In this document: positions 1 through 34,205 of the stretch, one piece after another
Position numbering within the stretch: the first letter of the stretch is position 1
Layout of the letters: every line of letters begins with the position of its first letter
IMG/VR virus record: IMGVR_UViG_2579778753_000004
Length of the DNA stretch: 34,205 nt
Strand: one strand, 5' to 3'
Source: a virus
Taxonomy: Duplodnaviria; Heunggongvirae; Uroviricota; Caudoviricetes
The notes under the pieces: model-generated
What the model was told of the DNA's origin: nothing
Seen by the model: the letters and a program-made list of their open reading frames with translations, nothing else
The model's database searches: none
Position numbers and translations under genes: made by a program

Positions 1-188
1 AATTTTGCGACCACGGTGCTTAACAAACTGGCGGAGAAGCTGGCCAAAGACCAGAACGGCGCAGATATTCCTGACCCGGCGCTCTTTGTCAAAAACCTTG
101 GTTTGGGAGATGCGAGCGGATACGTTGGTAGGCTGCTAAAAATACAGGTATTCACTGCCAGCGGGACAGTGACAAAAACGCCAGGCGC
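1..188. repeat. Left copy of inverted repeat (IR-L), coding, truncated by window edge
   Basis: Positions 1-188 are the exact reverse complement of 1681-1868 by hand alignment; identity stops at 189/1680. Both copies encode the same peptide NFATTVLNKLAEKLAKDQNGADIPDPALFVKNLGLGDASGYVGRLLKIQVFTASGTVTKTPGA. Confidence 0.9.
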
Positions 189-771
189 AAAAAAATGGCG
201 AATTAAATGTCTCGGTGGGGGGGGCGGCAGTTCAGCTGCACCGGCAACGGGTAGTAACGAGGTTTCCGTGAGTAACGGGGGCGGCGCAGGGGCATATGCT
301 GAGGGCATTTATGACGTATCGTCAATAACAACGGCGTCAGTCGTCATCGGTTCAGGCGGTGCAGGAGGAACGGCGGATTCAATATACGGCGCTGACGGCG
401 GAGCTAGCTCAGTTGGTTCGTTTATTTCATCGCCCGGCGGGAAAGTTGGATTACCCGCCGGCCCGGCAAACCCACCATTTCAGCCCGTGGCCAATACTAA
501 CAGCGATGGCCCGACTGGGTGGAATATTGTCGGCTCATCTGGAGCAGGGGCAGAACCAGCCGTAGCTGTTACATATAGCTATGCCGCTGGCTCGCGTGGT
601 TCAAATAGTATATTTGGGGTAGGCGGATCGATTCCTGCAATTAATGACCCGGCAAATCCCGGTGGGGGCTATGGTTCTGGAGCATCCGGCTGTTCGAATG
701 GCTCATCCCAACCAGCTAAATCAGGCGCAGCGGGACGCCCGGGAATCGTAATCATTGAGGAGCTGGCATAA
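1..771 (+). CDS. Alternative tail-fibre C-terminal module (silent orientation, 5'-partial, Gly-rich tip)
   Basis: Reading frame is open from position 1; the first 63 codons are the IR copy of the fibre constant region, then a unique Gly/Ser-rich C-terminus. No own start context; it would join the fibre N-terminus only after inversion. Confidence 0.6.
   Translation, partial: NFATTVLNKLAEKLAKDQNGADIPDPALFVKNLGLGDASGYVGRLLKIQVFTASGTVTKTPGAKKWRIKCLGGGGGSSAAPATGSNEVSVSNGGGAGAYAEGIYDVSSITTASVVIGSGGAGGTADSIYGADGGASSVGSFISSPGGKVGLPAGPANPPFQPVANTNSDGPTGWNIVGSSGAGAEPAVAVTYSYAAGSRGSNSIFGVGGSIPAINDPANPGGGYGSGASGCSNGSSQPAKSGAAGRPGIVIIEELA
85..110. other. Putative serine-invertase crossover site (hix/gix-like), left
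   Basis: TTTGTCAAAAACCTTGGTTTGGGAGA; its reverse complement shares the AAACCAAGGTTTTTGA core with hixL as I recall it (TTCTTGAAAACCAAGGTTTTTGATAA). Confidence 0.55.
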
Positions 772-953
772 TGAGTAATTATGCGCTAGTTAAAAATGGC
801 GTCGTTGAAAATGTTGTTGTATGGGATGGCACTGGAGACATTTTCGATGATTATATTACTGTGAATATTGACGACATATCGGCTGGTATCGACTGGACAT
901 ATGACGGAGAGGCATTTGCCCCTCCGCCAGAAATTACTCCGCAGGAGGCGTAG
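771..953 (+). CDS. Small protein coupled to the alternative fibre tip (putative cognate assembly chaperone)
   Basis: ATG overlaps the TAA of the upstream module (ATAATGA); 60 aa; converges on the 3' end of the minus-strand assembly gene. Confidence 0.4.
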   Translation: MSNYALVKNGVVENVVVWDGTGDIFDDYITVNIDDISAGIDWTYDGEAFAPPPEITPQEA

Positions 954-1365
954 GCCATTCAATATCTGGCGCACCGGAAGTATCGACCAGCTCCAGTGCG
1001 TCCAGATAATCCAGCCACAAATTATATTGCACCAGTTCCTCACCTTTCAGGCGACCAATCGCCGCTTTACCAGGCCATTGCTTACTGTTTATGTATTCGT
1101 TGACCTGATTAATCAATTGCTGCTTTTTCAGTTCGGCTGCGGCAATTTGTTCCTCATGAGTTGGCGGTGGAATATCAATCCATGCAGGCATTCCGTCGAT
1201 GACACCTCTGTATTTTCCTTCTGGTGCTTCCTTCATAAATTCGGCAGCAACAGTGTCGTCAATTTCGATTCCATCATCGGGCCATTCGCCGGATTCCTGA
1301 TAAGCGATTTTAAGCTCCACAGGGAAAAACGCATTTTTATCGGCACTGAAAATATATTTCTGCAT
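934..1365 (-). CDS. Tail fibre assembly protein (lambda Tfa / Mu U family)
   Basis: C-terminus ...LVDTSGAPDIEWPTPPAE resembles the conserved Tfa C-terminus; sits immediately downstream of the fibre gene. Confidence 0.75.
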   Translation of the reverse strand: MQKYIFSADKNAFFPVELKIAYQESGEWPDDGIEIDDTVAAEFMKEAPEGKYRGVIDGMPAWIDIPPPTHEEQIAAAELKKQQLINQVNEYINSKQWPGKAAIGRLKGEELVQYNLWLDYLDALELVDTSGAPDIEWPTPPAE

Positions 1366-1367
1366 TT

Positions 1368-2258
1368 CTACCGTCCTATCGAAATATAACTGAATCTGTA
1401 TTGCTGTGAGATATCACTGGTTGCCACACGCCACGCTGAATTACTGATATGTTCAAAATTTACAGACAAAACCTGCGGGGCAGGAATCGACGGGTCTGAC
1501 TGAACGGCATCAGACATAACACTGACTGAAACCATCGGCTGATTAGGGAATGGTATAGGGAAGTGTCCACTGATAAAGCGGGTCGTGTTTCCTGCAAAAG
1601 TGCCAAACTGAACAATATATCCACCTGGTAGCCTGAACCATCCCGAACCAGAAGCGAATGCTCCCATATCCGGTATCTGAGCGCCTGGCGTTTTTGTCAC
1701 TGTCCCGCTGGCAGTGAATACCTGTATTTTTAGCAGCCTACCAACGTATCCGCTCGCATCTCCCAAACCAAGGTTTTTGACAAAGAGCGCCGGGTCAGGA
1801 ATATCTGCGCCGTTCTGGTCTTTGGCCAGCTTCTCCGCCAGTTTGTTAAGCACCGTGGTCGCAAAATTCGGATCGTTACCGAGGGCATCCGCCAGCTCTT
1901 TAAGCGTATCCAGCGTCTCAGGGGCGCTGCCTGCAAGCGCTGCAAGTGCTTTGGCCACAAACTCAGTCGTCGCCAGCTTCTTGCTGTTATCGCTATTTGC
2001 AGGCGTGGGCGCTGTTGGCGTGCCGGTGAATGTCGGGCTGGCTTTCGGTGCGTACTGGGTATGCGGGTCTGCTGCCGCGATGTGTTTCGCAAGATCAGAA
2101 CCGCCTTTTTCAACCTGTTGCTTCAGGTACAGCGTGCGGCTGGCCAGTTGTTTACCCTGACGGTTAGAAATTCCGTCAGGCCCACCCAGAACGGGGTCAG
2201 AGACCTCAATCTGGTAGATGCCTTCTTCCCACTGCGGGGTTTCAGGTAGGTTTGCCAT
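1368..2258 (-). CDS. Tail fibre protein, currently expressed variant
   Basis: 296 aa; contains the TLDTLKELADALGNDPNFATT motif typical of fibre shafts; spans IR-R and a unique C-terminal tip. Confidence 0.8.
   Translation of the reverse strand: MANLPETPQWEEGIYQIEVSDPVLGGPDGISNRQGKQLASRTLYLKQQVEKGGSDLAKHIAAADPHTQYAPKASPTFTGTPTAPTPANSDNSKKLATTEFVAKALAALAGSAPETLDTLKELADALGNDPNFATTVLNKLAEKLAKDQNGADIPDPALFVKNLGLGDASGYVGRLLKIQVFTASGTVTKTPGAQIPDMGAFASGSGWFRLPGGYIVQFGTFAGNTTRFISGHFPIPFPNQPMVSVSVMSDAVQSDPSIPAPQVLSVNFEHISNSAWRVATSDISQQYRFSYISIGR
1681..1868. repeat. Right copy of inverted repeat (IR-R), inside the expressed tail-fibre gene
   Basis: Reverse complement of 1-188; may extend past 1868 because the partner is cut by the window start. 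Confidence 0.9.
1759..1784. other. Putative serine-invertase crossover site (hix/gix-like), right
   Basis: TCTCCCAAACCAAGGTTTTTGACAAA, the inverted partner of 85-110, lying inside IR-R. Confidence 0.55.
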
Positions 2259-2260
2259 AA

Positions 2261-2839
2261 TTAACTGCTCCCGTGGTTATAGCTACCGTCATAGTTGACG
2301 GTGTTGTTGTAGCGAATGGCGACAGACTGATACTCAAGGCTCGCCAGATGGCAGCGGGCCGGAGCAAAGGCAGCGAGCGTCTGGCGTAAAAGTGCTGCCT
2401 GATCGTTAGTAATGGGCTGCTGAAGGATGACGCGATAGACCGCCCAGGCTTCTGCATCGCCATGGACGAAAAGCCCGTTGTACGTGTGTTTGCCGTCGTA
2501 GCCAATCTGGCCAGTGCCTTCAATCAGATCCACTTCGCCGAAGCCGAAACGGCGGATAATTTCCCGGATTGACCACGGCGTCCCTTTATAGCGGTGCAGC
2601 TCGATAGCAGATTTGATAAGCATGCGGCGTACATCGTCCGATTCCGCCAGCTCCCAGCCATCGCCAAACAGCGAGAACTGCTCGCCCAGCCATGGCAGCG
2701 CGGAACTGTCGACGATATCGACGAGATAGACCATCAGTACGCTCAGGTCGATGTTATCCAGCCGCCCGGCCAGTTTTCCCAGCGTTCTGAGGCTGATATC
2801 ACCCTCAAGCGGCGGCGGGAGTTGTAGCGGCTCAGCCAT
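2261..2839 (-). CDS. Tail protein I-like (P2 gpI / Mu gp48 family)
   Basis: 192 aa between baseplate J-like and fibre genes, the conserved P2/Mu order. Confidence 0.65.
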   Translation of the reverse strand: MAEPLQLPPPLEGDISLRTLGKLAGRLDNIDLSVLMVYLVDIVDSSALPWLGEQFSLFGDGWELAESDDVRRMLIKSAIELHRYKGTPWSIREIIRRFGFGEVDLIEGTGQIGYDGKHTYNGLFVHGDAEAWAVYRVILQQPITNDQAALLRQTLAAFAPARCHLASLEYQSVAIRYNNTVNYDGSYNHGSS

Positions 2840-3935
2840 CGGACACCCCGGTCATGTTAAGAGTGATCGCCGTGCAGTTTGCCCATTCGTTTTCTGCCAC
2901 CACCTTCAGCACCGGTGTCACCAGTTCGACCTGGTAGACCCCGGCAACGGACAGCACGCTGATAATCTGGCTGGGGACAATATCGCGCCCCAGCGTGGCG
3001 GTACGGGACGCTACCCAGTTCTGTATGGCGCTGTTGGCGTTGTCCTTTATAGAGTTAGCATCCTGGTCACGATAGATAGTGATGTTGGCTTCAATGGCGT
3101 AATCCACCTGCACAGGTGTTTTAGCCCGCACGGTATCAGTGAGCGGCCTGACTTTTTCGTCCGAGCATAAACTCTCTACAAGCGTAAGGATGCTGTCGTC
3201 CGGCAAGCCGGTGCTGAGCAGCGGATACAGTTCTACAGTGCCGGGAACCGGGGAAAGCACGGCAACATCGACAATATTGGGATGGGCCTGCATGGCATGA
3301 AAGCGGTATGCCATACGGCTTCCGGCGTTGGTGAATGATTCCGGGGCCAGTTTGATACGCTCGCGGAGCCTGTCATTGTCTTCCTGCTCAGAACCGCCAG
3401 AACTGGCCGCCATATTGGTCACCTGCAGGTCGACGTTATCAATCTCATCGAGCAACTGACGGACCTGCGCAGGCTGCCAGCCGTTGCCTGCGGCTCCCGG
3501 CTCGGTACAGGTGGCCGTGGCATTGACAAGCAGCAATCCGGCTTTCAGCACTACGTCCGTATCGGTTGCAAAAATAATGCTGTCGGAAGCGCTGACGCGG
3601 GTACCTGCCGGAATCAGCACATCAATGGCCAGTTCCTCATCCACGGAGAACTGGAGCGTGGTGGTGGCAGGCTGCGCGGCCAGTCGGTATACACCAACCA
3701 GTTCACCGAGGTAATCAATCATCGGCTCACGGGCAAAGGCGACCAGATTCTGTTTGGCCGCTTCCTGCGCCGCCACCCTGACCAGCATTTCGCGGTATGC
3801 CCACAGGTCAATCAACAGGCGCTCAGCCTGAGCGGGGTATAGCGTCTTGCCAGTTGCGGCTTCGTACTGTGCAATCATTTCAGCCGTGATTTTGTCAGCA
3901 TCACGTTCAATAAAATCGGGTTCTGTCAGCGCCAT
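2832..3935 (-). CDS. Baseplate J-like protein (P2 gpJ / Mu gp47 family)
   Basis: 367 aa, position and size; overlaps neighbours by a few nt. Confidence 0.7.
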   Translation of the reverse strand: MALTEPDFIERDADKITAEMIAQYEAATGKTLYPAQAERLLIDLWAYREMLVRVAAQEAAKQNLVAFAREPMIDYLGELVGVYRLAAQPATTTLQFSVDEELAIDVLIPAGTRVSASDSIIFATDTDVVLKAGLLLVNATATCTEPGAAGNGWQPAQVRQLLDEIDNVDLQVTNMAASSGGSEQEDNDRLRERIKLAPESFTNAGSRMAYRFHAMQAHPNIVDVAVLSPVPGTVELYPLLSTGLPDDSILTLVESLCSDEKVRPLTDTVRAKTPVQVDYAIEANITIYRDQDANSIKDNANSAIQNWVASRTATLGRDIVPSQIISVLSVAGVYQVELVTPVLKVVAENEWANCTAITLNMTGVSDG

Positions 3936-4273
3936 AGCAACTCCTGAGTCCGGGGTTGTCCGTCAGAGCCTTTCCAGCTCACCCGGAGCGTAAGATGTTC
4001 GCCGTCGACGGCGGGTTTAACCGACATAAGCTGGCAGCGAGGCTCCCAGCGGCGAATGGCATCGACGGATTCGCGCACCACATGCGGAATAGCCCGGTCA
4101 ATAGGCCAGTCGATATAAAGGTGCAGATTGCTGCCGAACTCCGGGCGATGCGGGTCGCTGCCGCGAGGAGTACGCAGGATGATTTGAATGGCCTGCCAGA
4201 TATCATCCAGCCCCCGGACGATTTCGCCAGGGGCCTGCAGAGCCGGTTGCCAGAATACTGAGGTTGTTTTCAT
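3926..4273 (-). CDS. Baseplate wedge protein, GPW/gp25 family
   Basis: 115 aa, gp25-like size and synteny between V-like and J-like genes. Confidence 0.7.
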   Translation of the reverse strand: MKTTSVFWQPALQAPGEIVRGLDDIWQAIQIILRTPRGSDPHRPEFGSNLHLYIDWPIDRAIPHVVRESVDAIRRWEPRCQLMSVKPAVDGEHLTLRVSWKGSDGQPRTQELLWR

Positions 4274-4327
4274 GGGGGCAGTATTGCCCCTGTGCGGGAA
4301 CGCCGATATTAAAGGCGTTTAAGAAGG

Positions 4328-4840
4328 TCAGTGGGAATGGTGATTAGAGTTCGGGCCGTCAGAGAGCATGCTGCCTGTCGAGTGGGCATTGCCGTTGATT
4401 TCAAGGTTGCCGTTCACCGTGGTGGTGTCAGCGGTCAAATCAATGGTTTTCCCCTTCAGGCTGATACCCACTGCAACCTCGATCACCACATGCTCGATAC
4501 CACCTTTGACTGTCAGCGTATGGGTCGCACGGTTATAGCTGAACTCTGCGCCATCCGCGTATTTCGTGCCCCGGACATGTTTGTCGCTGAACGGCGGTTT
4601 ATCGACTTCTGAGTACACCGCGCCCAGAATGACACCATCCTCGCCGTTGGCATCGAGCAGCACTTCAACCTGCTCCCCCACGTCAGGGAGCCAGTAATCC
4701 TTGTTATCCTGGGTATTGCGCTGCAGCACGTTAAGCCAGTTAGTGCGCAGGTTATCGCATTCCGGCAGACGAACGCGGGCCTGAACCTTGTCGGCATCGA
4801 CGGCGCTGACCGTACCGACCTGACGAGTGACGCCTGTCAT
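4328..4840 (-). CDS. Baseplate spike/assembly protein V-like
   Basis: 170 aa, gpV-like, followed by W and J homologues. Confidence 0.7.
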   Translation of the reverse strand: MTGVTRQVGTVSAVDADKVQARVRLPECDNLRTNWLNVLQRNTQDNKDYWLPDVGEQVEVLLDANGEDGVILGAVYSEVDKPPFSDKHVRGTKYADGAEFSYNRATHTLTVKGGIEHVVIEVAVGISLKGKTIDLTADTTTVNGNLEINGNAHSTGSMLSDGPNSNHHSH

Positions 4841-6009
4841 TATTTTTTCTCCTTTATTACCGTGGACGTGCTGCCGTCCGGTTTATAGACGGTCAGCGTC
4901 TGGGTTTTTCCGGTCTTTTTACCTTTCTTCGCTTTGCCCTGCGTAACCGGCCCTCGTGCCACTTCCAGTTCGGTGATGTAGCCGCTGTTACGGTCAAACG
5001 CATGGCGGGCAGTAGTTATCAGCCATGGCCCGGATAACTGACCAAAACCCACCAGTTCAATTTTGTTGCCTGCAGTCAACTGAGGCGTCCCCATCAGCGT
5101 CAGCGAGCCGTTCTGCTGGTATTCGTTATGCCTGGCCAGCGCCGAATCTGCTTTAATCCGGGCGCTGTCCGGATCACTGACGCGGCTGTTGACCTTCAGT
5201 GAGTCGGCACTGGTGACCTTACCGCCTTTGGTTTGTTTGTCGCTTTCGCTGGTACCGCCATCAGCTTCATAAACGATCAGCTTTTTATCGCTGCTCTTCT
5301 GGTGTTTTACCTTCGCGGATTTGTAGACGCGGTTGATGGTGTCACGCAGGGAAAAGCTGTCCACATCCTGCGGCTTTAACTGCCTGATCGGCTCCTGACC
5401 GCGTAACGTGGCAAGATGAGAAAAAACCAGCTGGTCGCTGACCACTTTCACGGCATAACCATACTCGCTGGCCAGTCGGCGCAGGAAGCCCACGTCCGTT
5501 TCAGCATACTGGGTCACCCGGTCAATTTTGATGGACTCAATACTGCCAACCAGCTTCAGCTGATGCTTTTTGGCAATCCGTCCGGCGATGGCCGCCAGCG
5601 TGGTGCTCTCGAAACCACGACTGGATTTTGTCCGCAGGGCGTTGTTGACCGACGTGGCCACGCCCCGGATAGCGACAACGGACGCGGGCGAACTCACCTC
5701 GATCTCGTCTATAGAGAACGTACCGCAGGACAGCAGCTTCTCGCCCTGATAACCCATTTTCAGCGTCAGCGTGTCACCCTTGCCCGGATACCACTTATCC
5801 AGCCAGCGGCCATCGGTGTCGTCCAGTTCCACCTCAATGGTATCGGACTCGCTTTTGATGTTATCGCTGTAGGTTACGCGGGTGACATAGGGGGCGATAT
5901 CGGTGGTGATGTTCTTCTGCAGATACCATAGCGTGAACACCGGACTCAGAACATCGCTGACGCCGGTTAACGCTGATGCGGCTTGTGCAGGGCTGTTTAT
6001 CTCAGCCAT
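4840..6009 (-). CDS. Late control D-like tail protein (P2 gpD / Mu P family)
   Basis: 389 aa, downstream of tape measure and U/X-like genes as in P2/Mu. Confidence 0.7.
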   Translation of the reverse strand: MAEINSPAQAASALTGVSDVLSPVFTLWYLQKNITTDIAPYVTRVTYSDNIKSESDTIEVELDDTDGRWLDKWYPGKGDTLTLKMGYQGEKLLSCGTFSIDEIEVSSPASVVAIRGVATSVNNALRTKSSRGFESTTLAAIAGRIAKKHQLKLVGSIESIKIDRVTQYAETDVGFLRRLASEYGYAVKVVSDQLVFSHLATLRGQEPIRQLKPQDVDSFSLRDTINRVYKSAKVKHQKSSDKKLIVYEADGGTSESDKQTKGGKVTSADSLKVNSRVSDPDSARIKADSALARHNEYQQNGSLTLMGTPQLTAGNKIELVGFGQLSGPWLITTARHAFDRNSGYITELEVARGPVTQGKAKKGKKTGKTQTLTVYKPDGSTSTVIKEKK

Positions 6010-6212
6010 GGGGCAATATCCTCTTCTGTACTGGCTTCTTCAGCCTCGATAACCGGAATCAGTAACAACAGCCCGGAGGGCAGCACCGGCGTGATGGCCA
6101 CGTGTGGATTGGCGGCAATTATCCGGGGATAGCCCAGCGGGTCGCCGTAGTACTGCCATGCGAGAGAGTCCCAGCGCTCTCCGTCACGGGTGACATGTTC
6201 AAGAAACATCAC
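5997..6212 (-). CDS. Tail protein X-like (LysM-like)
   Basis: 71 aa, ...ERWDSLAWQYYGDPLGYPRIIAANPHV... resembles the P2 gpX family. Confidence 0.6.
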   Translation of the reverse strand: MMFLEHVTRDGERWDSLAWQYYGDPLGYPRIIAANPHVAITPVLPSGLLLLIPVIEAEEASTEEDIAPWLR

Positions 6213-7093
6213 ACACTCCTCGCCAGAATTTTGGCTGCCATGGTGCTTAACCCCGGCGACATACGGGTGAAGGTGGTGCTGGCGGAGTTAAGCTGCCCGG
6301 AAACGGCATCCAGCGCCGCTGCGATATTGCTGCCGTCCACGCCGCTCAGTGAAGACTGTGCCTGTTGTACATACGTGGCCGCATCACTGGTGGCTCTGGC
6401 CAGACTGATGGCATCAGGCATGGATTCAGAAAGCGCATTAAATGCCGGAACGCTTTGACCCAACGCCCCGGACACGTTGCCCAGCCCGCTCATCAACCCC
6501 GGTACGCGGGTCAGTGCAACGGCGGGGTTATCCTTCATTTTCTGCGCCACCCGAACGGCACTGATGGTGGTCTGGAGAACAGACTGCGCCTGTTTGGCGT
6601 AGTTGACGCCGTCGCGGACGTACTGCGCTACCCCGGAAGGTGAAGGAACGGCACCGGAGACCGCCCCGACGCCGGGAACCTGCGTGCGTATTGCGGGTGG
6701 CTGTAGCGGGTTTTTCGGGTCGCCGATGTACTCCCGGAGAGACGCGGTGGCATTGACGGCCAGCACGTTGCCGGTGCTGTCGGTCTGCTCGCTGGTCGCA
6801 GTAACATCGGTAATCACGAACCAGCCGCGATAGTCACCGTTGCCGAAGACCAGCGCCAGCGCTTGATGGGCCTTCATGGCCGTTCGCAGTCTCGCCAGCT
6901 CCACGTCGGGCACACAATAGTGCTGATGGAAGACCAGGCTTATCTGGATTTCGTCCAGCTTATCGCCAACGAACTGCAGGCCGGGCTTACCCTCGATACG
7001 GGGATGCTCCGCATAATCGACGCCGAACGTGACCTCGAAGCCGTCCCAGTAGGTAATCAGTTCAAACTCAATATCACCCAATACTGCAAACAT
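6209..7093 (-). CDS. P2 gpU-like / Mu N (DNA circularisation)-like tail protein
   Basis: 294 aa directly after the tape measure gene; stop/start overlap with neighbours. Confidence 0.55.
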   Translation of the reverse strand: MFAVLGDIEFELITYWDGFEVTFGVDYAEHPRIEGKPGLQFVGDKLDEIQISLVFHQHYCVPDVELARLRTAMKAHQALALVFGNGDYRGWFVITDVTATSEQTDSTGNVLAVNATASLREYIGDPKNPLQPPAIRTQVPGVGAVSGAVPSPSGVAQYVRDGVNYAKQAQSVLQTTISAVRVAQKMKDNPAVALTRVPGLMSGLGNVSGALGQSVPAFNALSESMPDAISLARATSDAATYVQQAQSSLSGVDGSNIAAALDAVSGQLNSASTTFTRMSPGLSTMAAKILARSV

Positions 7094-9558
7094 CAGCTGT
7101 ACCTCCTGCGTTGTTGCTGAGCCAGCAGACGCTCCAGCATTTTCTCCAGCTCATGCAGGCTCATATTCAGTACGCCGGTCAACCCGTCAGGCGCTGCGGT
7201 TTCTTTGCCATTGAGGAAAAACTGAGGATTAAAGCTGACCTGGATACCGCCAGATGTTCCGCTGCCAGTTGCAGCTGCGCCACGACCTGAATATCCCGCC
7301 GCCATGATTTCCGGCGACGGGATACGGGGAACATCCGGTGTCATTTCAGTGGCCAGACGCTGCCCGGCCAGTGCAGCAAGTGGTGTGGTGCGCTGCAGGC
7401 CGATAGCGGCCCCCTGCGCAATGTTGTCACCAAAGCCTATAAACACACGGCTCGGCGAATGAATGCCCAGCTTTTCCTTAAACCAGCCGCCAACACTGTC
7501 GCCCATGTCTGTGACGGTAGTTTTGAGCGACTCCCATTTGTTTTTGATGCCGTTTATTAACCCGTCGATAAGATGGCCACCGAAGTCGGTGAACTTCGCT
7601 GGCAGATCAACACCGAGGTATTTCAGCGCAGCCGCAAAGGCTTTATAGAGCAGACCAACCGGCGACCAGTTAATCAGCAGCTTACCAATCCCCACGACAC
7701 CGCCATTAAACGCCTCTTTAATGTCAGCCCAGCGCTGTTTAAACCAGCTACTGACTGCGCCCCAGTTGCGATAAATAAGGTAAGCTGCTGCCGCGACGGC
7801 GGTGATGGCGAGACCAATGGGATTCATCAGCAGCGCCCGGCCAATCCAGAGAACGGCCCGCCCGGCGATCATAATGCCGCGAACCAGCCCACCTGACAGC
7901 ACACCACCCAGTGTTCTGGCTCCTCTGGCGACGGCGCTGAAGCCGGTCACCAGCCAGCGGAGCTTACCGCCTTCACCGAGTGCAAGCGACAGTCGAAGCC
8001 AGTTGGCCCGCAGTAAAACGGCATTTTTCCAGACGTTAACAAAGGGGGAAATAAGGAGATTCAGCCCCAGCTTGAGACCGATAGTGGCCATCTTGAAAGC
8101 GAGTAATGCTCCTACAACCTTTATGGTGCCGCTGACGATTTGCGGGTTTGCCGCTATCCATTTGCCGACACTGTCCATTAAAGGAATAAAAGTCTCACCC
8201 AGTTGGATCAAGGCCGGGCGTAGTGACTCACCAATGCTGATGGCTGCCTCGTTAAAACCAATCTGAGTTCTGCGCCAACGACCTTCGAGCGTATTATTTT
8301 GTTTTGCAGCATCCTTATCCAGCGTAGACATTGCTGACGGGGTATTCATTTCCTGCTTGCTGGAAAGGTATTTATCCCAGCCCTGACGCATTGACAGTAA
8401 ATGGTTAACGGTCTGAATATCAGTGAAGACTTCTGCCAGACCAAATGACTCCATTAGCTTCTGCTGGCCTTCCTGATCGCCTCTTGAGCCTGCTGCTTTC
8501 CATTGCTGTAAAAACGCCTTACCTTTACCGTCGATAAAACGGTTGGCAATCATCAGTGAGGCTTCATACTGTGAGAAGCCCTGAGCGACGTAATTCTGCA
8601 TTGACCCCTGGTAATCCACCCCGGCTTTAGCATATTTCTGGATGGTATCTCCGCGCCCCATCGCCGCCAGCCAGTTTGACATATTGGTGACGGCCTCTTC
8701 CGCTGAGCCGCTGCCTTTACCAACTTCCAGACTGGCGACGATCTGGGTAATCGCATCTTTTCCATAAATACCACGAGCAGCGAAGGCTTTAGCCATACCG
8801 GGTAATGCTTTTGCCATATCCTTCAGCTCAAATGACCCAAGTTTGGCTCCTGTTGCCGCAATACCAAATGCCTGTTCAAGTTCTTTCGCATCAGTGATTC
8901 TGAGTGCATCGCTGAAGGCATAAGTCATTTTGGCAAGGTCGGTCATATCGGCTTTGGTTGCTGTAGCGGTCTTTCCAAGCATCTCTGCAAACGTTGCTGC
9001 CCGTTCGGGGGCCATACCATCAGCAACTAATTGTCCGACTCCCCCTAACAGAGACTCCTGCAGTTGGTTAACCTTCAGCGAGGCCTGTCTGATAGCCAGG
9101 CCAATTGCACGTTCCTGCCTTGAATCCAGATCACCAGTGACACTGATATCCCGCAACTGCGATTCAAACGAGGCATATTGTTTGACTGAGGCCATGACCG
9201 GTGCACCCAGCGTTCGGGCGATGCCGTAAGTCTCTGCTCCCTGACCATAGAGCGCCATACGGTTGGACTTCAGCGCATCACTGGTGGCCGACACCGCCGA
9301 CAGACGGCGCTGCTGGCGCTCAATTTGCTCCATTGTGCGGCTTACCCGCAGCAGGTCGCTGTTGAGGCGCTGCATCCGGGAAGAACCCAACTGACCATAG
9401 CGTTCTGTTGCACGGGTTAAGGCGTTTTGGCGTTCCTGCAGGCGGCGCGATGTATCGCCCAGGGAATCAAGGGCGCGTCGGGTACCGCTGACGGCTGAGC
9501 GGAAGCTACTCCCGACAATGCCGCCAATAATGACGCCGACTGAAAATTCACTGGCCAC
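7093..9558 (-). CDS. Tail tape measure protein
   Basis: 821 aa, Ala/Gly-rich with hydrophobic segments, downstream of the chaperone; RBS AGAGGA before ATG. Confidence 0.85.
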   Translation of the reverse strand: MASEFSVGVIIGGIVGSSFRSAVSGTRRALDSLGDTSRRLQERQNALTRATERYGQLGSSRMQRLNSDLLRVSRTMEQIERQQRRLSAVSATSDALKSNRMALYGQGAETYGIARTLGAPVMASVKQYASFESQLRDISVTGDLDSRQERAIGLAIRQASLKVNQLQESLLGGVGQLVADGMAPERAATFAEMLGKTATATKADMTDLAKMTYAFSDALRITDAKELEQAFGIAATGAKLGSFELKDMAKALPGMAKAFAARGIYGKDAITQIVASLEVGKGSGSAEEAVTNMSNWLAAMGRGDTIQKYAKAGVDYQGSMQNYVAQGFSQYEASLMIANRFIDGKGKAFLQQWKAAGSRGDQEGQQKLMESFGLAEVFTDIQTVNHLLSMRQGWDKYLSSKQEMNTPSAMSTLDKDAAKQNNTLEGRWRRTQIGFNEAAISIGESLRPALIQLGETFIPLMDSVGKWIAANPQIVSGTIKVVGALLAFKMATIGLKLGLNLLISPFVNVWKNAVLLRANWLRLSLALGEGGKLRWLVTGFSAVARGARTLGGVLSGGLVRGIMIAGRAVLWIGRALLMNPIGLAITAVAAAAYLIYRNWGAVSSWFKQRWADIKEAFNGGVVGIGKLLINWSPVGLLYKAFAAALKYLGVDLPAKFTDFGGHLIDGLINGIKNKWESLKTTVTDMGDSVGGWFKEKLGIHSPSRVFIGFGDNIAQGAAIGLQRTTPLAALAGQRLATEMTPDVPRIPSPEIMAAGYSGRGAAATGSGTSGGIQVSFNPQFFLNGKETAAPDGLTGVLNMSLHELEKMLERLLAQQQRRRYS

Positions 9559-9753
9559 GGTGGTTATCCTCTGAAAGCGGAAAAACGGAAGGAAAATGTC
9601 TGAGAGCCATGCAGAACAGCCGCGAGTAGCGGCTGTTAAGTGATGAGGAGTTAATGATTATCGCCGAACTCGCTTCTGATTTGCACTTCAGCCTGCTCCA
9701 GCCACATCTCCAGATCGTCAGTATCGAGGGCATCAATCTCCCCCGGCTGAAAT

Positions 9754-10068
9754 CTAAACCACCTCGCCAGCAGCCCCTGCGCCTGCATCAGCGTTTTCGT
9801 CGCTCTTGCCCAGCCCAGTGACTTGCTGAAATCGTTTCTGCAGCTCCATGTAGTCGGCAAGATCCATATTATCGAGGTCTTCCGGAAGAATACCGGTGCT
9901 ACGGGCAATCAGCGGCTCGTCCCAGTCAGCCGGGTCTTTACTGATTTTGCGCACCTGCTTCAGGTCTTTGACCGTCAGGCGTTTCAGTTCAACCTGCTCA
10001 ACTCTGGTGCCAGCAGCGGTGGTGAAGGGGTAAGACAGCTTAAAAGTATCGGATTGGGTTTGTGACAT
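9754..10068 (-). CDS. Tail assembly chaperone (lambda G / P2 E analogue)
   Basis: 104 aa acidic protein between tube and tape measure genes; a +1-frame ORF continues to 9651 (see findings). Confidence 0.7.
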   Translation of the reverse strand: MSQTQSDTFKLSYPFTTAAGTRVEQVELKRLTVKDLKQVRKISKDPADWDEPLIARSTGILPEDLDNMDLADYMELQKRFQQVTGLGKSDENADAGAGAAGEVV

Positions 10069-10135
10069 GATCGTGCTCCTGTGTAAGTTCAGAGCAGTAT
10101 GTCTGGTGGTGGGACTGGCAGATATTAAAGGGGAT

Positions 10136-10160
10136 TAAGAAGAAAGGGGCCGAAGCCCCT
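10136..10160 (-). terminator. Candidate intrinsic terminator after the small tail-operon ORF
   Basis: On the minus strand AGGGGC-UUCG-GCCCCU followed by UUUCUUCUUAAU, 6 nt after the stop of ORF 10167-10448. Confidence 0.5.
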
Positions 10161-10166
10161 GTGATA

Positions 10167-10448
10167 TCAGTGAGTGCGAAAGCCTTTGCAGTTACGCAGG
10201 AAGGCGATAAGAAGTACCTTTCCTTCAGATTTGCCGATGCCGGTGAACCAGTGGTCAGGTGGCTCCCATGCCTCAATCAGGTCAGCGAGCTTTCGTGCTT
10301 TGGAGCGTGTGCAGTCAATCGGGTCATTGGTTTTCTGGGTATTAAAAAGGTTTTCCACCCCTGAAATATCAAGGATGGTAAACCACGTACCATTCCCCAT
10401 GCCAATCGAACCACAGTTCCCGCCTTTATCTTCAATCTCGACGGTCAC
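10167..10448 (-). CDS. Hypothetical protein (possible moron between tube and chaperone genes)
   Basis: 93 aa from a GTG start with GGGGG RBS inside the tube gene 3' end (internal ATG gives 77 aa); no family recognised; followed by its own terminator. Confidence 0.5.
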   Translation of the reverse strand: MTVEIEDKGGNCGSIGMGNGTWFTILDISGVENLFNTQKTNDPIDCTRSKARKLADLIEAWEPPDHWFTGIGKSEGKVLLIAFLRNCKGFRTH

Positions 10449-10450
10449 CG

Positions 10451-10972
10451 TCAGCCCCCGATGTTGATGCGGTAGTCGGTCAACTGGTCAATGCCGCCGA
10501 CGCGGAAGATGTTGGCCAGATAGTCCAGCTCCAGCAACTCTTCACCATCCAGTACCTGCTTGATGTACGTGCAGGTGAAGCTACTGGAGAACTCGGCGTT
10601 CTCATGCTGTTTGAACGTCCCCAGCGGGTTCTTCTTAAACATGATCGTCAGGAAAGTGACCAGCGGAATTTCGTCAATCAGCCCCTGCGAGCTGTAGCGC
10701 TGAACGCTGGAACGGCACTGCAGCGCCAGCGACTTATACGGGTTCGCGGCAGACAGCATCGCGTCGCGGTAAAAGCTGTTCCACTTGATCTCGCCCTCAA
10801 GCTTGTCGAAGCCAGCAGGGAGTTCCACCTTGCCCACCATCCCCAGCGCCTTATGCTCCTGCATGGTCATGGAGACGTCAGGCAGTTTGACCTCCTCGGC
10901 CCGGCCCAGCAGGTTAGCGCCATCCAGGTAGATGTTGGCATTCGTGATGCGGTTGATCTCAATCTTTGCCAT
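10451..10972 (-). CDS. Tail tube protein (Mu M / P2 FII family)
   Basis: 173 aa immediately downstream of sheath gene. Confidence 0.8.
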   Translation of the reverse strand: MAKIEINRITNANIYLDGANLLGRAEEVKLPDVSMTMQEHKALGMVGKVELPAGFDKLEGEIKWNSFYRDAMLSAANPYKSLALQCRSSVQRYSSQGLIDEIPLVTFLTIMFKKNPLGTFKQHENAEFSSSFTCTYIKQVLDGEELLELDYLANIFRVGGIDQLTDYRINIGG

Positions 10973-12399
10973 CAGCTATTCCCCTTCAGGGTTAACAGGT
11001 ATTCCGAGGTGATCTCGGTCTCAAACGTCAGTCGCTCCAGCGGCGGTGGCGGCGTGTATTTGTAGCTCAGCAACAGATGACCGGCGGCCAGCTCCATCTC
11101 TTCATTACGGGCCGGATCAAACCAGCAACTGAAGCCCAGCAGTGCACCGTCGCCAATCAGCTTGCGACCGTAGGCGTTGACCGACTCCGTCAGCGCATCA
11201 ATCAGTGCCTGGGTAATCGGCATGTCGATGTACTGCTGGCTGAAATAACGCAGGGACTCGTTGATAACATCACCGGTGCGGCGAACGTTCTCAAAGTTGC
11301 GCATATGGGTGACCGTTGGCCATGCTGCCGTCCGGTTGCCCCACAGACGCAGGCCGCTGCCGTAGCTGCTGAAGACCGTAGTGATGCCCTGTTCGTTGAG
11401 CAGGTTCACCTCGCTCTGCGGGTCATCAATCATTGCCGACAGCTGGCGCTCCACGCCGGTGATACCCAGAATCTCCTGGTTGGAGGACGACCACCAGTAG
11501 CCCTTGTCCAGGTCGACCTTGGCACGCAGACCTGCAGCACGCTGGCTCAGCGGCTCCAGCCGTTCGCTGTTGGTGGCCGCGTCGTACACCTTGACGTGCG
11601 GATAGCACAGACGGACGCGGTCGGAGCTGGTATTGAAGTTAATGGTGCCTTCCGGGCCACGCCCCGCCAGAGCCTGCGCAAAAGTGGTACCAATCGGCGC
11701 GTCGATGTAGGTCACCGCGCCCAGCTTCTCAGCCATGGCGATAAGCTCAACCGAGACGCTGTTCTGGGTGCAGAATACCGGGGCAATCAGAATTTTGGCG
11801 AAGTAGCCAAACAGGTTGAAGCTGTCGTTAAGCAACTTCATGCCGGTACGGTTGCCTGCCGCGTTAACGGTACCGATGATATCAGCCGGGGTGACTTTGG
11901 TCGGATCGGCATAGTTATAGCTGGCCTTCACCGTTGCATCTGCAGCAATGCTTTTACCAAGATTAGTAATCACCCCGGTCTGCGCATCAAGCGAGTAGTC
12001 CTGACCTTCCACATAAGGCTGACCGTCGCTGTCCGGTTTCAGTACCAGCTGCGCGATCACCGGATTAGCCAGCTGTGCCTTGCCCGTCGCCTTTTCGAAT
12101 GTTACGTCTTCATCGGCCACAGCGGTTTTATGCACAGCCGGATCAAGCACGTTAATGACCAGAACGGTGCCTGCCCCATGGTCGTAGATCGCATCCAGTG
12201 CCTGCGGAATGGTAAAGCCAGTGAGCTGGCTGCCAAACGCCGCTGCATCTTTCTCAGACAGGCACTGCACCAGCGTATTGACGTCTCCCATTGGGGCGGT
12301 ACCAATCAGGCCAATGACGGCGGATTTCACCGTTTTAACCGGGCGGGCACCGTTTTCCACCTCAATGGTTTCGACGCCATGCAGATAGTTAGCTGACAT
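10972..12399 (-). CDS. Contractile tail sheath protein (Mu L / P2 FI family)
   Basis: 475 aa, sheath-like size and synteny. Confidence 0.85.
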   Translation of the reverse strand: MSANYLHGVETIEVENGARPVKTVKSAVIGLIGTAPMGDVNTLVQCLSEKDAAAFGSQLTGFTIPQALDAIYDHGAGTVLVINVLDPAVHKTAVADEDVTFEKATGKAQLANPVIAQLVLKPDSDGQPYVEGQDYSLDAQTGVITNLGKSIAADATVKASYNYADPTKVTPADIIGTVNAAGNRTGMKLLNDSFNLFGYFAKILIAPVFCTQNSVSVELIAMAEKLGAVTYIDAPIGTTFAQALAGRGPEGTINFNTSSDRVRLCYPHVKVYDAATNSERLEPLSQRAAGLRAKVDLDKGYWWSSSNQEILGITGVERQLSAMIDDPQSEVNLLNEQGITTVFSSYGSGLRLWGNRTAAWPTVTHMRNFENVRRTGDVINESLRYFSQQYIDMPITQALIDALTESVNAYGRKLIGDGALLGFSCWFDPARNEEMELAAGHLLLSYKYTPPPPLERLTFETEITSEYLLTLKGNS

Positions 12400-12643
12400 G
12401 GGAGTCCTCCGTTTTCACATCGCTGTCGCCGCCGTTCCTGCGCTTTGGTGACTGCACAGCCGGTATGCTGGCGGGTTTAGTCTCTTCAGATACCGGCGTC
12501 AGATGCTTCAGCGCCACCAGTACCTTCACATAGTCATGCTCCTCCGGCAGGGAAACATTCTTCCCCGGCCAGAGCAGGATTTCGGTTCCGTCCGACAGCG
12601 TGACGCCGCTGGCCGGGCCGGAATAGCGGTATTCTTTCATCAC
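12389..12643 (-). CDS. Small conserved Mu-like protein upstream of sheath
   Basis: 84 aa, overlaps both neighbours by a few nt. Confidence 0.5.
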   Translation of the reverse strand: MMKEYRYSGPASGVTLSDGTEILLWPGKNVSLPEEHDYVKVLVALKHLTPVSEETKPASIPAVQSPKRRNGGDSDVKTEDSHVS

Positions 12644-13104
12644 TCGCTTTCCTCATAGTTCACTTCGGTTAACAGCGGGCCGGACGGTAAATCGCTGTCT
12701 TCGATAAAGACGCTTTCGGTTGCGAAGTCGAGAGCGTACTGCCACAGCCCCTTGGCCTCACCGATAAACACCTCACGGGTCAGCCAGATACGGCGGCGGC
12801 AGTTCGGCGGGGTGTAGCCGCCGAGTATGCGGCGGACTGCATCCAGAACGTCAATCGCACCTCTTTTACCGTTGAGCTGGCGGAAGACCACCGTGACGCA
12901 GAGCTGGATAGTCTGAGGCTGGATCACCGCACCAATATCATCGGGTTTGTCGAAGCGTGAACCGGCATAGCTCAGCAGCAACGCCCCGACAGGATGATTC
13001 AGACGGTATTCGGACGGCTTTTCCGGGAAGTACTCCACCTGCAGCTGGGGCAGCTTCTCGCGCAACCGGGCCAGCACAGCATCGAGGACGGGCAGAACGT
13101 TCAT
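12640..13104 (-). CDS. Mu gp37-like head-tail joining protein
   Basis: 154 aa, synteny between gp36-like and sheath genes. Confidence 0.6.
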   Translation of the reverse strand: MNVLPVLDAVLARLREKLPQLQVEYFPEKPSEYRLNHPVGALLLSYAGSRFDKPDDIGAVIQPQTIQLCVTVVFRQLNGKRGAIDVLDAVRRILGGYTPPNCRRRIWLTREVFIGEAKGLWQYALDFATESVFIEDSDLPSGPLLTEVNYEESE

Positions 13105-13550
13105 CAGTATTTCTCCAGTAAGCCGTCGCGCCCGCCAAAGGTGGGGCGACGTGCCCGCGCCCGGATTTCACCGGACTCAGGTACGTCTTTTTGAGTGGAC
13201 TGCAGCCCCAGCGTCAGCTTCCCGTCGCGGATAGCCTCAAGCTGACGCCGGGCCTCTTTGTTGTCGTCTTTGACGGTGTCAGGCAGATCACCTTCAGGAC
13301 GACGGACATACAGGCGGTAACGCACCAGCGTGATGGCAATATCCCGCAGAACGGTAGGCACTTCTGCCAGCGGCAGGGTATAGCGGCCACGAAGGTGCGC
13401 ATCAATCAACTCCCCGGCGTAGCGAACACAGCTGTCCACAACCGTCACATTCACCGTGGCAGGGGTGTCGAAATCCACGACCTCGTTAGTGAGCTGAATC
13501 AGCGTTGACTCAGGCACTTGTTCCTGTAAATCCGCCAGGGTGCAGTACAT
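13104..13550 (-). CDS. Mu gp36-like protein
   Basis: Start reassigned to ATG at 13550 (MYCTLADLQEQ...), 2 nt after the upstream TGA; the ORF-track start at 13679 would overlap the previous gene. Confidence 0.6.
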   Translation of the reverse strand: MYCTLADLQEQVPESTLIQLTNEVVDFDTPATVNVTVVDSCVRYAGELIDAHLRGRYTLPLAEVPTVLRDIAITLVRYRLYVRRPEGDLPDTVKDDNKEARRQLEAIRDGKLTLGLQSTQKDVPESGEIRARARRPTFGGRDGLLEKY

Positions 13551-13551
13551 G

Positions 13552-13908
13552 TCACACCCCGCGCAGGATGCGGATAACATCGCCTTCGGCCAGTGCTTCA
13601 TCCAGCGCAATCCCGGCTGAAATACCTGCCGGGGTGTCGCCTGATGCTGCTGTCTGGGGAACGGCGCAGGCATTTGCATCCGACTGAACGTTCAGCCCCC
13701 TGGCAATCGCGGCACCGGCCTCGACGGCAACAATGCCCAGTACGTTGACCGGGGTTACATCACCGGCTGCGGCATCCACCTCTGCCACGCCGAGCGCGAC
13801 GGCTCCGGCCTGACAGGGGGCGTTATCGGCACCGACAAAGCGCTGTTGCGTCAGCGCCGCACTGGCCGTCACGGTAGTGGTCAGAATGACCTGCTGTGTT
13901 GTACCCAT
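13552..13908 (-). CDS. Gly/Ala-rich small head-region protein
   Basis: 118 aa immediately downstream of the major capsid gene. Confidence 0.5.
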   Translation of the reverse strand: MGTTQQVILTTTVTASAALTQQRFVGADNAPCQAGAVALGVAEVDAAAGDVTPVNVLGIVAVEAGAAIARGLNVQSDANACAVPQTAASGDTPAGISAGIALDEALAEGDVIRILRGV

Positions 13909-13918
13909 GACCGTCTCC

Positions 13919-14872
13919 TTATTTCACGATGTTGGTGACGAGATACCCGGCATCGCCACCGACCACGGCGACTTTGTAGATATCGGTATAACGGCAGTAC
14001 TTCACCTTGCCGCCGACGCCGTCGTATTTATCCGCCACCGGCATCCCTTTACGGCGCAGGGTGTAGCCGAAGGACGGCTCGTTTTCGTCGGCGCTGTCGG
14101 TGCCCGGCTGGGGTTTGCCGACGTAATGCAGCATCAGGTTGTCGCCCCAGATATCAGCCGGGACTTTGTCCTTGTTCTGCGCATCTTTCATGGAGGCCAT
14201 AGAGACCGGCTCGCCGATCACCACATCTTCCAACTGGAAAAGGTCTTTCAGAATTTCGATGGTGATACGCTTGCGCTCGTTGGCTCCAATCGCGGCCTGA
14301 ATCGCCGGGTGGAACTTCAGCAGCGACATGACGCTGGCCCCCATGGTCATCAGGTTTGGGCGCAGGCCGGTTTTGTTACGTACCGCCTCAATGCCACCTT
14401 CAATGATGCCAATTGGATCACCTTTACCACCGACCCAGCGTTCAGCAGCTGCCAGTGCTTTAACGGACGATGCCGGGTAAACGTTTTTGTCCTGCGCCAG
14501 ACGGGCCGCATACAGTTCGCGCTTCAGGTTGACGCCACTGGTCACGCGACGAATGGCCTTGGCCTCTTCGTTGAACATCGACTCCGCCTGCTCGCGGTAG
14601 TCCACCGGCGCGGCCAGATCGTGCTCGTTAAGAACCAGATCCAGTTTGCCGGTCTTCTCACGTACCAGGACGTTACTGTCAGCCCCCACGGCACGCTCGG
14701 TGTCGTACTCAACAAAGGCGGATTTACCGAAGGTCGGGACGGTCACACCTTCCTTATCGGTCTGGACAATGGGGAAGATGCGTTCGCCGATAAATGCGGC
14801 ATTTTTATAACCGCGAGCGATGCTGGTCAGCACCGGGTCAACAACGCGCTTACCCTTTAAATAGTCAGACAT
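13919..14872 (-). CDS. Major capsid protein (Mu T family)
   Basis: 317 aa, N-terminus MSDYLKGKRVVDPVLTSIARGYKNAAF..., downstream of protease/scaffold gene. Confidence 0.85.
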   Translation of the reverse strand: MSDYLKGKRVVDPVLTSIARGYKNAAFIGERIFPIVQTDKEGVTVPTFGKSAFVEYDTERAVGADSNVLVREKTGKLDLVLNEHDLAAPVDYREQAESMFNEEAKAIRRVTSGVNLKRELYAARLAQDKNVYPASSVKALAAAERWVGGKGDPIGIIEGGIEAVRNKTGLRPNLMTMGASVMSLLKFHPAIQAAIGANERKRITIEILKDLFQLEDVVIGEPVSMASMKDAQNKDKVPADIWGDNLMLHYVGKPQPGTDSADENEPSFGYTLRRKGMPVADKYDGVGGKVKYCRYTDIYKVAVVGGDAGYLVTNIVK

Positions 14873-14885
14873 GTTCTCTCCTTAA

Positions 14886-15983
14886 TTACAGGCAGCGGGA
14901 GACAGCAGCGTCGTAGCTGATGCCTTCTTTTTTCGACAGTTCCAGCGCTTTCTGATGCAGCGCCAGACGTTCCGGGTCGGCTTCAGCGAACTCTGCTGAC
15001 GTCGTTTTGATCTCCGTGTTCACGCGGTCTTTGGTCGCGTGCTCACTGAAATTCAGTACCGGCTCAGTGCTGTCCAGCAGCGTCTTAAACGCCGTGGCCA
15101 GAGGGGTGCGGATATCGCCTTCGGCAAACTCAACCGGCTTGTCGCCTGCAGAGACCGCGTCCAGAATGGCCACGACAACCGACTTCGCTTTAGGAGCCAG
15201 TCGGCCATCGCCAACCAGCTTCTCGGCAAAGGAGACGTTGTCCGCGTGCAGTTTGTCCTGCTTAGCCTTCGCTTCCTGTTCCGCCCGCTGGGTGGCTTCC
15301 GCTTTCAGACGCGTGTTTTCCGCCTGAAGCGCTTTGATTTCGTCTTCAGTCATGGTGCTGTTCTCTTTTTGAGGGGTGGGATTGTGTTCACTGAAGTCCG
15401 GTTCAGACTTCCCGGTGTCGCGGTAAGCCTCTTCACGCAGGGAGTCCACCTGCCATGAAGGAAGCACCTTGTCGGTCTCGTCCAGCCCGAACTGGGCGAT
15501 CAGAAAATCGCGCAGACGGCCCCATAAAGAGGCATTGGTGATATCACTCCAGTCGGCAAACTCCACGACGCCTTCTTCTTTCTCACCAAACGAAACCTGC
15601 TTAAGCCCCTTAATGGACGGTGGCTGCGCCCCCAGAAAGCCGACATGACGCAGGTAAAGCGTGCCGGGCTTCGGGTTGTTCGGTGAGTCCGGGAGATAGA
15701 ACGAGGCTGAGACCTTCTTGAAGCGCCCGTTGCCCACCAGTTCGGCAAACTGCGGGTCGAGCTGGTCAGGCTCAGCCAGCAGATCGCCGCCGTTAAGCGA
15801 CAGGGATTTCACCCAGCCCCACGCCGGGTCTTCCGTTTTGGGGTGGCCAATAACGAGTGGTGCTTCATGGACGGACGGGTCATAGGCTTTCACGCAGGCG
15901 GCAAGATCGCTTTGCGTGAACGGCAGTTTCGTGCCGTGCATATCGGTATGAGTACCGGCTTTAAAAATGTGAATGGCTGGCAT
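14886..15983 (-). CDS. Prohead protease / scaffold (Mu I family)
   Basis: 365 aa; coiled-coil acidic C-terminal half with an in-frame internal ATG at 15353 (MTEDEIKALQ...) that could give a separate scaffold as in Mu I/Z. Confidence 0.8.
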   Translation of the reverse strand: MPAIHIFKAGTHTDMHGTKLPFTQSDLAACVKAYDPSVHEAPLVIGHPKTEDPAWGWVKSLSLNGGDLLAEPDQLDPQFAELVGNGRFKKVSASFYLPDSPNNPKPGTLYLRHVGFLGAQPPSIKGLKQVSFGEKEEGVVEFADWSDITNASLWGRLRDFLIAQFGLDETDKVLPSWQVDSLREEAYRDTGKSEPDFSEHNPTPQKENSTMTEDEIKALQAENTRLKAEATQRAEQEAKAKQDKLHADNVSFAEKLVGDGRLAPKAKSVVVAILDAVSAGDKPVEFAEGDIRTPLATAFKTLLDSTEPVLNFSEHATKDRVNTEIKTTSAEFAEADPERLALHQKALELSKKEGISYDAAVSRCL

Positions 15984-16116
15984 TTTGCTGTCCCGCGTTA
16001 CGTTGTCGGGGACAGTCTGTGGAAAAAGCGTCAGCAGCGCTTTTAATCTGCTTTAGAAAAAATCGGGGGTATCAGTACGGGGAATGTCACGCTGCGGGCG
16101 AATAGTGGTGCAAAGC

Positions 16117-16152
16117 GGGGGCTGTAAAGCCTTTATAAAGGTAATACAGCCC
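16117..16152. promoter_or_regulatory. 36-bp imperfect palindrome in the G-I intergenic gap
   Basis: GGGGCTGTA-AAG-CCTTTATAAAGG-TAA-TACAGCCCC: 9-bp outer arms plus a perfect 12-bp inner palindrome, in a 214-bp non-coding gap of an otherwise overlapping operon. Confidence 0.45.
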
Positions 16153-16197
16153 CTCAGCGGCTGGCAATGATAAATCACCCGCCTGCAGAGACAAAAC

Positions 16198-16656
16198 TCA
16201 GCGACGGGCCGCTGCTTCAAGATGGCGGACAATCGTATCGAGGATAGGGACAACCACTTCAGGCTGCAGCTCACCGTCCCCCGTCAGCGGCAGGAACGGA
16301 CGGGCAGGAAGTTCAACGGACTCATTACGCCCCGTTTTACCCCCAAACTGGTGAATCGGCCCATAAACGACATTAGTGCCAACCGCTGCCTGCCGGTCGT
16401 CATGGTCGGTTGATACCGACCCCATCAGACGCCCGGTATCCTGCAGCGTTTGCCCGTCGCGCTCCTGCGCTGCCAGCGAGGGAGTCCACCCCGGACGCCC
16501 CTCATCGAGAAAGTTAAACTGCGTTTCCGCCAGCAGGGTTCCGGCGATTTTGCGCATCGCGGGTTCCAGGTCTGTGGCAGCAAGATCCAGCGCACGGAGG
16601 CTCCGGCGCAGGGATTCATCGTTAATGGTGACATTGACCAGGTTATCGGAAGCCAT
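16198..16656 (-). CDS. Virion morphogenesis protein (Mu G family)
   Basis: Start reassigned to ATG at 16656 (MASDNLVNVTINDESL...) with RBS GAGAGGA; the ORF-track start at 16923 lies inside the F gene. Confidence 0.75.
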   Translation of the reverse strand: MASDNLVNVTINDESLRRSLRALDLAATDLEPAMRKIAGTLLAETQFNFLDEGRPGWTPSLAAQERDGQTLQDTGRLMGSVSTDHDDRQAAVGTNVVYGPIHQFGGKTGRNESVELPARPFLPLTGDGELQPEVVVPILDTIVRHLEAAARR

Positions 16657-16658
16657 CG

Positions 16659-17480
16659 TTATCCTCTCAGTTCCTGCTGTGCCAGCGGTTGAAGCGTCCC
16701 CTGATAGCGGGCAAGGTCGGGACGGTATGCTGCCCCCGGCGCATAAGACCAGCCGACGTCGGTAGCCACCTTCGTGGTGCCGGTATTGAAGGTGGCGACG
16801 TTCTGCATCTCGCCGGTTTTCTCTGAGACCAGCTTCAGCTCCCATCCCAGAGCTGCGCCAGAACCTGACACCTTCAGGCCACGGGCACGCACATCCGCCG
16901 CGCTCAGGGCAATCACGCCACAACGGCAGCGCCAGCCGTTCGGCGGATAGAACGCCTGCCAGAACGGGTCATCATAGCGCAGCACCAGACCATGCAGCGC
17001 CAGATGGCTCTTGCGGGTATGGCTGTCGTTGATGCCGGTATACATCCAGTACGGCCTGTCGTCGACGTTCTCCATCTGCTCAGCCCAGCGACCGGCGCTG
17101 TAGAGTACGGACATATTTGTGCGAAAGATGGTGTCGAGACGCCATGGGCTGCCCTGCTGGATGGTGACCGGCTCGCCCGTTACCGGGTCGGTGGTGTCAC
17201 GTGACCCCCACCATCCCTTGCGCTGCAGCTCCGGCTCCAGCTCCTGCCGGAACCAGCGGCCTGTTTTTCCTTCATCGACAGCCTGCTGCAGTGCCCCGCG
17301 AATATCTTCCAGGATATCAAGGCGGGTCACTTTGGCGACGGTAAAGGCGCGGGCATGGGCATCCTGCCACATCTCCTCCCAGTCCCACGTGAAGCTATAC
17401 CCTTTGGACTTCAGGTAACTGATAGCCCGTTTGGGGGGCAACGTCATGCAGTACGCCAGTTCAGCCGTTGTCACGCTCAT
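16659..17480 (-). CDS. Head morphogenesis protein (Mu F family)
   Basis: Start taken as ATG at 17480 (MSVTTAEL...) with GGGGG RBS; overlaps the portal 3' end. Confidence 0.75.
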   Translation of the reverse strand: MSVTTAELAYCMTLPPKRAISYLKSKGYSFTWDWEEMWQDAHARAFTVAKVTRLDILEDIRGALQQAVDEGKTGRWFRQELEPELQRKGWWGSRDTTDPVTGEPVTIQQGSPWRLDTIFRTNMSVLYSAGRWAEQMENVDDRPYWMYTGINDSHTRKSHLALHGLVLRYDDPFWQAFYPPNGWRCRCGVIALSAADVRARGLKVSGSGAALGWELKLVSEKTGEMQNVATFNTGTTKVATDVGWSYAPGAAYRPDLARYQGTLQPLAQQELRG

Positions 17481-18957
17481 GCAGACGCCCCCAGACAGTT
17501 GCAACAAACATAATCCGTGCCAGCCGTTCCTGCAGGTCTTCAGCGTTCATCTGCGGGTACAGCTCGGCCAGTTCGCCCAGCAGCTCAGACGGATTGACGC
17601 CATCTTCAACCCGCTTAAACAAAGGAGCCAGTACGGGTTCCAGCGTGCCATTTAACGCGCCTCCGTTCATCAGAATATCCAGCGCGTCGTCCAGGGCCTG
17701 CTGTGCCTGAATATCGGCATCAATAGCTTCGGCAAATGACAGCGGCAGCATGTTCTTCTGGCGTTCTGACGGTGGTGTCTCGTCAATATCACCGTCCTGC
17801 AGCTGGTACTCACGCTTGAAGTATTGCGGGGTGAAGACCACACCGGCGCGGCTGAGTTTCTCGTCGCGGGTTGCCTGGGTATCGTCGACCGTTCCCTGTT
17901 CCCACATCTTCCAGACGGGGCTGGCCACGTCGCCAAAGTTCATTGATACCGCCATCCTGATGGCCTGATTCACCGCGCTTTCCACGATATCAGCGTCAGC
18001 GTCACGGATATCATCAGTAACCTCCAGTCCGGCCTGCGCGGAGGCGCGGTTACTGTTGGCCTCGGTGGTCTGGTTCTGCCCCAGCAGGGCGATGGAGATT
18101 TCACTGCGGGCAAGCGTTATCAGGTTCTGATAAATATCGCTGCTGTCGGCCTTGCCTGCGGCCTCCTTAATTTCAATGGAGGAATCGTCGGGGATAGCGG
18201 CCACCGCGTCTTCCACCATTGCCTCCATGGAATCCAGCAGCAGGTCAATCTCACCCTGAGCGGTACCGCGCGGATGCTTGCCGATAACCCACGGTGAGCC
18301 ATATTTCTCGGCAAAGCGCACCCAGAACTTCATGCCGCCTTTTTTGAAGGTCACGGGCCAGAAGCACATCGACAGGTCAGGGAAGCCATACGGGTTATCG
18401 TAGGTCGCGTCCTGACGCGGTACCACAAACTTGTTCAGCGGTACCGGCTCGCCTTCCAGCCCGGCGTCCTTGGCGCGAAAGCGCAGCAGGTTGTCGTTGT
18501 CGAACTGGAACCACTCAGGGGGTTTACCTACGATATCGGCAATGGCCCAGGATTTAACAGAGCGTCCCCACATGATCTCACAGGGCTGATACCCGTAGAG
18601 AACGGCGTCGGTCATCTCGCCGATGATGCGGGACAGATCCAGATCGTCGAGCATATCCCGGATGAAGCTGAATACCCGCGCCGGGGCATGACCACGTTCA
18701 AGACCGCGCTCCAGCGATTTGACCGCCGCCTTACGCCTGCGGATGCAGCCACCGACCAGCGGGTCGGTACGCAGCTCGCGATAGATGCGGATATCCCGGC
18801 CCTGAGATTTCAGAATGGGGTCAGGGTTAGGCAGGTACATCCCCAGCCCGAAGAAGTCGATGGAACGGCTGCGCGAGGCGATCTGCTCCGTCAGTGTTTT
18901 ATTAGGTTCGGCAAATTTGACGAACTCACTGGGTGAAACCCAGAGTCCACGGGCCAT
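17461..18957 (-). CDS. Portal protein (Mu gp29 family)
   Basis: 498 aa between terminase large subunit and F. Confidence 0.8.
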   Translation of the reverse strand: MARGLWVSPSEFVKFAEPNKTLTEQIASRSRSIDFFGLGMYLPNPDPILKSQGRDIRIYRELRTDPLVGGCIRRRKAAVKSLERGLERGHAPARVFSFIRDMLDDLDLSRIIGEMTDAVLYGYQPCEIMWGRSVKSWAIADIVGKPPEWFQFDNDNLLRFRAKDAGLEGEPVPLNKFVVPRQDATYDNPYGFPDLSMCFWPVTFKKGGMKFWVRFAEKYGSPWVIGKHPRGTAQGEIDLLLDSMEAMVEDAVAAIPDDSSIEIKEAAGKADSSDIYQNLITLARSEISIALLGQNQTTEANSNRASAQAGLEVTDDIRDADADIVESAVNQAIRMAVSMNFGDVASPVWKMWEQGTVDDTQATRDEKLSRAGVVFTPQYFKREYQLQDGDIDETPPSERQKNMLPLSFAEAIDADIQAQQALDDALDILMNGGALNGTLEPVLAPLFKRVEDGVNPSELLGELAELYPQMNAEDLQERLARIMFVATVWGRLHERDNG

Positions 18958-20480
18958 CAGTAATCCTCCAGCATACGGGCCGCCTGACGACGACGGCGTG
19001 AGCTTGCCTTCACCGGCCCTTTGTTAATTTCACGACTGGCGAAGTACGCCAGCGCCAGTGCGATGGCTGAATCCCCGTGACGCTTGCCACTGTCAGACTT
19101 CGCTTTTGAGCGCTGTTCCGGCACGCGGGGAACGCCGTTTACCACCTGAACGGCCCGCAGGTCATCCAGCGTATCTTCATCCTTCGGTAAATCCACCAGG
19201 TTGCCATCTTCCAGCGCAGCCTTGACCGGCGGCATATGCTCGCGATACCAGTTTTCAGTTGGCATCACCTGCTTAACCCGGCTGGAGCCGTAGCGCTGCA
19301 TGGCGTATTCGGCGAGGTAAGAGCCGTTACCACGGGCATCAAGCGCCGCGCCCATCAGGTTTGGCAGGCCATCCATCAGGTACCAGGCGATTTGCTCCTG
19401 CTGTTTGAACGGCACGTTGCGCAGCTCCAGCACGAACGGCACGCGGCGAACCAGGTTCTTCTCCTGCAGCAGGGGATAGTCCACCGACAGGTCACCGCTG
19501 CGGCCAAAGTCGCGACCCAGGAAAGAACGTGCGTCAGCGGGGAGCGCCTCCAGCAACGGTTTCAGATGTGTATCAAGCCACTCCTGCGTCTCGCTCCAGC
19601 GGACATCATCGGGCTTCAGCTCGTAACCCTCCGGGCAGGTCAGACGCAACACCGGCGTGCCAGCCGACATACGGGACTCAATCAGGGCGCGGGACAGCCA
19701 GGCTCCGCCACCGTTGGCCGGAACACAGTCAAGCTCCTCCGATGCACCGGCACCGTAGAATTTGTACACCGATGCCATCCACGCCTGCTCGGATGCTTCC
19801 GACCATTCTTTCCCGGTACGCAGGCAGACGCGGTGGAACAGCCCTTGGGACACAGCCTCCTGAAAAGTAATGCGATGTACGCTGCCCCCCTGACGCCCGG
19901 CCCGGATATCACCGATAAGCGTATTGAACGGGTTATCGTCACCGTCATGGGTGGAGATAACGCGCACTTTACCGCCCCAGATAAGCATCGCCAGCGCCGC
20001 CTTCAGCAGTTCGTCCAGTTGCTCATGGAACGCCGCTTCGTCGATAACGATGATGCCCTGACGGCCACGCAGGTTAGACGGACGGCTGGAGAGCGCGACA
20101 ACGCGGAAGCCGGAGTCAGGGAATTTGATGGTGTAGGTCTTGATATGCTTGTCGTCTTCGTCCTCTTCCCAGAAACCCTCTTCGATTTCACTGGCGGCAT
20201 AGTTGAATGCCCGCGCCCACATCGCACACGCCTGGATATATTCGACGGTCATGTCCTGGTTATAGGCGATGTAATACACGTTCATCCCACCCGCAGGGGC
20301 TGAAGAGGCTGCGGTCAGCACGTCATCGGACGCCTCAGCCCAGGTGATACCGGTTCGGCGGCTCTTCTCAATCACCTTGAGCGGAGACGTGTCAGCCACC
20401 CAGCGCTGCTGGTAGGGCATCAGAACGGCGGGGATATCCAGCGCCGAGGTGTCAGGCAAAACAGGAGCAAGCTGGCTCAT
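18957..20480 (-). CDS. Terminase large subunit (Mu gp28-like)
   Basis: 507 aa; N-terminal ATPase and C-terminal nuclease regions; start/stop overlaps with neighbours. Confidence 0.85.
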   Translation of the reverse strand: MSQLAPVLPDTSALDIPAVLMPYQQRWVADTSPLKVIEKSRRTGITWAEASDDVLTAASSAPAGGMNVYYIAYNQDMTVEYIQACAMWARAFNYAASEIEEGFWEEDEDDKHIKTYTIKFPDSGFRVVALSSRPSNLRGRQGIIVIDEAAFHEQLDELLKAALAMLIWGGKVRVISTHDGDDNPFNTLIGDIRAGRQGGSVHRITFQEAVSQGLFHRVCLRTGKEWSEASEQAWMASVYKFYGAGASEELDCVPANGGGAWLSRALIESRMSAGTPVLRLTCPEGYELKPDDVRWSETQEWLDTHLKPLLEALPADARSFLGRDFGRSGDLSVDYPLLQEKNLVRRVPFVLELRNVPFKQQEQIAWYLMDGLPNLMGAALDARGNGSYLAEYAMQRYGSSRVKQVMPTENWYREHMPPVKAALEDGNLVDLPKDEDTLDDLRAVQVVNGVPRVPEQRSKAKSDSGKRHGDSAIALALAYFASREINKGPVKASSRRRRQAARMLEDY

Positions 20481-21025
20481 GAGGCAATCCCCAGAATTTC
20501 ACGACGCAGCGCCTGTACCGCATCGGTTGACAGTCCACCCTTACGGGCAATTTTCTCGGCGTTGCTGGCCGCCTGCTGCGCTCTGGCCCGGACTTCAGAC
20601 TGGAACTTCTTGAGGTTGACGGAAGCGCGGGACAGCGTGGCCACGTTCTTTGCCACCTTCGACAACAGCGCCACGCGCTCTTTGGGGTCGACTTCGCCTT
20701 CTTCCGCTTCCTGCAGCTGGACGATGCTCTCGAACAGCTCGGTCTGAATCAGGGCGATCACCGCCTCCGAACGTGCATCCTGATCGTCAGCCGCACCTTC
20801 GGTCAGCATCCGGGCCGCTTCAGTGGCTGCACGGATAGCGCCATAGCGGCGCTCAATCTTCTGGCCATAGCGATGGATAGCCGATTTGCTGATGACATAA
20901 CCCTGCTCACGCAGCAGGGACTCCAGCTCGTTATACCCGCTGAAGCCGGATTCAGTCAGCGCCCGCTCAAGCCAGCGACGCACGTCTTCCGGCAGCTTTT
21001 CTATCGTGCTGCGTCTGGCCATCAT
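20477..21025 (-). CDS. Terminase small subunit-like protein (Mu gp27-like)
   Basis: 182 aa immediately upstream of large subunit, ATGA overlap. Confidence 0.65.
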   Translation of the reverse strand: MMARRSTIEKLPEDVRRWLERALTESGFSGYNELESLLREQGYVISKSAIHRYGQKIERRYGAIRAATEAARMLTEGAADDQDARSEAVIALIQTELFESIVQLQEAEEGEVDPKERVALLSKVAKNVATLSRASVNLKKFQSEVRARAQQAASNAEKIARKGGLSTDAVQALRREILGIAS

Positions 21026-21333
21026 TCACTCCAGTACTTTTCCGGGCGGGCGATACCGGGGCCGCATTCCACGGTATATTCCACCAGGTCAACGCCGAGG
21101 CGGGTCAGGTCGGCAAACCAGTCGCCGGAGGGTTTTTTCTCCAGATCAACCATCTTGCGGTCGGACAGATAATCCAGCTCACGGCGCAGCTCCAGCGGAG
21201 TGGTGTCCGGGTAGATGGCGCGGGACACGTCCAGCAGCAGCGTCTCGCTGGCGGTGTACGGGCGGGTTTTGTTCAGAGCAACCAGCAGACTCCAGCGCAG
21301 GGATTCCCGGCGCACGCGGGCGATATCAACCAT
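21022..21333 (-). CDS. Hypothetical protein
   Basis: Start at ATG 21333 (MVDIARVRRESL...) with AGGAGG RBS. Confidence 0.5.
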   Translation of the reverse strand: MVDIARVRRESLRWSLLVALNKTRPYTASETLLLDVSRAIYPDTTPLELRRELDYLSDRKMVDLEKKPSGDWFADLTRLGVDLVEYTVECGPGIARPEKYWSE

Positions 21334-21658
21334 GGTGACCTCCTGTATGACGATACTGCTGTACCACTTCCAGTTTGTTGTAGAGTGCGTCCAGCTTGGC
21401 CTCGATGACCGTCTGCCCACGGATGTAATCCTCGCGGCGGACGTAGTTCAGCGGTAAATCCGCCTTAAACCGCATAAATTCTTTTTCCAGCTCGCCCCAG
21501 TTGGAAGCGGACTGTTGCAGCGACTGCTCAAGAGAGGCGAACCGCGCCGCCTGGCGCTCCTCCGCTTTACTGAACAGCCACTTGGCCATACCGCCGACAA
21601 AGCTCATGAAGGTGATGAGAAAGCCCACCACCGTCCAGAATTCAACCTGCAACGTCAT
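21326..21658 (-). CDS. Membrane-anchored coiled-coil protein
   Basis: Start at ATG 21658 (MTLQVEFWTVVGFLITFMSFVGG...), one transmembrane segment then coiled coil; ATGA overlap with the spanin stop. Confidence 0.5.
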   Translation of the reverse strand: MTLQVEFWTVVGFLITFMSFVGGMAKWLFSKAEERQAARFASLEQSLQQSASNWGELEKEFMRFKADLPLNYVRREDYIRGQTVIEAKLDALYNKLEVVQQYRHTGGHHG

Positions 21659-22308
21659 TTCTGTAATCCTTCCCGTTCGTCCAGCAGCCCGTTTATCTGG
21701 CTGCGCCAGATGCGGCACTGCTTCGCGTTGTCGATGATGTTGGCGAGGACATCACGCTGGGAGACGCCTGAGTTGCGTAGCCAGGCGTCAGCGGCTTCAG
21801 GTTGCCCGGACGCTGCGCCAGTGCCGGTGCCAGCGGCGGCAGTTGCGTCTGAATGACCGGTGTCGACGGATGCGTTGTCATATCCGAGCGCGGCGTTGTA
21901 CTGGCGCACGAAACCGCGAGTAAACACGCACTCAATGGGATGGCTCTTACCTTTTTCATCAATCCAGCGCTGTGTGACATCGTTAATTTGCCCCTGTAGT
22001 TGTTTGTTCTGGCTCTCCAGTTGAGCAATCTGCTCAAGGTAACTGGCTTCAGCCTGCTGCCCGGCGGCTACCTGTTCCTGATACCGTTTCGCCCAAGCCC
22101 GCAACGCAGCGTTCTCAAGCGTTGCCTGCTCCGTTTTGTACGTGTCGAATGCTGACTGCAACTCACTGACCGCCTTATCGCCGTCGCGCGTGGCGTTTTC
22201 ATGCCCGCTTTTGTAGCCCAGGTAATAAAGCCCAATCAGAAAAGCATTTATGACCACCGCCAGCAGCAGACTGCGCCACGGCAGATTTTTTAGCAGGTTA
22301 GTCCACAC
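21655..22308 (-). CDS. Rz-like inner-membrane spanin
   Basis: GTG start with GGAGG RBS overlapping the endolysin stop; N-terminal transmembrane segment WRSLLLAVVINAFLIGLYYLGY, then coiled coil. Confidence 0.6.
   Translation of the reverse strand: MWTNLLKNLPWRSLLLAVVINAFLIGLYYLGYKSGHENATRDGDKAVSELQSAFDTYKTEQATLENAALRAWAKRYQEQVAAGQQAEASYLEQIAQLESQNKQLQGQINDVTQRWIDEKGKSHPIECVFTRGFVRQYNAALGYDNASVDTGHSDATAAAGTGTGAASGQPEAADAWLRNSGVSQRDVLANIIDNAKQCRIWRSQINGLLDEREGLQK
21693..21959 (-). CDS. Rz1-like outer-membrane lipoprotein spanin, embedded in the +1 frame of Rz
   Basis: MKKVRAIPLSACLLAVSC... signal and lipobox-like Cys, then a Pro-rich mature region; wholly inside the Rz-like gene. Confidence 0.55.
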   Translation of the reverse strand: MKKVRAIPLSACLLAVSCASTTPRSDMTTHPSTPVIQTQLPPLAPALAQRPGNLKPLTPGYATQASPSVMSSPTSSTTRSSAASGAAR

Positions 22309-23035
22309 AGCTGCCGCCTCCCCAGGTGAGATAACGCGGGGCCAGTTCGTGCAGGATGCGCTGCGGATAATGACGGTTCTCCCGCCAGTTGGCAGTGCTG
22401 CGTCCGGCATTCACCGTGGCGACATGACCAAACCAGCGGGTGCTGTCCAGCCCCTGCTGCGAGGCCAGCCGTTTGTCCCGCTGTACCCAGCCCAGACCAC
22501 CGTTATAGCCTGACAGCGTCATGGCCATACGCTCGCAGTCATTGACGGCGCTGACGCGTTGCCACAGCCAGCGGTCATAGCTGACCAGCGCCCGGATGGC
22601 CCAAGACGGATTAAACGGTTCACGGCTGTTAAGCCCCGGCATCAGCTGACTTATCCAGTCAGCGGTGGTGGGCATAAACTGCGCCAGTCCCTGAGCGCCA
22701 ACCGGCGAGACCGCATCAGGTCGCCAGCCGCTTTCCTGATGCAGCTGCGCGGCGAAGTCGGCCACCGGCGCAGACATTCCCCATTCAAGCCGGGCATTAC
22801 GGATCACATCGTCGCGATACTGCAGCGCGGTCTGCGGTGGCTGGGCAGCGCGGGCCTGACTGAAGAAGCCGCCACACCAGAGCAGCCAGGCTACCGTTAC
22901 TGAACCAAAGAGCTGCCACCAGAAACTGTGCTTACCCGTTCGGGCCTGCCCGTGGCGGGCCAGTTCGATGCCCAGCCCCAGCAGTACCAGCACGGCCCAG
23001 ACAACCTGAGGCCAGTACATATAGAGGGTCATCAT
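22298..23035 (-). CDS. Lytic transglycosylase endolysin (SLT domain) with hydrophobic N-terminus (possible SAR-type)
   Basis: SLT catalytic motif ...QESGWRPDAVSPVGAQGLAQFMP...; about 60 N-terminal residues with two hydrophobic stretches. Confidence 0.8.
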   Translation of the reverse strand: MMTLYMYWPQVVWAVLVLLGLGIELARHGQARTGKHSFWWQLFGSVTVAWLLWCGGFFSQARAAQPPQTALQYRDDVIRNARLEWGMSAPVADFAAQLHQESGWRPDAVSPVGAQGLAQFMPTTADWISQLMPGLNSREPFNPSWAIRALVSYDRWLWQRVSAVNDCERMAMTLSGYNGGLGWVQRDKRLASQQGLDSTRWFGHVATVNAGRSTANWRENRHYPQRILHELAPRYLTWGGGSCVD

Positions 23036-23385
23036 TAAAGCCCCATCGCTACGGCCAGACAGACTGCAGCAACAATCAGCGCACGGCGGATTAGCGCAGC
23101 AGAAAAGACCAGGTGAAGGCCAGTCTGGACAGGGAAGCGACCATCAGCCATCAGCCTGTCATCATGCTTCAGGTACTGACCGGGACGGGCTTTGGGGAAA
23201 AGCGAACGGTCAAGCCAGTAGCCCAATACTGCCGCCAGCGTGATGAGTGATAGCTTGTAGACAACCACCGGCAGCTGCTGGGGCGATACCAGACCGATGG
23301 TGCCGAGCAGCAGCACAGCGGTCAGCAGCCAGCCGCTGAGACGTGGCTTTTTAACAGGGGGAATGAATTTTTTCAGGTTTTTCAT
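23035..23385 (-). CDS. Putative holin (three predicted transmembrane segments)
   Basis: Start at ATG 23385 (MKNLKKF...) with RBS AAGGAGA; first gene of the late operon, just upstream of the endolysin. Confidence 0.5.
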   Translation of the reverse strand: MKNLKKFIPPVKKPRLSGWLLTAVLLLGTIGLVSPQQLPVVVYKLSLITLAAVLGYWLDRSLFPKARPGQYLKHDDRLMADGRFPVQTGLHLVFSAALIRRALIVAAVCLAVAMGL

Positions 23386-23497
23386 GAGCGTCTCCTTGTG
23401 TAGTGGAGACAGCATCACAAATGGTCGGGGAAAGGGATTTTAAACAGCGTTAATAGTGAGGATGCAGACGTGAACCGCATGATGGCTTTGAAAGAAC

Positions 23498-23529
23498 GAC
23501 CAGCCCGGTGCGGTAACACCAGGCTGGTC
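23498..23529. promoter_or_regulatory. 32-bp palindrome in the divergent late/dam control region
   Basis: GACCAGCCCGGTG-CGGTAA-CACCAGGCTGGTC, 13-bp arms with one mismatch; GACCAG recurs in direct orientation at 23558 and 23583. Confidence 0.4.
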
Positions 23530-23632
23530 ATCAACCCACAGGTATGCACTGTGAGCCGACCAGGGTTCAGTCAGTCTCGCGAGACCAGACTAGCCTGCCA
23601 TATTTTCATTGATTGCAAAAGGCTTACGGATA

Positions 23633-24403
23633 ATGAAAGAACAATCTTTACCCATCGTCCCATGGATTGGCGGTAAACGTCGTCTGGCGAAGCATATTTT
23701 ACCATTGTTTCCGGCCCATACCTGCTATGTGGAGCCGTTCTGCGGGGCAGCTGCGCTCTATTTCCTAAAGACTCCCAGCAAGACCGAAGTCATTAACGAT
23801 ATCAACGGGGAACTGGTGAACCTCTATCGGGTGGTCAAGCATCATCTGGAAGAATTTATTCGCCAGTTCAAATGGGCGCTGGTCAGCCGTCAGATTTACA
23901 AATGGTTGCAGGATACGCCGGAAGAAACGCTCACCGACATTCAGCGGGCGGCCCGGTTCTACTACCTGCAGAAACAGGCATTTGGCGGCAAGGTCGCCGA
24001 TCACACATTCGGTACCTCTACAACCAGTGCGCCGCGCTTCAATTTGCTGCGTATTGAGGAAGAACTGTCGATGGCACACCTGCGCCTGTCGAGAACGCTG
24101 ATAGAGCATCTGGACTGGCACCAGTGCATAGAGCGATATGATCGCCCGCATACGCTGTTCTACTGTGACCCACCGTACTGGGGAACGGAAGGCTATGGTG
24201 TGGAGTTCGGGCTGGAAAACTATGATCACATGGCAGATTTAGCGCGAAGGATCAAAGGGAAGATGATTATATCAGTGAACGATATCCCGGAAATGCGGCA
24301 GGTATTCAACGGTCTGAACATGCAGTCGGTTGATATCAGCTACAACCTTAAGGTAACAGGCAAACCCAGCCCGAAGAAAGAGCTGGTAATTTGTAATTTT
24401 TGA
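23633..24403 (+). CDS. DNA N6-adenine methyltransferase, Dam-like (orphan)
   Basis: N-terminal PWIGGKRRL and catalytic DPPY (YCDPPYWGTEGYG) motifs; start taken at ATG 23633 (the ORF track starts at a TTG at 23609). Confidence 0.8.
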   Translation: MKEQSLPIVPWIGGKRRLAKHILPLFPAHTCYVEPFCGAAALYFLKTPSKTEVINDINGELVNLYRVVKHHLEEFIRQFKWALVSRQIYKWLQDTPEETLTDIQRAARFYYLQKQAFGGKVADHTFGTSTTSAPRFNLLRIEEELSMAHLRLSRTLIEHLDWHQCIERYDRPHTLFYCDPPYWGTEGYGVEFGLENYDHMADLARRIKGKMIISVNDIPEMRQVFNGLNMQSVDISYNLKVTGKPSPKKELVICNF

Positions 24404-24420
24404 AAGAGGTAGTTAAAGGT

Positions 24421-24443
24421 GGTGGTGCATCTGCAGCACCACC
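24421..24443. terminator. Candidate terminator hairpin between convergent dam and lipoprotein genes
   Basis: GGTGGTGC-ATCTGCA-GCACCACC, 8-bp GC-rich stem; on the minus strand it is followed by UUUAACUACCUCUUU. Confidence 0.4.
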
Positions 24444-24450
24444 TAAACAT

Positions 24451-24984
24451 TTAATCCTGCCTTGGACAAGTCCAATAATCATTATCTGGCTCTGGTGAAT
24501 AAGCTTTCAAACAACCTGCTCGCGGGGTCTTACCATCATCTGTCATAGGAACTTTTTCCTTATCAAGTTTCACGGTCAGGTCTCCACCAGGAACATCCGT
24601 TTTATCGAAAAAAACAGCCTGACATGCTGATTTAGATATTTTCACTTCGTGGGCATTATTTGATATGAACAAATAACAATTATGACCAGAGGCTATGTAG
24701 TCACTTGGAATATTATTTTCGTCTTTAATATGAAACTGCACCGTTGTCACCGGGCGTTCGCTATCCTCGGATACTTCGACTTTTTCAAAACTGTCCGCGT
24801 ACTTATCCAGGCCGGGGAGTTGTTGGCGAATAAACGGTAATTCGCGATTTACAACCGGATTATCTGTTTCAACGCTAAAAACCGCGTGCTCCTTAGCTGT
24901 GGTGGACGTATCAGCAGGATCGGTATTATCTCCACACCCAGATAAAACAAATATCAACGGTAAAAATAATTTGCGCATAGTCAT
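24451..24984 (-). CDS. Secreted lipoprotein, low-GC accessory gene downstream of the repressor
   Basis: MTMRKLFLPLIFVLSGC lipobox LSGC; a hand count over 100 nt gave about 44% GC versus visibly GC-richer flanks; same strand as, and 36 bp downstream of, the repressor gene; RBS GAGGT. Confidence 0.7.
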   Translation of the reverse strand: MTMRKLFLPLIFVLSGCGDNTDPADTSTTAKEHAVFSVETDNPVVNRELPFIRQQLPGLDKYADSFEKVEVSEDSERPVTTVQFHIKDENNIPSDYIASGHNCYLFISNNAHEVKISKSACQAVFFDKTDVPGGDLTVKLDKEKVPMTDDGKTPRAGCLKAYSPEPDNDYWTCPRQD

Positions 24985-25019
24985 GTCCTTATACCTCTAA
25001 TGTTCTTAATAGGAACAGA

Positions 25020-25430
25020 TTAACCCGTATTTTTTAATCTTTCGAACGCTGCGGACAGCTCCTTAAGCTGTTTTTCCATATCAATCATTCGCTGTTTTTC
25101 CTCAGCGCCTCGCAGCAACTCTTTTCGCACCTCTGGCTCCAGTTGGTTGAGCAGCTCCAATAACTTCAGATCAGACTGGTTGAAATGCTGCTCCTGATTA
25201 GCTGGCTGTGCTTTCTCTACCCCAACAGCTTCCCCTTTACCAGTAAGTAGCCAATCTATTGATATGTTCAAATGGGTGCTTAGCGCAACAAGAGCCTCTG
25301 CATTAGGTTCTCTCTCTCCACGCAGATAGTTTTGAAGTGAGCGATATGGAATTTTTGACAAGTCTGACAATGCCTTAATTGTCAGACCCTTAGCATCCAT
25401 CGCTTCGCGCAATCTCTCTTTTATACTCAT
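25020..25430 (-). CDS. Prophage repressor (XRE/Cro-CI type HTH, C-terminal coiled coil)
   Basis: Start at ATG 25430 (MSIKERLREAMDAKGLTIKALSDLSKIPYRSLQNYLRGE...); divergent from the early operon. Confidence 0.75.
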   Translation of the reverse strand: MSIKERLREAMDAKGLTIKALSDLSKIPYRSLQNYLRGEREPNAEALVALSTHLNISIDWLLTGKGEAVGVEKAQPANQEQHFNQSDLKLLELLNQLEPEVRKELLRGAEEKQRMIDMEKQLKELSAAFERLKNTG

Positions 25431-25446
25431 TTGAACATATCTCAAT

Positions 25447-25474
25447 TTGACATACCCGTTTGGGTGCGTACAAT
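25447..25474 (+). promoter_or_regulatory. Early promoter (Pe-like) with overlapping operator repeats
   Basis: -35 TTGACA (25447-25452), 16-bp spacer, -10 TACAAT (25469-25474); inverted TTGGGT/ACCCAA pair brackets the -10 and a further ACCCAA lies downstream. Confidence 0.6.
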
Positions 25475-25518
25475 AGACCCAATAGAGTACATCATAACCC
25501 AACAGGAACACGGTGCAT

Positions 25519-25743
25519 ATGAACAAACAACAAGTTCGGGCACGGCTGGTTGAAAGAGGCAGTAGCTTGCGCCAGTTCGCGCTTAACGCGGGCTATGAGC
25601 CACGAACAGTCACCCAGGCTGTCAGCCGCTGGGCAGGCAAAAGCGAACTTCCACGCGGTCGTTTGACTTATCGGATTTTGCGAGACCTTTCGGTCGCAAT
25701 AGGCAAAGAAGTTACCCCCGGCATCCTCAAGGAGGCGTCATGA
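25519..25743 (+). CDS. ner: Ner-like DNA-binding protein
   Basis: 75 aa ...LRQFALNAGYEPRTVTQAVSRWAG...; first gene of the early operon, RBS AGGAA. Confidence 0.7.
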   Translation: MNKQQVRARLVERGSSLRQFALNAGYEPRTVTQAVSRWAGKSELPRGRLTYRILRDLSVAIGKEVTPGILKEAS

Positions 25744-26045
25744 GTAAACCAAATACATCAAGCTCAGGTACCCGTATTTTGCGTGTCCTTAAGGCTTTAC
25801 GCGGTCACGCTCTGAACGGTGTTTCTAACGGCGAGCTGGCGTCAGCTCTGGGCGAGTCCCCGGCGAATATCAATCGGGCGCTCAATACCCTTATCGAAGA
25901 AGGACTGGCCCTGAAACTGGATAACGGGCGTTTTGCCCCAGGAGTCCAGCTCTTACAAATCGCCATGGCGCACAGTACCGAAATGGCGCGGGCGCAGGAT
26001 CGTATCAATGAAATTAACCAGCGTGTTATGGCTGGTAGTCGCTAA
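25740..26045 (+). CDS. Small winged-helix DNA-binding protein
   Basis: 101 aa, HTH-like ILRVLKALRGHALNGVSNGELASALGESPANINRALNTLIEEGLA; ATGA overlap with ner; RBS AAGGAGG. Confidence 0.55.
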   Translation: MSKPNTSSSGTRILRVLKALRGHALNGVSNGELASALGESPANINRALNTLIEEGLALKLDNGRFAPGVQLLQIAMAHSTEMARAQDRINEINQRVMAGSR

Positions 26046-26054
26046 GGAGTTGAA

Positions 26055-26963
26055 ATGGGACGCACAAAATCACAACCAGTTGAACTAGTGGAAGATGCAC
26101 CGCTGACCGATGGTCTCAGTGTCAGTCTTAATGCTATGTCCGAACATCGCCTCGAAATCATGCAGCAGTTTGGTGATGGCCTGCCGTATGAACGTGATCG
26201 TATTGTCCATGAAACACGTTTTTATATGGCTCAGAGTGCTGAAGCCATGCTGGAGGCGGGTAAACGACTGGTAATTCTCAAAGAAAATGAACCACATGGT
26301 GACTTCATCGACATCGTTGAGTCTCAGTTGTCCCTATCCAAACGTACCGCGCAGGTGATGATGCAAGCATCCCTCAAATATTTGTCTCCCAAGCTTGAAC
26401 CAAAAGCGCAAGCGCTTGCGCTTTTGGGTAAAACAAAGCTGTTTGAGTTGATGACGGAAGATGACGAAGACCTCGTCGAATTAGCCGATGGCGGCACGAT
26501 TGCTGGTATGAGCCTCGATGATATTGATCGCATGACAAGCCGCGAACTGAAAGCGGCCCTACGCGAAGCGCGTGAAACCAACGCAGCACAACAGCGCGTG
26601 CTTGCCGACAAAAACGAAAAAATCGACTCGCTCTCCACAAAACTGGAGAAGAAATCCCGTATCCAACCGCCCAAGCCTGACGAAGAGGTGAAGAAGCTGC
26701 GTGCGGAAGTTACAGCGTTAGCGGTTGAGGCGGAATCTGCCATCGCCGTTCGACTGTCCAGCGCCTTTGAGACCCTGTGCGCATACTGTGCTGAAAATAT
26801 GATTGATACCCCCAGAGACTTTATGGCCGGTCTGGTCTGCCAGTTGGAAAGCACCGCGCGTAGCCTGCGCTCCACATTTGACCTGCCGGACGAGCCGACA
26901 GGCAACGCCGCCCCTTCATGGCTGACTGACCCGACGCCAGAGATTAACGGGCAGGAGGCATAA
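26055..26963 (+). CDS. Conserved early protein of unknown function (DUF3102-like, from memory)
   Basis: 302 aa, coiled-coil middle region, RBS AAGGAG; lies between Ner and transposase. Confidence 0.5.
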   Translation: MGRTKSQPVELVEDAPLTDGLSVSLNAMSEHRLEIMQQFGDGLPYERDRIVHETRFYMAQSAEAMLEAGKRLVILKENEPHGDFIDIVESQLSLSKRTAQVMMQASLKYLSPKLEPKAQALALLGKTKLFELMTEDDEDLVELADGGTIAGMSLDDIDRMTSRELKAALREARETNAAQQRVLADKNEKIDSLSTKLEKKSRIQPPKPDEEVKKLRAEVTALAVEAESAIAVRLSSAFETLCAYCAENMIDTPRDFMAGLVCQLESTARSLRSTFDLPDEPTGNAAPSWLTDPTPEINGQEA

Positions 26964-26966
26964 CCC

Positions 26967-28736
26967 ATGAGTGCCGCCCTGACTGAACGACTGGTTTATG
27001 TTGCCCGCGCGGCACGTGACGCGGGGCATGGTAAGCGTGGTGCGATATATGATGCCGCCTGCGCCGAACTGGGCATTTCCCGCGCCACCCTGCTGCGCAA
27101 GCTGAAGGAGGTATCAGTGACTGACAAACGTAAAAAACGCGCCGATGCCGGGCGCAGTGCCCTGAGCCGCGACGAAGCCGCGCTGATATCTGCCACGCTG
27201 CGCGAGGCCACCCGTAAGAACGGTAAGCGCCTGTATTCCATCGCGGATGCGGTGGAGACCCTGCGGTCAAACGGCTTTATCACTGCTGGCAGAACGGACG
27301 AGGCCACAGGCGAGTTTTTCCCGCTGTCCGAGGACACCATCAGCCGCGCCCTGCGGAACTATGGTCTGCACCCGGAACAGCTTGACGCACCGGCCCCGTC
27401 GTCCGAGATGGCCAGCCTGCATCCCAATCACGTCTGGGAGATTGATGCCTCACTTTGTACGCTTTACTACCTGAGCAACGGCCATAAAGGGTTGCAGGTG
27501 ATGGACAGCTCGAAGTTCTACAAGAACAAGCCTGCCAACATCGCCCGCATCGCCAGTGACCGCGTGTGGAGTTACGAGATTACCGACCATACCAGCGGCT
27601 GGATTTACGTTGAGTACGTGATGGGTGCGGAATCTGGTGAGAACCTCTGTTCTGTGCTTATCAACGCCATGCAGGAGCGCGGCGGCGCGGACGTGCTGCA
27701 CGGCGTGCCGAAAATACTCTACCTTGATCCCGGTTCGGCGAACACCGCTGGCATGACGAAAAACATGTGCCGCTCGCTGGGCATCAATCTGATAGCGCAC
27801 AAGCCGCATAACGCCCGCGCCACCGGGCAGGTGGAAAAGGCCCGTGACATTATCGAACGTAAACTGGAGCCGGGTCTCAAATTCCAGCCGGTTCATAGCC
27901 TGGACGAACTGAACGCGCTGGCGGTGAAATGGCGCAGCCACTTTAACGCCACGGCGGTCCACAGCCGCCACGGTAAAACCCGCACGGATATCTGGCTGAA
28001 GATTACTGCTGACCAGCTGAAAAAAGCGCCATCCGTTGAGGTTTGCCGCGAACTGGCGGTGGCCGCACCGGAACTCCGTAAGGTCACACCAAAACTGCGC
28101 GTCTCGTTCCGGGGCAATGAGTTTGACGTTTCGACGGTACCGGGCGTACTGGTCGGCGAAAAACTGATGATTACCCGTAACCCGTGGCGCAGCGATGTGG
28201 CGCAGGTGGTGCTGACCGGTGAGGACGGTCACGAGACGTTCTTCCTGGTCGAGGAGGTCAGAAAGAACGAGTTCGGCTTTGCCGAAAGCGCGGCGGTATT
28301 TGGCGAAAACTACAAAGCCCTGCCGGAGACCCCGGCGCAGACGGCGGCAAAAGAAATCGAAGAGCTGGTTACGGGCACCGATAACGCCACCGATGCAGCT
28401 GCTGCACGCAAGGCGAAGGCGCTGCCGTTCGGCGGGCGACTTGACCCGTACAAACATATCGACGACACCACGCTTCCTGCCTATATGCCGAAGCGCGGTC
28501 AGGCTTCAGACGTGCGCGGGCCGCGTATTGAGCAGCGTCCGCTGACCCATGTGGAGGCGGCGAAAGCCCTGCGCGAGAAGTTTGGCGCTAACGGCCATAT
28601 CTGGACGCCGGAACATTACCGCCAGTTAACGGCGCAGTACCCGGATGGCGTACCTGAAGCCGCGCTGGATGAGGTGATGGTTACCCTGACCACTCCGGCC
28701 CGCAACAGCGTTATCAGCATCGTTAACGGTAACTGA
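26967..28736 (+). CDS. DDE transposase (MuA-like)
   Basis: 589 aa; candidate catalytic Asp at ...VWEIDASL... and ...LYLDPGSANT...; followed by the ATPase gene; RBS AGGAGG. Confidence 0.85.
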   Translation: MSAALTERLVYVARAARDAGHGKRGAIYDAACAELGISRATLLRKLKEVSVTDKRKKRADAGRSALSRDEAALISATLREATRKNGKRLYSIADAVETLRSNGFITAGRTDEATGEFFPLSEDTISRALRNYGLHPEQLDAPAPSSEMASLHPNHVWEIDASLCTLYYLSNGHKGLQVMDSSKFYKNKPANIARIASDRVWSYEITDHTSGWIYVEYVMGAESGENLCSVLINAMQERGGADVLHGVPKILYLDPGSANTAGMTKNMCRSLGINLIAHKPHNARATGQVEKARDIIERKLEPGLKFQPVHSLDELNALAVKWRSHFNATAVHSRHGKTRTDIWLKITADQLKKAPSVEVCRELAVAAPELRKVTPKLRVSFRGNEFDVSTVPGVLVGEKLMITRNPWRSDVAQVVLTGEDGHETFFLVEEVRKNEFGFAESAAVFGENYKALPETPAQTAAKEIEELVTGTDNATDAAAARKAKALPFGGRLDPYKHIDDTTLPAYMPKRGQASDVRGPRIEQRPLTHVEAAKALREKFGANGHIWTPEHYRQLTAQYPDGVPEAALDEVMVTLTTPARNSVISIVNGN

Positions 28737-28746
28737 GGAGGAAGGC

Positions 28747-29913
28747 ATGCTGGTACTGAAGCAACAACTGAAAGAGGCCCGCATCCCGCAGGCGGTGGTG
28801 GCAAGAGCCGTCGCCGTTTCCGAGGCCACGCTGGCCCAGATTGTGAACCATAACGAGTGGCCACGCACCAGCCCCGAAGAGGTACGCCAGCGTCTGGCGT
28901 TGTATCTGGAAAGTAAGGGGATTGATACAGCGAAAAGTTTTGATGCTGCACAGGGCGCTGTCACGCCCCGTACAGCGGGTACTACCGATAAAACCAACCT
29001 CAGTGAGGAAGAGAACATGTTACTCAAAAAGCAGGTGTTATTTCCAGCAACCAAAAAAGCGTTTGGCCTTTTCCGTGATCCGTTCGCCGATGAAGCCATG
29101 CAGGGCGCGGACGATGTGTTCACCACGCCGGATATCCGCTACGTGCGTGAGGCGCTGTTCCAGACCGCCCGCCATGGTGGCTTTCTGGCGGTTATCGGCG
29201 AGTCCGGTGCGGGTAAATCCACGCTGCGCCGCGACCTGATTGAACGCGTCAACCGCGAGAACGCGCCGGTGATTGTAATTGAGCCATACATCATCGCCAT
29301 GGAAGACAACGACGTGAAGGGCAAAACCCTGAAGGCGGCAGCTATCGCCGAGGCCATCATCAGCACCATCGCGCCGCTGGAGAGTATCAAACGCAGCCAG
29401 GACGCCCGCTTCCGCCAGTTGCACCGCGTCCTGAAGGACAGCAGTCAGGCGGGTTTCAGCCACGTTCTGGTGATTGAGGAGGCCCACAGCCTTCCCATTC
29501 CGACGCTGAAGCACCTTAAACGCTTCTTCGAACTGGAGTCCGGCTTCAAAAAACTGCTGTCCATCGTGCTGATTGGCCAGCCTGAACTGGCGGACAAACT
29601 GTCCGAACGCAACATGGAAGTCCGTGAGGTCGTCCAGCGCTGCGAGGTGGTTGAATTGCTGCCGCTGGACAACAGCCTCGAAGAGTTTCTGACGTTCAAA
29701 CTGCAACGTGCCGGTAAGCAGCTGGCCGACATCATGGACGCCAGCGCAGTGGAAGCCATCCGCGCCCGTCTGAGCAATCTGGGTGGTAGCCGTAAAAGCA
29801 TGGTCAGCCTGCTGTATCCGCTGGCCGTCAGTAACCTGGTGATAGCCGCCATGAATCTGGCTGCTGAAATCGGGGTTCCGCAGGTCAACGCCGACGTCGT
29901 CAAAGGAGTTTAA
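28747..29913 (+). CDS. Transposition helper AAA+ ATPase (MuB-like)
   Basis: 388 aa, Walker A GESGAGKST, Walker B-like HVLVIEEAH; immediately downstream of the transposase. Confidence 0.8.
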   Translation: MLVLKQQLKEARIPQAVVARAVAVSEATLAQIVNHNEWPRTSPEEVRQRLALYLESKGIDTAKSFDAAQGAVTPRTAGTTDKTNLSEEENMLLKKQVLFPATKKAFGLFRDPFADEAMQGADDVFTTPDIRYVREALFQTARHGGFLAVIGESGAGKSTLRRDLIERVNRENAPVIVIEPYIIAMEDNDVKGKTLKAAAIAEAIISTIAPLESIKRSQDARFRQLHRVLKDSSQAGFSHVLVIEEAHSLPIPTLKHLKRFFELESGFKKLLSIVLIGQPELADKLSERNMEVREVVQRCEVVELLPLDNSLEEFLTFKLQRAGKQLADIMDASAVEAIRARLSNLGGSRKSMVSLLYPLAVSNLVIAAMNLAAEIGVPQVNADVVKGV

Positions 29914-29915
29914 TC

Positions 29916-30185
29916 ATGAAATCCATCGCCGATATCAACCAGCAGATGAACAAGGTGCAGTCCGCCATTATGGCGCTCAACGCCATGAACACTACCGTGC
30001 AGAGCGTCATGATTGCTGGCAGTAAGCCGGTTATCCGTATCGCCCGCAACGGGCACTGTGCCCGCCTGCTGGAGCAGGGCAAAGCGAGTTATACCCATGT
30101 TGGCCATGACGGCTCAGGGCGCTTCCGTCAGGGCGTCTTTGAGTTGCATGGCTGCCGTATTACCTGGTCAGAGTCGTTACATTAA
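29916..30185 (+). CDS. Hypothetical early protein
   Basis: 89 aa, RBS AAAGGAG, tightly coupled to B. Confidence 0.5.
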   Translation: MKSIADINQQMNKVQSAIMALNAMNTTVQSVMIAGSKPVIRIARNGHCARLLEQGKASYTHVGHDGSGRFRQGVFELHGCRITWSESLH

Positions 30186-30202
30186 CCATAAGGTGAACAG
30201 AG

Positions 30203-30814
30203 ATGAGCGAAGTAAATAAAGAAAACTACATGAAAGACCGCAAGGGGCGTCTGGTGCCGGTTGACCAGGTGTCTGACTATGACCTTGCGATGGACTCTTT
30301 CGTTAAAGAACAGGTTGTCGCCGCGAAGGTTAAACGCGATGAACTCAGTGACTTCAAGCGTCGTGCCTTTGACGAGTGCTATGCCTGGCTTGACCTTGTG
30401 GCCGAGAAGTACGGCAGAACGCGTGGCGGTGCCAAAGGCAACGTGACCTTCAGCAGCTTCGACGGTGCTCAGCAGATCACCATCCGCGTGCAGGAAACCC
30501 TGACCTTCGGGCCAGAGCTGCAGATTGCCAAAGACCTGATAGACGAGTGCGTCACCGAGTGGTCGGAAGGCGCGAACGCCAACCTGCGGGCCATCATCAG
30601 CGATGCTTTTCAGGTGGACAAAGAGGGCCAGCTTAATACCGGACGTATTCTTTCCCTGCGCCGCGTCAAGATTCAGGACGAGCGCTGGAACCGGGCAATG
30701 GAGGCCATATCGGAATCACTGCAGGTGGCAATGTCCAAAACCTATATTAATTTCCGGGAGAAAGATAAACACGGGAAGCTAATTAATATTCCGTTAGATA
30801 TCGCTGCCATTTAA
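30203..30814 (+). CDS. Conserved Mu-like early protein (DUF3164-like, from memory)
   Basis: 203 aa, RBS AGGTGA. Confidence 0.5.
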   Translation: MSEVNKENYMKDRKGRLVPVDQVSDYDLAMDSFVKEQVVAAKVKRDELSDFKRRAFDECYAWLDLVAEKYGRTRGGAKGNVTFSSFDGAQQITIRVQETLTFGPELQIAKDLIDECVTEWSEGANANLRAIISDAFQVDKEGQLNTGRILSLRRVKIQDERWNRAMEAISESLQVAMSKTYINFREKDKHGKLINIPLDIAAI

Positions 30815-30892
30815 TTTTAATTCAATTTCTTTTTATTTCGGCGTCAGTGCCGTGGGCTTCTGCACGCCGAAAACAGCATTAAGGAATAAATC

Positions 30893-31081
30893 ATGTCCAT
30901 CAAATGTATCAACTGCCAGAAAGGTATCACCACCCTGAAGTTCAGCGACGCCAGCGTCATTTCCTCCGGTAAGTACCGCGTACCAGCCGTCCTCATCACG
31001 CTGGTATGCCCACACTGTAGCCAGCATTACTACACCGAAGTCCCGGCCATGGAATTCATCCCTTGTGAGGCAAAGAAATGA
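30893..31081 (+). CDS. Small zinc-ribbon protein
   Basis: 62 aa with C-x2-C ... C-x2-C (CINCQ ... CPHCSQ); RBS AAGGAA. Confidence 0.5.
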   Translation: MSIKCINCQKGITTLKFSDASVISSGKYRVPAVLITLVCPHCSQHYYTEVPAMEFIPCEAKK

Positions 31082-31179
31082 TTACTGCAAAAGAAGCCGA
31101 AAAACGGACCCGTGAAATTGTCGCGGAATATATCAGTGAATGTGGTTGTGAAAATCCCAACCATATCGGCAGGTATTAA
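31078..31179 (+). CDS. Micro-ORF (33 aa), translationally coupled
   Basis: ATGA overlap with the upstream stop; MITAKEAEKRTREIVAEYISECGCENPNHIGRY. Confidence 0.3.
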   Translation: MITAKEAEKRTREIVAEYISECGCENPNHIGRY

Positions 31180-31193
31180 TCAAATTAATCAGC

Positions 31194-31349
31194 ATGGCTT
31201 CACACGCCATCGTAGCAACAAATGGCCTAGATCAGGCTATTTACGTTCTTCACGCCACCAGTGACCACCTGAGAAAAATGCCGCCGCTGTACGAGCTGGA
31301 AATTACTGAGGACGGCCACGTGAAAGTTATCGGCGTATCACGCCATTGA
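31194..31349 (+). CDS. Micro-ORF (51 aa)
   Basis: ATG-initiated frame in a gene-dense operon; weak RBS. Confidence 0.3.
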   Translation: MASHAIVATNGLDQAIYVLHATSDHLRKMPPLYELEITEDGHVKVIGVSRH

Positions 31350-31364
31350 TTTGGGGAAGATAAG

Positions 31365-31661
31365 ATGAAAGGCATGAAATTATATAACCGTTCGACGATC
31401 TACAATCTGGCCCTCAAAACCTTCGGCCCAGAAGCTCAGGCTCTGAAGCTGATGGAAGAAGCTGCCGAACTGGCCGCTGCTGCTGCCCGCAACATGAACG
31501 GACTGGGCAATGAAGTTGATCTGGCAGGCGAACTGGCTGACGTTGAAATCATGATTGAACAGTTCCGCCTAAACGGGATGGGCCTGATGATTGATTTTCA
31601 TAAGCAGAAAAAGCTGGAACGCCTTGCCGAACGCCTGGGGGTGACTTATGCCGCAGAATAA
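31365..31661 (+). CDS. MazG-like nucleotide pyrophosphohydrolase-type small protein (tentative)
   Basis: 98 aa; acidic helix motifs LMEEAAELAAAAA and LAGELADVEIMIEQ; RBS GGGGAAG. Confidence 0.45.
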   Translation: MKGMKLYNRSTIYNLALKTFGPEAQALKLMEEAAELAAAAARNMNGLGNEVDLAGELADVEIMIEQFRLNGMGLMIDFHKQKKLERLAERLGVTYAAE

Positions 31662-32337
31662 TGAAAAGCTGCTGGAGAAGTTAAAAAAGCTACTTGCGCT
31701 GGCTAAATCCGATAACCCCCATGAAGCGGCACTGGCACTGCAACGCGCCCAGAAACTGATGCAGGCCTATAACATCACCCAGGCTGACCTCGCACTCAGT
31801 GATATTGATGAAAGCGTCAGTAACTACTGGGCTGCAGGTAGCGTTAATCCGCCGCGTTATATGCTGGGTCTGCTGGATATTATCCAGGTGGCATTTGGCG
31901 TTAAGTCTATTATTCACTCCGGCTTTAAACCCGGCGTTGGCTTTTACGGTAATAAAGACCGGGTTGAACTGGCCTCATATACATGGGAGGTACTGGCCAG
32001 ACAGTTAATCATGGCCCGTAAAAACTATATTCGACAGCAGAATAAAAGAATCAAAAACACGACCAAGACCAGCCGTGGTGACAAATTTGCCGAAGGGTGG
32101 GTTCTGGCCGTGCGTAGCGAGGTTCATTTATTTGCTATGTCCCGCGAAGAACGGGAGCTGGCAAACCTCTGGCTTGAACAAAAATACCCTGATTCAGGAA
32201 CAACCTCTGGCCGCAAAGCCGGTAAATCCCGTGACGCGGACATGTCCCGCCACATCGGTTACAGAGAGGGAGAAAACGTCCGTCTACATCAGCCTGTCAG
32301 CGGGCAGGAACAGCGGAAGCTGGGGAGTGGCTTATGA
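31648..32337 (+). CDS. DUF2786-like protein
   Basis: 229 aa; N-terminal KLLALAKSDNPHEAALALQRAQKLM as I recall for DUF2786; RBS GGGGGTGA. Confidence 0.5.
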   Translation: MPQNNEKLLEKLKKLLALAKSDNPHEAALALQRAQKLMQAYNITQADLALSDIDESVSNYWAAGSVNPPRYMLGLLDIIQVAFGVKSIIHSGFKPGVGFYGNKDRVELASYTWEVLARQLIMARKNYIRQQNKRIKNTTKTSRGDKFAEGWVLAVRSEVHLFAMSREERELANLWLEQKYPDSGTTSGRKAGKSRDADMSRHIGYREGENVRLHQPVSGQEQRKLGSGL

Positions 32338-32549
32338 TGGCTGAATCAATTGTATGTGCCTTGTTCTGGTATGGTCTCGTGGGGTGGTGTACTGCTGAAC
32401 TGCACCGCCGTTCAGGGTTTTACTCACGTTACAGCGGTACCGGACACTGGATCAGTTGGGCCGTTATGTTCCTGTGCTGGCCTGTCGCGCTTCCTTTATA
32501 TGTCGACTATATCGGTGGCGCAGGTAAAAGGAGTGGCAATGATGACTAA
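32334..32549 (+). CDS. Small membrane protein (two predicted transmembrane helices)
   Basis: 71 aa; ATGA overlap with the upstream gene; RBS GGGGAG. Confidence 0.5.
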   Translation: MMAESIVCALFWYGLVGWCTAELHRRSGFYSRYSGTGHWISWAVMFLCWPVALPLYVDYIGGAGKRSGNDD

Positions 32550-32967
32550 GCAGCGTCTTATTCAACTCATTCATATTGCCCGCAGCGACCTCCAGATGGA
32601 TGAGGACACCTACCGCCAGATGCTACAGGGGCTGACCGGCAAAGCCTCAACCAAAGGGATGGATACCCCACAACTAAACCGCGTGCTGGAATCAATGAAA
32701 AAGAAAGGCTTTCGCATTAAGCCTGCCGGGAAAGCCAAGTCCGGCTTACCGCTCGACAGCCATCCGCAGTCAAAGAAAATCCGTGCGCTATGGCTTGAAA
32801 TGGCTGCCGCAGGCATCGTCCGTGACAGTTCAGAGCAGGCGCTGGCGCTGTGGGTTAAACGGGAAACCGGCATCAGCGCGTTACGCTGGCTCAGCAATGA
32901 GCAGGCAAGTAGCGTGATTGAGAAACTGAAGAAGTGGCAGCGCAGAGCTGCGGGAGTGAAGCAATGA
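32539..32967 (+). CDS. gemA: GemA-like protein (Mu gp16 family)
   Basis: Start at ATGATG 32539 with RBS AAAGGAG; ...LIQLIHIARSDLQMDEDTYRQML... aligns with Mu GemA as I recall it. Confidence 0.65.
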   Translation: MMTKQRLIQLIHIARSDLQMDEDTYRQMLQGLTGKASTKGMDTPQLNRVLESMKKKGFRIKPAGKAKSGLPLDSHPQSKKIRALWLEMAAAGIVRDSSEQALALWVKRETGISALRWLSNEQASSVIEKLKKWQRRAAGVKQ

Positions 32968-33353
32968 GCGACCTGAATCAGTTTCGTAGTAAAGGGCCGG
33001 AACTGTTGGTGGAACTGGCACAGCATACCTCTGAGACTGTCCGCGAGATTATTGATATCGAACCCGCAGTTGCCGACCAGATTGGTCAGGCCGTCGCGAA
33101 CCGCATGATGCAGGTCTGGGGTGGGCAAAACGTCTATTTTCCGATGGGCATGGTCTGGAAGGTCAGCCAGCGCGACCGGGAAATTTTCCTGGAGTTTGAC
33201 GGGCGCAACCATCACGAACTGGCCCGCAAATTTGGTGTTTCACTACAGTGGGTTTACAGCGTGGTGAAGCGGGTCAGAAAAGAAGAACTGGATCGGATGC
33301 AGGGCAAACTGTTTGATGGCGAACCTGATGCCGATACAGGGAAAAAGGAGTAA
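32964..33353 (+). CDS. mor: Mor/C-family transcriptional activator
   Basis: ...VWGGQNVYFPMG...FDGRNHHELARKFGVSLQWVYSVVKR... aligns with Mu Mor (GGQ.VYIP ... FNGRN..EL...YGV....VY) from memory; ATGA overlap with gemA. Confidence 0.75.
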   Translation: MSDLNQFRSKGPELLVELAQHTSETVREIIDIEPAVADQIGQAVANRMMQVWGGQNVYFPMGMVWKVSQRDREIFLEFDGRNHHELARKFGVSLQWVYSVVKRVRKEELDRMQGKLFDGEPDADTGKKE

Positions 33354-33382
33354 TATCTGCAATCAGGCTGGTGCGAGTTCTG

Positions 33383-33434
<52 letters not shown>

Positions 33435-33443
33435 ATCCAGTCT

Positions 33444-33514
33444 CTTCCCATGTTGACCCAGTACTTCCCATAATTATCTCACTTATCCCCTGTCATTTAT
33501 CTCAAGTCTAATCA
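33444..33514. repeat. Prophage right terminus with subterminal direct repeats (putative transposase-binding sites)
   Basis: CTTCCCAT at 33444 and 33464 (20-bp period); TTATCTC at 33475 and 33498 (23-bp period); element ends ...AATCA at 33514. Confidence 0.55.
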
Positions 33515-34205
33515 GCTCACGGCCCTGATAGATAACGCCTTTTGAATCGCAAACCACGATGTTATGTTTTTGCAGACCCAGCGCTACCAGCAGGTTCATA
33601 CAGGCGATTGCTGCGGCACCCGCGCCGGAAACCACCATCCGCACGTCGGAGATGTTTTTCTCCACCACGCGCAAGCCGTTGAGGATGGCGGCAGTGCTGA
33701 TGATTGCCGTGCCGTGCTGATCGTCGTGGAATACCGGAATATTCATCCGCTCGCGCAGTTTCTGTTCAATATAGAAACATTCTGGCGCTTTAATGTCTTC
33801 GAGGTTGATTCCGCCGAAGGTCGGTTCGAGCGCAGCGACAACTTCAATAAATTTGTCCGGGTCGAGTTCATCAACTTCAATGTCAAATACATCAATCCCG
33901 GCGAATTTCTTAAACAGAACGCCCTTGCCTTCCATCACCGGTTTGCCAGCCAGCGCGCCAATGTTGCCTAACCCCAGCACCGCCGTACCGTTAGAGATCA
34001 CCGCCACCAGGTTACCGCGCGCGGTATATTTGTAGGCTTTTAACGGGTCTTTTTCGATTTCAAGACAAGGTGCGGCAACGCCTGGTGAGTAGGCCAGCGC
34101 CAGATCGCGCTGCGTTGCCAGAGGCTTGGTTGGAGAAACCTGGATTTTCCCTGGAACTGGAAATTCATGGAAATCAAGTGCACTTTGTTTTAACTGGTCA
34201 TCCAT
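33483..34205 (-). pseudogene. maeB: maeB 5' fragment (NADP-dependent malic enzyme) interrupted by the prophage
   Basis: The translation matches the N-terminal ~229 residues of E. coli MaeB as I recall them ([53 protein letters not shown]...GVIYQGRE), then diverges into [10 protein letters not shown]-stop read from phage DNA. Host-derived DNA is 33515-34205. Confidence 0.8.

Follow-up and report, generated by a model that had tools for sequence, protein, structure and literature searches.

The left end of the window carries a genuine tail-fibre switch of the Din family (Hin/Gin/Cin/Pin) that belongs to a BcepMu-like transposable prophage of E. coli. By the window we mean the whole stretch of DNA analysed, 34,205 nucleotides of IMG/VR virus record IMGVR_UViG_2579778753_000004. 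The 188-bp coding inverted repeats that bracket the switch in this sequence are almost certainly an assembly artefact beside a scaffold gap, and not a feature of the element. We hold with considerable confidence that the whole is explained by an ordinary Gin/Cin-type fibre switch with 26-bp sites, the 188-bp repeat being artefactual.

Layout of the switch region

The window contains a perfect inverted repeat with arms at 1-188 and 1681-1868, which are 100% complementary and separated by a spacer of 1,492 nt. The length of this repeat is far above chance expectation. An earlier note, made from the letters alone, had described an inverted repeat of at least 188 bp at this place, and in the window as given it is present. 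The arms enclose two convergent modules, one consisting of a gp53-like fibre tip and a Tfa chaperone gene, the other of a glycine-rich fibre tip and a 60-aa ORF. The open reading frames and the domain matches agree with the earlier note on this point as well, as it had seen two convergent modules, each with an alternative tip and a small gene. The features of the region are listed in Table 1.

Table 1. Features of the switch region. Positions are those of the window, with the exception of the invertase, which lies in the source scaffold (locus L006).
Feature	Position	Strand	Remarks
Outer part of left repeat arm	1..84		Reverse-complement copy of fibre constant-region bases 1785-1868
Left 26-bp crossover site, hix/gix-like	86..111	+	TTGTCAAAAACC TT GGTTTGGGAGAT, core TT
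Alternative fibre C-terminus 2, glycine-rich domain	112..771	+	Pfam Gly_rich_2
60-aa ORF, 3' of the glycine-rich tip	771..953	+	phrog_14370, unknown function
Tail-fibre assembly chaperone, Caudo_TAP / Tfa	934..1365	-	Serves the gp53-like tip
Alternative fibre C-terminus 1, gp53-like receptor-binding domain	1368..1680	-	Pfam Gp53-like_C
Inner part of right repeat arm	1681..1758	-	78 nt copied from the beginning of the glycine-rich module
Right 26-bp crossover site, inside the fibre gene	1758..1783	+	ATCTCCCAAACC AA GGTTTTTGACAA
Tail-fibre constant N-terminal part	1784..2258	-	
Serine invertase, 193 aa	L006 14159-14740, outside the window		GYIRVST motif; Resolvase and HTH_7 domains

As assembled, the fibre ORF runs on the minus strand over 1368-2258, encodes 296 aa and has the Gp53-like_C domain at its end. 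The right crossover site coincides with the boundary between the constant and the variable part of this gene. On the plus strand, the ORF with the Gly_rich_2 domain is open from position 1 to 771. The glycine-rich tip is silent in the orientation shown, and inversion would fuse it in frame with the constant part. The 60-aa ORF is presumed to be a helper or chaperone, because it always travels with the glycine-rich tip.

Looked up by exact match, the 296-aa fibre protein is recorded for a single contig, scaffold KK736492.1 of assembly GCA_000692755.1. The locus on this scaffold, which we refer to as L006, is the reverse complement of the window and extends beyond its left end.

Crossover sites and invertase

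The core AAACCWWGGTTT occurs in exactly two copies in the 34 kb, at 93-104 and 1765-1776, with a chance expectation of 0. The 26-bp sites are best placed at 86-111 and 1758-1783, where they are laid out as 12+2+12 around a TT/AA core. Each repeat arm therefore does hold a hix/gix-like 26-bp sequence as the earlier note proposed; its placement at 85-110 is one base off and 86-111 is the better choice. By our count, the window site is identical to Mu gixL, TTATCCAAAACCTCGGTTTACAGGAA, at 19 of the 26 positions. Compared with the gix sites of Mu, the paired sites show the arrangement of the Din family, that is, inverted orientation and matching TT/AA cores. It should be noted that the outer half of the left site as assembled is the half-site of the fibre-constant side. 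The invertase-proximal site is found in the source scaffold at L006 14068-14098 and reads TTCTCCCAAACC AA GGTTTTTGGAAA.

The earlier note had seen no recombinase in the window and proposed to look for one to the left of it, and it would have given up the switch if no serine invertase lay within a few kb on that side and deep long-read data showed one orientation only. A Gin-like gene is indeed located there in the source scaffold. In brief, its product is a small serine recombinase with the catalytic serine of the YxRVST motif and a C-terminal HTH, as is typical of the Din family (Resolvase, 2.8e-46; HTH_7, 2.5e-14). It matches the Gin structures 4M6F and 3UJ3 with E = 1.6e-79, is 65.5% identical to Mu Gin, and is 100% identical to its counterparts in the prophages of the complete genomes HH107 and CFS3292. 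In the 100%-identical prophages of complete genomes the invertase gene lies approximately 50-60 bp from the segment.

Invertases of the Hin type depend on a Fis-dependent recombinational enhancer, which lies inside the invertase gene, in its 5' part, about 100 bp from one of the sites (PMC3798978). The 5' coding DNA of the present invertase gene (GTATCAACAATCGACC...GTGCAAACTGTGACC), approximately 100-160 bp from the centre of the site, aligns with gin and cin-like genes, in gin with the part in which the enhancer is located according to the literature, and the invertase may likewise depend on Fis and an enhancer. The N-terminal sequence VSTIDQNSDLQRNAL...ANCDRIF of the protein closely resembles what we take to be the enhancer-coding stretch of Hin.

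Host prophage

A BcepMu-like transposable prophage makes up the remainder of the window. Its genes include those for an rve-type transposase, an AAA+ ATPase, GemA and a CI-like repressor. The prophage is integrated in maeB; its terminal sequences are TGAT...ATCA, and a 6-bp duplication, GTGAGC, borders them. The region of the tail, head and terminase genes matches the prophages in HH107 and CFS3292 at 100% over 20 kb and has distant similarity to BcepMu and phiE255. The identical prophage adjoins a truncated csgC in HH107 and a truncated gadC in CFS3292, and such differing insertion sites are as expected of a transposable phage. In the literature on BcepMu and invertases we found nothing specific to this element.

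Both orientations of the switch

The cassette is found in both orientations in public assemblies, for the element itself as well as for the same cassette in a prophage at dusA. For the element, the glycine-rich module is joined to the fibre in metagenome contig L075, and the gp53-like module is joined to the same constant part, via its native linker, in L062. The latter is also a metagenome contig, and its ENA accession number neighbours that of L075. In the dusA prophage, the glycine-rich end of the cassette is at the fibre in strain CFSAN061769 (L001) and the gp53-like end in strains S115 and D97-1 (L124 and L125). Annotated full-length fusions exist for the glycine-rich tip in pB1W1 and for the gp53-like tip in HH107 and S115. 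The fibre gene is thus split by a site into a constant N-terminus and two opposed C-termini, each with its helper, and both fusions are in frame.

The invertible fibre switch proposed in the earlier note stands with respect to its sites, its modules, its invertase and the two orientations. The in-frame swap of tips stands too and is achieved by the 26-bp sites alone; the long coding repeats, which the note had taken as its basis, do not serve this purpose.

We suggest that the Gin-like invertase recombines the site at 1758-1783 in the fibre gene with an inverted partner beside the invertase gene, which would flip a cassette of approximately 1.6 kb. The constant N-terminus, reading from 2258 down to 1784, would then read on in frame into the gp53-like tip or the glycine-rich tip. 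The matching helper would lie in the same orientation, the Tfa chaperone in the case of the gp53-like tip and the 60-aa partner in the case of the glycine-rich tip. Such a switch should alter the receptor specificity of the progeny virions, and we infer that it has a consequence for host range.

Origin of the long inverted repeat

Position 1 of the window is the first base following a 100-N gap in the source scaffold. Beyond this gap, window positions 1-1680 recur in mirror image, with 100% identity, at L006 12359-14038. The mirror copy is followed in L006 by the native 33-nt linker, a crossover site and the invertase gene, after which the prophage ends and maeB resumes. The two contigs that flank the N-gap mirror each other exactly and share the base at which they end. 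Among the 126 fetched loci, the source scaffold is the only one with an N-gap that has mirrored flanks. As deposited, the scaffold has four crossover sites, two of them within the mirrored duplicate, and we judge that this duplicate is probably artefactual. The junction of constant part, site and glycine-rich module occurs three times in the scaffold, and the junction of invertase, site and linker once. This is the pair of junctions that one orientation of the cassette would have. The sole other join in the scaffold is that at 1680/1681.

We also considered whether the left arm runs into a second complete fibre gene, as would be the case for head-to-head prophages or an inter-prophage inversion. 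This was rejected, as what is found there is the gap, the mirrored cassette and the invertase.

The 188-nt repeat corresponds to the junction that a fibre gene carrying the glycine-rich tip should have. In the left arm, 84 nt of constant sequence occupy the place that in L075, HH107 and CFS3292 is taken by the invertase flank. In the right arm, 78 nt stand in for the native 33-nt linker, which encodes EAAKRDVGTGDN and, in the four other loci that were aligned, always stands before the gp53-like domain. Through misassembly, 84 nt of the fibre constant part would have come to lie beyond the left site, and 78 nt from the glycine-rich module on the inner side of the right site.

The join at 1680/1681 was not found elsewhere. 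A 30-mer across it gave no matches in the metagenome and IMG/VR contigs, and in 5,426 complete E. coli genomes it is spanned nowhere, the matches listed ending at window position 1680. For the native junction there are 55 contigs in IMG/VR and 62 among the metagenomes. Perfect repeats at the paired sites measure 7-22 bp in 18 other loci, and 188 bp only in the window and its scaffold. The perfect repeat is approximately 21 bp in L075, 15-22 bp in complete genomes and 22 bp in CFS3292, and a repeat search gave 29 nt for HH107.

We reconstructed a single-copy version of the region with the order tail protein I, fibre constant part, site, glycine-rich module, 60-aa ORF, Tfa, gp53-like module, linker, site and invertase. 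Metagenome contig L075 is 100.000% identical to this reconstruction across 3,413 nt. Based on these observations, we consider it very likely that the assembler laid down the cassette twice, in mirror image across the gap. The long repeats that the earlier note had treated as a property of the organism do not hold up as such, given that position 1 abuts the gap and that the 1680/1681 junction is unique to the scaffold.

The boundaries of the 84-nt and 78-nt stretches were compared with a unipath model (K = 96) and with 100/101-nt reads anchored on constant-specific bases, and no single K fits both ends. There is no obvious microhomology at 1680/1681 to account for the join. The chimeric fibre ORF remains in frame, which real recombination could also give.

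The strongest of the other explanations is a true inverted duplication of the whole cassette, giving four sites, genuine 188-bp repeats and a hybrid fibre in a region of multiple inversion like Min of p15B. Multi-site Din systems do exist, p15B Min being one of them, and a duplication is exactly what the deposited scaffold shows; moreover, the hybrid fibre ORF is intact and IMG/VR contigs L034 and L054 have duplicated gp53/Tfa modules. If true, a Min-like region of multiple inversion would have arisen recently in a BcepMu-like prophage, and its hybrid fibre would have the first 26 residues of the glycine-rich module in place of the linker that belongs to the gp53-like tip. Nevertheless, we regard it as improbable. 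Against it stand the exact symmetry of the two contigs about the N-gap, up to a common end base, the chimeric junction and protein that are unique in every collection searched, and the existence of a 100%-identical single-copy version in L075. A perfect palindrome with arms of approximately 1.7-1.9 kb and a short spacer would, in addition, be unstable in E. coli, judging by what is established for SbcCD.

About as improbable is that only the outer 84 nt are artefactual, and that the inner 78-nt duplication is real and arose by gene conversion between the modules. The sites would then be surrounded by a genuine perfect repeat of approximately 104 bp, and it would be this repeat that broke the assembly. 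A repeat above the typical k-mer length would explain why the assembler failed, and the ORF remains in frame. However, the other contig of the scaffold has the native junction of gp53-like module, linker and site, so the native and the altered version would both have to be present. The junction at 1680/1681 is absent from the other sequences searched, and the glycine-rich fragment would be joined to the gp53-like domain without the conserved linker.

It is highly improbable that the segment is flipped by RecA through homologous recombination of the long repeats, and not by a site-specific invertase. A perfect match over 188 bp would serve RecA as a substrate if real, but the long repeat is most likely unreal, the homology of the cassettes of different elements begins within 86-98 and thus inside the 26-bp site, the same cassette is flipped in the dusA prophage with a repeat of only 22 nt at the sites (repeat search), and a Gin-like invertase adjoins the segment.

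Comparison with known inversion systems

Inversion of phage tail-fibre tips by Din-type recombinases is long established from Mu, P1 and e14. The probable assembly artefact set aside, the present switch resembles the G segment and Gin of Mu: in both a 26-bp site splits the fibre gene, convergent modules consist of a tip and a chaperone, the invertase is encoded just outside the segment, and the host phage is transposable. The segment is approximately 1.6 kb here and 3 kb in Mu, and the tips are gp53-like and glycine-rich here and S/S' in Mu. One of the helpers here is a 60-aa ORF of unknown family and not a Tfa/U protein. Furthermore, the backbone is BcepMu-like with a P2-type tail, unlike that of Mu.

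The C segment of P1 has flanking repeats of approximately 0.6 kb. Among the relatives of the P1 C/Cin system, the P1-like plasmid pB1W1-p1 shares the cassette itself with the present system, located there beside a recombinase that is 62% identical. The present system differs from P1 C in that the long repeats are not real; the 188-bp repeat is found only in the gapped scaffold, and a repeat search of the pB1W1 copy gave only 27 nt.

In the group of the Pin/P segment of e14 and the Mu-like prophage at dusA (stfP/stfE, tfaP/tfaE), it is the dusA prophages that have the same cassette, in both orientations. There the cassette is located between a constant part annotated as stfP and the recombinase; that invertase is only 47% identical to the present one and the backbone is another. 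Hin and the hix sites of Salmonella flagellar phase variation are similar in their 26-bp sites with an AA/TT core. Hin differs in flipping a promoter and not a coding cassette, and is no phage fibre system.

Significance

The biology of the switch is textbook, and the element is already present in complete E. coli genomes with PGAP annotation. The lesson from the source scaffold is that an invertible segment may appear duplicated in mirror image in a draft scaffold, together with spurious long inverted repeats and a chimeric fibre gene, and that scans for inverted repeats then flag a false feature.

At 99% identity, the cassette at 86-1680 recurs in pB1W1-p1 and in the dusA prophage. The same 1.6-kb cassette, with its limits at the 26-bp sites, is thus shared by three unrelated mobile elements: the BcepMu-like prophage, the dusA prophage and the P1-like plasmid. 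In addition, a different cassette pair is present in each of the three prophages that share 20 kb of identical sequence. The shared cassette and the differing pairs fit the exchange of cassettes at crossover sites that is known among Din systems, and illustrate it.

Insertion site and prophage ends

The prophage is inserted in maeB, the host malic-enzyme gene. The right end of the window carries an N-terminal fragment of 240 aa, and the remainder of maeB is located past the invertase in the source scaffold. The prophage termini are TGAT...ATCA, with a 6-bp duplication, GTGAGC, on both sides of the ends. An identical prophage adjoins a truncated csgC in HH107 and a truncated gadC in CFS3292; these differing neighbours fit Mu-like transposition.

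Cassette content

The glycine-rich tip is always accompanied by a 60-aa ORF, assigned to phrog_14370 and without a Pfam match. This ORF occupies the place of the Tfa-type chaperone found with other tips, and the convergent Tfa gene shares 20 nt with its 3' end. It may act as a minimal chaperone.

Duplicated gp53/Tfa modules were found in two IMG/VR contigs, as an inverted pair in L034 and as an apparent tandem duplication in L054. They may represent real variants with long repeats or several cassettes, or else further assembly artefacts.

Positions of the features compared
Feature	Locus	Position	Remarks
maeB insertion	Window	33515-34205, 33483-33520
maeB insertion	Source scaffold (L006)	14741-14830
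60-aa ORF	Window	771-953
gp53/Tfa inverted pair	L034	3778-4560 / 5624-6406	783 nt, 99% identity
gp53/Tfa repeat	L054	2084-2383 / 3918-4217	1,834-nt spacing
Cassette copy 1	Window	86-1680	BcepMu-like prophage
Cassette copy 2	L001	4001-5589	dusA-integrated prophage, stfP-type fibre
Cassette copy 3	L003	5001-6595	97-kb P1-like plasmid
Fibre-proximal site	Window	1759-1783
Fibre-proximal site	HH107 (L002)	5769-5797
Tip pair	HH107 (L002)	3860-6270
Tip pair	CFS3292 (L005)	5810-8307
Tip pair	Window	1-2258

Cassette exchange and turnover

The 1.6-kb two-tip cassette is shared at 99% identity by three unrelated elements, and the homology among them starts inside the crossover site. From these alignments, we suggest that the crossover sites are also points where whole cassettes are exchanged.

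Prophages that otherwise match exactly show a single-base difference at the fibre-proximal site, which reads GGTTTGGGAG in the window and in L062, a metagenome contig of the same element, and GGTTTAGGAG in HH107. This difference is consistent with half-sites swapping together with the cassettes.

The prophages of the window, HH107 and CFS3292 share 20 kb of structural genes at 100% identity as well as an identical invertase, next to which each of the three has a different pair of alternative fibre tips. Turnover of the invertible segment is therefore much more rapid than that of the remaining phage genome.

Follow-up and report, generated by a model that had tools for sequence, protein, structure and literature searches.

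Layout of the locus

The window, by which we mean the whole 34,205-nucleotide stretch of IMG/VR virus record IMGVR_UViG_2579778753_000004 (Caudoviricetes), begins with two opposed alternative tail fiber C termini, each followed by its own assembly gene. A glycine-rich tip and a 60-aa ORF lie on the plus strand, and a Gp53-like tip and a 143-aa Tfa lie on the minus strand. The features are as follows.

1-188, no strand: left arm of an inverted repeat, 100% complementary to 1681-1868 and cut by the window edge
1-771, plus strand: alternative fiber C terminus (glycine-rich tip), in a frame that lacks a start codon inside the window and is uninterrupted from base 1 up to the TAA stop at 769-771
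86-111, plus strand: left copy of a 26-bp hix/gix-like crossover site (TTGTCAAAAACC followed by TTGGTTTGGGAGAT), encoding the "...KNLGLG" junction
757-762, plus strand: Shine-Dalgarno-like GAGGAG, read from the sequence, inside the end of the tip ORF and 8 nt ahead of the ATG that starts the 60-aa gene
771-953, plus strand: 60-aa ORF (phrog_14370), putative stand-alone tip-binding N-domain of a Tfa/gp25-type chaperone
934-1365, minus strand: full-length Tfa of 143 aa, partner of the Gp53-like tip (Pfam Caudo_TAP, E = 9e-34, 116.9 bits)
1368-2258, minus strand: expressed tail fiber of 296 aa (Pfam Gp53-like_C)
1681-1868, no strand: right arm of the inverted repeat, holding the right crossover site

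The part unique to the glycine-rich tip is 190-768 (plus strand, 193 aa), and the Gp53-like C-terminal tip of the expressed fiber is 1368-1679 (minus strand). The stop codon of the glycine-rich tip overlaps the ATG of the 60-aa gene (TAATG), and the 60-aa ORF overlaps the Tfa gene tail to tail over 20 bp at 934-953. The original prediction, which had paired the two tips with partners of 60 aa and 143 aa whose genes overlap at their 3' ends, described this arrangement correctly. We infer from relatives that the glycine-rich tip is silent in the window, as the repeat and the open frame run past the left edge and the invertase lies outside. A promoter of its own for the silent cassette was considered and rejected, with promoter and terminator counts at chance, as was an RNA element in the overlap of the 60-aa ORF and the Tfa gene, which had no Rfam match.

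The glycine-rich tip is related to Pam3 gp24

The silent tip had been described as dominated by glycine, serine, and alanine, in contrast to the expressed one. These residues make up 22.8%, 15.0%, and 14.0% of its unique part, respectively (51.8% in total), versus 30.1% in the sequence unique to the expressed Gp53-like tip; across the window ORFs of 150 aa or more, the range is 11 to 40%. Profile searches, which the original prediction had suggested, assigned the tip to Pfam Gly_rich_2 (PF21722; 34.2 bits against a gathering cutoff of 24.3, profile positions 3 to 223 of 226), the expressed tip to Gp53-like_C, and the 60-aa protein to a family of its own, described below. The glycine-rich tip belongs to phrog_863. 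When a profile built from 21 tips was searched against 177,635 PDB sequences, the sole match was Pam3 gp24 (7yfw_a and 7ypx_A; E = 3.3e-7, gp24 residues 71 to 273), with high compositional bias. Nothing relevant was found among PDB sequences by single-sequence searches with the tip or by searches with the 60-aa family. A homologue search with the tip profile returned almost only relatives of >90% identity, and the AF2 model of the tip, built from a shallow alignment, has a pLDDT of 37.6.

The closest characterized relative of the tip, 65% identical over its whole unique part, is TFP_Y of Klebsiella phage SCNJ1-Y (Jedunavirus), an LPS-binding fiber that resembles gp24, is active when expressed alone, and acquires host range mutations in its glycine-rich domain (PMC12671077). 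By sequence, the glycine-rich tip is a known kind of receptor-binding tip, Pam3 gp24-like. The profile assignments (Gly_rich_2/Pam3 gp24-like versus Gp53-like_C) indicate that the two tips have unrelated folds and are different receptor-binding modules; they may also use different receptor classes, as the original prediction suggested. LPS is the probable receptor of the glycine-rich tip by its likeness to TFP_Y. For other Pam3-like adhesins of Klebsiella phages, outer membrane protein targets are inferred in a preprint (bioRxiv 10.64898/2026.05.12.724579).

The 60-aa protein resembles the N-domain of Tfa/gp25-type chaperones

The 60-aa protein has no Pfam match at E values up to 1, Caudo_TAP included, and no NCBIfam match. 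The best PDB structural match to its model is Pam3 gp25, over the region that grips gp24, with 25 to 27% identity in structural alignments. [quoted passage not shown] The protein thus matches the tip-specific N-terminal beta domain of the gp25/Mu Tfa type. It ends at residue 60, just past a "PPPE" linker, and lacks the C-terminal helical trimerizing domain.

An exhaustive profile search recovered 873 cluster representatives (50% identity), which fall into two size classes of ∼53 to 79 aa and ∼127 to 156 aa, the latter with the domain at residues 1 to 55. In the long-form relatives the same N-domain is fused to the C-terminal half of Caudo_TAP. Residues 1 to 54 of one long form are 54% identical to the 60-aa protein, and its residues 55 to 131 are 73% identical to the Tfa in the window. 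Taken together, the sequence and model comparisons suggest that the 60-aa protein, which appears to have lost the helical domain, is the fiber-gripping N-domain of a Tfa/gp25-type chaperone. The idea that it is a diverged copy of the N-domain of the neighboring Tfa was rejected (hhalign probability of 0.2%). The lack of any sequence relationship between its N-domain and that of the 143-aa Tfa agrees with the established tip specificity of Tfa N-domains. The original prediction of a different maturation factor stands in part: the 60-aa protein lacks the C-terminal helical domain, and its N-domain differs from that of the 143-aa Tfa, but it is homologous to the N-domain of a Caudo_TAP/Tfa subclass and so belongs to the same Tfa/gp25 lineage.

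The exact protein occurs on 509 contigs, and members of the family are almost always labeled "hypothetical." A tblastn search of 50,697 phage records gave one match, in Klebsiella phage Kp4865-2, and a profile search of genome contigs with a tighter N-domain alignment gave only 4 loci. The family resides mainly in prophages and metagenomes, and sequenced phages, which are mostly lytic, are a poor source of it. The SCNJ1-Y genome has no detectable homologue of the 60-aa protein despite its 65%-identical tip. Since that tip works without a homologue, the partner is not universally needed. We found no experiment in the literature on any member of the short family.

The small gene is coupled to glycine-rich tips and is under purifying selection

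Lack of conservation of the 60-aa ORF in relatives had been named as an outcome that would count against a functional partner; the ORF is strongly conserved. Among loci with homologues of 35 to 100% identity, the ORF that ends at, or ≤18 nt from, the start of the homologue contains 26 to 34% glycine in its last 200 aa in ∼46 of 51 cases, and 13 of 21 of these upstream tips pass Gly_rich_2 by themselves. The partner gene is directly downstream of the fiber gene and coupled to it, as is typical of Tfa genes, with the start-stop overlap or a gap of 12 to 18 nt kept in these ∼46 of 51 loci.

Compared with a 78%-identical allele that is truncated alike and is followed by the same Tfa stub, the 60-aa ORF has a dN/dS of 0.15 (pS = 0.50). 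Near-identical alleles are uninformative for dN/dS (0 to 1 synonymous differences), and synonymous sites are saturated against the 57%-identical allele of the P2-like locus L059. The ORF is under purifying selection, which points to retained function, and part of this signal could come from recombination with long-form alleles. In three loci (L056 to L058) the 60-aa homologue is the sole fiber partner and lies beside a dead ∼90-bp stub of the Tfa 3' end.

Relatives carry both orientations of an invertible cassette

In the ON-state locus of the same phage, the order of genes is baseplate W/J/I genes, a 386-aa fiber with the glycine-rich tip, the 60-aa gene, an opposite-strand Tfa with a silent Gp53-like tip, and an invertase with resolvase and HTH_7 domains. 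Residues 1 to 192 of this 386-aa fiber (P0028) are identical to those of the fiber in the window. The glycine-rich tip is ON in loci L002 and L064 to L067 and in proteins of 305 to 419 aa on at least 10 different backbones, and the Gp53-like tip is ON in L003 and L063, so both orientations are found in nature. A serine invertase (PF00239 plus PF02796) directly adjoins the cassette in L001 to L003, L063, and L064 to L067; the window ends inside the repeat, and the invertase lies outside it. The same cassette is present in e14-like, P1-like, and lambdoid backbones.

It had been asked whether the glycine-rich module is a frameshifted remnant in relatives. It is undamaged and continues the reading frame of at least 10 different fiber backbones; a frameshift occurs only in L059, a distant P2-like relative in which the neighboring gene encodes a 53-aa homologue.

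The window holds an anomalous state of the switch

The left arm of the inverted repeat (1-188), which is identical to positions 4391 to 4578 of locus L065, is made up of three parts: an 85-bp duplicate of sequence from the constant fiber region, the 26-bp crossover site, and ∼77 bp from the start of the glycine-rich tip module. The right copy of the crossover site is at 1758-1783. From about position 97, the center of the crossover site, six unrelated fiber backbones have the same sequence as the window, and in L065 the same site is found at both segment ends. Inverted sites of the hix/gix/cix type thus lie at the ends of the segment and within the fiber reading frame. We take the site to resemble hixL and the hix consensus.

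On the minus strand, 1680-1760 encodes 27 residues (DASGYVGRLLKIQVFTASGTVTKTPGA) of the glycine-rich tip module in place of the native 12-aa linker of the expressed fiber. With the 188-bp inverted duplication, the expressed fiber in the window is a chimera, and this chimera was found nowhere else. Exact comparison with L065 ruled out that the window is a simple inverted state of the canonical locus, and the window corresponds to neither clean state of the switch. Because the architecture of the window is itself anomalous, the switch may not be functional in the state seen here.

A proposed role for the small protein and alternatives to it

We consider it reasonably probable that this region is the unexpressed half of a Din-type cassette in which a Pam3 gp24-like tip is coupled to a 60-aa, stand-alone, Tfa/gp25-type N-domain that helps it to fold. 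Positions 1-953 of the plus strand would be the currently unexpressed half of a Gin/Cin/Pin-like invertible tail fiber cassette. The tip would consist of a TNF-like domain and a glycine-rich domain and bind the receptor, and the 60-aa protein would be the N-terminal beta-sandwich of a chaperone that has lost its linker and its C-terminal helical trimerization domain. Recombination of the two 26-bp sites by the serine invertase, encoded just outside the window in relatives, would fuse the tip to the constant 162-residue N terminus of the fiber, in frame and at "...NLGLG," and the 60-aa gene would then be transcribed and translated together with the tip. [quoted passage not shown] This proposal draws on the anatomy of the locus, the homology of both partners, the co-occurrence of the two genes, purifying selection on the 60-aa ORF, and the ON state, all of which are observed. 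Physical binding to the tip is presumed by analogy with Pam3, and a chaperone rather than a structural role likewise goes beyond the observations.

The same homology and co-occurrence data would also be expected if the 60-aa protein were not a transient folding helper but a stable accessory subunit that stays on the virion at the side of the glycine-rich tip, something of which the Tfa proteins of Mu and lambda are capable, and aids stability or receptor recognition. Nothing would force the 60-aa protein off without the helical cap that is released in the Pam3 model, and the chaperones of Mu and Ur-lambda are present in mature phages; on the other hand, Pam3 gp25 was not detected in virions (PMC9608196). 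We regard a permanent subunit as unlikely. Less likely still is that the ORF is the nonfunctional remainder of a once full-length Tfa after deletion of its C-terminal domain, probably through the unstable palindrome formed by tail-to-tail Tfa genes with near-identical C-domains, and that it persists only because the deletion is recent. It stops exactly at the boundary of N-domain and linker and then reads the antisense of the last codons of the neighboring Tfa; the sequence beyond "PPPE" is variable, intermediates exist (P0152, 87 aa, which keeps only the extreme C terminus, and P0150, 93 aa), and a glycine-rich tip can function without the 60-aa family. A recent remnant is difficult to reconcile, however, with a dN/dS of 0.15 at a pS of 0.50 between alleles that share the truncation and the Tfa stub, with the conserved start-stop overlap or 12- to 18-nt spacing, and with loci L056 to L058, where the short form is the sole partner gene. 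Furthermore, of the 150 top-ranked cluster representatives, ∼60% are free-standing proteins of 50 to 79 aa, some of them from distant metagenomic phages with intact glycine-rich fibers of 300 to 316 aa. The missing Pfam and NCBIfam matches and the nearly universal "hypothetical" label might instead point to a protein unrelated to fiber assembly, such as a moron or an exclusion factor that rides in the cassette. The fold and sequence of the 60-aa protein are nevertheless those of a chaperone N-domain, and its gene is tied and translationally coupled to glycine-rich tips across very different phage backbones, which makes this explanation highly improbable. Our preferred explanation remains a stand-alone N-domain that assists folding of the tip.

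Comparison with known systems

The closest described pair is gp24/gp25 of Pam3 (PDB 7YFW/7YPX; PMC9608196), in which the partner gene is also directly downstream of the fiber gene. Pam3 gp25 has 162 aa and a C-terminal four-helix domain that trimerizes and caps the fiber, whereas the 60-aa protein has none of this. The Pam3 fiber is a fixed gene with an alpha-helical N terminus, while here the tip is a cassette that can be swapped on a Mu/P2-like enterobacterial fiber. Identity is also low, at 25 to 27% for the partner in structural alignments and detectable by profile only for the tip. Members of the Tfa/gpU family (Caudo_TAP, PF02413; Mu Tfa, PDB 5YVQ; lambda Tfa) likewise follow the fiber gene, are translationally coupled to it, and have a variable, tip-specific N-domain, but the 60-aa protein has no Caudo_TAP match and is missing the conserved C-terminal half by which the family is defined.

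The Mu G segment (S/U, S'/U', gin), the P1 C segment (cin), and the e14 P segment (pin) share with this cassette two alternative fiber C termini, each with a downstream partner and arranged tail to tail, and short inverted crossover sites with a serine invertase next door, here in relatives. Both partners are full-length Tfa proteins in those systems, whereas one is cut to 60 aa here, and in place of a clean flipped state the window shows a duplicated arm of 188 bp and an expressed fiber that is chimeric. TFP_Y and the "pam3 fiber-like" adhesins of Klebsiella phages belong to the same Pam3-like class, but TFP_Y is a fixed gene of a lytic phage without an invertible segment. T-even gp38 (Salmonella phage S16 gp38, PDB 6F45) has a lattice of glycine-rich motifs with variable distal loops, as noted for gp24 in PMC9608196, but it is a separate protein docked on gp37, and here the glycine-rich module is the covalent C terminus of the fiber. 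Searches of the PDB with the glycine-rich tip gave no direct match to gp38.

Implications

The biology of the switch is ordinary and the glycine-rich tip is of a described class; the 60-aa protein is very common yet unnamed. We tentatively suggest, as a possibility that we hold with less confidence than the folding role proposed above, that it represents a large unnamed class in which a single beta-sandwich serves as a "clamp" on Pam3-like glycine-rich tips and the helical trimerizing cap, taken in current models to be central to Tfa/gp25 function, is absent, the N-domain alone being enough for tip maturation or stabilization. Full-length Tfa genes may be truncated to such short forms repeatedly; one reason could be that Tfa pairs lying tail to tail in invertible segments are palindromic and unstable.

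Phages, tailocins, and phage-derived delivery systems are retargeted by exchange of tail fiber tips and their chaperones, and a tip is usually moved with its cognate Tfa. If the proposal is correct, a common enterobacterial, Pam3-like, probably LPS-binding tip that travels with a 60-residue partner would be a very small module for transfer. The present model, in which fiber trimerization is driven by the C-terminal helical bundle, rests on Pam3 gp25 and Mu Tfa and would be put to the test as well, and a protein that is now "hypothetical" on thousands of Escherichia coli and Klebsiella contigs would receive a name.

Organization of the fiber segment

The fiber segment of the window holds the following features.

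Features of the fiber segment in the window
1-188 versus 1681-1868, both arms: perfect inverted repeat, from sequence comparison
86-111, mirror copy at 1758-1783, inverted pair: 26-bp hix/gix-like site TTGTCAAAAACC/TTGGTTTGGGAGAT, from the sequence
Base 1 to TAA at 769-771, + strand: open frame with the Gly-rich tip (Gly tip) at its end, from ORF reading
190-768, + strand: unique part of the Gly tip, 193 aa, not common with the expressed fiber, from ORF comparison
8 nt upstream of the 60-aa ATG, + strand: GAGGAG, from the sequence
771-953, + strand: 60-aa ORF; its ATG overlaps the tip stop (TAATG)
934-953, +/- strands: tail-to-tail overlap of the 60-aa ORF and the 143-aa Tfa gene, from ORF coordinates
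934-1365, - strand: 143-aa Caudo_TAP protein (Tfa; Pfam E value of 9e-34), convergent with the 60-aa ORF
1368-2258, - strand: expressed fiber, with a Gp53-like_C domain at its C-terminal end

The original prediction described a tip dominated by Gly, Ser, and Ala, unlike the expressed tip, and partners of 60 and 143 aa whose genes overlap tail to tail at 934-953, all of which was borne out. Gly, Ser, and Ala make up 22.8%, 15.0%, and 14.0% of the unique part of the Gly tip, 51.8% together; the corresponding sum is 30.1% for the part unique to the expressed tip and 11 to 40% for every window ORF of 150 aa or more. The 26-bp site at 86-111 resembles hixL. No Rfam family was found in the fiber-segment region, and promoter and terminator signals there were at no more than chance level.

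The setting is an ordinary invertible tail fiber switch of a known kind. Six unrelated fiber backbones aligned to the window all diverge before position ∼97 and are identical beyond it, and identity starting there, at the site center, is the footprint expected from crossover at this point. The cassette was found at 99% identity in three backbones, each adjoined by a recombinase family gene: an e14/Mu-like prophage at dusA, a 97-kb plasmid encoding a 751-aa tail fiber with the Gly tip as its in-frame C terminus, and a lambdoid side-tail-fiber prophage. In the 386-aa database protein P0028, residues 1 to 192 are those of the window's fiber and are followed by the Gly tip. Its loci run from baseplate W/J/I through fiber and 60-aa gene to Tfa and the silent gp53 tip, both encoded on the other strand, and then to a resolvase-plus-HTH_7 invertase. 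Judged by its sequence, P0028 is the public ON state of the window's own phage. Across the database, the Gly tip is joined at “GLG” to at least 10 different fiber N termini in proteins of 305 to 419 aa. In-frame tips on many backbones, together with P0028, indicate that the module is neither degraded nor limited to the silent state, contrary to the frameshifted remnant that the original prediction had allowed for. The dusA prophage of Escherichia coli CFSAN061769 (L001 3718-4680) has the Gly tip facing the fiber N terminus, and RefSeq lists the two as separate entries, the N-terminal part as a truncated stfP pseudogene and the tip as a 200-aa CDS of its own; the copy may be disrupted, or the annotation may have divided a single gene.

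Comparison with the related locus L065 ruled out that the window is the canonical locus cleanly inverted. Window 1-1680 is 100% identical to L065 4391-6070, and window 1681-2400 is 100% identical to the reverse complement of L065 3859-4578. Site-specific inversion would be expected to place the native linker EAAKRDVGTGDN, which is present in HH107, S115, CFSAN061769, and L064 to L067, before the gp53-like tip and the invertase at the left. In the window, the 12 aa of the native linker ahead of the gp53-like tip are replaced by an inverted duplication of 188 bp (junction 1680/1681) that covers constant region, crossover site, and codons 1 to 27 of the Gly module. The expressed fiber is therefore an in-frame chimera, ...NLGLG-DASGYVGRLLKIQVFTASGTVTKTPGA-QIPDMG.... 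This exact 296-aa fiber was absent among ∼15 billion proteins, and no complete E. coli genome carried window 1-2300 colinearly. The prophages of E. coli HH107 and CFS3292 are 100% identical to window 2300-27000 (24.7 kb). The HH107 segment (L063 1229-4270) holds a different cassette, with a conventional 185-aa silent tip and a full-length 197-aa Tfa ending in ...TPPAVQAR versus ...TPPAE, suggesting that these otherwise identical prophages have recently exchanged cassettes. Either a genuine fold-back rearrangement or an artifact of assembly or of the contig end may account for the chimera. This architecture has no bearing on how the tip and its partner are identified, and it means that “silent” and “expressed” apply to the window only by analogy with relatives.

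The Gly-rich tip resembles Pam3 gp24

The Gly tip passes the cutoff of Pfam Gly_rich_2 (34.2 bits versus 24.3) and matches tail fiber PHROGs. A PDB search with the tip as a single sequence gave no match, and a profile of 21 diverse tips matched exactly 2 of 177,635 PDB sequences, both of them the cyanophage Pam3 tail fiber gp24. The compositional bias of this alignment is high, yet it runs end to end over the domains and is the sole match. By these profile matches, the Gly tip belongs to a known kind, that of Pam3 gp24. The corresponding gp24 domains form the receptor-binding “flame” of the fiber in the Pam3 cryo-EM structure (PMC9608196). A model of the Gly tip predicted from a shallow alignment had a pLDDT of 37.6, too low to support a fold assignment.

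A tblastn search aligned the full length of the Gly tip at 65% identity with TFP_Y, the 297-aa fiber of Klebsiella phage SCNJ1-Y. TFP_Y is similar to gp24, its host range mutations fall in the Gly-rich domain, and it blocks DNA ejection triggered by LPS (PMC12671077). By analogy, LPS is a plausible receptor class for the Gly tip. In Klebsiella phages, “pam3 fiber-like” adhesins are given as a receptor-binding class, and outer membrane protein targets have been inferred for some of them (bioRxiv 10.64898/2026.05.12.724579); LPS for TFP_Y versus these inferred targets leaves the receptor class unsettled. Two Gly-tip fibers, P0031 and P0064, carry the source name “carbohydrate kinase,” which looks like a misannotated Gly-rich phage tail protein.

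The 60-aa protein corresponds to the N-domain of a two-domain chaperone

The 60-aa protein had no match in Pfam or NCBIfam and matched phrog_14370 (function listed as unknown). A word-indexed search returned close relatives only, and an exhaustive profile search with the family returned 873 cluster representatives at an E value of ≤0.001. Among the best 150 of these, ∼90 are 50 to 79 aa and ∼45 are 100 to 160 aa, and in the longer members the matched domain is always residues 1 to ∼55. The C-terminal half is Caudo_TAP in several long forms and DUF4376 or another helical C terminus in others. In the long form of L020, residues 1 to 54 are 54% identical to the 60-aa protein and residues 55 to 131 are 73% identical to residues 66 to 142 of the window's 143-aa Tfa, so the end of the 60-aa protein coincides exactly with the boundary between the two domains of a chaperone. 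This long form matches both phrog_188 (tail fiber assembly) and phrog_14370, and on such matches the long forms are true chaperones. Sequence kinship between the 60-aa domain and the N-domain of the neighboring Tfa was rejected (hhalign probability of 0.2%), a lack that fits the published view of Tfa N-domains as tip specific and C-domains as generic (PMC9608196).

The N-domain was also seen with at least three different C-terminal modules (P0232, P0282, P0159, P0167, and P0177 are among the examples), namely, Caudo_TAP, DUF4376, and a helical “AQSEYDRAS...WTxYRKxLRxY” type, or with none. An internal deletion seems to have produced P0152 (87 aa), in which just the final ∼15 residues of a Tfa remain. 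In L050, from 3501, the N-domain motif (…VIENIVIWDGTGSL…) makes up the first ∼25 residues of a 1,101-aa ORF rich in GS(F/L)TGS repeats; the tblastn match covers query residues 1 to 24 only and may reflect a partner domain fused to a large fiber-like protein or a chance short match.

The AlphaFold2 model of the 60-aa protein, built from 70 family members, is a small beta structure predicted with confidence (pLDDT of 91.9). Its top Foldseek match was the Pam3 chaperone gp25 (7ypx_a; probability of 0.91, TM of 0.59; runner-up probability of 0.07). Among predicted viral structures, most matches were uncharacterized phage proteins of 60 to 165 aa, and a few carried the name Tfa or tail assembly chaperone. 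Residues 1 to 55 of gp25, its N-terminal beta-sandwich, are a “tentacle” bound to the gp24 TNF-like/Gly-rich junction, and residues 64 to 162 form a helical bundle that trimerizes and caps the fiber (PMC9608196). The “different maturation factor” of the original prediction thus stands as a protein specific for this tip type; the long forms, L020, and the gp25 fold match place it, in truncated form, within the chaperone lineage of Tfa and make it no new kind of factor.

We collected 51 loci with homologs of the 60-aa protein (35 to 100% identity). A Gly-rich tip precedes the homolog in ∼46 of these loci: the ORF whose stop falls at the homolog start or ≤18 nt before it has 26 to 34% Gly and 50 to 57% Gly+Ser+Ala in its last 200 residues, and in most cases the upstream stop and the homolog start overlap. 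Gly_rich_2 was passed unaided by 13 of 21 nonredundant tips. Such tips precede short forms (∼24 loci) and long forms (∼27 loci) alike. As read from these pairings, the N-domain tracks tip type and the C-terminal part is exchangeable or absent.

Probable role of the short form

The small protein probably helps to fold the Gly tip after the switch, with the fiber N-terminal part trimerizing. Inversion would let the fiber promoter read through from the constant region into the Gly tip and on into the 60-aa gene. As each subunit folds, the small beta-sandwich would bind its TNF-like/Gly-rich module from the side, and trimerization would be left to the fiber's own N-terminal part. The N-terminal part of the Pam3 fiber trimerizes even without the chaperone, and gp25 is released and Mu Tfa stays on the fiber (PMC9608196). 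An accessory role, with the protein retained on the virion, seems unlikely, and a role unrelated to fiber assembly is very improbable. A search of the 50 kb of SCNJ1-Y with every HMMER filter disabled gave no N-domain homolog (best E value of 1.1 versus 7.5e−30 for the window), and TFP_Y was made alone in active form (PMC12671077); the partner is thus not universally required by this tip class. Caution also comes from the P2-like relatives L059 to L061, which have a frameshifted, silent Gly-rich tip (L059 2785-3913) upstream of a 53-aa homolog.

That the 60-aa ORF is a remnant is doubtful, more so than an accessory role. The window's gene and the 78%-identical L056 allele differ with a pS of 0.50, a pN of 0.115, and a dN/dS of 0.15; their common end (...PPPE[IL]T..EA*) and common downstream sequence indicate that both derive from one truncation. 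The 60-aa gene is also the sole partner gene present in L056 to L058, following a 342-aa Gly_rich_2 fiber in L056 and L058, where only a ∼90-bp stub of the Tfa 3′ end comes next, and a 326-aa one in the Mu-like tail module of L057. The exact protein occurs on 509 contigs and its 90% cluster on well over 2,000, from E. coli, Klebsiella, Serratia, and others. Each of these findings speaks against a dead remnant, and the absence of conservation in relatives that the original prediction had named as counterevidence was not seen.

In L056 (3684-3775; also L058), the stub matches window 954-1040, the 3′ end of the Tfa gene, and nothing further; these loci look like a once-invertible cassette that became locked in the Gly-tip ON state when the other half and the invertase were lost. 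In the L059 segment, the expressed 460-aa fiber is followed by a 61-aa gene matching only positions 1 to 62 of the 145-position phrog_5400, and by sequence both partner genes look like N-terminal-only versions.

On contigs, the 60-aa protein is nearly always annotated as “hypothetical protein” and once as “tail fiber assembly protein,” and no experiment on any short form was found in the literature. The 60-aa partner is an N-domain-only Tfa/gp25-like protein that is both widespread and conserved and is still without a name.

Follow-up and report, generated by a model that had tools for sequence, protein, structure and literature searches.

The question raised by this locus is whether a phage tail assembly chaperone gene whose reading frame closes at a TAG also gives rise to a longer product that continues in the +1 frame and, if it does, where the ribosome would change frame. 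The window, i.e. the whole stretch of DNA analysed here (34,205 nucleotides; IMG/VR virus record IMGVR_UViG_2579778753_000004), holds a tail module belonging to a transposable prophage of the BcepMu type, and the element as a whole has the genes of a transposable phage, with an rve transposase, an AAA ATPase, a Mu-type portal and a P2-type tail. The features on which the argument turns, listed in the order in which they are read on the (-) strand, are these:

12399-10972, (-) strand: tail sheath gene (PF04984/PF17482).
10972-10451, (-) strand: tail tube gene (PF04985).
10448-10167, (-) strand: small conserved ORF between the tube and chaperone genes.
9754..10068, (-) strand: tail assembly chaperone ORF of 104 aa, frame 0, 'G'-like, from the ORF list, with its ATG at 10068 and its TAG at 9756-9754.
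9828..9834, (-) strand: proposed +1 slip site CGA_UUU_C, composed of Arg79 (CGA, 9834-9832), Phe80 (TTT, 9831-9829) and the base that would be skipped, C9828.
9754..9828, (-) strand: dual-coding overlap, in which synonymous and non-synonymous counts flip between frames and a Trp codon (TGG, 9812-9810) is kept.
9651..9827, (-) strand: +1-frame extension ('T'/E'-like), 58 codons plus TAA 9653-9651, recognised by its open frame, its match to phrog_8286, its synonymous excess and its likely homology to P2 E'.
7093..9558, (-) strand: tape measure protein gene (821 aa) directly downstream of the chaperone gene (PF10145 PhageMin_Tail; phrog_28 and phrog_794, 'tail length tape measure protein').

The identity of the chaperone is well supported by both sequence and context. 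The ORF matches the Pfam family PF10109 (Phage_TAC_7; E=6.8e-23, 80.9 bits against a cutoff of 25) and, among PHROG profiles, phrog_166, described as 'tail protein' (E=1.4e-31), and its relatives are labelled 'phage tail assembly protein' by PGAP. The order sheath-tube-chaperone-tape measure is the canonical one, with the small ORF inserted between tube and chaperone, and the gene therefore lies where the definition of Xu et al. (2004) places members of the G/GT type, between the tube and tape measure genes. A gpU-like gene also follows on the (-) strand, together with that of the tape measure protein, which is the expected partner of the chaperone. Over 9400-10500 the window shares 100% identity with Escherichia phage Phi06_2974 B, and relatives of this segment occur in 641 of 5426 complete E. 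coli genomes (~12%). The original prediction, which took the ORF for a tail assembly chaperone ending at the TAG, is thus borne out on both points.

The arrangement of reading frames around the TAG also agrees with that prediction. The +1 (equivalently, -2) frame is open on the (-) strand from 9908 to the TAA at 9653-9651, ending in ...RWFRFQPGEIDALDTDDLEMWLEQAEVQIRSEFGDNH, while the -1 frame is closed by a TGA (9790-9788) that lies inside GCT GAT and, past the TAG, contains a Trp/Cys-rich ORF (9736-9548), as had been described. The chaperone gene departs from the G/GT definition in lacking a canonical -1 heptamer (X_XXY_YYZ), the -1 frame being closed and the extension lying in +1, and it shares with G/GT pairs a second frame in which the protein is conserved and a start codon is not. 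The extension had been characterized as an acidic and helical-looking tail. The first adjective holds, with 10 D+E against 1 K+R in the final 30 residues (pI 4.05), whereas the helices are predicted only at low confidence: in the AlphaFold model of a database fusion the chaperone domain is modelled confidently (pLDDT 73-83) and the extension poorly (<60). The last helix of the chaperone domain in this model spans residues 70-84 and includes Phe80. A Foldseek search against the PDB returned nothing significant (best matches YqbN, 3klu, E=1.4, and the HK97 chaperone, 2ob9, E=5.5), and a sequence search of the PDB gave no match.

The coding nature of the extension can be addressed by comparison with its relatives. 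The PHROG profile phrog_8286 matches it with E=1.6e-30, and of the 11 phage records matched by a trial fusion in tblastn, 9, from Klebsiella, Escherichia, Salmonella, Ralstonia, Pseudomonas and Pasteurella phages, align in two pieces with a change of frame between them. Relatives were gathered from species-representative genomes (46 loci) and from IMG/VR (160), giving ~140 distinct sequences from Enterobacterales, Ralstonia, Crenobacter, Pseudomonas and Burkholderia, and the extension peptide is conserved among them with the consensus x-L-W/M-x-A-x-x-L-L-A-R-W-F-R-F-Q-P-[S/G]-E-I-[D/N]-x-L-...-[D/E]-[F/L]-E-x-W-L-x-x-A-x-x-Q-I-K. The +1 geometry is found in essentially all of these relatives, the exceptions being three hard-fused single-ORF copies (L015, L033, L201); in one GC-rich relative (L197) the automatic frame call had taken a spurious ORF. 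BcepMu itself fits the pattern, since its gp42 continues gp41 in the +1 frame. Per-codon ratios of synonymous to non-synonymous changes, counted on a minimum spanning tree built from 96 unique sequences, reach values such as 27:4, 12:1, 13:0 and 16:0 in the extension frame, and the identical codons read in frame 0 give 2:25, 1:10, 0:8 and 0:24. Judged from these substitution patterns, the extension is genuinely coding: its +1 frame is under selection at the level of the protein, far beyond what chance would produce.

Profile comparisons also provide a likely ancestry for this domain. The Pfam profile PF06528 (Phage_P2_GpE) matches the window's extension at the right position, with 14.8 bits and E=0.02 and hence below its cutoff of 23, and 15 of 16 extension peptides match it at E<=1, one of these being P2's own E'. 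When a profile of 17 extension peptides from which P2 had been left out was compared with P2 E' using hhalign, the two aligned with 93% probability (E=2.6e-7). The extension is therefore likely homologous to P2 E', and what had been called simply a protein-like extension can be described as a conserved domain.

The shift can be localised by the passage of selection from one frame to the other. Frame 0 shows a synonymous excess up to and including Phe80 (e.g. 14:0, 13:0, 24:5), which disappears with the codon that follows (2:11, then 3:29). In the extension frame, the sixth codon after Phe80 is TGG (Trp, 9812-9810) in 133 of 138 unique sequences, and the frame-0 codons that overlap it vary freely (CTG 50, TTG 29, GTG 28, ATG 26, followed by GGC, GAT, GGT, GCT or GTT). 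Read in frame 0, the overlap (9754..9828) gives the last 24 aa of the short form, a C-terminal tail free of constraint, and in the +1 frame it gives the linker of the long form and the beginning of the conserved LLARWF motif. Neither frame is well conserved in the linker between Phe80 and the Trp. Stop codons set independent bounds: the closest upstream stop in the extension frame lies 8 nt before the TTT (L051) and the closest downstream stop in frame 0 lies 21 nt past it (L050), so that a site shared by all relatives is confined to the interval from -8 to +21 nt around the TTT. These data bound the shift site to ~26 nt, within which TTT_C is singled out by conservation, and in the sequences compared CGA_TTT_C appears as the sole conserved sequence of the interval that would allow tRNA re-pairing. 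The alignment with Mu-like relatives that had been proposed as a means of locating a conserved shift site has in this way led, from a comparison of 138 unique sequences, to CGA_UUU_C (9834-9828). The proposed site is 24 codons (72 nt) upstream of the TAG, and it was missed when the window was first read because it lies this far from the stop codon.

The Phe80 codon of the candidate site is TTT in all 138 unique relatives and the base that follows is C in 138/138, though the frame-0 residue that it opens may be Q, H, R or L, and the preceding codon is CGA in 133/138. These counts come from phylogenetically related, non-independent sequences, and because the domain conserves both Phe80 and Arg79 as residues, nucleotide conservation here is partly driven by the protein. 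Three control Phe codons in the same sequences do vary (TTC 55/TTT 12, TTT 89/TTC 47 and TTT 106/TTC 25), and TTT_C is kept even in GC-rich relatives in which TTC would be expected, such as L197 (GCC TTT CGG) and BcepMu (TCC TTT CGC). Other two-fold degenerate codons of frame 0 accumulate ~5 to 15 synonymous changes on the 96-sequence tree and the Phe80 codon none, the two changes counted there being the result of a one-base misalignment of L050. The CGA codon is not universal, and ACG, GCA, GCC or TCC take its place in distant relatives.

The sequence of the site also has a bearing on the direction of the shift, as re-pairing from UUU works only for +1 (UUU to UUC), while a -2 movement would land on GAU. 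In E. coli, UUU followed by a pyrimidine is reportedly a +1 shift-prone context, and argI is said to contain such a site. The tRNA-Phe, with anticodon GAA, pairs better with UUC than with UUU. E-site codon strength is said to modulate +1 shifting, weak pairing reportedly raising its rate, and CGA is read through an inosine-A wobble. The P-site re-pairing known from prfB is available here to tRNA-Phe, moving from UUU to UUC, and in both E. coli prfB (CUU_UGA_C) and argI (UUU_Y) the P-site tRNA re-pairs one base downstream, as we propose for this gene. The argI event is regarded as an error and not as a used signal. On the other hand, prfB depends on a stop codon in the A site and on a Shine-Dalgarno sequence 3 nt upstream, and neither is present or conserved at UUU_C. 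The codon that follows UUU is CAG, CAA, CAT, CGC, CGG or CTG, usually the common CAG, so that the rare or stop A-site codon that drives efficient +1 sites is absent; no Shine-Dalgarno-like element is conserved among the relatives at that distance, and the CAGAAA found there does not resemble one. A GGAG is present 12 nt upstream of the slip site in the window and is missing from PhiKM-type copies. No conserved or covarying downstream RNA structure was detected by RNAalifold in 20 diverse sequences, the window's own hairpin reaches only z=-1.9 in a single-sequence fold, and an Rfam search gave no match.

The lack of a stimulator near UUU_C in these three analyses also speaks for a change of frame within the 26-nt interval with no re-pairing of tRNA-Phe, be it by out-of-frame A-site binding downstream or at sites that differ among lineages, and to this we assign a small but appreciable chance. 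The variable linker between Phe80 and the Trp means that the data bound the site and do not pinpoint it, and frame-0 constraint could simply stop at Phe80 because the folded domain ends there, with the slip taking place anywhere in the next 18 nt. Such a scheme would have TTT_C conserved for reasons unconnected with slippage. It leaves, however, the invariant synonymous T and the C that follows it with no other explanation, no other part of the interval shows nucleotide conservation, and in L050 only 7 codons separate the TTT from the frame-0 stop, none of them offering another re-pairing site.

We thus infer a ribosomal shift of +1 at the Phe80 codon. The comparative evidence makes it very probable that the extension is produced by frameshifting and fused to the chaperone, and a +1 ribosomal slip at CGA_UUU_C, as to both site and direction, is the probable mechanism, held with somewhat less assurance. 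According to this proposal, a single start codon would serve two proteins. Most ribosomes would remain in frame 0 and complete the 104-aa chaperone (11.5 kDa), and a minority would slip forward with peptidyl-tRNA-Phe on the UUU of Phe80 (9831-9829), the tRNA re-pairing one base downstream on UUC, so that C9828 would be skipped and the +1 frame read to the TAA at 9653-9651. The conserved CGA may aid the slip through a weak inosine-A pair in the E site that would loosen frame maintenance. The predicted long form has 80 + 58 = 138 aa (15.9 kDa), residues 1-80 being followed by SKSLGWARATKTLMQAQGLLARWFRFQPGEIDALDTDDLEMWLEQAEVQIRSEFGDNH, and would comprise the chaperone domain (1-80), a variable linker of ~18 aa with the conserved Trp, and the conserved, acidic E'/T-like domain. 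If the pair works as lambda G/GT and P2 E/E+E' do, the N-terminal domain present in both forms would coat the tape measure protein, the tube protein would be recruited by the rare extension, and the ratio of the two forms would be set by how often the ribosome shifts.

A different placement of the shift is suggested by phage Mu, whose homologous chaperone shifts -2 on a G5 run (CGG_GGG_CGA). The window has two G runs near the frame-0 stop, and a Mu-style slip could be envisaged either as +1 on GCA_GGG_GCU (GGGG, 9777-9774), where GGG_G permits perfect +1 re-pairing and is found in most enterobacterial copies, or as -2/+1 on the G5 run CC_GGG_GGA (9744-9740), at which several database 'fused' proteins are precisely joined (P0003-P0008; L015). 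We consider this quite unlikely. Frame-0 ribosomes would never reach the G5 run, because the TAG precedes it in the window, and a junction there would remove LLARWFRFQP, the most conserved part of the extension. The G4 run is replaced by GGC GCT in L019/20/23/25/40, by GGG CCT in L003 and by GGG ACT in L014, and is absent in Photorhabdus and Xenorhabdus, while frame 0 stops upstream of the LLARWF motif in L044-49, L050, L052 and L197. Moreover, the synonymous changes of the extension frame and its near-invariant Trp (133/138) lie upstream of both runs. Nor does the window offer what a Mu-type -2 shift would use: its G5 run is past the TAG, its G4 run allows only +1, and UUU_C gives no -2 re-pairing. 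Two earlier leads were set aside. The +1 site GGG_G (9777-9774) had been a candidate in a three-sequence alignment, but it is not conserved in the wider set and extension selection begins upstream of it; the fusion-like database proteins (P0001-P0008, P0064) and loci (L015, L033, L201) were discarded as evidence for a junction, since their scattered junctions suggest indels or decayed prophages.

Another possibility, adopted by gene callers and phrog_8286, is that the extension is a separate small gene with its own start. The window has an in-frame ATG (CTG ATG CAG, 9789-9787) and PhiKM-type copies a GTG AGA, stand-alone calls of 85-86 aa exist in the databases (P0105, P0106), and BcepMu gp42 is annotated as an independent ORF. 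Independent initiation is nonetheless very unlikely. The ATG, which is the sole one in frame in the window, is replaced in relatives by ACG, ATT or TGG, among the relatives neither a start codon nor a ribosome-binding site is conserved for the extension, and conservation in the extension frame (Trp, then K.L, then LW) starts upstream of all the candidate starts. In addition, P2 carries the homologous domain as a C-terminus that its chaperone acquires by a -1 frameshift, and the sequence of Pasteurella phage AFS-2018a indicates the same (-1). The original prediction would have fallen if homologues encoded the extension as an independently initiated gene, and the lack of a conserved start in the relatives argues that they do not. 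Finally, it is scarcely credible that only the 104-aa protein is made and that the extension is a relic that is not expressed, or a side effect of constraint on the nucleotide sequence: the records examined hold no annotation or proteomic trace of the long form, but purifying selection in the extension frame is strong across Beta- and Gammaproteobacteria, no RNA structure accounts for its conservation, and the likely homologous P2 gpE+E' is labelled an essential tail protein in the P2 record.

Comparison with known systems places the proposed +1 slip at CGA_UUU_C among several related solutions. P2 gpE and the window's chaperone share PF10109 as their N-terminal domain, and gpE lies between FII (tube) and T (tape measure), the same gene position as in the window. 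The -1 site of P2, GGT TTT TTG, also falls on a codon for Phe where the chaperone domain ends, as does Phe80 here; Pfam coordinates place the two Phe residues within ~3 residues of each other, a correspondence of position, as direct comparison of chaperone-domain profiles with P2 gpE and Mu gp41 aligned the N-termini only and did not show residue-exact homology. The linker to the FHWPPSE motif of P2 has 27 residues and that to FRFQPGE here 24, and the products have 91 and 142 aa in P2 against 104 and a predicted 138 aa in the window. The two differ in that P2 relies on a canonical heptamer with a -1 frame extension, whereas the window has a +1 frame extension, no heptamer and a -1 frame closed by a TGA, and in the overlap that follows the slip, which is 24 codons long in the window and ~6 in P2.

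Mu and the window, in turn, share the net +1/-2 geometry, the transposable lifestyle and a chaperone located between the tube and tape measure genes, and the Mu chaperone matches PF10109 slightly below the cutoff (23.8 bits vs 25). The -2 frameshift of Mu gp41/Mu_56 has been verified (GenBank annotation citing PMID 15469818; reviewed in PMC5009743). Mu, however, slips on its G5 run 8 codons before the stop, while the window would do so on UUU_C, 24 codons before it; no G run is conserved in the window's case and its G5 run is unreachable in frame 0, and the Mu extension has no detectable sequence similarity to that of the window. The Mu-like Pasteurella phage AFS-2018a carries the same extension domain as the window behind A_AAG_GGA, with a -1 shift inferred from sequence. 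Lambda gpG/gpGT follows the same functional logic, in that a single start gives two products in a low, fixed proportion, their gene sits immediately before that of the tape measure protein, and neither product is part of the virion (PMC5009743); yet lambda shifts -1 on G_GGA_AAG, is a siphovirus and not a contractile-tail phage, and shows no sequence similarity to the window.

The same review (Atkins et al. 2016, PMC5009743) reports that tail chaperones shift by -1, -2 or +1 in different phages, citing Mu for -2, and lists the tail chaperone of the haloarchaeal myovirus HSTV-2 as a likely, predicted case of +1. The HSTV-2 pair resembles that of the window, but it belongs to an unrelated archaeal virus and is likened to it by the +1 proposal alone. 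For KS10, a transposable Burkholderia phage, the original paper found no slip site, and no description of a +1 site in BcepMu-like chaperones was found in the literature searched. The kind of phenomenon is thus already known, since tail chaperone shifts of -1, -2 and +1 have been described, and what is new in the proposed site is its direction, the combination of UUU_C with CGA, the 24-codon distance to the stop and the lack of detectable stimulators.

The +1/-2 geometry had been flagged as unusual, which is true of its rarity, though the verified -2 shift of Mu gp41 provides a precedent. The broader picture that we lean towards, with more reserve than we attach to the site itself, is that the widespread BcepMu-like clade of phages and prophages would use a minimal, stimulator-less +1 programmed frameshift at CGA_UUU_C, helped by CGA in the E site, that this site would be evolutionarily interchangeable with the -1 site of P2 (U_UUU_UUG), and that the two-product chaperone would have been reached by -1, -2 and +1 shifts across lineages.

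In the records inspected, annotation does not reflect the long product. KP12, PhiKM and one RefSeq/PGAP E. coli genome annotate the short chaperone only, and the same is true of all 20 sampled E. coli matches, which list nothing but the short chaperone under the match. The BcepMu record names gp42 and gp43 as the equivalents of lambda G and T, which looks like a mis-assignment. Given that none of the 20 sampled matches or the inspected records includes the long product, a probably essential tail protein is likely missing from the annotation of the ~640 complete E. coli genomes that carry a related locus.

To our knowledge, programmed +1 frameshifts are rare in bacteria and phages, and most of those known depend on a stop or a rare codon. 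If our reading is true, a conserved and functionally required UUU-pyrimidine +1 site with a conserved CGA in the E site would constitute a natural test case for the question of how the P-site and E-site codons alone may set a low and fixed rate of frameshifting. More generally, a homologous two-domain chaperone would have been switched among -1 (P2 and the Mu-like Pasteurella phage), -2 (Mu) and, in this clade, +1.

The extension domain that follows the 104-aa tail assembly chaperone in the +1 frame can be recognized in other phages and prophages under varied, and at times doubtful, annotation. The GenBank record of BcepMu (AY539836; locus L217, 2603-3364) names gp42 and gp43 as the lambda G/T frameshift pair. 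By sequence comparison, gp42 is instead the E'-like extension of gp41, lying in its +1 frame, and gp41 carries TCC TTT CGC at the Phe equivalent to that of the proposed slip site; on these sequence grounds, the G/T assignment in the record is probably wrong. The same extension domain (WWFGWNVSEIEQMTLDELSTWLEQANRQIK) is found in Pasteurella phage AFS-2018a (locus L053) at approximately 1730-1900, where it is preceded by the canonical heptamer A_AAG_GGA and resides in the -1 frame, as opposed to the +1 frame of the window, and where a short ORF labelled 'tail assembly protein' constitutes the sole annotation. In E. coli M-17 (NZ_CP068394), the extension region (3767-3942 of locus L003) is devoid of any PGAP annotation, and the jump in locus tags from RS09900 to RS09910 suggests that a gene model over it was dropped at some point.

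In several instances (loci L201, L015 and L033, and database proteins P0001-P0008 and P0064), chaperone and extension are encoded by one continuous ORF. Compared with L197, likewise an IMG/VR metagenome contig, L201 presents two substitutions and a 1-nt deletion that abolishes the frame-0 stop, while in L015 (Erwinia tracheiphila) G5 is reduced to G4. The junction positions of the fused copies are scattered, and these copies may stem from indels introduced in sequencing, from prophage decay or from a true hard fusion of the two frames. A copy of the PhiKM-type E. coli locus is also present on an 8-kb contig of an actinobacterial assembly (Arthrobacter sp. GMC3, NZ_PJIO01000028); its DNA is identical to that of the E. 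coli PhiKM-type locus across the 96 nt compared around the frame-0 stop, and it is probably a contamination of that assembly.

Three further features flank the chaperone and its extension in the window:

10167-10448, minus strand: conserved 93-aa ORF matching phrog_1239 (E=7e-45; no PHROG function label)
10145-10160, minus strand: terminator-like hairpin AGGGGCTTCGGCCCCT, then TTCTTCTT, from the terminator scan
9617-9635, minus strand: 7-bp GC-rich hairpin CAGCCGC-loop-GCGGCTG, from comparison with KP12 and PhiKM

The 93-aa ORF, which also shows a weak match to DUF7739, sits between the tail tube and chaperone genes, a position at which neither P2 nor Mu has a similar ORF. The hairpin at 9617-9635 lies immediately 3' of the extension TAA, some 60 nt upstream of the tape measure start, and sequence comparison reveals the same stem with a different loop in the related phages KP12 and PhiKM; it went uncalled by the terminator scan because it lacks a T tract. 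The terminator-like hairpin at 10145-10160 separates the 93-aa ORF (10448-10167) from the chaperone start at 10068 and is a possible attenuator of transcripts that run on into the chaperone and tape measure genes.

Follow-up and report, generated by a model that had tools for sequence, protein, structure and literature searches.

The window, meaning the whole 34,205 nt stretch of viral DNA that was analysed, is a BcepMu-like transposable prophage of Enterobacterales, with a Mu head and a P2 tail. Its sequence identity is 100% with Escherichia phage Phi06_2974 B, 96% with Klebsiella phage KP12 and 88% with Escherichia phage PhiKM, a phage assigned to Bcepmuvirus. A related prophage sharing the stretch, recognized by exact 60-nt probe matches, is found in E. 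coli CFS3292, where it splits gadC and encodes a DDE transposase, an ExeA-like B protein and a Mor-family activator. The region considered here lies within the tail genes, all of which are on the minus strand and are laid out as follows.

10972–12399, minus strand: tail sheath gene (PF04984/PF17482)
10451–10972, minus strand: tail tube gene of the P2 FII/BcepMu gp40 type (PF04985, E 4.8e-54)
10167–10448, minus strand: ORF93, 93 aa, GTG start (phrog_1239/DUF7739)
10069–10166, minus strand: non-coding stretch of 98 nt between ORF93 and the chaperone gene
9754–10068, minus strand: tail assembly chaperone gene of the P2 gpE/BcepMu gp41 type (PF10109, E 6.8e-23)
9651–9908, minus strand: gpE′-like extension in an overlapping second frame (phrog_8286, E 1.6e-30)
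7093–9558, minus strand: tape measure gene

The order and families of these genes (sheath, tube, chaperone with frameshift extension, tape measure) are those of the P2 FI-FII-E-E′-T block and of BcepMu gp39–gp44, and the tube protein is 68% identical to BcepMu gp40. Unlike either block, the window has an extra cistron, ORF93, between the tube and chaperone genes. In BcepMu-like phages the block is, in addition, split between tube and chaperone by a terminator and a promoter (both predicted here). The tube gene is the last ancestral gene of an upstream late unit, and the chaperone gene the first of a downstream one. The non-coding spacer described in the preliminary account of this DNA is present and measures 98 nt, but it is not the only sizeable one in the tail operon, as had been stated; further gaps, of 92 nt (9559–9650), 54 nt (4274–4327) and 214 nt (15984–16197), occur on the late strand. 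No Rfam match was found in 9400–10700.

ORF93 and the DUF7739 family

ORF93 starts with GTG 2 nt past the stop codon of the tube gene, and the same codon is ATG in Serratia and Photorhabdus. Distant homologues retain both the full length and the N-terminus M[TS]VE, which reads MTVE in ORF93. Pairwise dN/dS against the copies in other prophages is 0.03–0.21, between the values for the tube (0.02–0.04) and the chaperone (0.06–0.32). A chance ORF was rejected by homology and dN/dS; ORF93 is a real gene, under purifying selection where it is intact.

The protein had been thought to belong to no recognizable family. It matches phrog_1239 over its entire length (residues 1–93 against profile positions 1–96, E 7e-45) and belongs, as a divergent member, to Pfam family DUF7739 (PF24881). 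The direct Pfam match covers residues 16–63 only and scores 19.1 bits (E 0.002), below the curated cut-off of 27, yet 50 of 51 aligned relatives of ORF93 match PF24881. With a profile made from the window protein together with its phage homologues, 166 proteins were retrieved, many of them named ‘DUF7739 domain-containing protein’, with E values of 1e-43 to 1e-23 for those so named. Invariant residues of the family include N19, W22, F83, C87, G89 and F90. The copy in the window shares with other members, such as gene 22 of Shigella phage Sf6, full-length homology and a similar size (93–102 aa), but belongs to a divergent 93-aa clade that falls under the Pfam cut-off. The family is small, since only 84 clusters were recovered when 1.84 billion representatives were scanned exhaustively with HMMER.

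ORF93 encodes a protein of 10.3 kDa with a pI of 6.06 and a net charge of −1.3 at pH 7. A soluble protein is predicted, free of membrane segments and with a GRAVY of −0.34; its AlphaFold model has a pLDDT of 91. Sensitive profile search and structure prediction had both been suggested as checks; the former placed the protein in phrog_1239/DUF7739, while Foldseek with the model returned nothing at E≤0.001 from PDB and BFVD. A sequence search of PDB gave only a chance homeobox match (E 1) for ORF93 alone and nothing for the family profile. PADLOC and NCBIfam gave no matches, and no papers on DUF7739 were found.

The hairpin and the spacer downstream of ORF93

The stretch between the stop codon of ORF93 (10169–10167) and the chaperone gene contains three features.

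10145–10160, minus strand: hairpin AGGGGC-UUCG-GCCCCU, followed by UUCUUCUU at 10144–10137
10125–10138, minus strand: dyad TTAA-N6-TTAA, proposed Mor-family activator site, its first TT overlapping the U-tract
10096–10101, minus strand: −10-like hexamer CATACT, 23 nt past the dyad

The hairpin starts 6 nt past the stop codon, as previously described, and consists of a 6-bp stem with five G–C pairs, a UUCG loop and the tail UUCUUCUU, an interrupted U-tract in which six of eight residues are U. Folded in isolation it reaches −11.8 kcal/mol (z=−2.7), a value equalled by 1 of 200 shuffles; the whole 132-nt spacer fold gives z=−0.3, and only the hairpin is stable. A generic terminator scan of the 8-kb region shows no enrichment (7 found against 7.3 expected from shuffles), and the case for the hairpin as a terminator rests on its conserved position in relatives rather than on that scan.

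Comparison of the tube–chaperone junction across related prophages, another of the suggested checks, was carried out by taking a tube-protein alignment as query against a single genome of each species, which allowed 87 junctions to be measured. The gap between the two genes ranges from 5 to 2210 nt. A hairpin with a T-tract lies right behind the tube gene in 74 of the 87 junctions under strict criteria, those without any ORF included. There are at least 15 different stem sequences across lineages; the stem is invariant within the clade bearing ORF93 and varies only between lineages, whose hairpins are not alignable base for base. Six junction hairpins that were folded gave −11.8 to −24.1 kcal/mol (z −2.7 to −5.5). 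BcepMu has GGCCCGC-UUCG-GCGGGCC-UUUUUU directly after its tube stop, and the Salmonella-type hairpin reads UUCGGGGC-UGCG-GCCCCGAA-UUU. An Erwinia prophage without the ORF (L031), whose tube is 97% identical, aligns with the window as far as the tube stop; the match resumes at 89% identity at the 3′ arm of the hairpin and continues through the entire spacer.

The junction comparison thus agrees with the preliminary description in that ORF93 is inserted, but not in that it brought its own terminator. Because relatives without the ORF have a hairpin and T-tract at the same place, and because the Erwinia prophage shares the 3′ arm and spacer, the hairpin is an ancestral feature of the sheath–tube unit and not part of ORF93. 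Its form and position suggest that it acts as an intrinsic (Rho-independent) terminator.

Beyond the U-tract, the spacer reads TTAATCCCCTTTAA (10138–10125), exactly 23 nt, and then CATACT (10101–10096). Where a −35 would lie stands TATCTG, which agrees with TTGACA at one of six positions, i.e. there is no −35. Exact dyads number three in the window, where 0.18 would be expected by chance, and each directly precedes a late gene block; the pattern as a whole occurs twice against 0.01 expected. With a fourth copy bearing one mismatch, there are four dyad sites, all with the same 23-nt spacing to a −10-like hexamer; these putative late promoters are listed with the gene for their presumed activator.

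23411–23453, minus strand: putative late promoter, TTAACGCTGTTTAA-N23-GATGCT, upstream of the holin gene (PF13272, E 1.4e-41)
16014–16056, minus strand: putative late promoter, CTAAAGCAGATTAA-N23-CAGACT, its dyad differing at one position, within the 214-nt gap ahead of a head gene; the upstream gene matches PF05069 (virion morphogenesis)
10096–10138, minus strand: putative late promoter of the spacer, ending in CATACT, upstream of the chaperone gene
4280–4322, minus strand: putative late promoter, TTAAACGCCTTTAA-N23-AATACT, upstream of the gpW/gp25 baseplate gene (PF04965, E 7e-11)
32934–33353, plus strand: Mor/C-family transcription activator gene (PF08765, E 1.3e-42)

The activator of the related CFS3292 prophage is named ‘Mor transcription activator family protein’ by PGAP. 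Dyad and 23-nt spacing are kept in gamma- and betaproteobacterial relatives, the betaproteobacterial hexamer being GACAAT; exact TTAA-N6-TTAA was not found in the BcepMu spacer. The four late promoters of phage Mu have a −10 hexamer, no −35 and a C-bound dyad centred at −43.5 (PMC2582627), and Mu Plys, PI, PP and Pmom are activated by C, with Pm activated by Mor (PMC2582627). The arrangement in the window is the same with respect to the four sites before late blocks, the −10-like hexamer, the lack of a −35, a dyad about 43 bp upstream (centre about −42.5 to −43.5) and a phage-encoded Mor/C-family activator. It differs from Mu in the sequence of the dyad, TTAA-N6-TTAA, and in that only one Mor/C homologue is seen in the window; this protein is presumed to activate all four late promoters.

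Given the Mor-family activator encoded in the window and a dyad centre close to the Mu value, the spacer is read as a predicted Mor-type late promoter which, together with the putative terminator, would make the junction an operon boundary. The intrinsic terminator would end the sheath–tube late transcript at the tube–chaperone junction, and the activator-dependent promoter (TTAA-N6-TTAA-N23-CATACT) would restart transcription for the chaperone, the tape measure and the following genes. Such an arrangement probably sets a high ratio of sheath and tube to chaperone and tape measure. An alternative offered earlier, that the locus is a dose-setting attenuator for downstream tail genes, came close as regards the hairpin but missed the late promoter in the spacer.

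Cargo at the tube–chaperone junction

The tube–ORF93–chaperone stretch is present in 642 of 5426 complete E. coli genomes, in 634 of which the ORF is full length at this position, and the position is also held in Klebsiella, Serratia, Photorhabdus and others. Tube and chaperone genes are adjacent in BcepMu, phiE255, a Salmonella Infantis prophage, Pseudomonas phage Bise and Pasteurella phage AFS-2018a, which bears out the earlier statement that these two genes are normally neighbours; relative to such phages, ORF93 is, on gene order, an insertion. It is missing from prophages of Erwinia and Xenorhabdus with tube proteins 94–97% identical, and in Mixta mediterraneensis, Apirhabdus and several Photorhabdus the DUF7739 gene has suffered truncation or a frameshift. 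A decayed prophage remnant (L105) retains an intact ORF93.

Composition, which had likewise been proposed as a check, gives a divided answer. The overall GC of ORF93 is 0.50, and its GC3 of 0.55 is well below that of the upstream tube (0.82) and sheath (0.70) genes but similar to that of the chaperone (0.60) and tape measure (0.56).

When cargo families were assigned with Pfam, the slot was seen to hold different genes in different lineages.

DUF7739 alone: the window type, Mixta, Intestinirhabdus, Trabulsiella, Symbiopectobacterium, Serratia and Photorhabdus
gp49/Sf6-gene-66 protein (PF13876) with DUF7739: five genera
66-aa ORF: Pectobacterium
Cysteine-less ferredoxin-like ORF (PF00111; Fer2-like): other Pectobacterium
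CdiA-CT RNase A toxin with CdiI_2: one Neisseriaceae genome
DUF4145 with HEPN: Iodobacter
Antisense cargo: Chromobacterium and Lysobacter
IS element behind DUF7739: Pantoea stewartii
Empty slot: Erwinia (tube 97% identical), Xenorhabdus, Brenneria, the Salmonella type and most Betaproteobacteria

Co-oriented cargo, ORF93 included, lies between the tube stop and the hairpin, and antisense or large cargo lies past the hairpin. Kinship of DUF7739 with the CdiI_2 of locus L085 or with the 66-aa Pectobacterium cargo was considered, and both proved unrelated by hhalign of the family profile.

The varied or absent cargo across junctions, taken with the decayed DUF7739 copies, marks the slot in these genomes as a cargo hotspot, and ORF93 as dispensable cargo that is under selection where intact. 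Since ORF93 is absent from the viable phages BcepMu and phiE255 and decayed in several prophages, it is judged from the comparison to be dispensable for tail assembly. Nor is it a core tail gene in all relatives, being absent from BcepMu, phiE255 and many others.

Overall, the explanation considered best, and held to be probable though well short of certain, is that of an operon boundary with a captured late cistron. ORF93, a mobile DUF7739/phrog_1239 member, would have been captured between the tube stop codon and the ancestral terminator, which would make it the last cistron of the sheath–tube late mRNA, probably translationally coupled to the tube gene. As such it would be made abundantly and only during lytic growth.

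Possible roles of ORF93

Elsewhere DUF7739 occupies other positions. In lambdoid and P22-like phages its place is the PL-type early-left operon, with recombination genes on one side and xis/int on the other, as in Sf6 gene 22, EPP-1, Plesiomonas, Rosenbergiella and other prophages; the window copy differs from this early-left accessory setting in being placed in a myovirus late tail operon. The homologues in podoviruses (Sf6 and CUS-3) and siphoviruses (HK75) are outside the structural modules. In phages of ~92 kb, DUF7739 adjoins a DNA methylase and is followed, one or two genes downstream, by a 2410-aa ART-PolyVal protein. One homologue, gp123 of Yersinia phage fHe-Yen8-01, is annotated ‘particle associated protein’; no paper on fHe-Yen8-01 was found, and the annotation could not be traced to data.

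The preliminary description took ORF93 and its hairpin for a moron. The moron concept comes from HK97 and lambda, where a small gene adds ‘more on’ between structural genes. One such moron, Tab, is an 83-aa protein encoded inside the late operon of the Pseudomonas Mu-like phage JBD26 and defends the lysogen (PMC10884400). ORF93 is like Tab, and like morons generally, in being a small gene with conserved neighbours, set between structural genes that are adjacent in relatives, and in that the cargo of the slot differs by lineage. It is unlike them in having no promoter of its own, in a terminator inherited from the host operon, in being predicted to be expressed together with the late genes and not from the prophage, and in that no defence phenotype is known. 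A consensus scan of the sequence near 10449–10600 found no sigma-70-like site upstream of ORF93. With no promoter-like site preceding it and a hairpin that is ancestral, ORF93 lacks two defining moron features, and the verdict drawn from these comparisons is that of an accessory gene in a cargo hotspot, apparently not a self-contained moron. What stands of the moron reading is the insertion, the low GC3 relative to upstream genes and the varied cargo; what falls is the gene's own terminator and its independence as a unit.

In its classical form, that reading would have ORF93 as an autonomous gene with its own promoter and terminator, made in the repressed prophage and acting in exclusion or anti-phage defence for the lysogen. 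The precedent of Tab (PMC10884400), the toxin/immunity and DUF4145–HEPN genes occupying the same slot in other lineages, the intact copy in the decayed remnant, and an inserted gene with GC3 lower than its upstream neighbours all speak in its favour. It is nevertheless quite doubtful, as the start codon lies only 2 nt past the tube stop with no sigma-70-like site ahead of it, the hairpin is common to relatives without the ORF, the soluble protein lacks a membrane segment (GRAVY −0.34) and a PADLOC match, and DUF7739 occurs elsewhere within early lytic operons and not at positions expressed in the lysogen. The location of the gene within a lytic-cycle transcript, in lambdoid and BcepMu-like settings alike, argues against a lysogen-protecting role, and the exclusion or defence function suggested earlier is not favoured.

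It might instead be supposed that ORF93 is a core tail-assembly factor of this lineage, e.g. an accessory of tube or sheath. The gene is flanked by tail genes and under purifying selection, and its position is kept by ~99% of E. coli copies (634/642) and by several genera. This is highly unlikely, however, as viable BcepMu and phiE255 lack it, as do the Erwinia and Xenorhabdus prophages with 94–97% identical tubes, several prophages carry truncated or frameshifted copies, and the homologues of Sf6, CUS-3 and HK75 stand outside structural modules. A virion-associated or injected protein, made late because it is packaged in or attached to particles and acting in the next host, would account for the predicted co-expression with the most abundant tail proteins and for the ‘particle associated’ label of fHe-Yen8-01 gp123, and would suit the neighbourhood of DNA methylase and the 2410-aa ART-PolyVal protein in the ~92-kb phages. 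That label has no traceable source, though, lambdoid and P22-like phages carry the gene in their early-left operon, and close relatives with near-identical tail proteins do without ORF93, so that this role too is improbable.

For the captured late cistron favoured here, the most likely function, offered as a best guess at low confidence, is that of a soluble cytoplasmic protein which binds to and neutralizes a host or competitor protein in lytic growth, i.e. a host-takeover or counter-defence accessory. The predicted fold weakly resembles small inhibitor or immunity proteins, a likeness to be used as a lead only. The proteins in question are Neisseria DMP12 (3w1o), Burkholderia pseudomallei E479 CdiI (5j4a) and E. 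coli YfbM (1ryl), with which ORF93 has just 9–11% sequence identity; Foldseek gives nothing significant for ORF93, and no toxin partner adjoins it. No relevant papers on YfbM/DUF1877 were found. An acidic DNA mimic of the DMP12 kind was rejected, as the protein is near-neutral (pI 6.06, net charge −1.3), and so was a zinc/homeodomain protein like lambda Ea8.5, given that no PDB sequence matches and just one Cys is invariant. More broadly, and as a speculation that we regard as unlikely, DUF7739 could be an unrecognized counter-defence or host-takeover family, a small inhibitor of a host immunity or housekeeping protein that was relocated behind the tube cistron for high late output. Were the counter-defence reading true, abundant ORF93 might, for example, blunt a system that senses late structural proteins, and the tube–chaperone junction would be a hunting ground for defence and anti-defence genes in Mu-like prophages of Beta- and Gammaproteobacteria.

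The insertion of ORF93 is ordinary phage mosaicism and no new system. The architecture of the locus is well supported. Cargo genes at phage operon boundaries are well known, and the finding will for that reason not surprise phage biologists. Its value lies mostly in annotation: the gene can be labelled DUF7739/phrog_1239 accessory cargo, neither an orphan nor a tail gene, and the hairpin and spacer as the predicted end of the sheath–tube late unit followed by a predicted Mor-type late promoter. It also provides a predicted map of late transcription from four promoters for a prophage carried by ~12% of complete E. coli genomes. The junction itself is a recurrent site for cargo, including toxin/immunity, HEPN and other small genes, and is useful as a place to mine for accessory genes.

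Cargo at the tube–chaperone junction

The junction between the tail tube and tail assembly chaperone genes holds other cargo in several relatives. In Pectobacterium relatives (loci L059, L061, L063, L065, L067 and L069; approximately 3040–3372) it is occupied by a 109–110-aa plant-type ferredoxin-like ORF (PF00111, E = 1.5e-4) carrying substitutions at the cluster-binding cysteines (YSSRAGADPSSAARL). This ORF lies between two hairpins, one directly after the tube gene and the other before the promoter. In a Neisseriaceae relative (L085, 3096–4343) the occupants are an RNase A-type CdiA-CT toxin (PF18431, E = 1e-31) and CdiI_2 immunity, and an Iodobacter relative (L098, 3185–4715) carries genes for a DUF4145 and a HEPN-like protein; these two gene sets are conflict-system cargo. 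Within five genera (L023, L024, L027, L030 and L033; approximately 3019–3318), a 97–99-aa gene of the gp49/Sf6-gene-66 family (PF13876) is found in the interval between the tube and DUF7739 genes. Both of these small families, PF13876 and DUF7739, usually reside in the Sf6/P22-like accessory gene pool.

DUF7739 genes in other contexts

Phages of approximately 92 kb (L020 and L021; 5001–5309 and downstream) encode an ART-PolyVal protein of approximately 2410 aa one or two genes downstream of the DUF7739 gene, with an N6/N4 DNA methylase also nearby. The DUF7739 copy of Yersinia phage fHe-Yen8-01 is annotated as a ‘particle associated protein’. A metagenome contig (SRR21898912_24694; L105, 2513–4491) holds a decayed prophage remnant in which sheath, tube and chaperone are fragmented and a 93-aa DUF7739 ORF is intact. 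Separately, this same enterobacterial prophage junction was found on an 8-kb contig of an actinobacterial assembly (Arthrobacter sp. GMC3 NODE_28; L032); its tube protein is 96 % identical, and the contig is probably a contamination of that assembly.

Window ends and the related Escherichia coli prophage

A closely related prophage in E. coli CFS3292 (L102) splits gadC, an acid-resistance antiporter gene (495–1052 and 35495–36499), in keeping with transposition by a Mu-like phage. This prophage matches the window's first 60 nt in reverse complement only. Beside the stretch concerned (window 1–~1800) it carries a gene of the recombinase family, along with a pair of tail-fibre assembly genes that face in opposite directions. 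Together these features suggest a Gin/Cin-type invertible tail-fibre segment captured in opposite orientation in the two sequences. At the right end, no match to the CFS3292 prophage was seen at the single position probed (34101).

Candidate late promoters

Besides the site in the chaperone spacer, three further sites in the window share the architecture (T/C)TAA-N6-TTAA-N23-nAnnCT.

Further candidate late promoters in the window
23411–23453, minus strand, upstream of the holin gene
16014–16056, minus strand, upstream of a head gene
4280–4322, minus strand, upstream of the gpW/gp25 baseplate gene

At the baseplate site (window 4273–4285), just 6 nt separate the end of the -10-like hexamer from the ATG annotated for gpW/gp25. 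Two readings fit this spacing, a leaderless mRNA or a wrongly assigned start codon. Elsewhere on the minus strand, a perfect 9-bp hairpin lacking a U-tract (AACAGCCGC-UACUC-GCGGCUGUU; 9615–9637) is located in the 92-nt gap between the gpE′-like frame and the tape measure start.

Judged by motif architecture, the three sites and the chaperone spacer site would make up a late map with four predicted promoters, resembling the Mu set of Plys, PI, PP and Pmom.

Follow-up and report, generated by a model that had tools for sequence, protein, structure and literature searches.

Mu-like phages of Pseudomonas carry an acr-aca locus between gene G and the protease/scaffold gene. What occupies this junction in a related transposable prophage of Escherichia coli, and what is the role of the strong palindrome found there? 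We addressed these questions in a 34,205-nt stretch of viral DNA (hereafter, the window), where the junction between G and the protease/scaffold gene I is a gap at positions 15984 to 16197. According to the analysis described here, the gap is a conserved control junction at which one late transcription unit of a BcepMu-like transposable phage gives way to the next.

RESULTS

The G-I junction of a BcepMu-like prophage

The late genes of the window are encoded on the minus strand, and the early genes are encoded on the plus strand. From 21025 down to 13552, the late genes specify the terminase small subunit (PF11985), the large terminase, a Mu-type portal (PF06074), F (PF04233), and G (PF05069), followed by the gap, a 365-aa protein (phrog_976, head maturation protease), the major capsid protein, and a cement protein. 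The early genes code for a Ner-like regulator, an rve-type transposase, an AAA+ B-like protein, and a Mor-family activator. This arrangement is that of BcepMu. The right prophage end lies near 33,475, and the left end falls outside the window. G (virion morphogenesis protein; 16198 to 16656, minus strand; PF05069, E = 1.7e-22) is the last gene of the upstream late unit, and an equivalent coding sequence is annotated in both "Klebsiella phage KP12" and phage PhiKM. The I-equivalent gene (head maturation protease/scaffold; 14886 to 15983, minus strand; phrog_976, E = 2e-157) encodes a protein that is 49% identical to BcepMu gp32. The G stop codon occupies positions 16198 to 16200 and the 365-aa gene starts at 15983, leaving a gap of 214 bp.

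Identity of the region is 100% with Escherichia phage Phi06_2974 B, 95.5% with KP12, and 84% with PhiKM, a phage assigned to Bcepmuvirus. A 401-nt segment that includes the gap is present in 637 of 5426 complete E. coli genomes (about 12%), and the hosts of the prophage family comprise E. coli (including ST131 strains), Klebsiella, Erwinia, Pectobacterium, and Burkholderia. For comparison, about 400 loci with relatives of the I protein were fetched from GTDB genomes and IMG/VR, and their G-I gaps were aligned. Most of these gaps measure 150 to 260 nt. Those of the enterobacterial relatives (197 to 218 bp) fall into classes that are unalignable over most of their length but share three conserved blocks: CCTTTATAAAGG(C)TTTACAGCC, which is the right half of the palindrome; TTTTTTCTAAAGCAGATTAAAAGC; and ACTGTCC...GGGACAGCAAAATG. 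Unless otherwise indicated, the gap features described below are given on the minus strand.

Several minor elements surround these blocks. The alignments show poor conservation of the spacer that separates the palindrome from the promoter box (16062 to 16117), as well as a "motif 0" (GGCGGGTGATTTATCATTGCC; 16163 to 16183) that is kept in the window-like, Erwinia-like, and L289-like classes and whose resemblance to the core of the Mu gyrase site is no better than chance. A consensus scan further identified a short, terminator-like hairpin over the G stop codon, followed by AGTTTTGTCT (16199 to 16214); this hairpin lies within coding sequence, and its conservation is therefore uninformative. The same type of scan returned a sigma-70-like match, TTGTCT-16-TATCAT (16167 to 16194; 9 of 12 positions), whose −10 part lies inside a conserved block and whose −35 part is kept only in the window-like class.

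A gap without a gene at a recurrent insertion site

The gap contains no gene but is densely functional. The original prediction had found no convincing ORF in these 214 bp, and this statement holds: the only candidate, a 41-aa ORF with a GTG start that is annotated in KP12 (16053 to 16178), is not conserved and has no PHROG match. Its frame is open in the window, in KP12, and in PhiKM (in the latter through two offsetting indels), as expected if the gap encoded a small protein. However, the GTG start lacks a clear ribosome-binding site, the C-terminal halves of the window and PhiKM versions are unrelated, and the Erwinia-like class carries a 1-nt deletion within a conserved nucleotide block (AAAGG-TTTACAGCC versus AAAGGCTTTACAGCC), which shifts the 41-aa frame although the nucleotides stay conserved. 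The unconserved C-terminal half, the frameshift, and the missing family match led us to reject this ORF, and the gap almost certainly does not encode a small protein. The PGAP annotation of the inspected E. coli genomes lists G and the gene after it as the sole features within the match, and a search of both strands of 15800 to 16400 with the Rfam 15 covariance models gave no match at E ≤ 1.

We inspected 40 E. coli matches spread evenly down the ranking of the 637 genomes, and all 40 showed a single uninterrupted match of 323 to 401 nt across the gap. Several distant relatives do carry cargo at the junction. Specifically, an endonuclease/exonuclease/phosphatase-family protein (nuclease) and a 177-aa protein are encoded in a Brenneria locus (L015), of which a Symbiopectobacterium locus (L018) retains a decayed copy, and a Tlde1-domain protein accompanies a small membrane protein in a Burkholderia-type locus (L315). 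DUF2158, unassigned 102-aa, small lipoprotein-like, FRG, DUF4145, HNH, or DUF2335 proteins are found in L381, L373, L408, L413, L349, L400, L393, and L412, and the loci with cargo include several of the L101-like type. The G-I junction is thus a recurrent insertion site for accessory genes in the wider family. None of this cargo was recognizable as Acr or Aca, PADLOC returned nothing convincing for the L015 pair, and the window gap (15984 to 16197) holds neither a conserved acr-sized ORF nor an aca-like helix-turn-helix ORF. The proposed analogy with the anti-CRISPR position is purely positional, and it applies to the wider family but not to the window.

A predicted late promoter for the I operon

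BcepMu contains exactly two copies of the 18-mer TAAAGCCGATTAAAAGAC (0 expected), one placed 51 nt before the holin start codon and the other in the G-I gap, 70 nt downstream of the counterpart of the palindrome. The window has the corresponding pair, TAAAGCAGATTAAAA (16055 to 16041) and TAACGCTGTTTAAAA (23452 to 23438, before the holin gene), and no others at ≤1 mismatch. In the G-I gap, this sequence is part of a 16-nt box, TAAAGCAGATTAAAAG (16040 to 16055), which is repeated at the other late operons and in BcepMu and is the predicted site of the Mor-family activator (about −48 to −33). Comparison of I-upstream regions revealed a predicted −10 hexamer, CAGACT (16014 to 16019), with the pattern NANNNT, separated from the box by a spacer (16020 to 16039) of fixed length and freely varying sequence. 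NANNNT occurs exactly 20 nt after the box in 97 of the 98 unique I-upstream regions that carry the box, with hexamers that include CAGACT, CAAACT, GACACT, GAAACT, GATGAT, GATCAT, and GACCAT. There is no consensus −35 element; the 3′ end of the box takes its place. As estimated from the −10 position only, transcription of the I operon would start at about 16007 (16005 to 16009). The I start codon of Burkholderia-type phages, including BcepMu, lies 6 to 7 nt after the hexamer, and the I transcripts of these phages would therefore be leaderless; being so close to the BcepMu start codon, the box cannot sit further upstream than the −35 region. Mor and C of phage Mu likewise bind adjoining −35, which is where the box lies when the hexamer is placed at −12 to −7.

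As an independent test, 80 independent holin loci were fetched, which yielded 54 unique upstream regions, and the succession of box, 20 nt, and NANNNT was found in all 54. A position matrix built from one promoter class recovered the other and exposed two further sites. The window therefore has three sister late promoters, all predicted on the minus strand: one for the holin gene (TAACGCTGTTTAAAAT-20-GATGCT; 23411 to 23452), one for the tail-chaperone gene (10096 to 10137), directly preceded by a canonical terminator (10160 to 10138), and one for the baseplate gene W (4280 to 4321), with an ATG 6 nt after the −10 hexamer. A degenerate composite pattern, refined after the sites had been seen, matches exactly four sites in each of three genomes, namely, the window, KP12, and BcepMu, whereas shuffled versions of the window gave an expectation of 0.115 sites. 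All four lie on the late strand, directly upstream of syntenic operon starts, and the same layout of box, 20 nt, and hexamer is found in PhiKM. The putative activator is encoded by a Mor/C-family gene on the plus strand (32934 to 33353; PF08765, E = 1.3e-42; phrog_532), whose product shares 53% identity with BcepMu gp01 and has a helix-turn-helix stretch that is almost the same in both proteins.

The repeated box, the fixed spacing, the Mor-family gene, and the presence of P_I in the same gap of Mu make it a well-supported prediction that the I operon has its own activator-dependent late promoter in the gap, equivalent to P_I of Mu. We infer from sequence comparison that the activator binds the box, that the promoter depends on it, and that transcription starts at about 16007. 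The suggestion of such a promoter in the gap is thus sustained in the form of a box, 20 nt, and a hexamer, but the palindrome is not its site. Our literature search found no paper describing the late promoters of BcepMu.

An inverted repeat, CTGTCCC (16015 to 16009)/GGGACAG (15994 to 15988), straddles the inferred start (15988 to 16015); it starts inside the −10 hexamer and ends over the I ribosome-binding site. Repeats occupy corresponding positions at the holin promoter (GTCTCC/GGAGAC) and at the tail promoter (TGCTC/GAGCA), and the −10 hexamer of Burkholderia-type promoters lies in the loop of GCCGCC/GGCGGC-type repeats. A compensatory pair was observed between L289 (GTCTC...GAGAC) and L290 (GCCTC...GAGGC). 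Because the repeat straddles the start, only RNA begun upstream could hold both arms, and these repeats may serve to keep read-through RNA untranslated.

A palindrome with an invariant core and changing arms

The 36-bp imperfect palindrome (16118 to 16153, not assigned to a strand) is made of two 18-nt arms (16118 to 16135 and 16136 to 16153) that meet without a spacer at the center TTTATAAA and form 15 of 18 pairs (83% complementary). It begins 45 nt beyond the G stop codon, lies about 63 nt upstream of the promoter box (16055 to 16040) and about 75 bp upstream of the predicted promoter, and occupies approximately positions −146 to −111, counted from the inferred transcription start. Its predicted folding energy is −22.7 kcal/mol; shuffling of the left flank gave a mean of −10.3 kcal/mol, and none of 300 shuffles was as stable. 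The window has no further copy at up to 3 mismatches (0 expected), and neither the palindrome nor its core or arms have a second copy elsewhere in the window or in BcepMu. The strong imperfect palindrome that had been reported in the gap is thus real, with correct coordinates.

Alignments define a conserved core, CCTTTATAAAGG plus CTTTACAG (16122 to 16141). Of the palindrome, only TTTATAAAG(G) is common to the enterobacterial and Burkholderia-type lineages, in which it is identical and occurs once per genome. The distance from the core to the −10 hexamer ranges from 100 to 128 nt across relatives, with no helical phasing between core and promoter. The left arm is unconserved in the Erwinia-like class and partly kept in the Pectobacterium class, and the BcepMu gap reads CCCGTAAAG-TTTTATAAAGG-CTTTACGGG, i.e., the same core within arms that are different yet complementary. 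Unrelated arm sequences thus distinguish the lineages (GGGGCTGTA, CCCGTAAAG, GCGGC, and GGGGCTT), each complementary around the same core. Arms that are both long and complementary reach significance in the window-like, L288, BcepMu, and L410 lineages and are absent from the Erwinia-like, L289-like, and L311/L324 lineages. The core itself is lacking altogether in L373, L381, and all of the L101-like clade, and box-bearing or other promoters persist there. This phylogenetic spread suggests that the core predates all cargo insertions. A 16-mer search of IMG/VR gave >120 matches, many of which are chance or unrelated, since the same 16-mer occurs in unrelated AT-rich phages as an upstream element plus −35.

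Two simple roles for the core were rejected. Neither TATAAA as a −10 element nor TTTACA as a −35 element has a conserved partner hexamer at a workable distance across classes, and a transposase end-type binding site is at odds with the ends of BcepMu, which carry CGCGATATTTC-type repeats unlike the core. Selection on the palindrome at the RNA level was rejected as well: stem changes within the window-like class are one-sided (G.U) or disruptive, with no compensatory change among them, and no consistent excess of sense over antisense stability was found across lineages.

Weighing explanations of the palindrome

We tentatively favor a terminator-like boundary hairpin over a central gyrase site as the explanation of the palindrome. 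The hairpin far exceeds flank-shuffled controls in stability, and its arms remain complementary despite unrelated sequences. U-rich tails follow it in PhiKM-type gaps (TGTTTTAT), L048/L249-type gaps (TGTTTTCC in L048), and BcepMu (TTTGGTT). At its tail junction, the window phage has a canonical terminator that touches the box, a terminator is also predicted ahead of P_I in Mu, and the cargo of L015 and L315 lies between the G stop codon and the hairpins, which therefore stay on the promoter side. However, a plain terminator could function with any loop sequence, the lineages named above have no long arms, and the stem shows neither compensatory change nor sense-strand preference. The window hairpin itself has no U-rich tract 3′ of the stem (the tail is CGCUUUGC, with only 3 U, or CGCTTTGC), and the consensus scan did not call it. 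The invariance and AT richness of the core imply a further, sequence-specific role of the palindrome. One version, following the original prediction, takes the palindrome as the operator of the Mor-family activator at the I promoter. The phage does encode a Mor-family protein, the palindrome has dyad symmetry and lies upstream of I, and the plus-strand sequence TAAAGCCTTTATAAAG bears a weak resemblance to the box (rank 7 in one matrix scan). Yet the shared box lies elsewhere, and the other three late promoters lack the palindrome, which lies at −111 to −146 with variable, unphased spacing, whereas Mor/C sites adjoin −35; moreover, its arms are unconserved between the window and BcepMu, whose activators have nearly identical helix-turn-helix stretches. 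With the box located about 63 nt downstream, an operator function of the palindrome is extremely unlikely, and a gel shift with the Mor-family protein is therefore predicted on the box only. A DNA-binding protein other than the late activator, either a host nucleoid protein or a phage regulator, could instead recognize the core and modulate P_I, block read-through, or organize the prophage. A perfect 10- to 12-bp palindrome (CCTTTATAAAGG), unique in the genome and invariant while its flanks change, fits protein recognition better than a plain terminator does. We regard this explanation as decidedly unlikely nonetheless: no candidate protein was identified, the distance of 100 to 128 nt between core and promoter is unphased, and some lineages have lost the core without losing the promoter. 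To our knowledge, the core matches no enterobacterial consensus, as judged by eye.

The main competitor of the boundary hairpin is a central strong gyrase site (SGS) like that of Mu, formed by the palindrome alone or with motif 0, where gyrase bound midway along the prophage would drive the extrusion of a supercoiled loop and thereby bring the ends together for replicative transposition. The Mu SGS must be central and is required for efficient replication (PMC10052514; PMC3820752), and it is cut (at 17879/17880) within the corresponding G-I gap, immediately ahead of the predicted terminator and P_I. The window palindrome is close to the prophage center, which could only be estimated because the left end is outside the window, and the BcepMu copy of the core is at 51% of the genome. 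Central position follows from gene order, however, and is not independent evidence. In favor of a gyrase site, the core occurs once per genome, outside the promoter regulon, is kept across hosts that share only host enzymes such as gyrase, and is a short, TATA-like palindrome rich in TA steps, a type of deformable G-segment that has been described for gyrase (PMC13284261). The G-I gap is also about 115 bp longer than the tail junction, which consists of a terminator plus a promoter. Against this explanation, the core is absent in some relatives, and sequence similarity between the window gap and the Mu SGS region does not rise above shuffles; a resemblance of GCGGGTGATTT to the Mu SGS core, considered as a trace of homology between the two gaps, was within chance. 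Scoring against the published 133-bp gyrase consensus failed to recover the Mu SGS as a positive control, and the score was discarded as uninformative either way on the window. Other sites tested did not support Mu replication, except that of the closely related Sakai prophage (PMC10052514). On balance, a gyrase site is a rather unlikely explanation, and it is unlikely that the core TTTATAAAGG with its GC-rich arms represents a second, sequence-unrelated class of central strong gyrase site that promotes end synapsis in phages from Enterobacterales to Burkholderia. Finally, the gap may be the empty shell of an anti-CRISPR-type locus, with the TTGTCT-16-TATCAT match and the palindrome as leftover promoter and operator. 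Cargo at the same junction in relatives and the position of the sigma-70-like match just upstream of the palindrome speak for a shell. The cargo of L015 and L315 lies upstream, not downstream, of the hairpins and core, so that the palindrome is not the promoter or operator of the cargo; furthermore, the core is kept from E. coli to Burkholderia phages without cargo, no Aca-like helix-turn-helix gene is present, and the −35 part is unconserved. An empty shell is thus very unlikely.

DISCUSSION

The model that we propose for the G-I junction combines a late promoter of the I operon with the palindrome as a separate boundary element, and we give it about an even chance of being correct as a whole. 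A Mor-family activator would bind the box at 16055 to 16040, overlapping the −35 region (about −48 to −33). Following the 20-nt spacer, the −10 hexamer CAGACT (16019 to 16014) would direct transcription from near 16007, and the promoter would drive the operon of I (protease/scaffold) and the capsid gene as an internal late promoter. Only read-through RNA from G would form the hairpin that hides the I ribosome-binding site. The palindrome would act as a boundary element where the lysis-terminase-portal-F-G unit ends, and its RNA hairpin may attenuate or terminate read-through or, alternatively, stabilize the upstream 3′ end. The boundary hairpin would thereby insulate the I promoter in the way that the lys terminator, located directly before P_I, does in Mu.

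This model provides a testable map of late transcription, with four promoters, one activator box, and a fixed geometry, and it directs the Mor-family protein to the box rather than to the palindrome. The repeats that straddle the starts suggest a simple way of keeping read-through RNA untranslated. The core at the genome center offers a means of asking whether transposable phages in general need a central gyrase site or whether this need is a peculiarity of Mu.

A boundary of similar organization exists at the tail junction of the same phage (10160 to 10096), where a late unit likewise ends in a GC-rich hairpin that precedes a box-type promoter. With a 6-bp stem, a TTCG loop, and a T-run, that hairpin is canonical, and it touches the box, whereas the G-I palindrome is long, has internal mismatches, an invariant AT-rich apex, and a weak U-tail, and lies 63 nt from the box. 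With the acr-aca locus of Pseudomonas phages, the G-I gap shares the head-module junction, at which relatives of the window phage also hold varied accessory genes; unlike that locus, the window has no acr-sized conserved ORF or aca gene, and where relatives do have cargo, the palindrome is downstream of it. The closest parallel is the G-I region of Mu, the same syntenic gap between the virion morphogenesis gene G and the protease/scaffold gene I (196 bp in Mu versus 214 bp in the window). Both gaps are near the genome center, both have a hairpin with an AT-rich apex before an activator-dependent late promoter, which is a predicted one in the window, and both genomes have four late promoters with a Mor/C-family activator. 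The two gaps nonetheless have no detectable sequence similarity, and the window box TAAAGCnGATTAAAAG is unlike the CCCGCACCT... sequence common to Mu P_lys and P_I, i.e., it is a variant and not the same box. Furthermore, the window phage has one Mor-family gene in place of the Mor-then-C cascade of Mu, an rve-type transposase, and an early region that, unlike that of Mu, is inverted relative to the late genes. The system is thus best described as a variant of the Mu-type late regulon and of its G-I junction.

Late promoters and associated repeats

Sequence-based prediction revealed a late regulon of four promoters in the window, all on the minus strand, which share the putative Mor-family activator box TA(A/G)N6(C/T)T(A/T/G)A(A/T)A(G/T) followed, after exactly 20 nt, by a -10 hexamer NANNNT. 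These box-20-NANNNT promoters precede the holin operon (23452-23411), the operon headed by the protease/scaffold gene I (16055-16014), the tail-chaperone operon (10137-10096), and the baseplate-W operon (4321-4280). The relatives KP12 and BcepMu each carry the same four sites in syntenic positions.

The tail-chaperone box is immediately adjoined by an intrinsic terminator of canonical form (10160-10138, minus), in which the hairpin AGGGGC-TTCG-GCCCCT is followed by a T-run; its BcepMu counterpart is at 24512-24537. Upstream of the holin promoter, the region between this promoter and the divergent DNA methyltransferase gene (23609-24403, plus) contains a perfect 12-bp palindrome, GTCTCGCGAGAC (23574-23585), which may be an operator.

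Inverted repeats were also found at the late promoters, with their 5′ limit in or just past the -10 hexamer and their 3′ limit over the ribosome-binding site (window 16015-15988, 23410-23390, and 10097-10073, as well as the I-upstream regions of loci L289 and L290, whose repeats differ by one compensatory pair). Judging by this placement, a hairpin could form only in read-through RNA. In the Burkholderia types, the -10 itself is flanked by inverted repeats.

The L101-like loci, a more distant clade, lack both the palindrome core of the G-I gap and the box. Upstream of I they carry instead a direct repeat, ATTAACGC-N3-ATTAACGC (e.g., L101 3830-3850), perhaps a different activator box.

Cargo at the G-I junction and probable right end of the prophage

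In a Brenneria prophage (L015), two genes are inserted between G and I (2349-3780): one encodes a 301-aa member of the endonuclease/exonuclease/phosphatase family, the other a 177-aa protein for which no family match was found. This insert, reduced to fragments in a Symbiopectobacterium copy (L018; 2342-3787), may represent an accessory or defense module. The same junction in L315 (1986-3000) encodes a Tlde1-domain protein together with a small membrane protein, and further cargo in L381, L373, L413, L349, L400, L393, and L412 comprises DUF2158, lipoprotein-like 73-aa, FRG, DUF4145, HNH, and DUF2335 proteins.

By eye, positions 33483-34205 (minus) look host-like and seem to encode the N terminus of an NADP-malic-enzyme-like protein, which would place the right prophage end near 33,475. 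On the left, the window begins within tail-fiber genes (1-300), and the left prophage end thus lies outside it.

Predicted leaderless starts and comparison with KP12 and BcepMu

The start codons of baseplate W in the window (4280-4273) and of I in the Burkholderia types lie 6 to 7 nt past the predicted -10. Besides the window, this short spacing is seen in locus L103 (18849-18862 and 30811-30823) and in many Burkholderia-type loci; as read from sequence, it implies that the window W and Burkholderia-type I mRNAs would be leaderless. Accession OM835952 (L001, "Klebsiella phage KP12 clone KP12_2") is filed as Vequintavirinae but has the gene content of a BcepMu-like transposable phage, and is probably a co-isolated prophage sequence. 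In BcepMu, the start annotated for the I protein gp32 (18850) probably precedes the real one by four codons, and the ATG at 18862 is the likely start.

Follow-up and report, generated by a model that had tools for sequence, protein, structure and literature searches.

A palindrome upstream of a phage dam gene as the probable 3' stem-loop of a conserved small RNA gene antisense to the dam leader

The region between the holin gene and the divergent dam gene of an E. coli prophage contains a long palindrome, which raises the question of whether this symmetry serves a DNA-binding regulator or has another role. The window, by which we mean the whole stretch of 34,205 nucleotides that was analysed, comes from an E. 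coli transposable prophage that is Bcepmuvirus-like. Three of its genes are of concern here:

23035-23385, minus strand: holin gene, first in the late lysis operon (PF13272, E = 1e-41; annotation)
23633-24403, plus strand: dam, a D12-class N6-adenine DNA methyltransferase (PF02086, E = 1e-27)
32964-33353, plus strand: gene for a Mor-family transcription activator (PF08765, E = 1e-42)

In an identical E. coli locus, 23633-24403 is annotated as a DNA adenine methylase and 32964-33353 is labelled as Mor family. Another hairpin is present between dam and the lipoprotein gene. The true limits of the holin-dam intergenic region are 23386-23632, where an earlier, sequence-only reading had given 23419-23632. 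That reading proposed a divergent, activator-dependent late control region in which a 32-bp palindrome and further GACCAG copies might bind the Mor-family activator or another regulator. The palindrome does exist, with arms of 13 nt each (23498-23510 and 23517-23529) that are complementary at 12 of 13 positions and separated by a 6-nt spacer, and so do the GACCAG copies, at 23498 (+), 23524 (-), 23558 (+) and 23583 (+), two of which belong to the arms of the palindrome. We consider it rather probable, though far from assured, that the palindrome is the 3' stem-loop of a conserved minus-strand small RNA gene, whose RNA would be a cis-antisense regulator of, and leader switch on, a mom-like dam.

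The expectation of divergent late control under an activator is supported for this locus. The prophage has a Mor-family gene and the holin promoter has no -35; a promoter scan found no sigma-70 -35/-10 pair in 23200-23800. The TAAAAT upstream of the holin ATG (23385) that had been taken for a -10 is indeed present (23442..23437, minus strand) and has no -35, but it does not serve as the -10; it forms the right half of a dyad that reads TTAAC-GCTG-TTTAA on the holin strand (23453..23440), and TAATAT stands in the same place at two other late promoters. As a holin -10, it was rejected because nothing is conserved upstream of it, and because a conserved nAnnnT hexamer lies at a fixed 23 nt downstream, with a mirror-image hexamer across the dyad. 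The promoter features are as follows:

23440-23453, unstranded: Mor/C-type dyad box TTAACGCTGTTTAA, common to P_lys and P_dam; contains TAAAAT (23442..23437)
23411-23416, minus strand: P_lys -10, GATGCT, predicted start ~23404
23478-23483, plus strand: P_dam -10, CATGAT, predicted start ~23490, just before the palindrome
10096-10138, minus strand: second late promoter, TTAATCCCCTTTAA, 23 nt, CATACT
4280-4322, minus strand: third late promoter, TTAAACGCCTTTAA, 23 nt, AATACT
16014-16056, minus strand: fourth late promoter, with a degenerate box, CTAAAGCAGATTAA, 23 nt, CAGACT

The combination of box, 24 N and A..CT is present at exactly 3 sites of the window versus 0 expected, always on the late strand and upstream of late gene blocks. 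Among relatives the box TTAACGCTGTTTAA is conserved and an nAnnnT hexamer is found at the fixed 23 nt from it in all cases (e.g. CATAAT in Pectobacterium, AAAACT, CACACT). On the dam side, a CAnnnT hexamer lies 23-24 nt from the dyad box in nearly every lineage, dam cassettes with their own box carry CATCCT, CATCAT, CAGGAT or CAGTAT, and in most lineages the -10 hexamers are symmetric on both sides of the dyad. The dyad thus precedes the predicted start by ~42-44 bp in either direction, with its centre at ~-42.5 for P_lys. In phage Mu, the Mor dyad of Pm is centred at -43.5 (PMC4287176), and C binds related dyads at four late promoters (PMC4287176; bioRxiv 10.1101/2025.05.02.651988). The palindrome lies at ~-94 to -125 relative to the predicted P_lys start, which is not the Mor-typical place. 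On these sequence grounds, the real activator site would be the 14-bp dyad and not the palindrome. P_dam is a promoter predicted from motif geometry alone, and its predicted start falls 0-9 nt before the hairpin. The late-promoter rule for Bcepmuvirus-like prophages would be TTAAm-N4-TTTAA, then 23 nt, then nAnnnT, and its use in either orientation would explain how dam and inserted cargo genes come to be late genes.

What, then, is the palindrome? Viewed on the minus strand, it is the last hairpin of a larger folded element, whose parts are listed here in the 5' to 3' direction of the predicted RNA:

~23490-23585, minus strand: predicted small RNA of ~96 nt, antisense to the dam leader (covariance model, folds, conservation)
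23592-23600, minus strand: predicted extended -10 promoter of the RNA, TGgCAGGCT (TG at 23600..23599, n, CAGGCT at 23597..23592), with a predicted start at ~23585
23569-23591, unstranded: P1, 5' palindromic hairpin whose 12-bp core GTCTCGCGAGAC (23574-23585) is a perfect palindrome, flanked by outer arms at 23569-23572 and 23588-23591
23565-23568, minus strand: 5' strand of the closing helix, GAAC, which with its partner GUUC encloses P2 and P3 and gives a three-way junction
23530-23560, minus strand: P2, the most conserved hairpin, GUCGGC-U-CACAG, loop, CUGUG-G-GUUGAU
23498-23529, minus strand: P3, the 32-bp palindrome, 3' stem-loop and putative terminator hairpin (fold, covariation, G.U bias)
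23489-23497, minus strand: 3' strand of the closing helix, GUUC (23497..23494), then the U-rich tail UUUCA (covariation; tail kept)

The covariance model R1 scores 141 bits at 23484-23611 (minus strand). The single-sequence fold of the RNA has an energy of -58.6 kcal/mol (z = -5.1), and the P3 hairpin has -31.0 kcal/mol on the minus strand (z = -8.2) versus -23.1 kcal/mol on the plus strand. P1 starts at the predicted +1 of the RNA, and its core is retained as a perfect palindrome, with differing centre, in ~20 lineages. Directly 5' of P1, distant members aligned by means of the model conserve a TGnTAnnnT motif (T 24/40, G 27/37, T 29/35, A 30/35, T 29/35), and we infer that it would be the promoter of the RNA. 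A different choice, GAAAAT (23607..23602) as the -10 with cTGTAA as the -35, was rejected since TGnTAGGCT is what the distant members conserve. At the other end, the tail GUUCUUUCA has 5 U among its first 8 bases in a short, interrupted U-tract, and a U- and pyrimidine-rich tail follows the closing helix in all lineages. A consensus terminator scan did not call the P3 hairpin, probably because greedy G-T stem extension takes the first GTT of the tail. P2 with its tandem G.U pairs and the apex of P3 (GGUGUU..GCACC) are near-invariant even where Dam is only 62-77% identical. Rfam 15 gave no match at the gathering threshold across the whole window, and at E <= 10 the interval 23200-23800 returned just one chance S15 fragment; we found no account of this RNA in the literature.

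Related loci allow the structure to be examined independently of its sequence, and it is conserved with compensatory changes at more than 150 of them. Among 51 close sequences, 96.9% of cells are paired versus 31-51% when the partners are slid, with double changes at 17 pairs, and none of 500 shuffles reached the observed values. The corresponding figures for 44 distant sequences are 92.7% versus 29-53%, with double changes at 32 of 34 pairs. P3 has double changes at 11 of 11 pairs in the diverse set, P2 covaries at all 11 pairs (alignment A4), and the closing helix is paired in 98.8-99.5% of cells through the variants GAAC/GUUC, GAGC/GCUC, GCGC/GCGC and GGGC/GCCC. We regard the structure and its covariation as demonstrated.

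The type of mismatch that is tolerated can indicate which strand folds. Read on the minus strand, the overall ratio of G.U to A.C is 233:30 in alignment A1 and 178:29 in A4. The ratio is 130:0 (A1) and 92:5 (A4) for P2, and 77:13 and 52:7 for P3; by these counts both main hairpins belong to the strand antisense to dam. RNAalifold likewise gives -36.4 for the minus strand versus -16.7 for the reverse complement. This strand bias is plain in P2 and P3, but P1 shows none, with 23:17 and 29:17. Since P1 is also a perfect, loop-free palindrome, which an RNA hairpin does not need, part of the element may work as DNA rather than as RNA.

Several finer readings of the element were tried and rejected. 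AGCCU in P1 as an anti-Shine-Dalgarno sequence fails because distant members differ in the central bases of the hexamer, and pairing of the RNA linker GAGCCUU with the dam ribosome site is kept neither in the window type nor in VP882. Brenneria and Photorhabdus do not preserve the alternative antiterminator pairings among the CUGGUC copies (inverted repeats I2 and I3). A small ORF was also rejected: PhiKM annotates the dam start inside P2, but the loops carry indels whose lengths do not keep to multiples of three, and there is an in-frame stop in the window.

The distribution of the element follows dam. It was found solely beside this dam family, including in Vibrio VP882 and in Shewanella, Pseudomonas and Burkholderia phages. 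In every case it is antisense and sits immediately 5' of either dam or a Com-like ORF, some relatives having a Com-like zinc-ribbon gene between element and dam. Across 80 holin loci it tracks the presence or absence of dam with 2 exceptions (L056 and L076), in which the element is kept and tblastn found no dam. The element is present in 78 of 79 viral loci with a Dam at least 75% identical and in 45 of 71 with a Dam 62-77% identical, the other 26 of the 71 being unmatched under default filters. It occurs in 556 of 5426 complete E. coli genomes (~10%), at a median of 1 and at most 3 places in each genome; nearly all the matches listed have dam annotated beneath them, and a truncated dam is among the two exceptions listed. 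By the covariance model the window holds no second copy. A BLAST search of deposited phages with the element recovered 3 records only, and the wider family is visible only with the covariance model. The VP882 member lies at 20853-20980 on the minus strand of EF057797 (70.5 bits); by GenBank classification this Vibrio phage is a Hapunavirus and not Mu-like, and a Burkholderia Stanholtvirus is a second unrelated phage that has the element together with dam. The members in VP882 and in the Shewanella, Pseudomonas and Burkholderia phages point at the 3' ends of tail genes, and no lysis operon follows. Other relatives have extra genes inserted between the palindrome and the holin promoter, which shift the distance by 0.8-1.4 kb, so the spacing between the two is not fixed. 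A leader or antitermination site of the late lysis operon (lambda PR'-tR' or put-like) was rejected because the element follows dam and not the lysis genes. The linkage to dam is demonstrated; several phage types have a portable dam cassette, of which the predicted RNA gene is an integral component.

How might such an RNA act on dam? In the minimum-energy fold of the dam leader, the segment CUGUGAGCC (23549..23557, plus strand) pairs with GGCUUACGG (23620-23628), immediately before the dam AUG. The core of this helix is kept in 20 lineages, with the compensatory variants CUGCAAG/CUUGCAG, CUGCGAG/UUUGCAG and CCGUAAG/CUUAUG. Clear compensatory changes occur at 2 positions only and 38 of 500 shuffles match the observed number of covarying pairs; because the alignment was hand-fitted, we take the evidence for this helix as moderate. 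The dam ribosome site itself lies outside the predicted RNA, there are only ~22 nt between the element and the dam ATG, and com is absent from the window.

From these comparisons we infer that the RNA is produced, where it would start, and that it would have a regulatory effect. The dam cassette and the late lysis promoter lie back to back, and one dyad would serve P_lys and the divergent P_dam. The minus-strand RNA would start from its own promoter at ~23585 and terminate intrinsically at ~23490 by means of P3 and the U-rich tail. As the late dam transcript is predicted to start where the RNA ends (~23490), the first ~96 nt of the leader would be fully complementary to the RNA. Pairing of CUGUGAGCC with GGCUUACGG would hide the dam ribosome site, and the small RNA would act in cis as an antisense regulator of Dam synthesis. 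A duplex of RNA and leader must cover the anti-ribosome-site segment, so that either the ribosome site would be opened or the message would be destroyed (by RNase III or head-on transcription). The terminator may also halt antisense transcription before the lysis genes. A further possibility, which we think unlikely, is that the element is a new class of structured phage RNA with a specific partner (Dam, a Com-like protein, a host factor or a molecule like S-adenosylmethionine) that sets a mom-like enzyme by feedback, with P1 as a DNA-level operator at the start site. The high conservation of P2 and of the P3 apex would fit an RNA that binds a specific partner.

These proposals have to be weighed against readings in which no antisense RNA is at work. 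The original suggestion, in which Mor or another phage regulator of the divergent late promoters would bind the palindrome and the GACCAG copies as operators, can point to a dyad-symmetric site between divergent genes, to the Mor-family gene and to four GACCAG copies in 92 bp. A search for GACCAG arrays did show this to be the sole 100-bp stretch of the window with 4 copies, but the hexamer is ~2 times commoner than expected window-wide (38 versus 17 +/- 4). The four-copy cluster in 100 bp has P ~0.006 under uniform placement and P ~0.17 for at least 3, two of the four being arms of one palindrome; the sequence of the two extra copies is not kept in distant relatives. Among relatives, moreover, the palindrome varies in its distance to the holin promoter, its arms change in sequence while staying complementary, its mismatches are strand-specific G.U pairs, it goes with dam into Vibrio VP882 and Burkholderia phages, and a different dyad recurs at the four late promoters in the Mor-typical position. 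By this comparison of sequences the operator role appears largely refuted, and we hold it to be very improbable. Even less can be said for a dispersed repeat (REP/ERIC/MITE-like) or chance palindrome, with (A)TGAAAGAAC at 23489-23497 and 23634-23642 as a target-site duplication. A 9-11 bp direct repeat does flank a 145-bp unit in the window and in KP12. An inserted mobile element of this size was nevertheless rejected, because other variants retain only ATGAAA of the flanking repeat and the element occupies a median of one place per genome; with the maximum of 3 places, dam under nearly every match listed and the lack of a second copy in the window, copy number and context refute this origin, whose chance we put at close to nil.

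The palindrome could be merely an insulating intrinsic terminator against minus-strand read-through, from the repressor/lipoprotein operon or from dam antisense transcription, into the lysis genes, the upstream hairpins having no RNA function. The hairpin with its U-rich tail is oriented toward holin, read-through into holin would be harmful, and the lysis genes share the strand. Against this, relatives that lack dam and have the same lysis promoter also lack the element, the VP882, Shewanella, Pseudomonas and Burkholderia elements face tail genes, P2, the closing helix and TGnTAnnnT are conserved along with the hairpin, and the gap between dam and the lipoprotein gene already has a separate hairpin. 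We think it unlikely that insulation is the whole explanation. It is similarly a minority prospect in our estimate that the sense strand is the functional one, as a cis-acting leader of the dam or com-dam mRNA (a translation-inhibitory fold, a Com-like target or a ligand sensor) of which the minus-strand signals are by-products. The element always lies 5' of dam or com, the plus-strand helix of CUGUGAGCC and the ribosome site covaries and includes plus-strand G.U pairs, P1 has no strand bias, and Mu com-mom is a precedent for leader control of a DNA-modification gene (PMC3299994). The G.U to A.C ratios of 130:0 in P2 and 77:13 in P3 favour the antisense strand, however; the plus strand cannot fold the outer half of P2, only the minus strand has a U-rich tail after the structure, the conserved extended -10 points in the minus direction, and no Rfam riboswitch or leader family matches. 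A functional leader would be compatible with the antisense RNA that we prefer, because the leader is the proposed target of that RNA.

If the antisense RNA is made, it would represent a widespread structured RNA family that is new to Rfam and tied to phage dam, with a scope of at least 5 bacterial genera, several phage types and about one-tenth of complete E. coli genomes. Of the known systems, VpdS of Vibrio phage VP882 is an Hfq-binding, trans-acting small RNA of ~50 nt in the account of Sprenger et al. 2024 as cited in PMC12197685; VP882 makes at least one small RNA by that account, and it has a member of the element described here, whose U-tail is poor for Hfq. The short PR'-tR' transcript of lambdoid phages (6S RNA, StxS) is similar in being a short terminated transcript (predicted here) just upstream of holin, with foreign genes between terminator and holin. 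Our element, in contrast, belongs to dam and is missing without it, and late control would be by an activator and not by an antiterminator. There is a formal likeness to P22 sar/ant, lambda OOP/cII and IS10 RNA-OUT/RNA-IN, in which a short structured RNA with its own promoter and terminator (both predicted here) lies opposite the 5' part of a tightly controlled gene. Unlike sar, OOP and RNA-OUT, to which it has no sequence or Rfam relation, the element leaves the ribosome site uncovered, folds into a three-way junction and shows very high conservation of P2.

The arrangement of promoters can be compared with the Mor/C promoters of Mu (Pm, Plys, PI, PP and Pmom), which also have a -10 without a -35 and an imperfect dyad ~43 bp upstream of the start. 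Here too there is one Mor-family activator, four late promoters and a DNA-modification gene among the late targets. The likeness concerns 23440-23453 and not the 32-bp palindrome, and it has its limits, in that the dyad here is TTAAm-N4-TTTAA and one dyad would serve two divergent promoters. As for dam itself, Mu com-mom and the com-dam pairs of Mu-like phages such as B3 (PMC3299994) share with this locus a potentially harmful DNA-modification gene that is expressed late. In com-mom the translation start can also be concealed in an mRNA fold (PMC3299994), and some relatives of our prophage have a Com-like zinc-ribbon ORF before dam, although the window is without com. No counterpart to a conserved structured RNA from the opposite strand has been described in Mu. 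With this element, the control of anti-restriction and epigenetic methylases would gain a further layer made of RNA, paralleling the multi-layer control of mom in Mu.

In our reading, a portable dam cassette includes a conserved antisense RNA gene, and the 32-bp palindrome at 23498-23529 is that gene's predicted terminator hairpin. The E. coli CFS3292 chromosome and Escherichia phage Phi06_2974 B show 100% identity to the window, Klebsiella phage KP12 is 95% identical to it, and phage PhiKM, a Bcepmuvirus according to the GenBank classification, is a more remote relative. The prophage is laid out as follows:

23035-23385, minus strand: holin gene, start of the minus-strand late genes
23633-24403, divergent from the late genes: dam gene
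25020-25430, minus strand: CI-like repressor gene
32964-33353: Mor-family gene
plus strand: early genes, including the transposase

In CFS3292 (comparison locus L003, 22596-23600, about window position 33495 onward), a truncated gadC, an acid-resistance antiporter gene, abuts the Mor-side prophage end and was apparently the gene into which the prophage inserted. A hairpin, GGTGGTGC-N7-GCACCACC (24418-24440), separates dam from a lipoprotein-like gene (24451-24984) where their 3' ends converge, and may be a bidirectional terminator, with weak U-tracts.

The sequence-only reading had located the palindrome, four GACCAG copies and a TAAAAT correctly, and its view of a divergent late control region is upheld. 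It had also suggested that the repeats may bind the Mor-family activator or another regulator. The palindrome does not belong to the holin promoter: in relatives, gene insertions separate the two and the palindrome stays with dam. The insertion is a DUF2441 gene in KP12 and E. coli 503440, where it sits between the palindrome and a ~75-bp stub next to holin; at that position PhiKM and two further E. coli strains have three ORFs. Despite these insertions, the palindrome through to dam is kept together as one unit, which in E. coli 503440 persists beside a truncated dam. The interval from the holin promoter box to the dam cassette forms an insertion hot spot for cargo genes (loci L001 3339-4380; L002 2360-3860; L005 to L007), and the cargo ORFs of PhiKM and related prophages are three and small. 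The palindrome is far from chance (minus-strand fold -31.0 kcal/mol, z = -8.2). With both palindrome arms counted as a single event, the GACCAG cluster departs only marginally from chance; its copies are helix strands of the RNA element and do not form a conserved motif. GACCAG/CTGGTC is over-represented in the window as a whole, with 38 occurrences versus 17 +/- 4 expected from dinucleotide shuffles, probably through a codon effect (CTG GTC, GAC CAG).

Two sets of loci were compared: 80 around holin homologues, taken from a single genome for each species, and 54 viral contigs with a conserved 20-mer. BLAST picks up the dam-upstream unit in Photorhabdus, Xenorhabdus, Brenneria, Serratia, Citrobacter, Salmonella diarizonae, Arsenophonus and Symbiopectobacterium. 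RNAalifold on 51 distinct copies gave four elements, namely a 5' hairpin (P1), a 4-bp closing helix, a hairpin (P2) and the palindrome (P3). In this alignment 96.9% of cells are paired versus 31-51% with slid partners, both sides have changed at 17 pairs, and the observed values were reached by 0 of 500 shuffles. The distant set has compensatory changes at 32 of 34 pairs, with 92.7% of cells pairing. GAAC (23568..23565) forms the closing helix with GUUC directly after P3; this helix covaries (GAGC/GCUC, GCGC/GCGC, GGGC/GCCC) and is followed by a U-rich run in every lineage. Sequence conservation is extreme in P2 and in the apex of P3. A consensus terminator scan made no call at the palindrome site, which we attribute to greedy stem extension through G-T pairs that consumes the first bases of the tail. 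No family of Rfam 15 matched the element.

Mismatch cells in the close set comprise 233 G.U on the minus strand, antisense to dam, and 30 on the plus strand (seen as A.C); the corresponding counts in the distant set are 178 and 29. RNAalifold energies for the close alignment (A1) are -36.4 on the minus and -16.7 on the plus strand. The G.U to A.C ratio is 130:0 (close) and 92:5 (distant) in P2, and 77:13 and 52:7 in P3. Selection on P2, P3 and the terminator therefore acts on the strand antisense to dam. P1, symmetric at 23:17 (close) and 29:17 (distant), is without strand specificity.

Judged by its distribution, the element belongs to dam and not to the lysis genes. R1, a covariance model of the element, finds it in 37 of the 80 holin loci, 35 of which have dam, with ~22 nt between element and dam ATG; the remaining two, L056 and L076, keep the element and have no dam match by tblastn. 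Pectobacterium and other relatives without dam lack the element. It lies antisense and directly upstream of a homologous dam in Vibrio phage VP882 (70.5 bits with R1), Shewanella phage MuM16-1 (53.6 bits), Pseudomonas phage Bise (38 bits) and Burkholderia phage PhiBt-E264.1 (37.6 bits), in all of which dam comes after tail genes and the element has no lysis promoter behind it. Among IMG/VR loci with a Dam at least 75% identical, 78 of 79 have the element, as do 45 of 71 loci with a Dam 62-77% identical. Of 5426 complete E. coli genomes 556 carry it, at a median of one place per genome. One IMG/VR contig (L201) has two copies, 417-544 and 1052-1179 (134 and 109.5 bits), before a single dam. The annotated dam start of PhiKM (L002 3913-4767) lies 84 nt further upstream, within P2, and is probably an annotation artefact, because the frame is interrupted by a stop codon in the window and the region shows RNA-like evolution. 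A Com-like zinc-ribbon ORF (PF10122) sits between element and dam in Bise, Curvibacter TJ1 and several contigs; the Bise ORF matches PF10122 at E = 2e-12 and that of TJ1 is similar by eye (L143 1270-1437; L142 1314-1469). At the position of this ORF, a 170-200 nt gap is seen in several IMG/VR loci. This order is the com-dam arrangement, in place of com-mom, already described for Mu-like phages (PMC3299994).

Distant members keep TGnTAnnnT immediately 5' of P1 (e.g. TAGGCT, TAGAAT, TAAACT, TACACT, TAGCCT), with T, A and the last T conserved, the middle variable and TG one base upstream of the hexamer, the signature of an extended -10 promoter. The position of the window copy, TG-G-CAGGCT (23600..23592, minus strand), predicts an RNA start at ~23585, the first base of P1's perfect 12-bp palindrome GTCTCGCGAGAC, and the RNA is predicted to span ~96 nt, from 23585 to ~23490. 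The P1 core (window 23569-23591; distant alignment, A4) is a perfect palindrome without a loop, the 6-bp centre of which varies in ~20 lineages (TCGCGA, CTGCAG, GTCGAC, CGATCG, TGATCA, ACCGGT, CCCGGG, GTGCAC, ACGCGT and TGTACA, among others). An RNA hairpin does not account for this pattern, nor does a fixed operator for a protein.

Alignment upstream of holin leaves two conserved blocks, a dyad and a hexamer, and nothing conserved upstream of the dyad. The hexamer, nAnnnT, lies 23 nt downstream of the dyad and is GATGCT in the window (CATAAT, AAAACT, CACACT elsewhere). The TAAAAT formerly proposed as a -10 is the right half-site of the dyad plus three bases.

23453..23440, minus strand: dyad TTAAm-N4-TTTAA
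23453, 10138 and 4322, late strand: exact motif copies, each upstream of a late gene block
16056: fourth copy, degenerate
23478-23483: CATGAT, the window's mirror hexamer

The motif TTAA-N5-TTTAA-N24-A-NN-CT occurs exactly 3 times in the window versus 0 expected, and four late promoters share one architecture, dyad TTAAN-N4-TTTAA, 23 nt, nAnnCT (23453..23411, 16056..16014, 10138..10096 and 4322..4280, minus strand). The hexamer of the 4280 promoter ends 6 nt short of the ATG at 4273, which suggests that the mRNA is leaderless or that the hairpin GGGGCA/UGCCCC holds its start codon. An inverted repeat at 23390-23410 (minus strand; also at 10069-10095) has the holin Shine-Dalgarno GGAGAC (23395..23390) as its 3' arm; its 5' arm, GUCUCC (23410..23405), falls downstream of the -10 and ahead of the predicted +1. 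It covaries (GCCUCC/GGAGGC in Pectobacterium, CUGUUUCC/GGAGACAG in Photorhabdus), folds at -10.7 kcal/mol and would present the anti-Shine-Dalgarno arm on read-through transcripts only; we liken it to the fold-back inhibition of IS10.

On the opposite side of the dyad, 23-24 nt off, CAnnnT is found in nearly every lineage. In lineages with genes inserted between dam and the holin promoter, a separate dyad box and hexamer accompany the dam cassette, either GTAAATCGCGTTAA and CATCCT or CTAAACCACATTAA and CATCAT. Since the mirror hexamer also occurs in relatives without dam, the box would be bidirectional in general. The dam promoter is predicted to start at ~23490, 0-9 nt before the palindrome, so that the late dam mRNA would have a leader of ~142 nt, the first ~96 nt being the exact complement of the small RNA. 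In the minimum-energy leader fold, CUGUGAGCC (23549-23557) pairs with GGCUUACGG (23620-23628), a segment just ahead of the AUG; 20 lineages share this pairing and show both compensatory variants and plus-strand G.U pairs in it. Support for a conserved pairing of the leader with the ribosome-site region is moderate, because the alignment was fitted by hand. Since CUGUGAGCC forms the 3' arm of P2's sense copy and is complementary to the 5' arm of P2 in the small RNA, a duplex between RNA and leader would necessarily release the dam ribosome site, barring cleavage of the duplex or a collision of the two polymerases.

Taking GATGCT as the -10 centres the dyad at about -42.5. In phage Mu, the dyad bound by Mor has its centre at -43.5, in a promoter with a -10 and no -35, and Mu C binds related dyads at four late promoters (PMC4287176; PMC4461284; bioRxiv 10.1101/2025.05.02.651988). 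The geometry of dyad and -10 in the window fits that of the Mor and C promoters, and by this analogy the TTAAC-N4-TTTAA dyad is the putative activator site.

Follow-up and report, generated by a model that had tools for sequence, protein, structure and literature searches.

The gene at 23633–24403 of the analysed stretch of DNA (34,205 nucleotides; hereafter, the window) is, as far as its sequence allows us to judge, a real, intact and stand-alone DNA methyltransferase gene of the D12 or alpha class, related to Dam and carried by a common BcepMu-like (Bcepmuvirus-type) transposable prophage of enterobacteria, which is inserted here in the malic-enzyme gene of its host. The enzyme probably transfers methyl groups to the N6 position of adenine, a prediction that is based on its family, and we moderately favour the view that it methylates a fixed adenine-containing motif on phage DNA, guarding this DNA against restriction and possibly against MutH.

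The coding sequence, which lies in an open frame spanning 23609–24403 on the plus strand, is identical to a 771-nt coding sequence of E. coli Ecol_542 whose product is named "DNA adenine methylase" in RefSeq (WP_000664222.1). The earlier note had described a methyltransferase with a DPPY motif at this place, and this description is borne out by a match to PF02086 (MethyltransfD12; E 1.1e-27, 97.9 bits versus a cut-off of 22), in which residues 11–232 of the protein correspond to profile positions 1–246 of 253, and by the presence of DPPY at residues 179–182. The protein also matches phrog_56, 'DNA methyltransferase' (E 4.6e-100), and its best PADLOC match is the MTase_II model PDLC03253 (E 8.6e-114), which is labelled 'Type II methyltransferase' and not 'orphan'. 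It scores barely above the cut-off of the 'dam' subfamily TIGR00571 (117.2 versus 114.85 bits) and far under that of NF008152, the EcoDam equivalog (69.8 versus 441 bits). An antisense ORF within the gene (23765–24229, 154 aa) was considered and is taken to be spurious because no source annotates it.

The order of the motifs, with motif I followed by the target-recognition region and then by DPPY, is that of the D12 or alpha class, and DPPY is typical of N6-adenine enzymes. Among 99 representatives, these being the full-length members of the family clusters at 50% identity, D179 and P180 are each kept in 97 and P181 and Y182 each in 95, and DPPY is invariant across a 62-sequence alignment of the clade. 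Besides motif I, N55 and D56 are conserved among the relatives of the methyltransferase. A comparison with the copy carried by PhiKM (84% amino-acid identity) gave a dN/dS of 0.075 at a dS of 1.31, values that indicate strong purifying selection on the gene. Given the conservation of DPPY and this low dN/dS, a catalytic motif mutated in relatives, which had been named earlier as the mark of an inactive protein, is not what we found. When an AF2 model built from the 62-sequence alignment was used in Foldseek, the best PDB matches were EcoDam, DpnM and T4Dam (E 1e-12 to 1e-7), and the fold of M.CbeI was also among the matches. The mean pLDDT of the model is 69.5, with a confident catalytic core and values below 60 in the recognition region (residues 67–136), and for this reason the model does not settle the alignment of the DNA-reading hairpin discussed below.

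Table 1. Features of the prophage and of the region around the methyltransferase gene (positions in the window; a dot denotes no strand).
Feature	Position	Strand	Remarks
Tail, head, terminase and lysis genes, ending with SLT transglycosylase and holin genes	about 1368 to 23385	-	
Holin gene (PF13272), first gene of the lysis/structural (late) operon	23035..23385	-	context
Inverted repeat upstream of the methyltransferase gene	23498..23529	-	17-bp stem, -31.9 kcal/mol, z -6.5, followed by UUCUUUC
Perfect 12-bp palindrome GTCTCGCGAGAC	23574..23585	.	unique in the window; at the expected -35 position; candidate regulator site
-10-like hexamer CATATT	23599..23604	+	29 nt before the ATG; no acceptable -35
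Methyltransferase CDS	23633..24403	+	771 nt including stop; ATG 23633, TGA 24401-24403; 256 aa
Motif I, EPFCGAA (residues 34-40)	23732..23752	+	AdoMet-binding, FxGxG-type; E34, F36 and G38 conserved
Residues 117-137 (FGGKVADHTFGTSTTSAPRFN)	23981..24043	+	putative clade-specific stand-in for the DNA-reading beta-hairpin of EcoDam/T4Dam; 7 residues shorter (hhalign)
Catalytic motif IV, DPPY (residues 179-182)	24167..24178	+	sequence, conservation
Hairpin separating the methyltransferase gene from the convergent 177-aa ORF	24417..24444	.	-22 and -19 kcal/mol on the two strands
177-aa lipoprotein-like ORF, downstream of the repressor gene	24451..24984	-	signal peptide and lipobox (LSGC)
HTH repressor gene (Cro/CI-type)	25020..25430	-	context
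Early genes: Ner-like, IclR-like HTH, DUF3102, rve transposase, ExeA-type B, GemA-like, Mor-family activator (32934-33353)	25513-33353	+	
Truncated host malic-enzyme gene	33483-34205	-	

The left neighbours of the methyltransferase gene are the holin (PF13272) and SLT transglycosylase genes, those on the other side are the 177-aa ORF and the repressor gene, and neither a restriction enzyme nor a PADLOC defence protein was found among the neighbours in the window. The 177-aa ORF, which has no Pfam or PADLOC match, is not a candidate nuclease because its signal peptide and lipobox predict that its product is exported. The propositions that no restriction gene is adjacent and that the gene is transcribed divergently from the late operon, whose lysis and structural genes run on the minus strand from 23385 leftwards, both stand. 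The identical protein is found in the same neighbourhood in all eight of the places listed, with no nuclease-like neighbour; no nuclease partner was found beside the relatives in phiE125, VP882, TJ1, Bise and the Sideroxydans, Chromobacterium and Pseudomonas prophages, nor in any of the about 15 contexts examined. The additional genes in the KP12 and PhiKM islands, encoding a DUF2441 protein and a P-loop protein (phrog_3787), were considered as a hidden restriction partner and rejected, as they gave no nuclease or defence-system matches. Judged by this gene context, the methyltransferase is an orphan. Homologues of Mom, Com, Gin or Hia5-type proteins were not detected in the window either (tblastn, all E > 0.1).

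Region 22000–27000 shares 99.9% identity with 'Escherichia phage Phi06_2974 B' and 96% with 'Klebsiella phage KP12'. The same prophage is located elsewhere in E. coli Ecol_542, beside an aldolase pseudogene, which is expected because the phage transposes. In BcepMu, the slot that matches the island with the methyltransferase gene contains three unrelated small genes and no methyltransferase gene, and the islands of KP12 and PhiKM contain further unrelated genes besides the methyltransferase gene. These differences in gene content imply that the 'central island' is a variable cargo site. The island genes are compositionally foreign to the backbone, which has a GC content of 55–60%: the methyltransferase gene has 50.7%, the repressor gene 44.8% and the 177-aa ORF 41.8%. 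The methyltransferase gene is accessory cargo in this island, which separates the late promoter from the repressor operon.

In the case of the target, the earlier designation of the enzyme as Dam-like and adenine-specific needs to be divided: it is true of the family and the fold only, while the hairpin that reads GATC appears to be remodelled, and 'adenine, GATC' is to be regarded as annotation. When EcoDam is aligned with the window protein by phmmer, R124 is placed opposite A122, L122 opposite K120, P134 opposite S132 and K9 opposite P10. When a clade profile is aligned with EcoDam and T4Dam by hhalign, 7 residues of the hairpin are missing from the clade; R124/R116 then faces position 122, which is variable, and P134 faces T125. 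In the MAFFT alignment, a third variant, the place of the GATC-reading arginine could be taken by a conserved K/R120. None of the three methods, phmmer, MAFFT and hhalign, shows conservation of the hairpin of EcoDam, T4Dam and DpnM ([YF]-N/S-G/N-[LM]-x-R ... P-F-G) or of residues equivalent to R124/R116 and P134. Because the GATC-reading residues of EcoDam and T4Dam are not conserved, GATC specificity is a guess, and the chance that the target motif is GATC or a GAT-containing site seems to us somewhat short of even. The segment that replaces the hairpin has the clade consensus FGGK-x4-T-[FY]-G-T-[SA]-T-T, and conservation of segment 67–160 across the clade is 70%, versus 71.5% in the N-terminal core. 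A recognition segment that is conserved like the catalytic core suggests that the clade shares one defined target. Methylation data for the window protein or its close relatives were not found in the literature surveyed, and searches on WP_000664222.1 and on Bcepmuvirus methylation gave nothing relevant.

The base composition of the prophage provides additional information on the possible target. GATC is depleted: a second-order Markov model predicts 150 sites, and 65 are observed (O/E 0.43). The corresponding ratio is 0.38 in KP12, 0.54 in PhiKM, 1.02 in BcepMu and 0.76 in E. coli K-12, from which a 50-kb sample was used as the host baseline for the palindrome statistics. The density of GATC is 5.2 per kb in the methyltransferase gene versus about 2 per kb elsewhere, and region 23386–23632 contains no GATC. 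The depletion implies that GATC, methylated or not, is a liability for the prophage, and it is compatible with selection against unmethylated GATC. It fits a GATC enzyme that supplements the Dam of the host, and it fits equally well an enzyme that does not cover GATC. It should be noted that such strong depletion is less expected if the enzyme methylates GATC efficiently, and that a GATC enzyme is largely redundant in Dam+ hosts. Hexamer palindromes composed of G and C only are almost purged from the prophage (6 observed versus 112 expected), and the O/E of A/T-containing palindromes is 0.70–0.80. Among A-containing sites, GAGCTC (0 observed, 5.4 expected), CGTACG (0 and 5.5), ATGCAT (0 and 3.9) and TCCGGA (2 and 10.4) are scarce. 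In PhiKM, which carries the methyltransferase gene, the G/C-only palindromes are avoided far less (O/E 0.36).

The methyltransferase gene forms a self-contained unit: it has an upstream region of its own, is flanked by a hairpin on each side and differs from the backbone in base composition. The inverted repeat upstream of the gene looks like a terminator, because its minus-strand stem precedes UUCUUUC, and as such would shield the lysis operon from leftward read-through. The hairpin downstream of the gene is a likely bidirectional terminator, since it is stable on both strands. Both hairpins would halt leftward transcripts of the repressor operon before these reach the lysis genes, and the downstream one would, in addition, terminate transcription of the methyltransferase gene. 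The upstream hairpin accompanies this gene in KP12 as well, where the DUF2441 gene is inserted between the hairpin and the late promoter, a pattern that places the start of the methyltransferase unit at about 23487.

A consensus scan did not find a sigma-70 site upstream of the gene, and a promoter at CATATT is only tentative because no acceptable -35 was found. A second copy of the palindrome GTCTCGCGAGAC was not found in the window. The gene is likely regulated by an activator or through an operator, as its upstream region suggests. The upstream regions of the holin and protease genes have only CACTATT in common, and neither has anything convincing in common with the upstream region of the methyltransferase gene. 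There is no Rfam match in 22900–25700. As for a Com-like ORF, the upstream region contains only an overlapping ORF (23470–23676) that has neither CxxC pairs nor a Pfam match, and tblastn with the Com protein of Mu was negative. In a lysogen culture of phi1026b, the transcript of gp27, a close relative, was present at 21,563 RPKM versus 1,000–4,700 RPKM for the structural genes, that is, at 5–20 times the structural-gene level (PMC2920897).

The closest phage relatives of the window protein (65–68% identity) are phiE125 gp27, phi1026b gp27, VP882 gp37 and the proteins of Curvibacter phage TJ1 and Pseudomonas phage Bise. The homologue (66–73% identical) follows the tail-fibre genes as the last gene in TJ1, in Bise and in prophages of Sideroxydans lithotrophicus and P. 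aeruginosa, and it is preceded by an ORF encoding a Com zinc ribbon (PF10122, E 3e-9 to 1e-15), which overlaps the start of the homologue in three of the four copies (Sideroxydans, P. aeruginosa prophage and Bise). The Com ORF of Bise is absent from the annotation. For a broader view, the upstream regions in the best 80 viral contigs encoding a relative were searched with an HMM of six Com proteins. In 11 of these best 80 contigs, with at least 80% identity, the gene is internal and without Com, as in the BcepMu-like type. Among the contigs with 64–77% identity, a Com-like ORF is located directly upstream in 20 of 68 (E 1e-17 to 1e-29), one of the 68 being cut too close upstream for Com to be scored, and in about 36 of the 68 the gene ends at most 1.1 kb from the end of the contig. 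Judging from these positions, the clade is often at a contig end and partly behind com, like mom in Mu. The placement had been said earlier to differ from that of mom, and so it does in the lineage of the window; it often does not in the relatives with 64–77% identity, many of which occupy the mom slot behind com. This mom-like placement of relatives in other Mu-like phages is the strongest available argument for late, self-protective modification of DNA, and it lends support to the anti-restriction function that the earlier note had listed as one of the usual roles of phage orphan methylases.

Mom itself yields N6-(1-acetamido)-adenine and not 6mA, and in Mu-like (FluMu-type) prophages it can be replaced by the non-specific adenine methyltransferases Hia5, Hin1523 and Nma1821; a Hia5-type enzyme in place of Mom shields DNA from many restriction enzymes (PMC3299994). 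B3 ORF48 is mentioned in the study of these Mom-replacing enzymes (PMC3299994), and the right end of phage B3 (34500–38439, the last 3.9 kb) contains no annotated methyltransferase gene. SuMu gp53 (COG3392), which lies behind Com and occupies the mom slot, served as our proxy, by position, for Hia5-type enzymes. BLASTP aligned the window protein with this proxy over 26 residues near DPPY only (E 0.027), and the PF02086 score is 23 bits for SuMu gp53 versus 98 bits for the window protein.

Other functions have to be weighed against self-protection. The gene could be an epigenetic or regulatory moron whose product, synthesized in the lysogen, alters expression by methylating the DNA of both host and prophage, thereby affecting the lysis–lysogeny switch or host traits. 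The position in a lysogeny-side accessory island beside the repressor operon, the GC content below that of the backbone, the insulating hairpins on both sides and the level of the phi1026b gp27 transcript in lysogen culture, well above that of the structural genes (PMC2920897), would all suit such a moron. We nevertheless consider it unlikely, as there is no consensus sigma-70 promoter upstream of the gene, the gene is convergent to the repressor gene and not co-transcribed with it, and candidate sites do not cluster in regulatory regions, GATC being absent from 23386–23632. Moreover, the late, Com-controlled mom slot occupied by relatives in the clade is a lytic-phase arrangement, and, according to a passage in a citing paper, methylation in phiE125 lysogens is confined to excised phage DNA (PMC10688831). 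An enzyme with relaxed or non-GATC specificity, one that modifies adenine over a broad range as Mom or Hia5 do and thereby counters many restriction enzymes at once, would agree with the 7-residue deletion in the hairpin and the loss of the GATC-contact residues, and also with the com–mom-like layout in relatives. Com-type translational control is known for Mom, which is toxic. The near-absence of the G/C-only hexamer palindromes, which an adenine enzyme is not able to protect, set beside the milder deficit of the A/T-containing ones, points in the same direction. However, the A-containing sites GAGCTC, CGTACG, ATGCAT and TCCGGA are scarce or absent too, and PhiKM has the gene yet avoids the G/C-only palindromes much less. 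The window protein has no relation to the Hia5-type family beyond common motifs, as judged from the BLASTP comparison with SuMu gp53, and the replacement segment varies little within the clade, which points to a defined target. In addition, the window copy is without com, and a promiscuous enzyme that is not regulated should be harmful; on these grounds, relaxed specificity is quite unlikely. The same low credence is given to the extension of this idea to the whole clade, in which the enzymes would have a different or relaxed adenine target and provide broad anti-restriction equivalent to that of Mom, under control of Com in Mu-like phages and free of Com in the enterobacterial BcepMu-like lineage. 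If it were true, the purge of G/C-only palindromes would be a complementary strategy for sites that are beyond an adenine enzyme.

The two remaining alternatives concern the chemistry and the activity of the enzyme. M.CbeI (7M6B), a D12-fold enzyme that has DPPY and modifies N4 of cytosine, matches the window protein over the full length with 52 bits, compared with 57 bits for EcoDam, so that an M.CbeI-like N4-cytosine methyltransferase has to be considered. It is very unlikely, given that DPPY is usual in N6-adenine enzymes, that the window protein is above the curated cut-off of the Dam subfamily (TIGR00571), and that phiE125 gp27 reportedly yields N6-methyladenine. That the gene is an inactive gene or a decayed remnant of a restriction-modification system might be read from the 'Type II methyltransferase' label of its best PADLOC model, but the intact motifs, the dN/dS of 0.075, the lack of a nuclease partner in about 15 contexts and the retention of the identical sequence in thousands of assemblies make this hardly credible.

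According to the reading that we prefer, the self-protection of phage DNA, the product of the gene would be an active S-adenosylmethionine-dependent DNA N6-adenine methyltransferase that methylates the DNA of the phage, and possibly that of the lysogen, at one short fixed motif. With the phage's own DNA methylated in this way, progeny DNA would leave the cell fully modified and would be shielded from the restriction enzymes of the next host; phage DNA that replicates rapidly and is under-methylated may also be guarded from MutH where the host is Dam+. The methyltransferase of the window would in effect replace Mom, with this copy freed from the control of Com and provided with its own regulatory region, which is probably controlled by an activator or an operator.

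It should be noted that the gene as such is ordinary, because the identical gene has already been annotated in thousands of genomes. The sequence of WP_000664222.1 is present on at least 1000 Enterobacterales contigs and in 2682 blocks of the assembly collection, and a homologue, mostly with ~81% nucleotide identity, is present in 556 of 5426 complete E. coli genomes. Nearly all of the twelve matches listed are annotated as DNA adenine methylase, and the family comprises 678 clusters at E <= 1e-30. The gene is, in other words, already known as a widespread and routinely annotated prophage orphan methyltransferase gene. About 10% of the complete E. coli genomes, and many genomes of Klebsiella, Salmonella, Enterobacter and Citrobacter, carry the gene or a close copy. 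Given this wide carriage, a second adenine-methylation activity that goes unrecognised would affect how methylomes, restriction barriers and host ranges of enterobacteria are read. The Com-controlled copies in the mom slot provide a testable view of the exchange of DNA-modification modules among transposable phages.

In comparison with known systems, EcoDam, T4Dam and DpnM, which are the best PDB matches, have the fold and the order of the motifs in common with the window protein; they are about 23–25% identical to it, and their GATC-reading hairpin is 7 residues longer. Much closer are phiE125 gp27, phi1026b gp27 and VP882 gp37 (phrog_56), with 65–66% amino-acid identity over the full length, which share the motifs, the shortened segment (FGGK...TFGT[SA]TT) and the orphan status in temperate phages. 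The backbones that carry these copies are unrelated to the window, one being that of a siphovirus, in which the gene follows the lysis genes, and the other that of a telomere phage, in which it follows tail gene D. Unlike these copies, that of the window is located in a BcepMu-like central island, on the strand opposite to the late genes. The com–methyltransferase modules of TJ1, Bise, Sideroxydans and P. aeruginosa are found at the right end and include com, whereas the window gene is internal, without com and divergent. The Mom/Com system of Mu is likewise a case of DNA modification by a transposable phage, and relatives of the window gene fill the mom slot under Com; however, Mom has no sequence relationship to the window protein, and its position in the genome differs as well. 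Hia5, Hin1523 and Nma1821 are also Dam-related DPPY enzymes and seem to follow an ecological logic in common with the window protein. Judged by the SuMu gp53 proxy, the Hia5 family is a sequence family distinct from the clade of the window protein, and Hia5-type genes are syntenic with mom at the right end, whereas the window gene lies inside the prophage, with the late promoter on one side and the repressor operon on the other.

The G/C-only hexamer palindromes are nearly absent from the prophage: taken over its whole length (window positions 1-33400), the eight of them occur six times where 112 occurrences are expected, an observed/expected ratio (O/E) of 0.05. CCGCGG (20 expected), GGCGCC (19.5 expected), CGGCCG (11 expected) and GCGCGC (10 expected) are missing altogether, and GCCGGC is found once for 22.8 expected. 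In the same interval, hexamer palindromes that contain A/T have O/E values of 0.70-0.80, and 4-bp G/C palindromes show no avoidance. This scarcity looks like a strong avoidance of six-cutter restriction sites. Compared with the 0.05 of our prophage, the ratio for the G/C-only class is 0.08 in the Klebsiella phage KP12 record, 0.36 in Escherichia phage PhiKM, 0.45 in a 50-kb sample of E. coli K-12 and 0.98 in BcepMu. GATC is also depleted in positions 1-33400, where its 65 occurrences amount to less than half of the 150 expected, and the four hexamer palindromes containing it are together seen only once, versus 16 expected. The methyltransferase gene itself, with four GATC sites in 771 nt, is comparatively rich in this sequence.

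Features of the window and of related phages
Feature	Position	Strand	Remarks
Tail-fibre-like ORF	window 16-771	+	left edge
Tail-fibre-like ORF	window 1368-2258	-	left edge, strand opposite to the 16-771 ORF
Strong hairpin	window 23498-23529		one of two bracketing the methyltransferase gene
Perfect 12-bp palindrome GTCTCGCGAGAC	window 23574-23585		where the -35 element of the presumed methyltransferase promoter would lie
Strong hairpin	window 24417-24444		other of two bracketing the methyltransferase gene
177-aa ORF	window 24451-24984	-	signal peptide plus lipobox (LFLPLIFVLSGC); immediately downstream of the repressor gene
Right prophage end and shortened malic-enzyme gene	window 33354-34205		the gene adjoins the prophage end
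PhiKM methyltransferase gene	L002 (PhiKM) 29908-30762		as annotated
Bise Com-type zinc-ribbon ORF, 70 aa	L006 (Bise) 3784-3996 = OR683401.1 36832-37044	+	unannotated; CAAC...CPRC

Both hairpins next to the methyltransferase gene are terminator-like for leftward transcription running from the repressor operon towards the lysis genes, and the 12-bp palindrome is present as a single copy within the window. The 177-aa ORF has a very low GC content (41.8%; GC3 35%); searches of Pfam and PADLOC gave no match for it, and its sole match is phrog_10002, a family of unknown function. The lysogen probably produces this protein, which we consider a candidate for lysogenic conversion or superinfection exclusion.

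Several database records of related phages deserve comment. GenBank places the entry OM835952.1 ('Klebsiella phage KP12 clone KP12_2') under Vequintavirinae, but its sequence is that of a complete BcepMu-like transposable prophage and probably represents host prophage DNA assembled together with a lytic phage. In Pseudomonas phage Bise, there is an overlap between the Com-type ORF and the start of the gene annotated as DNA adenine methylase. The annotation of the PhiKM methyltransferase gives it an N-terminal extension of 30 residues that is absent from every other homologue, and hence its start codon has probably been miscalled. It should be noted that the PhiKM annotation has no repressor gene between the methyltransferase gene and the early genes.

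At the right end of the prophage, the interrupted malic-enzyme ORF (240 aa) retains nothing beyond its N-terminal domain and the first part of the NAD-binding domain. In E. coli Ecol_542, the same prophage is adjoined instead by an aldolase pseudogene; both sites are the result of transposition into host genes. As for the left end, a Gin homologue was sought in the window and none lies inside it, and in KP12 a DNA invertase is located just past the corresponding tail-fibre region. Together with the opposite orientations of the two tail-fibre-like ORFs, this KP12 invertase suggests an invertible host-range segment at the left edge, comparable to the G segment of Mu, with its invertase outside the window.

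What the first reader, a model, noticed from the sequence alone, without database searches (positions are those of the whole stretch)
24451..24984. Low-GC lipoprotein gene positioned for co-expression with the repressor
A lipoprotein gene lies 36 bp downstream of the repressor gene on the same strand, so it is probably expressed in the lysogen. It is visibly AT-richer than the prophage backbone (about 44% GC by hand count) and ends at a hairpin shared with dam. Position, expression state and envelope location fit a superinfection-exclusion or lysogenic-conversion factor.
Basis: partly seen in the sequence, partly recalled or inferred. Interest (0 to 1): 0.6.

Follow-up and report, generated by a model that had tools for sequence, protein, structure and literature searches.

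The report
Prophage lipoprotein gene behind the repressor
A Mu-like (Bcepmuvirus-type) prophage carries, right behind its repressor gene, a real AT-rich gene for a membrane-tethered periplasmic lipoprotein of an uncharacterised family, most likely made in the lysogen to keep other phages out, though this function is untested.

Summary
Window 24451-24984 (-) encodes a 177-aa protein with a lipobox (LSGC, Cys17). It starts 35 nt after the repressor stop codon, or 41 nt counting from the start codon NCBI's annotation uses. Its GC is 41.8% against 55.7% for the window. It ends at a 28-nt hairpin shared with the convergent dam gene.

The protein matches no Pfam, NCBIfam or PADLOC family, and a confident AlphaFold model has no structural relative. 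It belongs to a family of about 187 clusters at 50% identity. In nearly every locus examined, the family sits in the lysogeny module of Bcepmuvirus-like transposable prophages. There it lies on the repressor strand, directly behind the repressor or behind a tail-anchored partner protein that is fused to the domain in some homologues.

It is an accessory cassette: 30 of 64 related prophages carry it. It is exchanged independently of the repressor and is under purifying selection.

Superinfection exclusion at the envelope is the best-supported function (about 0.4), but no test of it exists. Co-transcription with the repressor is inferred from gene layout, not shown. I rate it a new variant of a known kind, of moderate interest.

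The parts
24451..24984 (-). Lipoprotein gene, 177 aa from the first ATG. NCBI's annotation (PGAP) uses the ATG at 24978, giving 175 aa (WP_001228474.1). Layout: signal peptide 1-16, lipidated Cys17, disordered acidic Asp/Thr/Ser-rich linker to about residue 35, alpha/beta core at about 36-146, C-terminal Cys-hairpin tail at 150-177.
24934..24984 (-). Signal peptide and lipobox LSGC. The Cys17 codon is at 24934-24936.
   Evidence: Read from the sequence. Cys17 is invariant in alignment A1. A lipobox was detected in nearly all full-length locus copies.
24985..25019 (-). 35-nt spacer between the repressor stop and the lipoprotein start. It carries GAGG and AAGGA ribosome-binding motifs, no promoter-like and no terminator-like site.
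   Evidence: The spacer and signal-peptide DNA stay 85-96% identical to L003 and L004 while the mature part diverges.
25020..25430 (-). Repressor gene, 136 aa: an N-terminal HTH of the Cro/CI type followed by a C-terminal coiled-coil-like part. It is the presumed first gene of the two-gene lysogeny transcript.
24417..24444 (.). Imperfect palindrome in the convergent gap between dam and the lipoprotein gene. It is the likely two-way end of both transcripts.
   Evidence: z -2.9 and -3.7. Not called by the terminator scan. Analogous hairpins of different sequence follow the gene in most enterobacterial relatives.
23609..24403 (+). Convergent Dam-family adenine methyltransferase gene. It separates the lipoprotein gene from the holin and lysis genes.
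25447..25474 (+). Strong sigma-70-like site (TTGACA, 16 nt, TACAAT) facing the early genes (ner-like gene and transposase). It marks the divergent control region next to the repressor start. Context only.

Best explanation
The gene encodes a lipid-anchored periplasmic protein that belongs to the lysogeny module of a Bcepmuvirus-like transposable prophage. It is most likely transcribed together with the repressor as a two-gene unit that ends at the hairpin shared with dam, so it would be made continuously in the lysogen.

The mature protein has an acidic flexible linker and a disulfide-stabilised alpha/beta domain, and it is tethered to a membrane facing the periplasm. It most likely acts as a superinfection-exclusion factor. 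It would bind an envelope component, or an ejected tail or tape-measure protein of an incoming phage, and so block genome entry. This resembles the way Ltp works in streptococcal prophages.

Shown here: the gene is real, the lipobox is present, the gene sits in the same slot in the relatives examined, it behaves as an optional and independently exchanged cassette, and it is under purifying selection. Inferred: co-transcription with the repressor, periplasmic location, and the exclusion function with its target.
For: 1. Layout. The gap to the repressor is 35 nt, with no promoter-like or terminator-like site between the genes and a hairpin after the gene.

2. Conserved position. In nearly all of about 55 loci found through the protein itself, the homologue lies in a prophage with the same order: transposase, IclR-type HTH gene, repressor, lipoprotein, (dam), holin, SLT. 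It sits on the repressor strand, 8-41 nt behind the preceding gene in most loci.

3. Independent exchange. Against L003 and L004, the repressor, ner-like, dam and transposase proteins are 88-96% identical but the lipoprotein only 43-48%. DNA identity falls from 85-98% to 36-60% just after the signal peptide and recovers in dam. In L016 and L028 the repressor's DNA-binding half is swapped instead, and the lipoprotein is kept.

4. Accessory status. 30 of 64 relatives found through the transposase carry it. In the five lipoprotein-lacking loci inspected the slot is empty or holds other cargo.

5. It is functional and evolves faster than its neighbours: dN/dS 0.06-0.18 against 0.02-0.08.

6. One homologue (P0048) fuses the domain to two Ltp repeats (PF07553, E 5.5e-28). 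[quoted passage not shown]

7. Other family members are anchored by an N-terminal transmembrane helix or have Asp at the +2 position. This points to action at the periplasmic face of the inner membrane, where DNA entry is blocked by known systems.

8. The mature protein is strongly acidic (pI 4.7, net charge -12). Negatively charged residues in Ltp's repeat domain are reported as important for binding the basic C-terminal end of the tape measure protein.
Against: - A tblastn search of 50,697 phage records finds only two copies of this same prophage.
- No transcript or phenotype data exist, and no paper mentions the protein.
- The repressor promoter was not identified.
- The hairpin lacks a U-tract.
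- AT-rich genes in enterobacteria are often silenced by H-NS (my own knowledge).
- The Ltp fusion is a single metagenomic protein on a 4.2-kb contig.
- Selection is mainly purifying rather than clearly diversifying.
- About half of the related prophages do without the gene.
Confidence: 0.4

Rival explanations
1. It is a lysogenic-conversion factor aimed at the host's environment rather than at phages. In this reading it is an envelope lipoprotein made in the lysogen that changes serum resistance, adhesion, envelope stress tolerance or permeability, as lambda Bor does.
For: The positional and envelope evidence is the same as for exclusion. The gene is AT-rich and optional, like classic morons. 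Carriers include human, animal and food isolates.
Against: - The family tracks a phage lineage across hosts as different as Enterobacterales and Pseudomonas chlororaphis, not a niche.
- No Pfam family matches. From memory, Pfam includes Lambda_Bor.
- In about 21 loci the gene is paired with a phage-encoded membrane partner, and in some homologues it is fused to it. This fits a phage-directed device better than a host adhesin or serum factor.
Confidence: 0.2
2. It serves the phage's own life cycle. It could be the periplasmic module of a trans-envelope device that senses or modifies the envelope to control lysogeny, induction or lysis timing. Alternatively it could mask receptors so that progeny are not lost on cell debris, as T5 Llp does.
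For: - In many relatives the domain lies next to a tail-anchored cytoplasmic protein, and in some it is fused to one. That protein carries a precomputed Pfam Flk_N hit; the homology between separate and fused forms is E 3e-24 and 2e-28.
- BcepMu itself has repressor gp17 followed by an overlapping membrane-protein gene, gp18.
- Some repressor C-termini carry the same FHGxVGQ motif as the partner's N-terminus.
- The gene lies between the immunity genes and the lysis genes.
Against: - The window has no partner gene, and its repressor lacks the motif.
- A hairpin and the convergent dam gene separate the lipoprotein gene from the holin and SLT cassette.
- 34 of 64 related prophages lack the family altogether, so it cannot be essential for lysogeny or lysis.
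- The local Pfam copy did not reproduce the Flk_N hit.
Confidence: 0.2
3. The gene is not co-expressed with the repressor. Either it is silent in the lysogen (for example through H-NS), or it is driven by its own promoter or by lytic-phase transcription, so the expression argument fails.
For: - No repressor promoter was identified.
- The gene is very AT-rich.
- In some relatives the gap to the preceding gene is 112-160 nt or more, which leaves room for a separate promoter.
Against: - Only 35 nt of spacer is present, and no sigma-70-like site lies in the repressor's 3' half or the spacer.
- Tight spacing is conserved in most loci, including 8-nt gaps.
- Purifying selection shows that the protein is made under some condition.
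Confidence: 0.15
4. It is an outer-membrane spanin (Rz1-type) or another lysis-cassette lipoprotein.
For: It is a lipoprotein encoded about 1 kb from the holin and SLT endolysin genes.
Against: - The mature protein is about 160 aa and globular, whereas Rz1-type spanins are short and proline-rich (my own knowledge).
- It lies outside the lysis cassette, behind a hairpin and a convergent gene.
- The lysis cassette has its own lipoprotein gene after SLT (window ORF 21655-22410).
Confidence: 0.03

Closest known systems
Ltp of Streptococcus thermophilus phage TP-J34 (Pfam PF07553, Lipoprotein_Ltp)
   Same: Both are prophage lysogeny-module genes. Both encode a lipoprotein built as lipid anchor, flexible spacer and globular domain. 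[quoted passage not shown] One family member (P0048) carries two Ltp repeats after the domain. Both mature proteins are acidic.
   Different: The window protein has no Ltp repeat and a different predicted fold. It comes from a Gram-negative host with a periplasm. The exclusion activity is not demonstrated.
Lambda rexA-rexB, co-transcribed with the cI repressor (my own knowledge)
   Same: The gene logic is the same: accessory genes placed directly downstream of the repressor on the same strand are made whenever the prophage is repressed.
   Different: The Rex proteins are a cytoplasmic and inner-membrane abortive-infection pair, not a lipoprotein. No homology is detected. Co-transcription is not demonstrated here.
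Cor (phi80, HK022, N15) and Llp (T5), lipoproteins that block the receptor FhuA (my own knowledge)
   Same: They are phage-encoded lipoproteins of Gram-negative hosts that stop infection at the envelope.
   Different: Those proteins are much smaller (about 60-80 aa), and no similarity is detected: the tblastn search of the phage collection hit only copies of this prophage. Family members anchored by a transmembrane helix or with Asp at +2 suggest action at the inner membrane rather than receptor masking at the outer membrane.
BcepMu gp17-gp18 (repressor followed by a membrane-protein gene)
   Same: The phage lineage is the same: the window transposase is 67.8% identical to BcepMu's. The slot is the same, with a membrane protein gene immediately after the repressor gene on the same strand.
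   Different: gp18 lacks the lipoprotein family domain (no HMM hit). It resembles the tail-anchored partner only weakly (E 6e-4).
PHROG_10002 (function unknown)
   Same: Residues 27-134 match profile positions 215-321 of 328 at E 5e-14. This corresponds to the fused form: cytoplasmic domain, transmembrane helix, then this domain (P0087, P0115).
   Different: The window protein has only the C-terminal periplasmic part and is anchored by lipid instead of a helix.

Membership tests
Bacterial lipoprotein (substrate of Lgt and signal peptidase II) | A basic N-terminal stretch, a hydrophobic stretch, and a lipobox [LVI][ASTVI][GAS]C about 15-25 residues from the start. | tested here: met
   The sequence is MTMRK-LFLPLIFV-LSGC with Cys17. 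The Cys is invariant in alignment A1, and a lipobox was detected in nearly all full-length locus copies.
Bacterial lipoprotein (substrate of Lgt and signal peptidase II) | Actual lipid modification and membrane sorting. | not testable with these tools
   The +2 residue is Gly, so the classical rule predicts the outer membrane. Gly at +2 has also been reported to retain proteins in the inner membrane in some constructs (my own knowledge). Relatives have Asp at +2 or a transmembrane anchor.
Ltp-type superinfection-exclusion lipoproteins (PF07553) | Presence of the Ltp repeat domain. | tested here: not met
   The window protein has no Pfam hit at E <= 0.01. The model is in the library, because it hits P0048 at E 5.5e-28.
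Ltp-type superinfection-exclusion lipoproteins (PF07553) | Lysogeny-module location and expression in the prophage state. | tested here: inconclusive
   The location criterion is met. Expression is inferred only.
Cor, Llp and Bor phage lipoproteins | Sequence similarity to the proteins of phi80, HK022, N15, T5 or lambda. | tested here: not met
   The tblastn search of 50,697 phage records at E <= 1e-3 hit only KP12 and Phi06_2974 B, both copies of this prophage. No Pfam hit.
Moron (independently acquired prophage accessory gene) | Base composition different from the phage backbone. | tested here: met
   41.8% GC against 55.7%. The gene is below its prophage in 21 of 21 loci.
Moron (independently acquired prophage accessory gene) | Presence or absence varies among otherwise related phages. 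| tested here: met
   30 of 64 loci found through the transposase carry it. PhiKM lacks it.
Moron (independently acquired prophage accessory gene) | Its own promoter and terminator. | tested here: inconclusive
   No promoter-like site of its own. A hairpin follows the gene but lacks a U-tract. The gene appears to rely on the repressor's transcript.
Rz1-type outer-membrane spanin | A short proline-rich lipoprotein encoded within or next to the inner-membrane spanin gene in the lysis cassette. | tested here: not met
   The mature protein is about 160 aa and globular. It lies outside the cassette, beyond dam and a hairpin.
Known anti-phage defence systems (PADLOC-DB 2.0) | A match to any model in the database. 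| tested here: not met
   No family at E <= 0.1.
Bcepmuvirus-like transposable prophage (context) | A transposase of the BcepMu type, and divergent early genes and repressor flanked by the lysis and structural genes. | tested here: met
   The transposase is 67.8% identical to BcepMu's, 69% to phiE255's and 93% to that of PhiKM, which NCBI places in Bcepmuvirus. The gene order matches BcepMu.

The most novel reading that the evidence does not exclude
The lipoprotein's core domain defines an undescribed extracytoplasmic module of transposable-phage lysogeny operons, with no relative by sequence or predicted fold. In many phages the module is coupled across the inner membrane to a Flk-N-like tail-anchored cytoplasmic protein, either as the neighbouring gene or as a fusion. 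That protein's N-terminal motif also occurs at the C-terminus of some repressors. Together they could form a new trans-envelope device: either a new exclusion mechanism, or a sensor that links events in the periplasm to the repressor and so to the decision between lysogeny and induction. The window would carry the lipid-anchored, partner-less version.
Probability: 0.15. Interest if true: 0.7.

Novelty: new variant of a known kind. Interest (0 to 1): 0.45.

Why it matters
Genes that prophages express alongside their repressor are a rich source of phage-resistance and host-modifying functions. This family has about 187 clusters at 50% identity. It has no Pfam entry, no solved or predicted structural relative, and almost no representation among sequenced phage isolates. 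If it excludes phages, it would be a new envelope-level exclusion protein for Enterobacterales and pseudomonads. It would also matter for phage therapy, because it is present in 20 of 5,426 complete E. coli genomes and in Klebsiella, Salmonella, Citrobacter, Serratia, Yersinia and Morganella. Its pairing or fusion with a tail-anchored partner offers a tractable route to a possible trans-envelope mechanism.

Tried and rejected
- **Family libraries.** Pfam, NCBIfam and PADLOC gave nothing for the protein. PHROGs gave only an unnamed family.
- **PDB sequence searches.** The single protein and the family profile both found nothing meaningful.
- **Locus search with the broad alignment.** It failed because no stretch was conserved enough, so I used the closer alignment A1 instead.
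- **Flk_N hit.** The precomputed Flk_N label on the partner protein was not reproduced with the local Pfam copy, so I treat it as a lead only.
- **Literature.** Searches for the protein accession, for BcepMu with lipoprotein and repressor, and for Mu-like prophage exclusion lipoproteins found nothing relevant.
- **Alternative cargo.** Genes that occupy the same slot in other prophages matched no known defence system, apart from a weak KwaA-like hit at E 8e-4.
- **Positive selection.** In near-identical alleles dN/dS is 0.4-0.8, but this rests on only 5-6 non-synonymous and 2-4 synonymous changes, too few to claim anything.
- **Spanin and core-gene readings.** I rejected the spanin reading on size and position, and the essential-core-gene reading on the 30 of 64 occupancy.

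Full report
**1. What is in the sequence**

The window is a transposable prophage of the BcepMu type. The transposase gene (26967-28736, +) encodes a protein 67.8% identical to BcepMu's, 69% to phiE255's and 93% to that of Escherichia phage PhiKM, which NCBI places in the genus Bcepmuvirus.

Around the finding, the gene order from higher to lower coordinates is as follows:
- The early operon runs rightwards: a ner-like gene (25513-25743), an IclR-type HTH gene, a DUF3102 gene and the transposase.
- The repressor (25020-25430, -) diverges from the early operon.
- The lipoprotein ORF (24451-24984, -) follows the repressor.
- A Dam methylase gene (23609-24403, +) converges on the lipoprotein gene.
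- The holin (23035-23418, -) and an SLT-domain endolysin (22298-23035, -) come next, followed by the structural genes.

BcepMu has the same order.

**2. Check of the observation**

The ORF encodes 177 aa beginning MTMRKLFLPLIFVLSGC. This is a textbook lipoprotein signal: a basic stretch, a hydrophobic stretch and the lipobox LSGC with Cys17.

PGAP starts the gene at Met3 (175 aa, WP_001228474.1, "hypothetical protein"). That gives 41 nt and places AAGGA 7 nt before the ATG. Many homologues begin at that Met.

GC is 41.8%, third-position GC 35%. The window is 55.7% and the transposase has 71% third-position GC. The gene falls in the lowest 0.6% of 534-nt windows. The repressor gene is also AT-rich (44.8%), so the island spans about 24100-25600.

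The 47-nt convergent gap to dam holds an imperfect palindrome at 24417-24444. It folds better than shuffled sequence on both strands (z -2.9 and -3.7). It lacks a U-run, and the terminator scan did not call it.

**3. Is it a real gene?**

Yes. It is conserved from 100% down to about 35% identity. dN/dS against diverged alleles is 0.06-0.18. An AlphaFold2 model built on 22 homologues has mean pLDDT 82, with values above 90 over most of residues 40-150. Only the signal peptide and linker (1-32) are disordered.

The fold is two helices packed on a beta-sheet, followed by a C-terminal beta-hairpin. Cys103 and Cys121 are invariant across the broad family. Cys157 and Cys173 are conserved in the long forms. 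This fits a disulfide-bonded periplasmic protein, which is an inference. The mature protein is very acidic (pI 4.7, net charge -12).

**4. Family**

Nothing matches in Pfam, NCBIfam or PADLOC. PHROG_10002, of unknown function, matches residues 27-134 at its C-terminal third.

The word-indexed search found 37 clusters, all from Enterobacterales. The exhaustive profile search found 187 representatives at 50% identity with E <= 1e-3. They share the motifs PGLDKY, IPxxYxAxGHxC and KxxCxSxCLD. Gly58, Cys103 and Cys121 are invariant in the 42-sequence alignment A2 of the broad family.

Four architectures occur:
- (A) Lipoproteins of 130-190 aa, as in the window.
- (B) Lipoproteins of about 311-318 aa with an inserted middle domain and the same C-terminal tail.
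- (C) A cytoplasmic domain, a transmembrane helix, then this domain. This is the PHROG_10002 layout.
- (D) A transmembrane helix, this domain, then two Ltp repeats (P0048, PF07553, E 5.5e-28).

**5. Context elsewhere**

*Found through the protein.* About 55 loci were collected from genomes, IMG/VR and metagenomes. Nearly all that are long enough show the same prophage layout, with the homologue on the repressor strand between the repressor and the holin. The one clear exception is L010, a 4.2-kb metagenome contig. The pattern holds in Yersinia and Morganella (43-48% identity), Xenorhabdus (41%) and Pseudomonas chlororaphis (35%).

The gene directly upstream falls into two classes:
- An HTH repressor, with gaps mostly of 22-41 nt. 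All alleles at least 65% identical to the window's fall here, apart from the Serratia sp. Ag1 loci (L015, L032, L033; 74% identical), where the fused partner gene is upstream.
- In about 21 loci, a protein of 176-196 aa with one or two C-terminal transmembrane segments. This protein itself follows the repressor and is homologous to the cytoplasmic part of architecture C (E 3e-24 and 2e-28).

The window has no such partner.

*Found without bias, through the transposase.* Of 64 IMG/VR relatives (70-100% transposase identity) with enough upstream DNA, 30 carry a family member in the slot. In the five lipoprotein-lacking loci inspected the slot is empty (also in PhiKM) or holds other cargo: an NA37-like protein plus a 408-aa membrane protein, or a 307-aa plus a 153-aa membrane protein. 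None of this cargo is a recognised defence system. The gene is therefore an accessory cassette of this phage lineage, not a core gene.

**6. Mosaicism and selection**

Against L003 and L004, the neighbouring proteins are 88-96% identical but the lipoprotein only 43-48%. At the DNA level, identity stays at 85-98% through the repressor, the spacer and the signal peptide. It falls to 36-60% in the mature part and returns to 83-90% in dam.

In L016 and L028 the reverse happens. The repressor's DNA-binding half is replaced, while the lipoprotein is 70-86% identical at the protein level. Repressor specificity and lipoprotein type are therefore exchanged independently.

In close relatives (L013, L014, L026), synonymous divergence is 0.02-0.04 in the lipoprotein gene and 0.08-0.11 in the repressor gene, against 0.19-0.32 in dam, the IclR-type gene and the transposase gene. 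This suggests recent spread of the two-gene module among diverged prophages.

Low GC is a family trait: 21 of 21 loci lie below their prophage, by 2-16 points. Most enterobacterial copies are followed at once by a GC-rich hairpin of unrelated sequence. This supports the view that the transcript ends there.

**7. Mechanism**

*Shown.* The product has a lipoprotein signal peptide. The gene occupies the same position behind the repressor in the relatives examined. The cassette is optional, recombines independently of its neighbours and is under purifying selection.

*Inferred.*
- Co-transcription with the repressor. This rests on the short spacer, on the absence of any promoter-like or terminator-like site between the genes, and on the conserved spacing.
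- A periplasmic, membrane-tethered location.
- A probable site of action at the periplasmic face of the inner membrane. Relatives use transmembrane anchors or Asp at +2. Gly at +2 in the window protein leaves the sorting open (my own knowledge).

*Most likely function.* Superinfection exclusion by blocking genome entry, at about 0.4. The supporting points:
- The single fusion to Ltp repeats.
- Cassette-like exchange that is independent of immunity type.
- The use of the same slot by other cargo.

*Rivals.*
- A host-directed conversion factor (0.2).
- A role in the phage's own cycle, including a trans-envelope sensor together with the Flk-N-like partner (0.2).
- Failure of the expression premise (0.15). 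This overlaps with the others, so the figures do not sum to 1.
- A spanin role is rejected.

**8. Comparison with known systems and verdict**

The gene logic resembles lambda cI-rexAB, and the protein plan resembles Ltp. The protein is not a member of the Ltp, Cor, Llp or Bor families, nor of any PADLOC family.

I rate it a new variant of a known kind: prophage envelope proteins expressed with the repressor. It belongs to an uncharacterised family with no detectable structural relative. Interest is moderate at 0.45. The category is familiar, but three features would be worth an experiment: the lineage-wide conservation of the slot, the apparently new fold, and the coupling to a tail-anchored partner.

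Noticed in passing
window 1-188 and 1681-1868; ORFs 16-771 (+), 934-1365 (-), 1368-2258 (-): A perfect 188-nt inverted repeat lies inside two oppositely oriented tail-fibre ORFs that share an identical N-terminal stretch. A tail-fibre-assembly-like ORF and an AT-rich stretch lie between the arms. This looks like a Mu G-segment-type invertible host-range switch. The left arm touches the window edge, so it may be longer.
   Followed up: partly
L007 5396-5986; L042 5411-5995; L018 5426-5965; L015 4870-5844: In about 21 related prophages a protein of 176-196 aa with one or two C-terminal transmembrane segments sits between the repressor and the lipoprotein. It has a precomputed Pfam Flk_N label that the local Pfam copy did not reproduce. 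In P0055, P0087, P0115 and L015 the same protein is fused through a transmembrane helix to a copy of the lipoprotein's domain. L015 therefore carries two copies of the domain in tandem.
   Followed up: partly
L141 (BcepMu) 2826-3242 gp17; upstream ORFs L056 5386-5823 and L043 5216-5596: Some repressors end with a motif (for example QVFHGSVGQAVKVEGN) that resembles the N-terminus of the tail-anchored partner (QDFHGEVGQAAGGDINN). This hints at an interaction between the repressor and the membrane protein. The window's repressor lacks the motif.
   Followed up: no
L003 6732-8947; L065 2771-4986: A pair of genes, an NA37-family nucleoid-associated-like protein (E 7e-81) and a 401-408-aa membrane protein with a weak KwaA-like match (E 8e-4), occupies the same post-repressor slot. 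In L003 it is present in addition to the lipoprotein, in L065 instead of it. It may be an undescribed defence pair.
   Followed up: partly
window 23419-23608, compared with L001 4420-4986: E. coli CFSAN051542 and the KP12 record carry a DUF2441 gene between dam and the holin that is absent from the window. This is a second variable cargo site next to the lysogeny module.
   Followed up: no
L013, L014, L026 compared with window 24451-25430: The repressor and lipoprotein genes have much lower synonymous divergence (0.02-0.11) than dam, the IclR-type gene and the transposase gene (0.19-0.32) in the same prophage pairs. This suggests recent horizontal spread of the two-gene module.
   Followed up: partly
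L140 (Escherichia phage PhiKM, PQ738613.1) 3738-4094 (-): A 118-aa HTH repressor ORF lies in the expected position but is not annotated in the GenBank record. PhiKM has no lipoprotein gene in the slot.
   Followed up: partly
L002 (OM835952.1, Klebsiella phage KP12 clone KP12_2): This record is filed under Vequintavirinae, but it is a near-identical copy of this Bcepmuvirus-like prophage. It is probably a host prophage sequenced together with the lytic phage.
   Followed up: no
L010 2585-3532 (P0048): A metagenomic protein combines an N-terminal transmembrane helix, the lipoprotein family domain and two Ltp repeats. It is the only direct link from this family to a characterised exclusion domain.
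   Followed up: partly
window 30661-31313: A second AT-rich stretch (about 46% GC) lies in the early region, with only short ORFs.
   Followed up: no
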